Source: a virus
Taxonomy: Duplodnaviria; Heunggongvirae; Uroviricota; Caudoviricetes
Length of the DNA stretch: 18,331 nt
IMG/VR virus record: IMGVR_UViG_3300027708_000034
Location: 1-18,331 of that record
Reading direction: 5' to 3' (one strand)
Position numbers and translations under genes: made by a program. How positions within the stretch are numbered: position 1 is the first letter of the stretch; each line of letters starts with the position of its first letter. Positions 1 to 18,331 of this stretch are shown here, one piece after another. The notes under the pieces are model-generated. The model had not been told where the DNA came from. It searched no databases and saw nothing but the letters and a program-made list of their open reading frames with translations.

Positions 1-241
1 TACGGAACAGTTCACGTTCACCTGCTCCACCACGGACATCTCGTGCCCATTGTGCGATACGCAGAGCCATGTCAAAGTTTTCAACATAGGCAGCGGTGAA
101 AGCAGGGATGATGTTCTTACCACGGCTTGCACCGATGTTGTAGAACAGGTCAACACACTTGTTGGCGGTTGACTTACGAGCCTTCATGCCATTGGCAGTA
201 CGGGCTTCTTGGTTTGCGATTGCGTTTACAAATGCGTTCAT
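1..241 (-). CDS. DUF2828 / TROVE(Ro60)-like putative RNA-binding protein, N-terminal part (runs off window)
   Basis: Manual translation from ATG at 241: MNAFVNAIANQEARTANGMKARKSTANKCVDLFYNIGASRGK...LRIAQWARDVRGGAGERELFR. The RTxNG..S...xDLF and ARDxRGGxGER motifs match the DUF2828 family as I recall it. SD GAAAGGT at 250-256. Not in the ORF track because it is truncated. Confidence 0.75.
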   Translation of the reverse strand, partial: MNAFVNAIANQEARTANGMKARKSTANKCVDLFYNIGASRGKNIIPAFTAAYVENFDMALRIAQWARDVRGGAGERELFR

Positions 242-255
242 TTTAATTTACCTTT

Positions 256-313
256 CAGAATGTATTTTATTTCTCGATGTGGTTTGAAATATAAGATTGC
301 TGTTAACATTCTA
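256..313 (-). ncRNA. ACAGCAA-motif RNA copy Y, in 5' UTR of DUF2828 gene abutting the SD
   Basis: U-AGAAUGU-UA-ACAGCAA...AAU-ACAUUCU-G; perfect 7-bp stem. Confidence 0.7.
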
Positions 314-321
314 TTATTCAA

Positions 322-445
322 CAGGTTAGTTGTCTACTTTTTGTTTTTATCGAGGAGACTTATCGAAACTCCTCTATCTACTAGGATCCCTTTCGGGGTA
401 CCGAGTAGCAGACCATAGTAATATGTAGTTGCTGTACCTAACCTA
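322..445 (-). ncRNA. ACAGCAA-motif RNA copy Z, in 5' UTR of DUF2828 gene
   Basis: U-AGGUUAG-GU-ACAGCAA...CUAACCU-G; internal CCC-GAAA-GGG hairpin and GAGGAG/CUCCUC hairpin with a UUCGAUA loop. Confidence 0.7.
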
Positions 446-476
446 AAACTTACTGTTAATTTCTTAACATGTACAT

Positions 477-505
477 ATTGTATAACAAAACTCGCGTCTT
501 GTCAA
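477..505 (-). promoter_or_regulatory. sigma70-type promoter for the DUF2828 transcript
   Basis: TTGACA (505-500), 17 nt, TACAAT (482-477). Confidence 0.75.
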
Positions 506-519
506 GACAATTTGGGAAA

Positions 520-627
520 CAGGATGCTGTAGTATCGCCGGGAATCGAACCCCTATTTCAACTACGGTGCCCAATTGCACGGCCTGCCGAAAAATGGTGG
601 CAAAAAGTGTTTGCTGGATGCATCCTA
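520..627 (-). ncRNA. ACAGCAA-motif RNA copy A, with D-like and T-arm hairpins
   Basis: U-AGGAUGC-AU-CCAGCAA...GCAUCCU-G; contains GUGC-AAUUGG-GCAC and GGG-GUUCGAUU-CCC. Confidence 0.65.
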
Positions 628-631
628 AAAT

Positions 632-710
632 TGGATGCGGAGGATGGATTTGAACCAACGATCTCTAGCTTATGAGACTAGTGGGGACGACCAGACTCCC
701 CTACCCCGCA
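632..710 (-). tRNA. tRNA-Met(CAT), initiator-like acceptor stem
   Basis: UGCGGGG/CUCCGCA acceptor, loop CUCAUAA, encoded CCA; lacks the three G-C anticodon-stem pairs typical of fMet. Confidence 0.9.
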
Positions 711-768
711 ATATTCGTGCCACACAATTTATCCTATTGTACGCCGTGTGCCATGGCGAGTTACTATT

Positions 769-1746
769 TTAAATTCTTTTTTGATGCGTGTCTAGTATAT
801 ATTTTGCCATTTTAGAAGTTGTACAGTTGGCCAAAAAATGATCAAATAATGTTTGTTCTAATTCTTGGTACTCACTCCACCCTTCATTTCCTGGCATGAA
901 ATATTCAGCACCCTTTTCGTCTACTTGTTGTTTGATATTTAGTAAAAGTTCTTTGGGTAATGTTGTCAACGAGTCACGGGGAGCATCTGCCAAATCTTCA
1001 AAATATGGAATGCATCGGCATGCCATGATTTCATAATGACGCATACAGTCCCATCCCGATTTCATTTTTGTACGACCAAATAATGATTCTCTGTAATCAT
1101 TGTAATAATCCTGTTCAACAGTATATCTATAACGACTGCCAAAACCACCTTCTGGTAATGCATTGCTCCAAGCACGAACTTTTGGCAACGGAGTTTGTAT
1201 TTTTTTATCAGGAAATGCAAATGATATTGGAGCTACATCGTTGACACTATATGGGTTCCAGGACCAACCATGCGGAGAAACACCGCCTGGATAAAATCCA
1301 TCGACTGGATCGCCTATTATTTCTCTCACAAAATATGTTGAATTTCCCAAAAGCCGAGGTTCGATAAATGTTTTATCTTGTCCGTCTAGTGCGATGATTT
1401 CGTGTTTTTTATAATGTTGTAGTATTAAATTTATATATGGGGTCAGTTGTTCGAAGTCAGTTCTCGCACAAATTATCAAATCAAAATAATGATCTATGAT
1501 TTTTTGTTCTATATTATTTCTATCTATCGAGGGAGTATCTTCTAAAATCCCACGAGTAGTAAACCCATTGCCGTATCTGCTTTGTAGAGTATGTGGACCA
1601 TATGGTACAAATTCACTACGGTACATATACCAAATCCTAGGTTCATCTGTAACTTCTAAATCGTCCAGCTGACGCAACCCGTCTAATAATGTATCTGCCA
1701 AATAGTCTTCAGCATTGGCTCTTTTTGTAAACAATATTTTTTTCAT
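769..1746 (-). CDS. glycosyltransferase-like protein
   Basis: 325 aa ORF; C-terminal GWDCMRHYEIMACRCIPYF resembles GT-B-like phage proteins. Confidence 0.6.
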   Translation of the reverse strand: MKKILFTKRANAEDYLADTLLDGLRQLDDLEVTDEPRIWYMYRSEFVPYGPHTLQSRYGNGFTTRGILEDTPSIDRNNIEQKIIDHYFDLIICARTDFEQLTPYINLILQHYKKHEIIALDGQDKTFIEPRLLGNSTYFVREIIGDPVDGFYPGGVSPHGWSWNPYSVNDVAPISFAFPDKKIQTPLPKVRAWSNALPEGGFGSRYRYTVEQDYYNDYRESLFGRTKMKSGWDCMRHYEIMACRCIPYFEDLADAPRDSLTTLPKELLLNIKQQVDEKGAEYFMPGNEGWSEYQELEQTLFDHFLANCTTSKMAKYILDTHQKRI

Positions 1747-1761
1747 GCTTCTATTTTATAT

Positions 1762-1838
1762 TGGTCGGAGTACAAGGATTCGAACCTTGGACCCCCTGGT
1801 CCCAAACCAGGTGCGCTACCAGACTGCGCCACACTCCG
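1762..1838 (-). tRNA. tRNA-Pro(TGG)
   Basis: Cloverleaf, loop UUUGGGA, CCA. Confidence 0.95.
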
Positions 1839-1840
1839 AA

Positions 1841-2077
1841 TTATCTCTTTCTAATTTTCATTCCAACCCAAGTACCACAAAATGCACCTGCTGCTGCTGG
1901 AATCAATAACATATGATTACTATTATACTCTATAATTGCCACAGCCGCAACCACATAAACTATTGTGGCCCAACTGCTGGCCCTTAATACATGTTCCTCA
2001 TGTACAGCCTTTAAATAATATGTATAAAAGACATCAGTAAAGAACATGGCAAAAAAAGCCAATAAGTAATCAATCAT
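1841..2077 (-). CDS. small membrane protein
   Basis: 78 aa with about 3 hydrophobic segments; fits exactly between two tRNAs. Confidence 0.7.
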   Translation of the reverse strand: MIDYLLAFFAMFFTDVFYTYYLKAVHEEHVLRASSWATIVYVVAAVAIIEYNSNHMLLIPAAAGAFCGTWVGMKIRKR

Positions 2078-2082
2078 ATATT

Positions 2083-2156
2083 TGGTACCTCGTTGGAGAA
2101 TTGAACTCCCGTATCCACCGTGTAAGGATGGCGTTCTACCATTAAACTACCGAGGC
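2083..2156 (-). tRNA. tRNA-Val(TAC)
   Basis: Loop CUUACAC, CCA; G-A mismatches at the acceptor/T-stem junction. Confidence 0.9.
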
Positions 2157-2158
2157 TC

Positions 2159-3343
2159 TTAATCTTTACTGAAATAATTATATCCCATATTTTTATCAAC
2201 GATCCTCAACAAGGTCGAACCAAAAATCCAATCACTGCCTGCTGAGTAAAACCCTGCTGCTGAAAGCGCCTTATATTCTTTGACCATGTTAGGAAAGATC
2301 GAACCGTTCTTTAGTCTGGGTACTGAAATGCTTTTTACATAATGCCAAAACTCAGTGTCAAAGTTAGATCCACCATGGTAAATGTAACTCAGCATATCTT
2401 CCAACCCACGGGCTTGAAGTCTAAACTTCTCATTCATAATGCTTTGTGGCATTTCCCTGCCTATGAACCTCTTGAACAAATTGATAACATGTATGTACAT
2501 GTAGATAGAATTTGCTGACAAGGGTTCAAAAAATATTGCCCTATTACCATTTTTCAAAACTCGATCCGAATAAATTTGTTTTGCATAATAGGATTTAAAT
2601 TTGTAATCCACTAACTTTGCTGGATCTATCTCAACATTGAGATATTTTTCTAAATCCTTAACCACAACATCTCTATCCGAAATGCCGTTGTTAAACATAT
2701 AACCATAGGTAGTTCTAGTGGTCAGTGGCACTCTAAACATCCAGCCATGTTCCATGGCTATGTGCCCTGTGTACATTTCTTCATTGTTAGGAGCAACTGA
2801 ATAAACTAGACTTTGATTAACTGGACTACATTTGGAAATCTCATAGTCAACAAAGCTAGTGGGGAATCCCCTGCAATCTATAACGTATTCGAATTCTTCA
2901 GTCCTGCCGTCGACTACAACCTGTGCTGTATCTTCGCCTGGAATGATATCGGACACTGTGCCATGTATTTCGGAAAACTTATCACTGGCCAGTTCATGGA
3001 AGCGTTTGAATAAAAACTCTTTCAGTTTGAAATTGTTGAAGTGTATGGCGTATCCCGAACCATACAATGGGTTCACGAAATCGTTTTTCCTCCAACCTTC
3101 ATACTTGGTGCCAAATTTTAATGTTCCATCAACCTCGGGCAAGTCCTCGATAGTGAACATAGAGCTGGCTTGCAATATGTCAATGAACTGAGGATTGGTA
3201 CTTTCACCGATGCCAAGAATGTTGATCTTAGGATCGTATATTGAAACGATTTCCCATACATCGGATGGGAGATGAGGTAGCAGTCCTGCGATTGAAACAA
3301 GACCTGCTGTACCTGAACCTACGACTGCTATTCTTTTTTTCAT
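2159..3343 (-). CDS. tryptophan-halogenase-like FAD-dependent oxidoreductase
   Basis: IAVVGSGTAG Rossmann motif, GIGEST, GWMFRVPL..R..YGY. Confidence 0.85.
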   Translation of the reverse strand: MKKRIAVVGSGTAGLVSIAGLLPHLPSDVWEIVSIYDPKINILGIGESTNPQFIDILQASSMFTIEDLPEVDGTLKFGTKYEGWRKNDFVNPLYGSGYAIHFNNFKLKEFLFKRFHELASDKFSEIHGTVSDIIPGEDTAQVVVDGRTEEFEYVIDCRGFPTSFVDYEISKCSPVNQSLVYSVAPNNEEMYTGHIAMEHGWMFRVPLTTRTTYGYMFNNGISDRDVVVKDLEKYLNVEIDPAKLVDYKFKSYYAKQIYSDRVLKNGNRAIFFEPLSANSIYMYIHVINLFKRFIGREMPQSIMNEKFRLQARGLEDMLSYIYHGGSNFDTEFWHYVKSISVPRLKNGSIFPNMVKEYKALSAAGFYSAGSDWIFGSTLLRIVDKNMGYNYFSKD

Positions 3344-3353
3344 TATTATTATA

Positions 3354-3427
3354 TGGAGCGGGGTGCGAGAATCGAACTCGCGCTATCAGCTTGGAAGGCT
3401 GAAATCCTACCATTAAATGAACCCCGC
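3354..3427 (-). tRNA. tRNA-Gly(TCC)
   Basis: Loop CUUCCAA, U73, CCA. Confidence 0.95.
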
Positions 3428-3435
3428 ATATCTCT

Positions 3436-3509
3436 TGGTGCCCCACGACAGAATCGAACTGCCATCACAGGATTACAAAACCAGTGTACTACCATTGTAC
3501 TAGTAGGGC
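3436..3509 (-). tRNA. tRNA-Thr(TGT)
   Basis: Loop UUUGUAA; two U-U mismatches in the anticodon stem; CCA. Confidence 0.88.
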
Positions 3510-3515
3510 CATCTA

Positions 3516-3677
3516 TTAAACTAGATTATCCTTGGTAAGCACCTTGGCGTCCCATTGGGCTAGCTTTTCTCTAAATTCATCTTCAGTCAGTTTGTGCCAA
3601 CCGATGCAATGTCCAACTGGACTACGACCGCAACCACATGTAGGTGCTGCTTTAACTGGTTCTGTTTGTGTTTCCAT
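3516..3677 (-). CDS. CDGSH-like small Fe-S/Zn-finger protein (53 aa)
   Basis: Manual translation METQTEPVKAAPTCGCGRSPVGHCIGWHKLTEDEFREK...; CxCx2Sx4CxGxH 3Cys-1His pattern; directly follows rpoZ. Confidence 0.7.
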   Translation of the reverse strand: METQTEPVKAAPTCGCGRSPVGHCIGWHKLTEDEFREKLAQWDAKVLTKDNLV

Positions 3678-3681
3678 TTGC

Positions 3682-3909
3682 TTACCTAATTTTTTTCAAA
3701 TACTCAACGCCAACCTTGCCTTGCTCGATCTCTTTTAGAGCCAACACCACAGAGCTACTGTGATTGGCATTGTCCACAAGGGGCTTACTACCACGACGCA
3801 ATTCACGCACTCTAGTCGCAGCCACTAGCACTAGATTGAATCGATTACCGATCAATCGAACACATAGGTCAGTGTCATTTTGAGTACGATCAAGTTGTTT
3901 TGGTTTCAT
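3682..3909 (-). CDS. rpoZ: RNA polymerase omega subunit homolog (75 aa)
   Basis: IGNRFNLVLVAATRVREL..GSKPLV...VVLALKEIEQGKV matches the RpoZ core; start taken at M44 of the track ORF, just downstream of a promoter. Confidence 0.9.
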   Translation of the reverse strand: MKPKQLDRTQNDTDLCVRLIGNRFNLVLVAATRVRELRRGSKPLVDNANHSSSVVLALKEIEQGKVGVEYLKKIR

Positions 3910-3930
3910 ATTTACTTTCTTTAAAATACA

Positions 3931-3959
3931 AGTATACAACATTTGAAGCAAGTTGTCAA
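3931..3959 (-). promoter_or_regulatory. sigma70-type promoter for rpoZ
   Basis: TTGACA-17-TATACT. Confidence 0.8.
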
Positions 3960-3968
3960 CTGTTATTT

Positions 3969-4052
3969 TGGTGCCCAGGGAGAGACTCGAACTCTCAATC
4001 CTCGCGGCAGTGGCTTCTAAGACCACCGTGTATACCATTCCACCACCTGGGC
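3969..4052 (-). tRNA. tRNA-Leu(TAG), class II
   Basis: Loop CUUAGAA, long variable arm, A73, CCA. Confidence 0.95.
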
Positions 4053-4063
4053 ATTATTCCTTA

Positions 4064-4258
4064 TCAAGCAATCACAGTATCTGGAAACATCTTCTGTGGC
4101 GTACGTTCACTCTTTGGAGTGCGGACTATGATAGCTGCTGATAGTTCAGCTTGAATCATACACGCCTTAATAGAATTACGAAGATTGCTATCAGCTGTGG
4201 TACATAACATACGCTTGGTACGCTTGGACATTTTATAGTTGCTTGTGGGTTTTAACAT
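4064..4258 (-). CDS. hypothetical basic protein (64 aa)
   Basis: AAGGA SD upstream; fills the gap between tRNAs. Confidence 0.65.
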   Translation of the reverse strand: MLKPTSNYKMSKRTKRMLCTTADSNLRNSIKACMIQAELSAAIIVRTPKSERTPQKMFPDTVIA

Positions 4259-4278
4259 TATTTTTCCTTTTTATAATT

Positions 4279-4368
4279 TGGCGGAATGACTGAGACTCGA
4301 ACTCAGAAAGCTGCTTTCGCAACTCGACGGATTAGCAATCCGCTCCAATACCATTATGGGACCATTCC
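4279..4368 (-). tRNA. tRNA-Ser(GCT)
   Basis: Loop UUGCUAA, long variable arm, G73, CCA. Confidence 0.95.
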
Positions 4369-4377
4369 AAAATCTTT

Positions 4378-4983
4378 TTACATCTGTTTACCCCAACACC
4401 ACGGAAGTGGTGTTACGTCGGGAAATGCTTCGAGCACTGCTCTTTCAACATCATTGTTAGGTGTTGCGGGATTAAAATCATGTCCTGCGAGATAACCTCC
4501 TGGACGAACTTTCGGAGCCCATGCAGCAATGTCTGCTTTGACATTTTCGTAATCATGTGACGCATCAATAAACACAAAATCTAAACTACCATCTTCATAG
4601 AGTTCAGCAGCAGCTAGACTGGTCATACGCACAGGGTTGTAGTAACCTTCCACAGGTTTCATATTTTCTACAAAATGTTCGTACAATGAATTTGAAACGA
4701 CATATTCATCCTCTTGGTGATCCTCTTCATCACTGCCTTGCCAAGTATCGACACAATCAAATTTTATGTCTTTGCCTGAATTGATAATTTCCACAGCCAT
4801 ACATGCTGCGCTTTTACCTTTCCAAGTACCGATCTCTACGAAATGATACTGTCTAGTGGATGATGGCGCGAACCCTTCACCAGTAAATACCATCTCCCCG
4901 TTGGGCACAGATTTAACCATTTGCTGGTATAGTGCATCTATACCATCTGCCCAACCGTGTATATTATTATAAAAGTGTTCCAT
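4378..4983 (-). CDS. class I SAM-dependent methyltransferase (Methyltransf_24-like)
   Basis: VEIGTWKGKS, VDTW, DFVFIDASHDY, KVRPGGYLAGHD. Confidence 0.9.
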   Translation of the reverse strand: MEHFYNNIHGWADGIDALYQQMVKSVPNGEMVFTGEGFAPSSTRQYHFVEIGTWKGKSAACMAVEIINSGKDIKFDCVDTWQGSDEEDHQEDEYVVSNSLYEHFVENMKPVEGYYNPVRMTSLAAAELYEDGSLDFVFIDASHDYENVKADIAAWAPKVRPGGYLAGHDFNPATPNNDVERAVLEAFPDVTPLPWCWGKQM

Positions 4984-4998
4984 GTTTTCCTTTTTGTT

Positions 4999-5107
4999 TG
5001 GTACGACCGGTAGGGTTTGAACCTACAAGAGCAAATGACTATGTCCTTGCCCCTACCCTCGCCGAGTATCCCCGGTCCGGAGGTCTGCCTATTCCACTCA
5101 CGGTCGT
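4999..5107 (-). ncRNA. aberrant 109-nt tRNA-like RNA with no canonical anticodon loop
   Basis: ACGACCG/CGGUCGU-A-CCA acceptor, T arm GUAGG-UUCAAAC-CCUAC, Leu-type D loop, CCGGG-GAUA-CUCGG hairpin in place of the anticodon loop, long variable arm. Confidence 0.75.
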
Positions 5108-5113
5108 AAGTAT

Positions 5114-5142
5114 ATTGTATACTTATACACCCTGCGTGTCAA
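5114..5142 (-). promoter_or_regulatory. sigma70-type promoter; predicted +1 about 5107
   Basis: TTGACA (5142-5137), 17 nt, TACAAT (5119-5114). Confidence 0.75.
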
Positions 5143-5866
5143 CTGTTTTGGATTTAACATGAGCTAACTCTTTTTCAATAAAAGTCCATGCTCGTTGCAG
5201 TAGCCTCTTATAATGCGGGCTTGCTGTCTTTTCTGGATAATAATCTGCGATGTCTTTAAGCTCAAATGCCTTGTTTATGTATGCTGACATTTTTGTCCTA
5301 AACGCAGCAGGCTCTAAATTGGCCAGCTTGGGTATTATGGGCACTAGCACATTTAATGCTTCGACAAACCTGGAGTTGATCTCTGCAGGTTGTGCTTGAT
5401 AAGCACCATCCTTATCTGCTTGATGCTGCGGGCTTCTTGCTGTACGATATCGCGAGCTTTGATTAGCCCTATTGGATGACTTCATATCATCCATAGCATG
5501 TCTTAATTCGTGTGCTATAACGCTACGCATACGATTAGTGCTCAAGTAATCCGAATTTAATGAAATTGCTTTCTCCATCGGATCCCATTGTCCAAAATGG
5601 CTATCTGCTGGTGTAGCACGGCCATGTAGTCTACGTGCTAGATCTACTATAGCTTCGTCTGAACTTAATTCAATTCTCAAACTATCGAACGCAGGTATTG
5701 GAGTATCGAATAAATCGCCAATCCTACCGATATGTAAAACACCAGTTTCATCATAGTCTAACTCCGTATCAGCGTATTGCTGTAAGTAGCTGAATATAGA
5801 GTCGGCTAAACTAATGATAGCACGATCCTCATCAGCAGTTTCTACGATAAGTTCACGAATTTTCAT
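5123..5866 (-). CDS. HExxH (zincin-like) protein
   Basis: 247 aa with VIAHELRHAMDD; ATAAATA late-type promoter upstream. Confidence 0.75.
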   Translation of the reverse strand: MKIRELIVETADEDRAIISLADSIFSYLQQYADTELDYDETGVLHIGRIGDLFDTPIPAFDSLRIELSSDEAIVDLARRLHGRATPADSHFGQWDPMEKAISLNSDYLSTNRMRSVIAHELRHAMDDMKSSNRANQSSRYRTARSPQHQADKDGAYQAQPAEINSRFVEALNVLVPIIPKLANLEPAAFRTKMSAYINKAFELKDIADYYPEKTASPHYKRLLQRAWTFIEKELAHVKSKTVDTQGV

Positions 5867-5871
5867 GTACT

Positions 5872-5878
5872 TATTTAT
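5872..5878 (-). promoter_or_regulatory. T4-like late promoter variant
   Basis: ATAAATA 5 nt upstream of the ATG at 5866. Confidence 0.55.
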
Positions 5879-5883
5879 TGCAT

Positions 5884-5973
5884 TGGCGGAGCGTGATGGA
5901 ATCGAACCATCACCGGCTTCTAACCAGTGGAACAGTTTTCAAGGCTGCTTGCTCACCATGAACTCCACACTCC
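5884..5973 (-). tRNA. tRNA-Ser(TGA)
   Basis: Loop CUUGAAA, long variable arm, G73, CCA. Confidence 0.92.
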
Positions 5974-5981
5974 ATAACTCT

Positions 5982-6068
5982 TGGCGGAAGAATGAGGAAT
6001 CGAACCCCAACCTCTATGAAGTCCCTCTGCTTTCGAAACAGTGCCAGGCCCAGCCCAGATAATCTTCC
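5982..6068 (-). tRNA. tRNA-Ser(CGA), divergent D arm
   Basis: Loop UUCGAAA, long variable arm, G73, CCA. Confidence 0.8.
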
Positions 6069-6072
6069 ATAA

Positions 6073-6164
6073 TGGTACCAGCGGAGGGAATCGAACCCTC
6101 TCAAGAAGGCTAATCTGGCCCTAAAAGTCTTATAAGGACTCTCTGACTTCCAAGTCTCGCTGGC
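6073..6164 (-). tRNA. atypical tRNA with TAT (Ile) anticodon, mini D arm and long variable arm
   Basis: GCCAGCG/CGCUGGU-A-CCA; D arm ACU-UGGA-AGU; AGAGUC-CUUAUAA-GACUUU; T arm GAGGG-UUCGAUU-CCCUC. Confidence 0.75.
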
Positions 6165-6174
6165 AATAAATCCA

Positions 6175-6290
6175 TTTGTTATATTGTGGGTTTTGTCAGT
6201 TTATTGGCCCACAACCTCACGACGCTATGGCAACTATGTTGCCGCACTGCTCGATACCACCTCCGCTTGCGCGGCGTCCGGAATAACAAA
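6175..6290 (-). ncRNA. candidate structured spacer RNA
   Basis: UUUGUUAU/AUAACAAA closing stem; GACGC/GCGUC; CCGC-GCAA-GCGG; GGCAAC-AUA-GUUGCC; UUGUGGG/CCCACAA. Confidence 0.55.
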
Positions 6291-6296
6291 ATACAA

Positions 6297-6405
6297 CAGG
6301 ATGCATTTTACTTTTTTGACCTGTGTGCTACCATTACACTACTAGCCGGAATCGAACCGGACCACTGGTTTGGATTATGAGTAAAAGGTTGCTGTTAGCA
6401 TCCTA
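6297..6405 (-). ncRNA. ACAGCAA-motif RNA copy B, carrying a circularly permuted tRNA-like domain (YrlA-like)
   Basis: AGGAUGC/GCAUCCU stem plus ACAGCAA; T arm (6360-6346) precedes D arm (6339-6325). Confidence 0.75.
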
Positions 6406-6410
6406 AAAAC

Positions 6411-6485
6411 TGGTCCGGCGTAACAGAATCGAACTGCTATTTAGGGAGTAGAAATCCCCTGTATTATCCATTATACGAACGCCAG
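6411..6485 (-). tRNA. tRNA-Arg(TCT)
   Basis: GGGGA-UUUCUAC-UCCCU, D loop GGAUA, CCA. Confidence 0.92.
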
Positions 6486-6490
6486 TTATT

Positions 6491-6565
6491 TGGTCTCTCC
6501 GGCAGGAATCGAACCTGCATCCCATTCTTAGGAGGAATGTGTTCTATCCATTGAACTACAGAGAG
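6491..6565 (-). tRNA. tRNA-Arg(CCT)
   Basis: Loop CUCCUAA, CCA. Confidence 0.95.
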
Positions 6566-6577
6566 GTAAATATTTGT

Positions 6578-6742
6578 GTGAGAACATACGAAAATCAAAC
6601 ACCCGGTGGACTTTGTTTTCACCTATCACTTGAAAATGATGTTGTTTATATTCTTGTCTATGACATCCACGATGTCACGTATTTTCAAATGAAATATTTT
6701 ACCAAAGTAAATTCTGCACTACGTTGGATCAATAATCTATAA
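6578..6742 (+). CDS. possible small hypothetical protein antisense to the array
   Basis: GTG-start 54-codon ORF filling an otherwise unstructured gap; no clear SD. Confidence 0.3.
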   Translation: MRTYENQTPGGLCFHLSLENDVVYILVYDIHDVTYFQMKYFTKVNSALRWINNL

Positions 6743-6743
6743 C

Positions 6744-6818
6744 TGGCGGGCCCTGTAGGAATCGAACCTACATCGCAAGTTTCGAAGACTCGTATTCTAT
6801 CCATTGAACTAAGAGCCC
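6744..6818 (-). tRNA. tRNA-Arg(TCG)
   Basis: Loop CUUCGAA, CCA. Confidence 0.95.
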
Positions 6819-6826
6819 GTTGTGTA

Positions 6827-6900
6827 TGGAGCGGGTAGCGAGAATCGAACTCGCGAATAAACCTTGGCAAGGTTTCAGGTTACCATTACATCATACCCGC
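6827..6900 (-). tRNA. tRNA-Gly(GCC)
   Basis: Loop UUGCCAA, U73, CCA. Confidence 0.95.
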
Positions 6901-7331
6901 ATATATTCATAATTGACTGTAGTAGAGTTTTCTCTAAAAACAATCGCACCATTCTTCAAATGGAATCTTTTGGCCATCTCAGTAGGCGGACTCAATGTCA
7001 CGAATCTAGTGATAGTGGGTTTGTTCTTTTTAAGGTAGTCTACAGCATTAAAGATTAGATCTCTACCTGCGCCCGGAGCATAACTCCAGATGGTGTAAAA
7101 TGTTGCCACAGTTGGCTCTGCTACATCAGTGAATAATTCATCTTCAGTCGAAGGAACTTCAACTCTGTAGCTGACACAGGTCACAGCCTTGACTGTGTCA
7201 TCTGTGCTTTTTAGAACAAAAATGTCTCTGTTGTCACCTATCCTAAAATCATGAGGTATGTTTGGCCTCACAGGATCTTGTTTTAGGAAACCAAAAAACT
7301 GATCAGTATTGGATTTAATTAGGTGCAGCAT
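6891..7331 (-). CDS. GNAT-like protein resembling the malonyl-CoA decarboxylase catalytic domain (146 aa)
   Basis: ATFYTIWSY..GAGR.LI...FVTLSP...AKRFHLKNGA parallels MCD motifs (FYSI, TLSP, ARFHLxNGA); start reassigned to ATG 7331. Confidence 0.65.
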   Translation of the reverse strand: MLHLIKSNTDQFFGFLKQDPVRPNIPHDFRIGDNRDIFVLKSTDDTVKAVTCVSYRVEVPSTEDELFTDVAEPTVATFYTIWSYAPGAGRDLIFNAVDYLKKNKPTITRFVTLSPPTEMAKRFHLKNGAIVFRENSTTVNYEYMRV

Positions 7332-7357
7332 GGTAAAAGTCTTTATATCATTAAAGC

Positions 7358-7365
7358 TATTTATA
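7358..7365 (-). promoter_or_regulatory. T4-type late promoter
   Basis: Exact TATAAATA, 26 nt upstream of ATG 7331. Confidence 0.7.
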
Positions 7366-7372
7366 ATAATTT

Positions 7373-7450
7373 TGGAGTAACGGGTGAGATTTGAACTCAC
7401 GGGGTTAGAGTTTTGCAGACTCTTGCGTTGGACCACTCCGCCACCGTTAC
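7373..7450 (-). tRNA. tRNA-Cys(GCA)
   Basis: Loop CUGCAAA, U73, CCA. Confidence 0.95.
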
Positions 7451-7461
7451 ATATTATGTTA

Positions 7462-7537
7462 CCATATAGAAACACGCTGCTGTTGCTACATCACAGTACA
7501 GGCTGATCAAACCTCTTACCAGTATGTTTCTATATGG
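7462..7537 (-). ncRNA. spacer hairpin RNA pairing with the CCA of tRNA-Leu(TAA)
   Basis: Perfect 13-bp inverted repeat ccatatagaaaca / tgtttctatatgg. Confidence 0.55.
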
Positions 7538-7618
7538 TACGGGTGGCCGGACTCGAACCGGCATGCATCGCTGCGGCAGATTTTAAGTCTGCTGTGTATA
7601 CCATTCCACCACACCCGC
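7535..7618 (-). tRNA. tRNA-Leu(TAA), class II
   Basis: Loop CUUAAAA, long variable arm, CCA. Confidence 0.95.
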
Positions 7619-7670
7619 AAATACTTTTTAAATTTTAAAGAACAGTGTTAATTGCTTAACGTATGTATAT

Positions 7671-7699
7671 AGTATAACATCGTTCTGCGGCTGTGTCAA
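7671..7699 (-). promoter_or_regulatory. internal sigma70-type promoter
   Basis: TTGACA-17-TATACT with extended TG. Confidence 0.8.
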
Positions 7700-7700
7700 A

Positions 7701-7774
7701 TGGTTCTCCTAACAAGAATCGAACTTGTAATTGCACTTTACCAAAGTGCTGGTATGCCATTTACCTATAGGAGA
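7701..7774 (-). tRNA. tRNA-Thr(GGT)
   Basis: Loop UUGGUAA, CCA. Confidence 0.95.
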
Positions 7775-7778
7775 GTAT

Positions 7779-7856
7779 TGGTACCCTAGGTCAGATTCGA
7801 ACTGACACGATTCTCCTTTTGAGAGAGACGCCTCATACCAATTGGGCTACTAGGGC
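7779..7856 (-). tRNA. tRNA-Leu(CAA) with short variable loop
   Basis: UCUCU-CUCAAAA-GGAGA, 5-nt variable region AUCGU, A73, CCA. Confidence 0.85.
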
Positions 7857-7865
7857 ATGTAAATT

Positions 7866-7939
7866 TGGTAGTTCCTGAAAGAATTGAACTTTCGTCTTCA
7901 CCGTGTCGAGGTAGCGTTCTGCCATTAAACTAAGGAACT
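7866..7939 (-). tRNA. tRNA-Val(GAC), C33 variant
   Basis: Loop UCGACAC, CCA. Confidence 0.85.
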
Positions 7940-7943
7940 AAAT

Positions 7944-8020
7944 TGGTACCTTCGGGCGGATTCGAACCCCCAACCACCTGCTTCTAAGGCAAGCCGCACT
8001 CCCAATTAGCGTACGAAGGC
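7944..8020 (-). tRNA. tRNA-Leu(TAG) with short variable loop
   Basis: CUUGC-CUUAGAA-GCAGG, variable region UGGUU, A73, CCA. Confidence 0.85.
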
Positions 8021-8046
8021 ATTATTTTATATCACGGTAGTTCTAA

Positions 8047-8247
8047 CTACTTATTAACATTTTTCTTTGGCATGTGCATTCCGCACATGTTTTTGAGTAC
8101 ACCAATTAATTTTGGTTTTCCCCAATCTTTAGCGCATTCTTGCCACTTCCAAAAATCACCTTCAAACTTTGGGATAGGTTTCCCGTCATGATCCAATGCA
8201 TAACCACTTGAGTGATGATGACACGATTGACAATTTTTTTCGGCCAT
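8047..8247 (-). CDS. small Cys/His-rich hypothetical protein (66 aa)
   Basis: AGGAGA SD; CxxCHHH...C...C. Confidence 0.6.
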   Translation of the reverse strand: MAEKNCQSCHHHSSGYALDHDGKPIPKFEGDFWKWQECAKDWGKPKLIGVLKNMCGMHMPKKNVNK

Positions 8248-8266
8248 AATAAGTCTCCTACTTGAA

Positions 8267-8352
8267 TGGTGCTCTGAGTGGGACTCGAACCCACACCTGT
8301 TAGGTCACAACGTTCTCAACGTTGCCGGTCTACCAATTCCCTGCACCAGAGC
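8267..8352 (-). tRNA. tRNA-Leu(GAG), class II
   Basis: Loop UUGAGAA, long variable arm, CCA. Confidence 0.93.
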
Positions 8353-8358
8353 ATATAG

Positions 8359-8511
8359 GTTTTCGAGCCGCCAACTATCTTTCTCAAGGACTCATTGGTT
8401 TGTCTCGTATGAGAGAGTTTTGCTTGACCCGATACTGCTACTGGTGTGTCATGCTCAAGAAATAGGGCACTAGCGTACAGGGGACTCGATCTCTACGTCT
8501 ATCTCGAAACT
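8359..8511 (-). ncRNA. candidate structured spacer RNA
   Basis: GUUUCGAG/CUCGAAAAC closing stem; CUUGA/UCAAG; UCUC-AUAC-GAGA; ACUC/GAGU. Confidence 0.45.
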
Positions 8512-8629
8512 TGGTGTCGCAGCCGGGATTCGAACCCGGATCTCTTCCTTGATAATGGAATTTGATTGTGCTGACTGTATCCCGGGCGGGATAACCTTTA
8601 TAAGCGTCCTACCATTAGACCACTGCGAC
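8512..8629 (-). ncRNA. 118-nt tRNA-like RNA with an insertion replacing the anticodon arm
   Basis: Perfect GUCGCAG/CUGCGAC-A-CCA, D arm GUCU-AAUGGUA-GGAC, T arm CCGGG-UUCGAAU-CCCGG; middle has UAUCCC-GCCC-GGGAUA and UUCC-AUUAUCAA-GGAA. Confidence 0.8.
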
Positions 8630-8635
8630 ATTGAC

Positions 8636-8710
8636 TGGTGGTACTAAGTGGACTCGAACCACTAACACTCTCCGTATGAAGGAGGAAGACTACCATTGTC
8701 CTATAGTACC
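8636..8710 (-). tRNA. tRNA(CAT), elongator Met or Ile2
   Basis: Loop UUCAUAC, A73, CCA; identity cannot be resolved by eye. Confidence 0.85.
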
Positions 8711-8715
8711 ATGTA

Positions 8716-8802
8716 TGGAGGAAGATAACGGAATCGAACCGTGCCCCGTTTCCGAAGCGAACAACTTTCCAAGTTGCTTAGTGTCCAACACTTCTATCTT
8801 CC
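8716..8802 (-). tRNA. tRNA-Ser(GGA), U73
   Basis: Loop UUGGAAA, long variable arm, short D loop, CCA. Confidence 0.85.
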
Positions 8803-8807
8803 ATGAT

Positions 8808-8883
8808 TGGTGCAACCTCCAGGGATCGAACCTGGTTCAATGGCTCTTCAGACCACCGCTATGACCACATCAGCTAAAGTTGC
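8808..8883 (-). tRNA. tRNA-Phe(GAA)
   Basis: Loop CUGAAGA, CCA. Confidence 0.95.
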
Positions 8884-8892
8884 ATAATAAAA

Positions 8893-8950
8893 CAGGATAG
8901 CATTTTGGTTTCATTTACAGTGAAAATTTTAATTTGCTGTTGCTATCCTA
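8893..8950 (-). ncRNA. ACAGCAA-motif RNA copy C, with a Tyr anticodon stem-loop
   Basis: AGGAUAG/CUAUCCU; UUUCA-CUGUAAA-UGAAA. Confidence 0.75.
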
Positions 8951-8993
8951 AAAAAGAAAACCACCGTGTACAACTATGTTGCAGAGACGGTGG
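8951..8993 (-). terminator. intrinsic terminator after the methyltransferase gene
   Basis: CCACCGU...ACGGUGG hairpin followed by UUUUCUUUUU. Confidence 0.7.
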
Positions 8994-9010
8994 CCATAAA
9001 TTATTGGCGA

Positions 9011-9718
9011 TTATTTTTTAATAACTGCCATGAAATAACCATTGTGCCATTTACTGGTAGGACCAGCAAACCCCTCAGGTGGATGGGTATTATCTGTTGT
9101 AGTTCGAACTTCAATGCTAGACACGATCTTGTTGCCCACTGTCTCTATTGCTGCCAGTGTGCCGTTTCTAACACCTTCCCAATTCCAATCATCTACGATA
9201 AGTACGTATGTGTCGTCGAGTGCTTCTTGAGCAAGAGAAATACCTAAATATTGATCACGTTCGGCATGTGGACCATCGAATAGATATACATTGAATTTAC
9301 CAATTTTCGAATAATCTACGACGGCAAAATCACTTTCGATACATTGAACATCAACTCTCTCATTTTTAAATATGTTGATATTTTCAAAGAATTTAGTCCG
9401 TGGACTACCAAACTCTCGATCCCAATTAAATGGATCCCAGTTGTCAATGCACAGAACCTTACAAGTGTTACCATACATAGCAGAACATGCGGTGCTGCCT
9501 GTCCAACTACCAACTTCTAAATACCTAGCATCGGGAGTTAGTTCGACTAACTTATTAATAAATTTTCTGTATTGATATCCGCTTTGGCCATATAAGGCAA
9601 ATAGGCTATCGGGTAATTTTGAATTGTTTTCTTCAGAAAATTCGTATGCTGTTTTCAATCTAGCGGATAGTTCGTTATCCCAATCCCCAGACAGTTGTGT
9701 AGTTAAAGTAGTTGCCAT
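9011..9718 (-). CDS. class I SAM-dependent methyltransferase (Methyltransf_24-like)
   Basis: YLEVGSWTGST, CIDNW, YLFDGPH, LIVDDWNW; AAGGA SD. Confidence 0.9.
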   Translation of the reverse strand: MATTLTTQLSGDWDNELSARLKTAYEFSEENNSKLPDSLFALYGQSGYQYRKFINKLVELTPDARYLEVGSWTGSTACSAMYGNTCKVLCIDNWDPFNWDREFGSPRTKFFENINIFKNERVDVQCIESDFAVVDYSKIGKFNVYLFDGPHAERDQYLGISLAQEALDDTYVLIVDDWNWEGVRNGTLAAIETVGNKIVSSIEVRTTTDNTHPPEGFAGPTSKWHNGYFMAVIKK

Positions 9719-9740
9719 GCTGTTCCTTGTTTAAGCATTC

Positions 9741-9747
9741 TATTTAT
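9741..9747 (-). promoter_or_regulatory. T4-like late promoter variant
   Basis: ATAAATA upstream of ATG 9718. Confidence 0.5.
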
Positions 9748-9756
9748 TTTTCTGTT

Positions 9757-9831
9757 TGGCGTACCCCCTTGGATTTGAACCAAGCCTAACGGTTTTGGAG
9801 ACCGACGTGCTGCCGCTGACACTAGGAATAC
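9757..9831 (-). tRNA. tRNA-Trp(CCA)
   Basis: Loop CUCCAAA, G73, CCA. Confidence 0.95.
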
Positions 9832-9836
9832 ATATT

Positions 9837-9913
9837 TGGTGCGACCGGAGAGATTCGAACTCCCGACTCCTAAGTTCGTAGCCTAGTACTCTATCCAACT
9901 GAGTTACGGTCGC
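9837..9913 (-). tRNA. tRNA-Arg(ACG)
   Basis: Loop CUACGAA, CCA. Confidence 0.95.
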
Positions 9914-9920
9914 ATTAATT

Positions 9921-9995
9921 TGGTACCTGGTGTAGGAGTCGAACCTACAACATTCCGCTAATCGGGCAGACGTTCTTCCACTGAACTAACCAGGC
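9921..9995 (-). tRNA. tRNA-Ile(GAT), C33/U37 loop variant
   Basis: UCUGC-CCGAUUA-GCGGA, CCA. Confidence 0.8.
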
Positions 9996-10004
9996 ATTAA
10001 ATTT

Positions 10005-10079
10005 TGGTAGCCTACCATGGAATCGGACCATGGACCTACGCCTTATCAAGACGGTGCTCTACCACTGAGCTAGTAGGCC
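10005..10079 (-). tRNA. tRNA-Ile(GAT)
   Basis: Loop UUGAUAA; T loop UCCGAUU; CCA. Confidence 0.92.
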
Positions 10080-10086
10080 AAATTGT

Positions 10087-10162
10087 TGGGGTGCCTTACC
10101 GGTATCGATCCGGTACTACCGCTTTCACAGAGCAGGGTGCAGGCCACTACACTAAAGACACC
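10087..10162 (-). tRNA. tRNA-His(GTG)
   Basis: G-1:C73, loop CUGUGAA, T loop AUCGAUA, CCA. Confidence 0.92.
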
Positions 10163-10281
10163 ATATATAAAAACACATTCGTTTCCTGACTTTACGGCGG
10201 TAGTGCCCTACATCTTTGGGATAGCCCCTGCGTCCAGTTGCCAGGTATCCAGTTTGCCGTTGAATGTGTTTTTATATATGG
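10161..10281 (-). ncRNA. spacer RNA closed by a perfect 20-bp stem
   Basis: ccatatataaaaacacattc / gaatgtgtttttatatatgg; internal ACGGC/GCCGU, GUAG-GGCA-CUAC, GGG-GCUAU-CCC. Confidence 0.65.
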
Positions 10282-10354
10282 TAGGACTGCCCGGACTCGA
10301 ACCGGGAACTGGCAGATTAAAAGTCTGCTGTGATCACCATTTCACCACAATCCC
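10279..10354 (-). tRNA. tRNA-Lys(TTT)
   Basis: Loop CUUUUAA, CCA. Confidence 0.92.
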
Positions 10355-10359
10355 ATATA

Positions 10360-10435
10360 TGGTCCCTGGCGACAGATTCGAACTGTCACCTCATCGGTTA
10401 AGAGCCGAGTACGCTACCATTAACGCCAGCCAGGG
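10360..10435 (-). tRNA. tRNA-Lys(CTT)
   Basis: Loop CUCUUAA, CCA. Confidence 0.93.
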
Positions 10436-10501
10436 TTGATTGCATATTAAATTGTCTTTAATGTGCCAACCCTAGACCATATACAGGATCCAAGATTGAC
10501 A

Positions 10502-10525
10502 CTATCGTTTCGCTGAACGTTTCAT
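10502..10525 (-). CDS. putative regulatory mini-ORF MKRSAKR
   Basis: AAGGAG SD at 10532-10537; ATG AAA CGT TCA GCG AAA CGA TAG; followed by competing hairpins. Confidence 0.6.
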   Translation of the reverse strand: MKRSAKR

Positions 10526-10557
10526 GTCGTTCTCCTTGTTAAAAAATTAAAAACTCG

Positions 10558-10633
10558 TGGCAGGGGAGATGGGATTCGAACCCATGATGACGATTTCAAA
10601 GACCGTTGCCTTAGGCCACTAGGCGACACCCCA
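10558..10633 (-). tRNA. tRNA-Gln(TTG)
   Basis: Loop CUUUGAA, U1:U72 mismatch, G73, CCA. Confidence 0.92.
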
Positions 10634-10643
10634 ACAAAATAAA

Positions 10644-10706
10644 CAGGATAGATTTTTACTGGTTGAATTAAAAGTTCAGAGTATAAATTTTGCTGTTACT
10701 ATCCTA
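10644..10706 (-). ncRNA. ACAGCAA-motif RNA copy D, with a Lys anticodon stem-loop
   Basis: AGGAUAG/CUAUCCU; UGAA-CUUUUAA-UUCA. Confidence 0.75.
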
Positions 10707-10711
10707 AAACT

Positions 10712-10786
10712 TGGCTCCCCAGCGTGGGATCGAACCACGGACCAATTGGTTAACAGCCAACTACTCTACCGCTGAGCTACTAGGGA
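10712..10786 (-). tRNA. tRNA-Asn(GTT)
   Basis: Loop CUGUUAA, G73, CCA. Confidence 0.95.
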
Positions 10787-10790
10787 ATAA

Positions 10791-11130
10791 AATTCTGCGA
10801 AAATGTTATGAGGGCTCTTACCCCACTGTTGTTTGTATAGGTTGCGCGGCCTATACGTCCCGGACACATTTCCTGACCCGGCAGTGTTTACTTTGTGGCT
10901 CTTGCTTTCCACTTGATTCTTACTTATTAAATTTGAGAGTAGTTCCACCCATATTATTGGAACCATTCACCTTAGTATATAAAGCCGGCAAGGTCTCGGT
11001 ACGCCACTTGGGATACTTGACAAAGGTGCTCCGATGCGTTTACGGGACTCGAACCCGTCCTTCTTTTTCATTAGTCGGCTCTTCGAAGAAGCCTTCTAGC
11101 GAGTCTTTCTCTTGCTAACACTCTCAAAAC
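10791..11130 (-). ncRNA. long structured spacer (one about 340-nt RNA or two RNAs) containing an orphan T arm
   Basis: UUUGAGAGU/ACUCUCAAA; ACGGG-UUCGAGU-CCCGU; GUUCCA/UGGAAC; CACUG/CAGUG junction; GUAUAGG/CCUAUAC. Confidence 0.55.
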
Positions 11131-11131
11131 T

Positions 11132-11240
11132 TGGTGGATTGTAAGGGACTTGAACCCTTGTCAGACCAAGAGTGCGGTGGCGCACACTCGATAATGCTCC
11201 TACGGCTATTCACCGTGCATGGGACCAACCTTGACAACCC
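11132..11240 (-). ncRNA. aberrant 109-nt tRNA-like RNA
   Basis: GGGUUGU/ACAAUCC-A-CCA, T arm AAGGG-UUCAAGU-CCCUU, bulged arm ACGG-UGAAUAG-CCGU, 7-bp variable stem. Confidence 0.7.
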
Positions 11241-11247
11241 ATAAAAT

Positions 11248-11318
11248 TGGTGCACCTGACAGGAATCAAACCTGTCTGCGTTTGGCTTCAAATCCAACTC
11301 GCAATGTCAATCCAGCGC
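11248..11318 (-). pseudogene. D-arm-less degenerate tRNA-like element
   Basis: T arm ACAGG-UUUGAUU-CCUGU, bulged acceptor stem, ACCA end; anticodon ambiguous. Confidence 0.55.
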
Positions 11319-11324
11319 ATAACT

Positions 11325-11400
11325 TGGCGTCCCATAGCGGATTCGAACCGCTGTGAATACCGTGAAAGGGTACTATCCTAGGCCTCTAGATGAATGGGAC
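11325..11400 (-). tRNA. tRNA-Glu(TTC)
   Basis: Loop CUUUCAC, G73, CCA. Confidence 0.95.
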
Positions 11401-11406
11401 ATAAAT

Positions 11407-11501
11407 TGGTGGGGAATATTGGAATCGAACCAATCAAGTTTGATTTTGCGGTACATATTCTAATACAGAATACAGGTGCTTCACCTTGAAGCGTATTCCC
11501 C
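11407..11501 (-). ncRNA. 95-nt tRNA-like RNA with 8/4 (or 7/5) stems and a 5-nt anticodon loop
   Basis: GGGGAAUA/UAUUCCCC-A-CCA; D arm GCUUC-AAGGU-GAAGC; UAUUCU-GUAUU-AGAAUA. Confidence 0.7.
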
Positions 11502-11507
11502 ATTAAC

Positions 11508-11585
11508 TGGTCTGTGTGGTAGGATTTGAACCTACGATTTCTCACTTCCAAGGCGAGTAGATTAACCAGACTTTCTCACACACAG
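11508..11585 (-). tRNA. tRNA-Pro(TGG), second copy
   Basis: Loop CUUGGAA, CCA. Confidence 0.9.
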
Positions 11586-11593
11586 ATAAAACT

Positions 11594-11669
11594 TGGTATC
11601 GCGTACGGGAATCGAACCCGCCTACGTAAGTTGAAAGCCTACTGACCTAGCCCAGAAGTCCAACGCGAT
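11594..11669 (-). tRNA. tRNA with TTC (Glu) anticodon and atypical body
   Basis: Loop CUUUCAA, A1-U72, A73, CCA. Confidence 0.8.
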
Positions 11670-11678
11670 ATAATAAAA

Positions 11679-11732
11679 CAGGATACATTTTCTTTTATAG
11701 CAAAAAAGTTAAAAGTTGCTGTTAGTATCCTA
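11679..11732 (-). ncRNA. ACAGCAA-motif RNA copy E, with a Ser(GCU)-like anticodon stem-loop
   Basis: AGGAUAC/GUAUCCU; CUUUU-UUGCUAU-AAAAG. Confidence 0.72.
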
Positions 11733-11736
11733 AAAC

Positions 11737-11811
11737 TGGCGACCCCACGGAGAATCGAACTCCGATATCCCACTAGACAGGCGGGTATAATAACCACTAT
11801 ATGATGAGGCC
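11737..11811 (-). tRNA. tRNA-Asp(GTC), U37 variant
   Basis: Loop CUGUCUA, G73, CCA. Confidence 0.92.
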
Positions 11812-11817
11812 ATAACT

Positions 11818-11892
11818 TGGTGCTCCGTGAAGGAATTGAACCCTCTTCTGACGCTTACAAGGCGCCTGCATCGCCAGCAATGCTTACAGAGC
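11818..11892 (-). tRNA. tRNA-Thr(TGT), second copy
   Basis: Loop CUUGUAA, CCA. Confidence 0.92.
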
Positions 11893-11897
11893 AAACT

Positions 11898-11973
11898 TGG
11901 TGGAGGATAACGGATTCGAACCGTTTGCTCCTGGTTGCAAACCAGGTGTGTTAGCCAAGTATACCAATCCCCC
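11898..11973 (-). tRNA. tRNA-Ala(TGC)
   Basis: G3:U70, loop UUUGCAA, CCA. Confidence 0.95.
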
Positions 11974-11981
11974 GAATACAT

Positions 11982-12086
11982 TGGTGGGTATCCTACTTTC
12001 CACCTATCGGACCTGTAACGCTATCAGGCTGCGGCTTCATGTGTAAACACCATGAACAATGTTTGCGTTAGTTCCTGCTATCACCC
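11982..12086 (-). ncRNA. ACCA-terminated non-cloverleaf RNA
   Basis: GGGUG/UACCC-A-CCA terminal stem; UUCAUG-GUG-UUUA-CAC-AUGAA and CCUG/CAGG hairpins; no T loop. Confidence 0.55.
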
Positions 12087-12132
12087 ATCGTCACTAACAA
12101 CCGTTGGACATAATTGCTTATGTCATCTGCTT

Positions 12133-12216
12133 TGGTGGAGGGTGATGGATTTGAACCATCGCGATGTTACTGCCGAATTTACAGTCCGGTGCTTTCGACC
12201 TCTCAGCCAACCCTCC
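12133..12216 (-). tRNA. tRNA-Tyr(GTA), first tRNA of the array
   Basis: Loop CUGUAAA, class II variable region, CCA. Confidence 0.95.
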
Positions 12217-12245
12217 AATTTATTAACACACTGTTACCAATGTGT

Positions 12246-12320
12246 ATATTAAAACAAACTGTCTAGCTATGCTCCGACAACATCTTCCGTAGATGCCCGT
12301 GCGCCAGTTTGCTTTAATAT
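12246..12320 (-). ncRNA. candidate hairpin RNA
   Basis: 16-bp closing stem (one G-U); CAUCU-ACGGA-AGAUG. Confidence 0.5.
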
Positions 12321-12341
12321 GACGAATTTTTTTATCTACAA

Positions 12342-12419
12342 GAAGATAAGCCATCCTCGTCACCGCCCGTTTGCAGCATGTTTATAGTGCGCTGCCAGGT
12401 CCTCGTTACCTGTATCTTC
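12342..12419 (-). ncRNA. candidate multi-hairpin RNA just after the attenuator terminator
   Basis: GAAGAUA/UAUCUUC closing; CAGGU-AACGAGG-ACCUG; GCAGC/GCUGC. Confidence 0.45.
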
Positions 12420-12426
12420 ACACTCG

Positions 12427-12461
12427 AAAAAGCAAAACCCCAGGGTGTTTAGTCCTGGGGT
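12427..12461 (-). terminator. intrinsic terminator of the putative attenuator
   Basis: ACCCCAGG (12461-12454) / CCUGGGGU (12444-12437) followed by UUUGCUUUUU. Confidence 0.8.
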
Positions 12462-12486
12462 CCTTTGGAGTTAGCGTGTATTTGTG

Positions 12487-12633
12487 TTACACTACAATCT
12501 CCTGGGACCCCGGGGTATTCCCCTCTGGTGTGCGATCATATGAGAGACTATTAATCGCTAACCAAGCAGAGGGCATAAAGCCTGCCTGTTTGGCTATAGA
12601 GCAATGTTGTCTAATATACGATACGCTTTTCAT
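12487..12633 (-). CDS. putative attenuator leader peptide (48 aa, all 20 amino acids)
   Basis: MKSVSYIRQHCSIAKQAGFMPSAWLAINSLSYDRTPEGNTPGSQEIVV; GGAAAG upstream of ATG; lies between promoter and terminator. Confidence 0.7.
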   Translation of the reverse strand: MKSVSYIRQHCSIAKQAGFMPSAWLAINSLSYDRTPEGNTPGSQEIVV

Positions 12634-12691
12634 TTTACTTTCCAATTTACCTTTAAGTTTCATACACTGCATTATTGCTGCGTATGTGTTA

Positions 12692-12720
12692 ATTATACAT
12701 TTATTTAGTCCTGCTGTCAA
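12692..12720 (-). promoter_or_regulatory. sigma70-type promoter heading the tRNA array
   Basis: TTGACA-17-TATAAT (consensus). Confidence 0.85.
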
Positions 12721-12799
12721 CCGCTTTCTACATTTTTGACAAAAATTTTTAAATTATTTTTCGTCTATGTTTCTGTGGCTTCTAACAAAACATAGCTCT

Positions 12800-12828
12800 A
12801 TTGTATAGTAGTTCTGCTGCCTTGTCAA
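12800..12828 (-). promoter_or_regulatory. tandem upstream sigma70-type promoter
   Basis: TTGACA-17-TACAAT. Confidence 0.75.
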
Positions 12829-12857
12829 CATCTATTTTGTTGTATTTTCACAACAAT

Positions 12858-13688
12858 TTAGTATTGTTGATTGTGCGGGAAATCTTTGATATCTTGAGAG
12901 GCCTGTTCGTACAAGCATTGATTCGAAGTCGACAACTTACCACTCTTTTGCATATAGTGCCAGCCAGTTGTGATTATATCGTTACCACACCACCATCCAT
13001 TATCGATGTTATATCTAAACCAATATTTAGGTGCTATGGTAAATTTGCTGTTATTGTTGAGCCATGCACCCCACCAGCAAAATGTGGAATTGACTATAAT
13101 CAAGTACCTAGCCTGCGTGACCACATACATATCATCTTTTTGTCCAAAGTGATAGGCAGGGAATCCTGGAAAAAACCTATTAGCTTCATCAACATCATTG
13201 GTAATAACCACAAATTTCATATTGGGATTAATTTTACGCATTTCGTTGATTGAATCGTGGTAGTATTGCGGCGGCAAATATAAGAAATGAACTCCCCTGT
13301 AGTCTTCACCGCGGAAGTTAATTACGCATGTATCTTCATCTAATAGTTGATTGACTAAATTCACATTGGGGTTTATTTGTGTGAACCATTGTTGGATGTT
13401 GCGCTTATTGTTGATGATGTATTTTTCAGTTTGCCACCAACCGTGTATCCTTGTATTATCTTCGACTTTCCAAATTTCCGGATCGTATAATTGTTCCCAT
13501 CCTTCTTTTTCAAAATAAATTCTATCGACTTGAGAGTGCTCTACTCCGAGGTCTGCTTTAAAAATATCTCTGCCTAAAAAATTTCTAGGAATATGGTATT
13601 CGAGTCCACGTGATTCTGCCACTGTCCTACCAACGGCATACATCCATAGATGATTTCCAATTCTTCCGCCTAAATGAACACTAATCAT
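12858..13688 (-). CDS. alpha-1,2-fucosyltransferase-like protein (GT11)
   Basis: GGRIGNHLWMYA, GWWQTEKY, FRGEDY, IVNSTFCWWGAWL; start reassigned to MISVHL. Confidence 0.85.
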   Translation of the reverse strand: MISVHLGGRIGNHLWMYAVGRTVAESRGLEYHIPRNFLGRDIFKADLGVEHSQVDRIYFEKEGWEQLYDPEIWKVEDNTRIHGWWQTEKYIINNKRNIQQWFTQINPNVNLVNQLLDEDTCVINFRGEDYRGVHFLYLPPQYYHDSINEMRKINPNMKFVVITNDVDEANRFFPGFPAYHFGQKDDMYVVTQARYLIIVNSTFCWWGAWLNNNSKFTIAPKYWFRYNIDNGWWCGNDIITTGWHYMQKSGKLSTSNQCLYEQASQDIKDFPHNQQY

Positions 13689-13692
13689 AATT

Positions 13693-14475
13693 TTAACTCC
13701 AAAGTTCCGGGACACCGTCCCATAATTCTGCAACATCGATATATGGATCTCTTCCGGATTCATCCATAATATGTAATGCTAGACCGGGTATTGGACTAAT
13801 CAGCATGACATCATCCTTGTTCCACACCATATTAATAGTCTTGTCCTCAACCCAATCTGCCCTTGCTGCTGTTAGCTTGACCACATCCTGGAAATGTTCT
13901 CGATACTTGTCATATATTTTACGACTGGCTAGACAGGTATATGTGGTATGCTTGACTGTTCGATAGTGCCTAAAAGGCCCGTGTAGTACGAAGCTGGGAT
14001 ATATTTGCCTAGAGTAACGCCATACATCATCATGTGGATTGACTGCAATCATCTTGCCTGTATTGGCTTCCAATAGATCCACAGTCTTGATCATGTCATC
14101 AATTGCTTGGGGGAAATGTAAATAATCATCCTCTACATGATACCATAGGTCTGATGCACGTTGCTCTACGAGCCTATATACTTGTGCCAATGATTCAGCA
14201 TTTCCGGTCTCATCTAGAGGAATGAACTCTGTAGGTGCTGTGCATTTATTCAATATTGCTTTGATATCAACAACACTTTCTTCATTACTGTGATCGTCTA
14301 ATACTATTAGTCGCACGTTATGATCGGTGACTTTATTGATGCTATCTACCAAACTGCTCATGCATACATTGATTAGTTCGTGTTTGCTAACTGGTATATA
14401 TCTACCCGCACCGTTATCATGTGCCATATAGACACGTTGACATGTTCTCAATATGATTAAAAGATCTCTTTTCAT
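13693..14475 (-). CDS. GT-A/GT2-like glycosyltransferase
   Basis: LIVLDDHS, WYHVEDDYLH; start reassigned to MKRDLL. Confidence 0.75.
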   Translation of the reverse strand: MKRDLLIILRTCQRVYMAHDNGAGRYIPVSKHELINVCMSSLVDSINKVTDHNVRLIVLDDHSNEESVVDIKAILNKCTAPTEFIPLDETGNAESLAQVYRLVEQRASDLWYHVEDDYLHFPQAIDDMIKTVDLLEANTGKMIAVNPHDDVWRYSRQIYPSFVLHGPFRHYRTVKHTTYTCLASRKIYDKYREHFQDVVKLTAARADWVEDKTINMVWNKDDVMLISPIPGLALHIMDESGRDPYIDVAELWDGVPELWS

Positions 14476-14476
14476 T

Positions 14477-15328
14477 TTAATAGTTGATGAGTAATTGTTC
14501 GATATCTTCAACTTTTAAAGTGGGGAAAAATTGTCTATCATTGTCCATTTGATTTATTAATACATCTTTGAAATTTGGATTGATAGAAATTGCTCTGTCT
14601 ATGAACTGTTCCAAGTGATCATATCGTTGCGCCATGAATAATCCGTAAAAAATCCTTATATGGAATTCCTTACCCAACATGCCCGGAGTCAAATGATTGA
14701 TGTAAAACTCTAAATGTTCATCATCTAAATAATAGGGCAAGCATAATGTTCCGTGAAACCCATAAGTTGGAAATCTTCCACCCGGAAACTCCGCTGAAAA
14801 TTTAGCTGCCAATGGAACAGGTGCCCATACCAGTCCTTCGCTTTCCAGCCAGTCTCTATACATTTTACAAATATGGATATCTTCCATATAGTTGTTATCA
14901 CCGTAGCCGGGGGGATTAAACACAACTCTAGGATCTTGACATAGTTCTGCCAATCGTCTGCTGCGTATGCTAAATCCGCCGTTACCTACTCTACGATCTT
15001 CGTGGCCCCATGACCAAGGTGCGCCAATGTAGTCGTAATCTAAATAACTGTCATCCCATTTATCGGCATCGATGGGCATACCATCATACTGTATGACCAT
15101 ATAATGATCAGTGGTGATATGTGGTGCAAGATCTTTTAATACCACACGACTGTATTCTATTTGTGTGATAGGATCAATTTTAACCCAGGTACTTCCGGGA
15201 TACAAATCTTTATCACTCAGTACTAAAATTTTATCAGCTTTGGTAACCTCTAAAGTTTTTTCGATCGCTCGATTAGTTAGTTCGTAATTGGCAGTTGTTA
15301 CTGCGACTATTGTTAATTCTTTTTGCAT
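14477..15328 (-). CDS. DUF5672-like putative glycosyltransferase
   Basis: IQYDG, YDYIGAPW, VGNGGFSIRS, EDIHIC, FSAE, GFHG. Confidence 0.8.
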   Translation of the reverse strand: MQKELTIVAVTTANYELTNRAIEKTLEVTKADKILVLSDKDLYPGSTWVKIDPITQIEYSRVVLKDLAPHITTDHYMVIQYDGMPIDADKWDDSYLDYDYIGAPWSWGHEDRRVGNGGFSIRSRRLAELCQDPRVVFNPPGYGDNNYMEDIHICKMYRDWLESEGLVWAPVPLAAKFSAEFPGGRFPTYGFHGTLCLPYYLDDEHLEFYINHLTPGMLGKEFHIRIFYGLFMAQRYDHLEQFIDRAISINPNFKDVLINQMDNDRQFFPTLKVEDIEQLLINY

Positions 15329-15332
15329 ATGA

Positions 15333-16337
15333 TTACATTAATTTTTCTGACCAAGTTTTAGGAGTATACTTGTTGACAATCTCTAATGGGTAGTTGCTAT
15401 AGTCAAATGGCTTAGTTCCACGCTCGCGTATGTAGGCGATGGTGCTGCGCAGTCCGTCGATAAACTTTGTGCTAGTTTGATAACCTAGGATAGTTCTAGC
15501 TTTGGTAGCATCACAAGTAGCGTATTTGATTTCTTTTGGTCGTTCAGGGAAATAAAGGATATCGCCTTTGTAGTCAAGTTCTCGACAAATTGCTTCGGCT
15601 AGTGCTCTGATAGTCATAAATTCTTCATCAGGTCCAATGTTAAAAGTATCGTTCTTAACAGTGGGATCCAATGCTAGTTTTTCCAAGCAGTAGACGCAGT
15701 CGTCGATAAAGGAAAAGCATCTCATCTGTCCACCATCACCATATACGATAGGCGGATTGCCTTGCAGGATGCGATTGATCATGATACTCATGACATTGCG
15801 GTATGGATCATCGTAGCATTGTCTTGGACCAACGATGTTATGTGGAATGGCGACAATCCATTCCATGTCGTTCATTTCGGCAATGCTCTTTAGAACTTCC
15901 TCTCCTGCTACCTTTGCGATACCATAAGGATCGACGGGCGCAGGACGTTGTGATTCTTTGTAGGGATATTCTTGATTACCATAACGTGCCATGCTGCTGC
16001 AATAGACAAATCGTTTTACTTTGTTTTGGATAGCAGCACTGATAGTGCTAACGCTAGCTTGGAAGATATTTTTAGTAATGAAGTTCGGACTGAATACACT
16101 CAATCCTTCGTGTGCTGTTGCAGCAGTATGATATACTACATCCGATCCGTTGATAGCATCGACCATAGCATCTATATCGCAGCAATCGATATTATAAAAT
16201 TTTGCACCTTTTGGTAGGTTATCTTCGTATCCGCCAATAAGCGTATCGTTACCTGCTACTTCGTGACCTAGTGCCAACATCCTATCTGCTAAATGACTAC
16301 CTAAAAATCCTGCTATCCCTGTGATGAATATCTTCAT
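15333..16337 (-). CDS. NAD-dependent nucleotide-sugar epimerase/dehydratase
   Basis: ITGIAGFLGSH, SSMARYG, YGIAK (YxxxK), HNIVGP. Confidence 0.95.
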   Translation of the reverse strand: MKIFITGIAGFLGSHLADRMLALGHEVAGNDTLIGGYEDNLPKGAKFYNIDCCDIDAMVDAINGSDVVYHTAATAHEGLSVFSPNFITKNIFQASVSTISAAIQNKVKRFVYCSSMARYGNQEYPYKESQRPAPVDPYGIAKVAGEEVLKSIAEMNDMEWIVAIPHNIVGPRQCYDDPYRNVMSIMINRILQGNPPIVYGDGGQMRCFSFIDDCVYCLEKLALDPTVKNDTFNIGPDEEFMTIRALAEAICRELDYKGDILYFPERPKEIKYATCDATKARTILGYQTSTKFIDGLRSTIAYIRERGTKPFDYSNYPLEIVNKYTPKTWSEKLM

Positions 16338-16388
16338 ATGTTGTTTCCTGTGATTGAAAAGTTTGATACTTTACTTATTCTAAGTATG

Positions 16389-16417
16389 AGTGTACAATAT
16401 TTTTTAAGGCATGTCAA
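16389..16417 (-). promoter_or_regulatory. sigma70-type promoter for the epimerase-GT operon
   Basis: TTGACA-17-TACACT. Confidence 0.7.
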
Positions 16418-16422
16418 CCCCA

Positions 16423-16429
16423 CTAAATA
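16423..16429 (+). promoter_or_regulatory. late-type promoter variant
   Basis: CTAAATA upstream of AAGGA SD and ATG 16445. Confidence 0.45.
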
Positions 16430-16444
16430 AAAAAAAGGAAAAGA

Positions 16445-17248
16445 ATGAAGTTAAAAGTATTCTATCATATCGTAAATTTGAATTCCCCGTTTTGGAGAGT
16501 AATAGTCGATGAGCAGTTGGGAAAAATATTTGACAGTGGATTGATTGACCATTGTGAACTACATGCAAACTTACACTACGATTATGATGCATATGATGAT
16601 CTCAAAGAGAGATGGCAACACCCCAATATAATTTGGCACAATTCCCCCGGAGTGCCATCAGATGTTGAACACCCCACTTGGATATTGATGCAACAGACTG
16701 CACTTGCAACTGATGAAGAATTTTATTGTCTCTATCTACATGTGAAAGGAGTGACCCATTATGGGAAATCAGACTCACATAATACCAATGAATGGCGCCG
16801 CTATTTAGAATGGTTCAATATTGTCAACTGGAGACATATAGTAGCCAAGCTAGATGAGGGAGTATGGGATACCGTTGGATGTAATAGACAATCTACTAAC
16901 TGGACAGATAAAAATGGTAATGAACGCCACTACTACGCAGGAAATATATTTTGGTATACTGCTAGTTTTTTAAGAACTTGTTTACCTGCATTGCAATGGC
17001 CCAGTGAATCTGGTAATCAGTCACAGATACCCAACGGCAACGGTCTTTGTAAAGATGATGTAGAATTTTTTGCAGGCTGGCACGCCGATCGAGGATACAG
17101 TTTCTTCCACGCCTTTAGACATCACTATCTGCAAGATTGTCCGGAAAGTTTATATACTGACTTTTTTGATCAAAATAAATTAGATACTGCTAATCACGTT
17201 AACTCCTATCGATATGCAAATGGCACCTTCATTCCTATACCCGAATAA
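16445..17248 (+). CDS. GT-like hypothetical protein
   Basis: LYLHVKGVTH...WR.YLEWF...DTVGCN...YAGNIFW; paralog at 17966. Confidence 0.6.
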   Translation: MKLKVFYHIVNLNSPFWRVIVDEQLGKIFDSGLIDHCELHANLHYDYDAYDDLKERWQHPNIIWHNSPGVPSDVEHPTWILMQQTALATDEEFYCLYLHVKGVTHYGKSDSHNTNEWRRYLEWFNIVNWRHIVAKLDEGVWDTVGCNRQSTNWTDKNGNERHYYAGNIFWYTASFLRTCLPALQWPSESGNQSQIPNGNGLCKDDVEFFAGWHADRGYSFFHAFRHHYLQDCPESLYTDFFDQNKLDTANHVNSYRYANGTFIPIPE

Positions 17249-17250
17249 CG

Positions 17251-17958
17251 ATGAAAATATATTATAGATTTAGTTTTAAGATCATGCCGGATCACACTGG
17301 CAAACCACGCAACCCGCCCGAGCGACCAGCATGGTTTGATAAATGGAAATGTTTAGCAAACTTTGTCACAGTGTTCAAAGAACAGAACATTACCGTCATA
17401 GCTGACGGGGTTGATGATCTAGCATGGGATCGACTCAATAGTCTACATCCCGCACTGGATCTACGCAGGACTACATTTGGTTCTAATGCCGGATCATTTT
17501 TATATTCACTAGACGAAGCAATACAATTACCACCGGATACGATTGTGTATTTTGTCGAAGATGATTACATACATCACGAGGGTGCTGATCTAATATTAGA
17601 GCAAGGGATTAATATAAGCCCCTATGTCAGCTTATATGATCACCCGGATAAGTATTGGGGAAATAACAGTAGTATAAGATGCAAACTTACAATGACTGAG
17701 GACTGCCACTGGAGAGATACTGGTTCTACCACGATGACATTTGCCAGTCGTGTAGTGTATCTAAAAGAAGATCGACTGATATTTCAACGGTGGTGTGGTG
17801 GTGAAGATAACTGGACGCACGATACGCAATTATTTACAGCGATATCAGAATCGAGAGGATTGATCACTCCTGTTCCGGGCTATGCTACTCATATGGATAC
17901 TTGGGTAATGGGTAAAATGGTTGATTGGGAAGCAGTATTAAATAGAACGACCACTTAA
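17251..17958 (+). CDS. GT-A/GT2-like glycosyltransferase
   Basis: VIADG, VYFVEDDYIH; similar to the 13693-14475 product. Confidence 0.7.
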   Translation: MKIYYRFSFKIMPDHTGKPRNPPERPAWFDKWKCLANFVTVFKEQNITVIADGVDDLAWDRLNSLHPALDLRRTTFGSNAGSFLYSLDEAIQLPPDTIVYFVEDDYIHHEGADLILEQGINISPYVSLYDHPDKYWGNNSSIRCKLTMTEDCHWRDTGSTTMTFASRVVYLKEDRLIFQRWCGGEDNWTHDTQLFTAISESRGLITPVPGYATHMDTWVMGKMVDWEAVLNRTTT

Positions 17959-17965
17959 ATTAATT

Positions 17966-18331
17966 ATGAAAAAACTTAAAATTTTTTATCATGTAGTTGA
18001 TCTAAATTTAGACTATGCTACTTTTATTTTCAAAGAGCAATTAGCAAAAATAGAAAGTAGCGGATTATTGGATGCTGCTGAATTGAATATCAATTATCAT
18101 TATAACGAAAGTAGTTTTGATGAATTAAAAAAGCAGTATACACATCCAAATATAAAATGGATCTTTGACCCGACATCTATACCCATATACAGAGAAATCA
18201 CAACCACTAGGCTGATGAAAGACGCTGCCGATAATTCAGAAGAAGAATTTTATATCTTATATCTACATCAGAAAGGTATCTCATATGATCAATCACACGA
18301 ACAATATGTTCGATGTCAATATTGGAGATGG
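17966..18331 (+). CDS. paralog of 16445-17248, truncated by the window end
   Basis: MKKLKIFYHVVDLN...EEEFYILYLHQKGIS...YWRW. Confidence 0.75.
   Translation, partial: MKKLKIFYHVVDLNLDYATFIFKEQLAKIESSGLLDAAELNINYHYNESSFDELKKQYTHPNIKWIFDPTSIPIYREITTTRLMKDAADNSEEEFYILYLHQKGISYDQSHEQYVRCQYWRW

Follow-up and report, generated by a model that had tools for sequence, protein, structure and literature searches.

A lysine mini-ORF fused to a hairpin precedes tRNA-Lys(CUU) in a phage tRNA array

The window analysed here (18,331 nt) makes up the start of an IMG/VR virus record of 122.6 kb, with an estimated completeness of about 34%, from a large uncultured phage of lake water. It carries 40 tRNA genes, all of them on the minus strand. 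At the head of this tRNA array (12828-12430) lie two consensus sigma70-type promoters, a leader ORF of about 48 codons and a hairpin followed by a U-tract. Further along, a compact module lies between tRNA-Gln(UUG) and two consecutive lysine tRNAs (Table 1). The first of these scored 51 bits against Rfam RF00005 (gathering threshold 29), and ARAGORN assigned it the anticodon CUU. The module consists of a Shine-Dalgarno (SD) motif, a seven-codon mini-ORF, a long hairpin (hairpin A) that begins within the stop codon, and a small hairpin (hairpin C).

Table 1 Features of the module and its neighbours in the window
Feature	Position	Strand	Remarks
tRNA-Gln(UUG)	10558..10633	minus	Upstream neighbour of the module here; next feature lies 21 nt behind (ARAGORN/Rfam)
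Shine-Dalgarno AAGGAG	10532..10537	minus	6 nt ahead of AUG (10525-10523)
Mini-ORF MKRSAKR + UAG	10502..10525	minus	TAG at 10504-10502; hairpin A begins with the G of UAG
Lys codon 2 (AAA), proposed sensing codon	10520..10522	minus	AAA 127, AAG 4 among 131 forms
Penultimate Lys codon (AAA), proposed sensing codon	10508..10510	minus	AAA in 131/131 forms
Hairpin A 5' arm (arm a)	10487..10502	minus	First five bases GUGUC invariant
Hairpin A loop	10479..10486	minus	8 nt; CUGUAUAU here; family consensus CCCGUAU
Hairpin A 3' arm (arm a'), proposed switching strand	10463..10478	minus	Partner: arm a or, as predicted, both tRNA ends
Hairpin C	10446..10462	minus	6 bp + 5-nt loop; contains invariant AAA 10459-10457 (119/119)
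Helix B target strand	10430..10439	minus	Leader -4..-1 + tRNA +1..+6; spans RNase P cleavage site (10436/10435)
tRNA-Lys(CUU)	10360..10435	minus	ARAGORN + Rfam; unusual C1-G72, C2-G71 pairs; encoded CCA
tRNA 3' end G71 G72 A73 C74 C75 A76	10360..10365	minus	Complementary to (U)GGUC, 10479-10475; invariant 119/119
tRNA-Lys(UUU)	10279..10354	minus	5 nt behind tRNA-Lys(CUU)

A first-pass annotation of this DNA had described a strong SD and a lysine/arginine mini-ORF directly ahead of two Lys tRNAs, and this layout was borne out on the minus strand. Hairpin A, claimed to start in the stop codon and to run over 16 bp including G-U, is indeed paired at all 16 positions, five of them as G-U. The competing helix B of the annotation is likewise present in the window copy, where 10475-10467 can pair with 10438-10430 over 9 bp, covering leader positions -3 to -1 and tRNA nucleotides 1-6, and an extra G-U pair is possible at 10466:10439. 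The last five bases of arm a', GGCAC, are invariant and never fall within helix B. The 122-nt leader folds at -31.5 kcal/mol, compared with -19.6 ± 2.9 kcal/mol for shuffled sequences (z = -4.2), and the whole unit folds as hairpin A, hairpin C and a cloverleaf. We agree with the annotation that the element does not look like a terminator: hairpins A and C both lack a U-tract behind them, and a terminator scan of the minus strand of 10436-10540 was empty. Next downstream of the switch are the two tRNAs, with no ORF or SD.

Ahead of the window's 40 tRNAs, this is the sole intergenic mini-ORF with a strong SD. No codon-matched mini-ORF was found before the other 39, nor before non-Lys tRNAs in the loci fetched from relatives. 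One recurrent mini-ORF, 'MQRIANP', proved to be a translation of the anticodon arm of an upstream tRNA and was rejected. Rfam cmscan (E <= 10, 10100-10900) returned only tRNAs and noise, with no T-box. When 10200-10800 was compared by blastn with 50,697 phage records, only the tRNA-Asn and tRNA-Gln parts found matches among cultured relatives and the leader remained unmatched. RNA data were available as contigs from four metatranscriptome runs, which give no ends, strand or level, may include carried-over DNA and say nothing about uncovered stretches. A 97-nt contig from a lake metatranscriptome (depth 13.6) covers 10441-10535, that is, the leader without the tRNA, and a contig from a relative (10360-10479) bridges the 5' end of the tRNA; both indicate presence only.

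The module is widespread in uncultured phages and specific to tRNA-Lys

Relatives were gathered by three scans of IMG/VR, based on a tRNA 22-mer, on the ORF pattern and on a hairpin pattern blind to the ORF. The tRNA-only 22-mer retrieved 31 contigs, and the module was present in all 28 that had enough upstream sequence. The ORF pattern retrieved at least 119 loci, and the ORF-blind scan at least 99 distinct elements composed of the hairpin and tRNA-Lys. In 98 of these 99 elements a TAG is fused to the hairpin and an in-frame ATG ORF is present; in the single exception the TAG is mutated to GAG. Altogether, IMG/VR phage contigs hold at least 166 copies of the module in at least 132 distinct forms, and every copy precedes a tRNA-Lys (156 CUU, 10 UUU). 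The conserved order is SD, ORF of 6-9 codons, UAG fused to a hairpin A of 15-16 bp, small hairpin C and tRNA-Lys, and tRNA-Lys(UUU) comes next after tRNA-Lys(CUU) in 139 of 156 relatives. Conservation of the ORF and of both helices in related phages, which the first-pass annotation had named as a check on its model, was thus found in more than 100 relatives.

The association is confined to lysine. Across the 3,699 tRNAs of the fetched loci, an SD-led mini-ORF stands before 168 of 335 Lys tRNAs; among tRNAs for the remaining 19 amino acids the share is 3-10%, with nothing recurrent. The sequence upstream of the module is variable: about 47 of 130 copies have a near-consensus sigma70-type promoter ending 20-29 nt before the ATG, and the others follow various tRNAs. 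Since its upstream context is free in this way, the module is self-contained. A search of GTDB genomes gave 19 pattern matches, of which five are real copies and the remainder chance. The contigs that carry these five had been binned to freshwater taxa that are unrelated (Planktophila, Polynucleobacter, Crocinitomicaceae, Haliscomenobacter and Bacteroidetes), and we make no host call because of this scatter.

The mini-ORF has the marks of a translated lysine sensor

Among 131 forms, the ORF has six codons in 70, seven in 50, eight in 10 and nine in one, and indels occur only in frame. It is never shorter than six codons, which would keep an initiating ribosome clear of the hairpin. The stop codon is UAG in 131/131 forms, whereas TAG closes 10 of 54 long ORFs of the phage, and AAA occupies 98% of the Lys positions of the mini-ORF compared with 63% of Lys codons in the long ORFs. 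Both choices depart from long-ORF usage and therefore seem special to the mini-ORF. The only constant residues are Met, Lys2 and the penultimate Lys, and no peptide is conserved beyond M-K...K-x. Codon 3 encodes Arg in 120 of 131 forms with synonymous variation (CGT 79, CGA 38, CGC 3), and the last residue may be R, L, P, Q, S, I or M. An SD-like motif is kept in at least 124 of 130 variants. Given in-frame indels, two fixed AAA codons, free variation of the other residues and a retained SD, the mini-ORF probably behaves as a translated, Lys-specific sensor; translation itself we infer from these patterns.

Reinitiation at a GUG overlapping the UAG was considered and rejected, as its frame is not conserved and relatives meet a stop after three codons. 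There is also a mismatch between the sensor and the tRNA behind it: AAA is read by tRNA-Lys(UUU), and the tRNA-Lys(CUU) that would be clamped reads AAG.

Hairpin A and helix B both show compensatory changes

A lack of conservation of helix B would have refuted the first-pass model, but helix B covaries with the leader and the 5' end of the tRNA across 119 variants. Its extent had to be revised. The pairing is conserved, with a core of 7 bp between arm a' and leader -4 to -1 plus tRNA +1 to +3 in the 119-sequence alignment; the three outer pairs (+4 to +6) form in only 30-48% of variants, and deep invasion to +6 is a trait of the window's clade. Duplexes between cognate arm and leader average -11.9 kcal/mol, against -9.5 kcal/mol for non-cognate combinations, a value reached in none of 5000 permutations. 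The covariation score of helix B is 0.197 compared with 0.104 ± 0.006 for column shuffles (0/500), a statistic that ignores the relatedness of the sequences, and it is lower in every slid register. Individual pairs change on both sides, with U-A 60, A-U 42 and G-C 2 at a'7:-1 and G-C 53 and U-A 29 at a'10:+3. Seven compensated sequence classes were seen, including GAUGG with CCAU|CC, GUUGG with CUAA|CC or CAAC|C, GAUAGG with CUAU|CC, GGUAGG with CUUA|CC, GGUGG with ACAC|CC and GAAGG with CUUU|CC. Where the tRNA starts with CCA rather than CCC, many leaders add a C, so that the string complementary to the arm is preserved. The tree of this short leader is poorly resolved: only two contrasts fall on supported branches, which leaves a sign test powerless and the number of provably independent compensatory events small.

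Hairpin A is 86% paired, with double changes in 8 of its 16 pairs. Its G-U pairs place the G on the a' side, and the G's of this arm stay constant where their partners in arm a alternate between C and U, as would be predicted if the strand has two partners. The basal GUGUC/GGCAC of hairpin A, outside helix B, is invariant. The acceptor stem of the tRNA is 98.8% paired and five of its seven pairs covary.

Ribosome position is predicted to choose between the two folds

Toeprinting and mRNA-helicase work put the leading edge of the ribosome at about +15, counted from the first P-site base, and the onset of unwinding at about +11. For each ribosome position, the RNA was masked as far as the assumed leading edge, and the 119 variants were folded in a nearest-neighbour model without tRNA tertiary structure. 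With SD and ORF masked, as for a ribosome at the start codon or stalled at Lys-2, the acceptor stem was intact in 103 variants and helix B formed in three. With 5 nt of arm a masked, as for a ribosome whose A site holds the penultimate AAA, the acceptor was intact in 51 and helix B formed in 54, a mixed prediction for a ribosome stalled at this codon. With 8 nt masked the counts were 25 and 82, and with 11-13 nt masked, as for a ribosome at UAG, 10-13 and 87-89. Under the stop-codon mask the helix B state was the more stable of the two, with a median advantage of 5.3 kcal/mol over the acceptor state. In unmasked RNA the acceptor was intact in 56 variants and helix B present in 45, and the two states were near equal (median +0.5 kcal/mol). 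The logic of the first-pass annotation, in which a ribosome early on the ORF permits hairpin A and a folded tRNA and one at the stop permits helix B at the expense of the acceptor, was therefore reproduced in constrained folds. Its statement that either early stalling or no translation lets hairpin A form held for the early stall; the naked RNA is predicted to be bistable rather than simply 'on'.

This bistability arises largely because the SD-AUG spacer (mostly GACAU) pairs with the invariant GUGUC, which it does in 55 of 119 free folds (-6.3 compared with -3.1 for shuffles, about 1.6 sd, with one side invariant). Tentatively, the spacer may act as a fourth strand, able to close the start site after formation of the clamp. 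Given the near-equal states of the ribosome-free RNA, the clamp may be just transient. The invariant penultimate AAA would be a last checkpoint before the ribosome enters the hairpin, which would explain its role in part. A signal between the hairpin A loop and the 3' arm of hairpin C was weak (-4.2 compared with -3.7 kcal/mol).

The folds add a feature to the first-pass model, namely that arm a' can clamp both ends of the acceptor. In the ribosome-masked folds, (U)GGUC in the 5' half of arm a' pairs with G71-G72-A73-C74-C75(-A76). With the ribosome at the stop, arm a' was predicted on the 5' side of the tRNA in 109 of 119 variants, on the 3' end in 97 and on both in 91, and this double clamp, formed in 76% of variants, appeared in 1% when the arm was shuffled. 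UGGU faces ACCA in cis and is paired with it in 82% of masked folds; both sides are invariant and hence outside the reach of covariation. All 165 tRNA-Lys(CUU) directly behind the element start with CC and end with GGACCA. Two tRNA-Lys(CUU) that lie behind tRNA-Lys(UUU), not behind the element, have an ordinary GG start and CCACCA end. The GGACCA-type ends and the constant G's of the arm fit the 3' contact of the clamp.

Proposed mechanism and alternative readings

The reading that we favour, and hold to be moderately probable, extends the first-pass model by the double clamp and is a ribosome-driven switch that would block maturation of tRNA-Lys when AAA is read quickly and permit it otherwise. 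Arm a' would have two exclusive partners, arm a in hairpin A or the two ends of the tRNA. With hairpin A closed, the pre-tRNA would be free to form its acceptor stem and would be a normal RNase P substrate. In the alternative state, the 3' half of arm a' would bind leader -4 to -1 and tRNA +1 to +3 (to +6 in the window copy) across the RNase P site, and its 5' half, (U)GGUC, would bind G71-A76. RNase P needs the acceptor pairs C1-G72/C2-G71, the -1/+1 junction and A73-C75 to be free. With the top of the acceptor, this junction and ACCA all paired to arm a', it should reject the precursor.

The choice would be a kinetic one, made while the RNA is being transcribed. As the transcript emerges, a ribosome would load at the strong SD. 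With Lys-tRNA(UUU) in short supply, it would wait at codon 2, hairpin A would close once made and the tRNA would fold, and RNase P cleavage by this route would make the outcome irreversible. If AAA is decoded promptly, the ribosome would reach UAG during synthesis of the tRNA and cover about 11-13 nt of arm a, and the freed arm a' would capture the leader and 5' end and later the 3' end. The net result would be more phage tRNA-Lys under slow AAA decoding and less under fast decoding. The ripening of this tRNA, in this phage and well over 100 relatives, is thus probably tied to the way lysine codons are decoded by ribosomes.

The sign of the effect could be the opposite, which we consider unlikely. 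The clamp would then protect or order the precursor, by shielding the 5' junction and CCA from nucleases or by holding the precursor until tRNA-Lys(UUU) is cut out, so that translation would promote tRNA-Lys(CUU) output. It does cover exactly the two ends attacked by exonucleases and CCA-directed enzymes, the two states are near iso-energetic, and the invariant GUGUC/GGCAC outside helix B could serve as a toehold that reverses the clamp after the ribosome leaves. Against this, the clamp would unpair C1-G72 and C2-G71 and make double-stranded the very junction and A73-C75 on which RNase P depends, and the Lys codons would have no obvious reason. It is quite unlikely, in our view, that the hairpins serve only as signals for processing or stability, for example as a site for RNase III or RNase E or as a 5' stabiliser of a polycistronic tRNA precursor, with the mini-ORF as a passenger that has nothing to do with them. 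The ORF could then load ribosomes that protect the RNA, or encode a small basic peptide that has its own function. Hairpin A is long and regular with a conserved loop, CCCGUAU, and the 10441-10535 contig would suit a stable excised leader, a weak point given that contigs lack ends. Such signals leave unexplained the covariation of the 3' arm with the leader and tRNA 5' end, the constant fusion of stop and hairpin, and why only two Lys codons are kept while residue 3 and the last residue vary.

Two further readings borrow from classical regulators. The UGGU atop hairpin A matches the T-box rule that UGGN pairs with tRNA NCCA, with A73 as the discriminator (PMC7778990, PMC7583486), and the AAA behind the hairpin (10459-10457), invariant in 119/119, could be a specifier, which would make the element a trans sensor of uncharged tRNA-Lys. 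This is very improbable: the element of about 80 nt has no Stem I, K-turn or 14-nt T-box sequence and no Rfam T-box match, the covariation with leader -4 to -1 points to a cis contact with the precursor, and a translated ORF is foreign to the T-box design. We regard it as highly unlikely, too, that the folds control intrinsic or Rho-dependent termination before the Lys tRNAs. The arrangement of strands (1:2 with 3:4, or 2:3) is like that of trp-type attenuators, and the array head, with its promoters, leader ORF, hairpin and U-tract, could offer a precedent in the same phage. This is opposed by the lack of a U-tract behind hairpins A and C, by the empty terminator scan of 10436-10540 and by the fourth strand of the switch, which is the tRNA's own acceptor stem.

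Implications and comparison with known systems

Bacterial and phage tRNA output is usually viewed as set by promoters and constitutive processing. If the proposed ribosome-driven switch is true, leader-peptide switches would gain the regulated maturation of a single tRNA as an output. In full-text searches of the literature we met no leader peptide or mini-ORF that controls a tRNA gene, and we infer that ribosome-mediated RNA switching whose output is the folding and maturation of a tRNA would be new. It also bears on why phages carry tRNAs, as the Lys tRNAs alone of the 40 bear a predicted decoding sensor. Because the element is small (about 180 nt with the tRNA) and comes with a sigma70-type promoter of its own in about one third of relatives, it should lend itself to direct tests in E. 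coli cells or extracts.

Two defence systems act on the same amino acid: PrrC cleaves tRNA-Lys(UUU) (PMC10264068), and PARIS, which destroys the tRNA-Lys of the host, is overcome by a T5-encoded tRNA-Lys (PMC11464382). The switch could thus serve counter-defence, with loss of tRNA-Lys to PrrC or to the AriB of PARIS causing a stall at AAA, closure of hairpin A and release of the phage Lys tRNAs. We consider this trigger rather unlikely; the choice of lysine fits these targets and supports the idea without establishing it. If true, the module would be a virus-encoded, ribosome-based alarm acting directly on tRNA maturation.

The closest relatives of the module in design are the amino acid attenuators trpL, hisL, pheL, thrL and pheM (pheST), which have a short translated leader with codons for the relevant amino acid. 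Here the SD and the two fixed AAA codons would make up such a lysine-enriched leader. As in trpL-type attenuators, the position of the ribosome would pick between exclusive helices built from overlapping strands, probably during RNA synthesis; hairpin A and helix B overlap in this way, both covary, and mask folding switches them. Unlike in these attenuators, the output helix would be the acceptor stem of a tRNA and not a terminator, and regulation would act on RNA folding and processing. The regulatory codons number only two, a stalled ribosome would spare the first helix rather than cover it, and the controlled product would be a tRNA serving the very amino acid that is sensed. The leader at the array head would likewise be a ribosome-sensing leader before phage tRNAs, with a putative classical terminator switch for the whole array.

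Translational attenuation at ermC and cat is similar in that a downstream hairpin is remodelled by a ribosome translating a mini-ORF, once transcription is under way, and no terminator takes part. Those systems free the SD of a protein gene through drug- or peptide-induced arrest, whereas no ORF lies downstream of the present module and its peptide is not conserved.

At the level of base pairing, the GGU motif in the P15 loop of RNase P RNA pairs with R73-C74-C75 of tRNA. Like this loop and the T-box antiterminator, the (U)GGU of arm a' could pair with A73-C74-C75(-A76). In contrast to both, it would act in cis on a precursor, extend into G71-G72 and be joined to pairing across the 5' cleavage site. 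Other defining parts of a T-box are absent from the module, as is a match to the RF00230 model.

The bar minigenes of phage lambda are very short ORFs with strong starts whose product is irrelevant, and they act through peptidyl-tRNA drop-off of the last tRNA. The present mini-ORF is likewise a very short phage ORF with a strong start, but its last codon varies freely and it is welded to an RNA switch.

Variation of the leader and tRNA-Lys(CUU) among relatives

Columns 143-220 of alignment A1, which comprises 119 distinct variants of the module (the leader with its mini-ORF and hairpins A and C, followed by tRNA-Lys(CUU)), revealed near-identical leaders in front of tRNA-Lys(CUU) bodies from very different sequence lineages; the window and the relative's locus L057, for example, have the leader in common but not the tRNA-Lys(CUU) body. 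This pairing, as read from the aligned sequences, suggests that leader and tRNA-Lys(CUU) recombine frequently, with the CC...GGACCA ends retained.

Within the leader, the hairpin A loop CCCGUAU was nearly fixed across the alignment and showed weak complementarity to hairpin C's 3' arm. Three bases 3' of hairpin A, an AAA triplet was invariant (119/119 variants), and hairpin C around it differed between variants. Tandem duplication of hairpin C was found in four relatives' loci (L038, L041, L076 and L089), giving a leader about 30 nt longer in a module that is otherwise intact. In another locus, L126, only a short remnant of tRNA-Lys(CUU) lies behind the module, with both acceptor strands kept (CCACGC...GCAUGGA) and an intact tRNA-Lys(UUU) following it; apparently tRNA-Lys(CUU), the tRNA predicted to be clamped, has undergone an internal deletion here.

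Real copies of the module were also present on GTDB genome contigs (L269, L272, L276, L279 and L286), whose MAG bins are assigned to Planktophila, Haliscomenobacter, Crocinitomicaceae, Bacteroidetes and Polynucleobacter. The contig binned as Haliscomenobacter is 183 kb long. Most likely, these are phage contigs mis-binned into bacterial genomes.

Other features of the tRNA array

Between tRNA-Lys(UUU) and tRNA-His lies a spacer that a 17-bp stem (UAUAUAAAAACACAUUC and its complement) closes, with a G+C-richer core inside. The spacer's folding energy was -37.8 kcal/mol (z = -4.8), an Rfam search of the spacer returned no match, and one metatranscriptome contig, which shows presence only, overlaps it (10086-10250). 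The spacer could encode a structured RNA, or an element may have inserted there. Further along the array, ARAGORN called a tRNA-Ile(UAU) with an unusual anticodon position (31) and a length well above that of the array's other Ile tRNAs; the call may be wrong, or the tRNA may carry an insert. At the array head, two sigma70-type promoters precede a short ORF and a hairpin with a U-tract, and metatranscriptome depth, taken from contigs, peaks there.

Features of the tRNA array and their positions in the window
Feature	Position	Strand	Remarks
Array head	12430-12828	(-)	promoters, ORF, hairpin
Sigma70-type promoter 1	12828-12800	(-)	
Sigma70-type promoter 2	12720-12692	(-)	12/12 matches
ORF, 3' of the two promoters		(-)	~48 codons; N-terminus MKSVSYIRQH
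Hairpin then U-tract, 3' of the ORF	near 12460-12430	(-)	
Invariant AAA triplet	10457-10459	(-)	
Spacer, tRNA-Lys(UUU) to tRNA-His	10162-10278	(-)	117 nt
tRNA-Ile(UAU)	6073-6164	(-)	92 nt

Follow-up and report, generated by a model that had tools for sequence, protein, structure and literature searches.

A putative ribosome-mediated attenuator with a complete amino-acid set at the head of a phage tRNA array

tRNA genes are usually viewed as being controlled at their promoters, and it is still an open question, linked to host shut-off and tRNA-cleaving defences, how phages deploy their large tRNA arrays. The 18,331-nt stretch of DNA analysed here (the window), from a large lake-water phage (IMG/VR record IMGVR_UViG_3300027708_000034), raises this question directly: it contains an array of 40 tRNA genes, as identified by ARAGORN, preceded by a short open reading frame (ORF) and a terminator. 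Does this leader decide whether the array is transcribed? In our assessment it is probably a ribosome-mediated transcription attenuator that heads the array and senses the decoding of all amino acids. The anatomy, the conservation, the covariation and the selection for a complete amino-acid set were computed directly; that the ORF is translated, that it is kinetically coupled to transcription, which way the switch responds and what triggers it physiologically (starvation, loss of host tRNAs or defences that cleave tRNAs) are inferred. All the evidence is computational, and there are no experimental or end-mapped data on the switch.

Layout of the leader and its genomic setting

The leader and the first block of the array lie on the minus strand. 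Two tandem promoters, P1 (TTGACA-17-TACAAT, 12800-12828) and P2 (TTGACA-17-TATAAT, 12692-12720), match the consensus at 11/12 and 12/12 positions, respectively, and are the top two sigma-70 matches in the window. Transcription from P2 is inferred to start near 12685. The leader transcript has a 5′ stem-loop (12661-12686) of six pairs, with a CAGCAA-type loop side and both-sided changes among relatives. A purine-rich tract resembling a Shine-Dalgarno (SD) sequence, UUGGAAAG (12638-12646), recognized by its anti-SD duplex energy, lies upstream of an ORF (12487-12633) of 48 sense codons, which runs from an ATG at 12633 to a TAA at 12489-12487. Both the promoters and the ORF had been described in an earlier note made from the sequence alone, and both were recovered here. 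The leader ends in an intrinsic terminator (12427-12461), supported by its energy and by compensatory variants, with an 8-bp stem (12461-12454 paired with 12444-12437), a 9-nt loop and a U tract, UUUUGCUUUUU, ending at 12427. The terminator motif occurs only once in the 122-kb record. Between the terminator and the first tRNA gene there is a structured and partly conserved spacer (12217-12426; z = -4.85); this first gene (Tyr) starts at 12216, 211 nt downstream of the leader element.

Related loci were found in 70 viral contigs and in 169 matching stretches of metagenome contigs; the comparisons below rest on up to about 97 distinct versions. None of the cultured phages in INPHARED carries the element, as judged by blastn searches with the element and with the genes next to it, and by a tblastn search with the peptide. 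A peptide-pattern scan of bacterial and archaeal genomes gave no match, and a DNA-pattern scan gave a single one, in a 6.2-kb contig binned in a Polynucleobacter MAG, which is either a weak hint at the host or a binning error.

The setting of the leader is constant among these relatives. A tRNA array on the same strand begins 192-961 nt past the terminator in 48 of the 50 distinct loci, the other two being incomplete, and all 50 loci have tandem near-consensus promoters (2-3 per locus). The distance from P2 to the ATG is 77-95 nt in all relatives, and every version has an intrinsic terminator with a GC-rich stem of 8-10 bp and a U tract. A promoter with at least 10/12 matches in the gap between terminator and array is found in only 9/50 distinct loci. 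Within the array of the window, however, near-consensus promoters occur at 7699, 5142, 3959 and 505, and therefore only the first block of 24 tRNA genes (7701-12216, delimited by ARAGORN and the promoter scan) is left without another strong promoter. The earlier note had placed the whole array of about 40 tRNAs under the switch; the number of genes holds, but only these 24 clearly need read-through, and phage-specific promoters are not excluded.

Alternative folds of the leader RNA and translation of the ORF

The end of the ORF takes part in a long hairpin, the putative antiterminator (12457-12511), which is supported by folding and conservation. Its base helix is formed by region 1 (GGGGUCC, 12505-12511, codons 41-43) and region 2 (GGACCCC, 12457-12463); inside it GGAG (12502-12499) pairs with CUCC (12470-12467), and an apical hairpin holds the stop codon. 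Region 2, supported by covariation, is common to the antiterminator and the terminator. The earlier note had proposed the base helix, its GGAG/CUCC extension and the overlap with the terminator, and this pairing is indeed the minimum-free-energy fold of the free leader RNA of the window. The antiterminator is likewise present in the minimum-free-energy fold of the free leader in 50/50 versions, with energies of -18 to -30 kcal/mol, the terminator being weaker at -10 to -14 kcal/mol.

All seven pairs of the base helix are kept in the 97 distinct versions. The outer pair is G-C in 42 of them, A-U in 49 and G-U in 6, with neither A-C nor any mismatch, and its state has changed at least 10 times along the tree. 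A double change in this helix occurs in one version (L033), and compensatory variants of the terminator in two (L029 and L050). These pair counts were anchored on the motifs, because in two MAFFT alignments the position of region 1 differs from row to row by one or two columns. The antiterminator and the terminator are predicted to be mutually exclusive through their common strand, and the covariation preserves both. For the apical hairpin we claim persistence alone: the 79 distinct inner segments of the antiterminator fold with a mean z of -3.2, and a regex test of the closing pair was not clean (G:C 53, G:U 7, A:U 2, A:C 4 and others), so that no covariation of this pair is claimed.

Two other helices lie within the ORF. 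A small conserved hairpin of six pairs (12530-12548, codons S29-T35) retains its pairing at variable sites without any double change; it is possibly a pause hairpin, a role that is only guessed. The helix CCCUCUG/CAGAGGG in the ORF of the window was discarded, as by eye it is not retained in the relatives. An E-value search of positions 12000-13000 against Rfam 15 found tRNA alone, with the remaining matches at chance level and the best non-tRNA scores far under threshold (for example, 18.5 bits against 55 for the rnk leader).

How the two folds might respond to a ribosome can be illustrated by masking its footprint on the leader of the window. Masking at codons 38-48 or at the stop codon yields the terminator fold, and masking at codons 1-37 the antiterminator fold. 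This is an illustration only, since the result is footprint-dependent and the procedure permits impossible helices around the ribosome. In many relatives just 7 nt separate the E codon of the conserved DRTPE from region 1; a ribosome stalled at this codon already masks region 1 if its footprint is taken as -15 to +12, and in this crude model only 17/50 versions expose all 20 amino acids.

The ORF itself looks translated from its pattern of conservation, in the absence of ribosome profiling or peptide data. The ATG is invariant among relatives, and the anti-SD duplex energy of the tract upstream averages -3.8 kcal/mol over 50 leaders, as against -1.4 kcal/mol for random ATGs. The frame is open in all complete versions, about 97 distinct ones, with ORFs of 46-53 codons, and the differences in length between the ATG and the E codon (36-39 codons) never break it. 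The pN/pS ratio is 0.62 in the frame of the ORF, compared with 0.84 and 1.12 in the other frames. After E37, that is, in about the last 10 residues, the conserved GGGUCC is read in different frames among relatives, and the stop codon usually lies 14-15 nt behind it despite these differences. As for expression, a 222-nt contig (depth 47) from one lake metatranscriptome covers 12439-12656, other metatranscriptome contigs span the terminator, and in two metatranscriptomes a contig ends at 12366. This is a weak hint, as the data consist of contigs alone and DNA may be present in RNA libraries; stretches of the window left uncovered were not treated as evidence.

Retention of the complete amino-acid set

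In the ORF of the window all 20 amino acids are reached by codon 37, as claimed in the earlier note, and ten of them occur only once. On the basis of this composition and of the footprint model, codons 1-37 (12523-12633) are proposed as the sensing part. Among the long ORFs of the same genome, the full set is found in 1.6% of 48-residue windows and in 0.18% of 37-residue windows. There are no codon runs; Ser, the commonest residue in codons 1-37, has six scattered copies, and Ala accounts for 4 of the 48 residues.

The ORF also uses 37 different codons, including all six for Ser and all four for Ala, and the comparison with random windows that the earlier note had called for finds at least 37 distinct codons in only 0.25% of 48-codon windows from the same long ORFs. 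Given the peptide, however, such diversity is unremarkable, whether synonymous codons are chosen uniformly (p = 0.33) or by genome codon usage (p = 0.15), nor is it significantly raised across the relatives (mean z of +0.8 and +1.3, respectively). Codon diversity was therefore set aside as an independent signal, and the presence of all Ser and Ala codons has no weight of its own. The fraction of leader codons readable by phage anticodons (94%) equals that of the whole genome and is uninformative.

What is decisive is conservation among relatives, not the single copy in the window. All 20 amino acids are present in 47/50 viral versions, 33/38 further metagenome versions and 8/9 divergent versions; in 43/50 they are reached by the E of DRTPE, usually within the first 36-39 codons. 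The background frequency for comparable windows is 0.18-0.33%. Where the set is incomplete, the missing residue may be Val, Lys, Cys or Leu, and L029 lacks an internal Met. In simulations on the tree, which treat sites as independent, 24 ± 6 of the 50 versions were expected to retain the full set over the whole ORF (maximum 43 in 2000 runs), and 17 ± 6 over its first part (maximum 35 in 1500 runs). Moreover, Cys, His, Tyr and Lys relocate within the peptide rather than disappear: the tree requires at least 13 changes in the columns that hold Cys and at least 9 in those that hold His, and Tyr is gone from SLSYDR yet present elsewhere in L007, L025, L029, L106, L116 and the L133 group. Since 47/50 exceeds the simulated value and rare residues have relocated repeatedly, the 20-amino-acid content appears to be selected, not just inherited.

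The structural premises of the attenuator reading and its 20-amino-acid claim are thus supported as far as comparison of sequences can go. Of what the earlier note had expected from orthologous leaders, the complete set and the helix covariation are kept; codon diversity shows no significant excess, and the peptide is not merely drifting.

Proposed mechanism and competing explanations

According to the attenuator reading, the strong tandem promoters would produce a leader RNA of about 260 nt. If the leader is not translated, the long antiterminator hairpin would form and RNA polymerase would continue into the tRNA genes. A ribosome that keeps pace with the polymerase would arrive at the stop codon and the 11 codons before it, which lie inside the 5′ half of the hairpin, and would hold it open; GGACCCC could then pair downstream, the terminator would form, and transcription would stop before the tRNAs. 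Since every amino acid occurs in the first 36-39 codons, many of them once, the ribosome should be held up whenever any one charged tRNA is scarce, and a delay in this part would result in more read-through. The new tRNAs would in turn speed up decoding, which amounts to negative feedback.

Part of the leader is not accounted for by this scheme. The core of the peptide, W..SLSYDRTPE, is under purifying selection (pN/pS 0.34), with the fourfold sites of its TCA, ACA and CCA codons almost invariant. Such conservation seems to go beyond the needs of a composition sensor and points to an extra function, as yet unidentified. It would be expected if the leader were an ordinary small phage gene, that is, a working microprotein with its own promoters and terminator whose position before the array and 20-residue content are incidental. 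Promoter, SD-like tract, ORF and terminator are indeed all present, and in one metatranscriptome a short RNA of this unit is abundant. Nevertheless, we find this explanation hard to accept: it does not predict that the complete set is kept far above the site-independent expectation while Cys, His and Tyr relocate repeatedly, that about the last 10 residues vary in frame while the RNA is conserved, that the stop codon always falls within a covarying hairpin competing with the terminator, or that in most loci the array lacks another strong promoter. Also, the peptide has no match in Pfam, and AlphaFold with a 50-sequence alignment gave a pLDDT of only 55 and a pTM of 0.19. Alternatively, the core could be an arrest peptide that stalls on one signal (a metabolite, a factor or a defence activity), which would set read-through. 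The core is conserved both in amino acids and in codons, it ends just before region 1, and the geometry of the switch is equally suitable. However, the W-to-P spacing of the core, in which a resemblance to the TnaC arrest peptide might be suspected, amounts to 12 residues in some relatives but to 14 in others, divergent members with an altered core (for example, WSCETISLSNDR) still hold all 20 residues, and the retention of Cys, His, Lys and Val by relocation in the variable N-terminal part is left unexplained, so a single-signal arrest is doubtful as well.

The remaining two alternatives concern the RNA. The terminated leader RNA of about 220-260 nt (or the peptide) might act in trans, attenuation being secondary or absent. 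The whole leader folds strongly (z = -4.6), the nucleotides of the core are highly conserved, and the short high-depth contig matches exactly the leader unit; a precedent for such a dual function is the trp attenuator of Sinorhizobium, whose RNA rnTrpL and peptide peTrpL are reported to act in trans (bioRxiv 10.1101/606483). There is, however, no known target and no Rfam match, and trans action alone explains neither the complete amino-acid set nor the constant link to a tRNA array; we think it improbable as the main function, and it is compatible with an attenuator rather than opposed to it. Least credible of all, in our view, is that the long hairpin is a mere 3′ stabiliser or a context for translation termination, its overlap with a leaky terminator being meaningless. 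Stable 3′ hairpins are frequent in phage genomes, and the terminator by itself is standard. Against this, every change of the common base of region 2 (C or U) is one that both of its partners can accommodate, no A-C pair is seen in 97 versions in spite of those state changes, and no version has lost the antiterminator, for all the differences in its inner sequence.

Comparison with known systems is consistent with the attenuator reading. In enterobacteria, each of the leaders trpL, hisL, pheL, leuL, thrL and ilvL uses runs of cognate codons to sense between one and three amino acids. They share with the phage leader a short translated leader (by inference in the phage), exclusive hairpins, and termination favoured by a ribosome at the leader end. 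The general features of leader-peptide attenuators, namely a promoter-proximal ORF, a terminator before the genes and an exclusive antiterminator overlapped by the ORF, are all present here, in silico only. In contrast, the tandem or clustered cognate codons of the single-amino-acid trp/his type are absent from the ORF of the window, which has one or few codons for each of the 20 amino acids; the operon leaders control biosynthetic genes instead of tRNA genes; and when untranslated they mostly terminate (through 1:2 pairing), whereas the free phage RNA is predicted to fold into the antiterminator. T-box riboswitches work without an ORF, by direct binding of one uncharged tRNA. Like the proposed switch, they use a terminator and an antiterminator to report tRNA charging and adjust genes related to translation, but the phage leader has no specifier, T-box motif or Rfam match, and a conserved ORF is central to it.

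The closest parallel is the whiB7 (wblC) uORF attenuator of mycobacteria and other Actinobacteria, in which experiments showed that a given starvation is sensed or not according to the amino acids in the uORF; that of M. smegmatis contains all amino acids but Cys (PMC10274678). Both systems have a promoter-proximal ORF of tens of codons with mixed composition, and in both efficient translation leads, or in the phage would lead, to the intrinsic terminator and slow translation to the antiterminator and read-through. There is no sequence relation, and whiB7 is a host element. Its uORF controls a transcription factor, is Ala-rich and varies in its missing residues, while the phage leader precedes tRNA genes and keeps 20 amino acids within 36-39 codons; moreover, its tRNA products would feed back directly on the sensed step. 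The phage leader is best regarded as an analogue, not a member, of the whiB7 type, matching in architecture and with its function inferred. Antibiotic-sensing leaders, such as bmrB-bmrCD of B. subtilis (PMC4191407) and mef/mel (PMC4335068), also use ribosome-mediated attenuation upon a general slowing of translation over the leader ORF. They are reported to rely on drug-bound ribosomes at specific peptide contexts and to control resistance genes, and so differ from the phage leader, without a complete amino-acid set or tRNA genes. The earlier statement that no phage equivalent had been described stands to the extent that no description of leader-peptide attenuation of tRNA genes was found in the searched literature; for the principle, whiB7 is a precedent.

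A broader interpretation, on which we are evenly divided, is that the leader is a universal decoding sensor that keeps one test codon per amino acid, so that loss or cleavage of any tRNA species would open the supply of phage replacement tRNAs. It would then be a self-correcting supply and counter-defence circuit, and one member of a wider, unpublished class in which leaders gate the tRNA arrays of phages. Under this interpretation the loss could stem from starvation, from an anticodon nuclease or from decay of host tRNAs. If it is true, omitting any single amino acid or tRNA should raise read-through, and recoding a single-copy residue should abolish the response to that amino acid; the element might also be used as a compact reporter of translation stress. 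With such a leader a textbook mechanism would be put to a new purpose, as a natural sensor of decoding in general, and it would explain how phages may carry near-complete tRNA sets without the cost of expressing them constantly.

Organization of the leader locus and its relatives

The layout claimed by the earlier note (promoters, ORF, helices, terminator and tRNA genes, all on the minus strand) was confirmed. Two near-perfect sigma-70 promoters, P1 (12828-12800) and P2 (12720-12692), are the top two matches in a promoter scan of the 18-kb window. P2 is directly followed by a 5′ stem-loop (12686-12661), a purine-rich tract and the 48-codon leader ORF (ATG at 12633, TAA at 12489-12487). Region 1, GGGGUCC (12511-12505), is complementary to region 2, GGACCCC (12463-12457), and GGAG/CUCC extends this helix on its inner side. 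Next come an intrinsic terminator, whose stem pairs 12461-12454 with 12444-12437 and whose U tract runs to 12427, and an array of 40 tRNA genes, the first starting at 12216. Compared with shuffled sequences, the leader RNA is much more stably folded (z = -4.6), and its minimum-energy fold (MFE) contains the GGGGUCC:GGACCCC helix, not the terminator. The 5′ stem-loop covaries among relatives and bears a CAGCAA-type motif. Between the terminator and tRNA-Tyr, the spacer (12217-12426) shows strong structure (z = -4.85) and is conserved in part among close relatives.

Protein genes lie among the tRNA genes at 769-9718, also on the minus strand: a gene resembling tryptophan halogenases (2159-3343), two Methyltransf_24 genes (4378-4983 and 9011-9718) and a weak match to M78 peptidases (5123-5866); GT11, GT2-like, DUF5672 and epimerase genes lie upstream of the leader. 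Four internal minus-strand promoters with 11 of 12 matches (7671-7699, 5114-5142, 3931-3959 and 477-505) mean that transcription of later parts of the array, and of the protein genes there, could bypass the leader switch. Thus, the array does follow the leader, but the proposed control of all its tRNAs has to be narrowed to about 24 for which dependence on the switch is clear.

The window opens a 122.6-kb IMG/VR record with an estimated completeness of 34%, which implies a large phage. With the leader peptide as query 15 viral loci were found, and with an alignment as query 70; a metagenome scan yielded 169 further matching stretches, 80 of which were kept. A search of cultured phages for the leader element gave no match. 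The sole match in prokaryote genomes was a short contig (JBBAKF010000113.1, 6.2 kb) binned in a Polynucleobacter MAG, which is either a hint of the host or a misbinned phage contig. Two or three tandem near-consensus promoters stand upstream in all 50 distinct viral versions. Three are present in 22 of these (loci L019-L086), spaced about 85-100 nt apart, resembling the stacked promoters of rRNA operons. A same-strand tRNA array begins 192-961 nt past the terminator in 48 of the 50 loci, the remaining two being cut short; tRNA order varies between loci. Only nine distinct viral loci have a promoter with at least 10 of 12 matches between terminator and array. In one related locus, L015, a permuted tmRNA-like gene was called by ARAGORN about 1.4 kb upstream of the leader (L015:1178-1609).

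Inferred translation of the leader and conservation of the RNA switch

Several observations support, without proving, the inference from sequence comparison that the leader ORF is translated. The ATG is invariant across relatives, and the tract preceding it pairs with the anti-Shine-Dalgarno sequence at -3.8 kcal/mol, versus -1.4 for random ATGs. In all complete versions, about 97 distinct sequences, the reading frame remains open, and the distance from the ATG to the Glu codon that ends the core W..SLSYDRTPE (E37) stays within 36-39 codons, the frame unbroken throughout. The pN/pS ratio is 0.62 in the leader frame versus 0.84 and 1.12 in the other two.

Past E37, the conserved GGGUCC is read in different frames (..PGS.. 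or ..RVR..) across relatives, and the stop codon lies mostly 14-15 nt behind region 1, within the apical hairpin. What is constrained here is therefore the RNA and the site at which the ribosome stops rather than the peptide. Across 97 distinct 3′ segments, regions 1 (xGGGYYC) and 2 (GRACCCy) form seven of seven pairs. Their outer pair is G-C in 42, A-U in 49, G-U in 6 and A-C in none, with at least 10 changes of state on the tree; L033 carries the double change GGGUUC/GAACCC, and L007 a wobble intermediate. The y base of region 2 also pairs with a G of the terminator stem and so changes only in ways that fit both folds. Compensatory variants of the terminator occur in L029 and L050. Of the sequence that separates regions 1 and 2, there are 79 differing versions, all of which fold (mean z = -3.2). 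All 50 free leaders adopt the antiterminator in their MFE; at -18 to -30 kcal/mol it is more stable than the terminator (-10 to -14).

Six RNA libraries contain parts of this region; those mapped are four lake metatranscriptomes from four different studies. Since these are available only as assembled contigs, neither ends nor levels are trustworthy. Run X17 has a 222-nt contig of depth 47 covering 12439-12656, a stretch that starts shortly before the ATG and reaches the terminator, with almost no coverage on either side, and in two other runs contigs span the terminator (12366-12538 and 12306-12459). This pattern is compatible with terminated and read-through RNA both being present, but the evidence is weak. 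Contigs end exactly at 12366 in two studies, one adjoining Illumina adapter sequence, which suggests an RNA end or processing site.

Amino-acid completeness and the conserved core

As the earlier note had observed, the first 37 codons already include all 20 amino acids, and 37 distinct codons are used in the ORF, six for Ser and four for Ala among them. Its emphasis on codon diversity could not be upheld, the number of distinct codons being ordinary for this peptide (p between 0.15 and 0.33). In long ORFs of this genome, all 20 residues occur in 1.6% of 48-residue and 0.18% of 37-residue windows; a single copy of the leader is thus unusual, not decisive. Among the relatives, 47 of 50 distinct viral peptides have all 20 residues, the other three lacking one each, and 43 are complete already by the E of ..DRTPE, inside 36-39 codons. 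The same holds for 33 of 38 further distinct peptides from metagenome loci and for eight of nine divergent members with a changed core motif.

Whether site-wise conservation and shared ancestry are enough for such completeness was asked by simulating alignment columns independently on a FastTree phylogeny, each with its own composition and maximum-likelihood rate. For the whole ORF, 24 ± 6 complete leaves were expected (maximum 43 in 2000 runs; 47 observed), and for the first part 17 ± 6 (maximum 35 in 1500 runs; 43 observed). The latter excess persists at half rates, with p = 0.015 at quarter rates. The excess as a whole arises because rare residues relocate rather than vanish. Cys occupies at least six different positions, its column set changing at least 13 times on the tree, and the His set changes at least nine times. 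Tyr is gone from SLSYDR in L007, L025, L029, L106, L116 and the L133 group, each of which has Tyr elsewhere. The 20-amino-acid rule is strong, not absolute: Val, Lys, Cys or Leu is missing from a few versions, and an internal Met from L029. As far as sequence evolution can tell, the complete amino-acid list itself is under selection.

The core W..SLSYDRTPE (pN/pS 0.34, fourfold sites nearly invariant) is conserved well beyond the need of a pure composition sensor. From W24 to E37 (12523-12564), there is hardly any variation, synonymous sites of TCA, ACA, CCA, GAT and GAG included; Leu and Arg codons vary only in ways that leave a small hairpin paired. This 6-bp hairpin (12548-12530) keeps its pairing at variable sites, which accounts for part of the conservation, and it could be a pause hairpin synchronising ribosome and polymerase. 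It is also possible that the core acts as an arrest-type peptide, or that the peptide or the leader RNA acts in trans; AlphaFold gave no confident fold for the leader peptide (pLDDT 55).

Proposed attenuation mechanism and known systems

The comparative evidence supports the reading of this locus as an attenuator, with four corrections: codon diversity is not significant, clear dependence on the switch holds for only about 24 tRNAs, the whiB7 uORF is a precedent for the principle, and the conserved core remains unexplained. We regard the following attenuator and sensor mechanism as fairly probable. When the leader RNA is free or slowly translated, the antiterminator would fold and polymerase would read through. 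A ribosome keeping up with polymerase would reach the last 11 codons and keep the 5′ half of the antiterminator open, so that the terminator forms. In a crude footprint model, 28 nt were masked at each codon in turn along the window's leader; the antiterminator was predicted up to codon 37, exactly the point at which the list of amino acids is complete, and the terminator from the next codon on. In many relatives, the E codon is just 7 nt from region 1 and the switch would therefore come a codon sooner; sensing of Glu there hinges on a few nucleotides in the assumed footprint. Candidate triggers, none of them shown, may include decay of host tRNA during infection, tRNA-cleaving defence nucleases and amino-acid starvation.

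Full-text literature searches found no description of an attenuator for phage tRNA arrays. The claim that no equivalent is known stands to this extent, but the principle has a precedent in the whiB7 uORF attenuator, the nearest published system. There, efficient translation of the uORF leads to termination and stalling to read-through; experiments have shown that the kinds of starvation sensed are set by its amino-acid content, and only Cys is absent from the M. smegmatis uORF (PMC10274678). The phage leader operates like this attenuator and the classical trp/his leaders and belongs to neither family. It has no homology to them, no codon runs and a different default state without translation; the regulated genes are tRNA genes, and the complete amino-acid list is itself selected. 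We therefore class it as ribosome-mediated attenuation in a new form, in which the tRNAs made by read-through would speed up leader translation again and so close a negative feedback loop.
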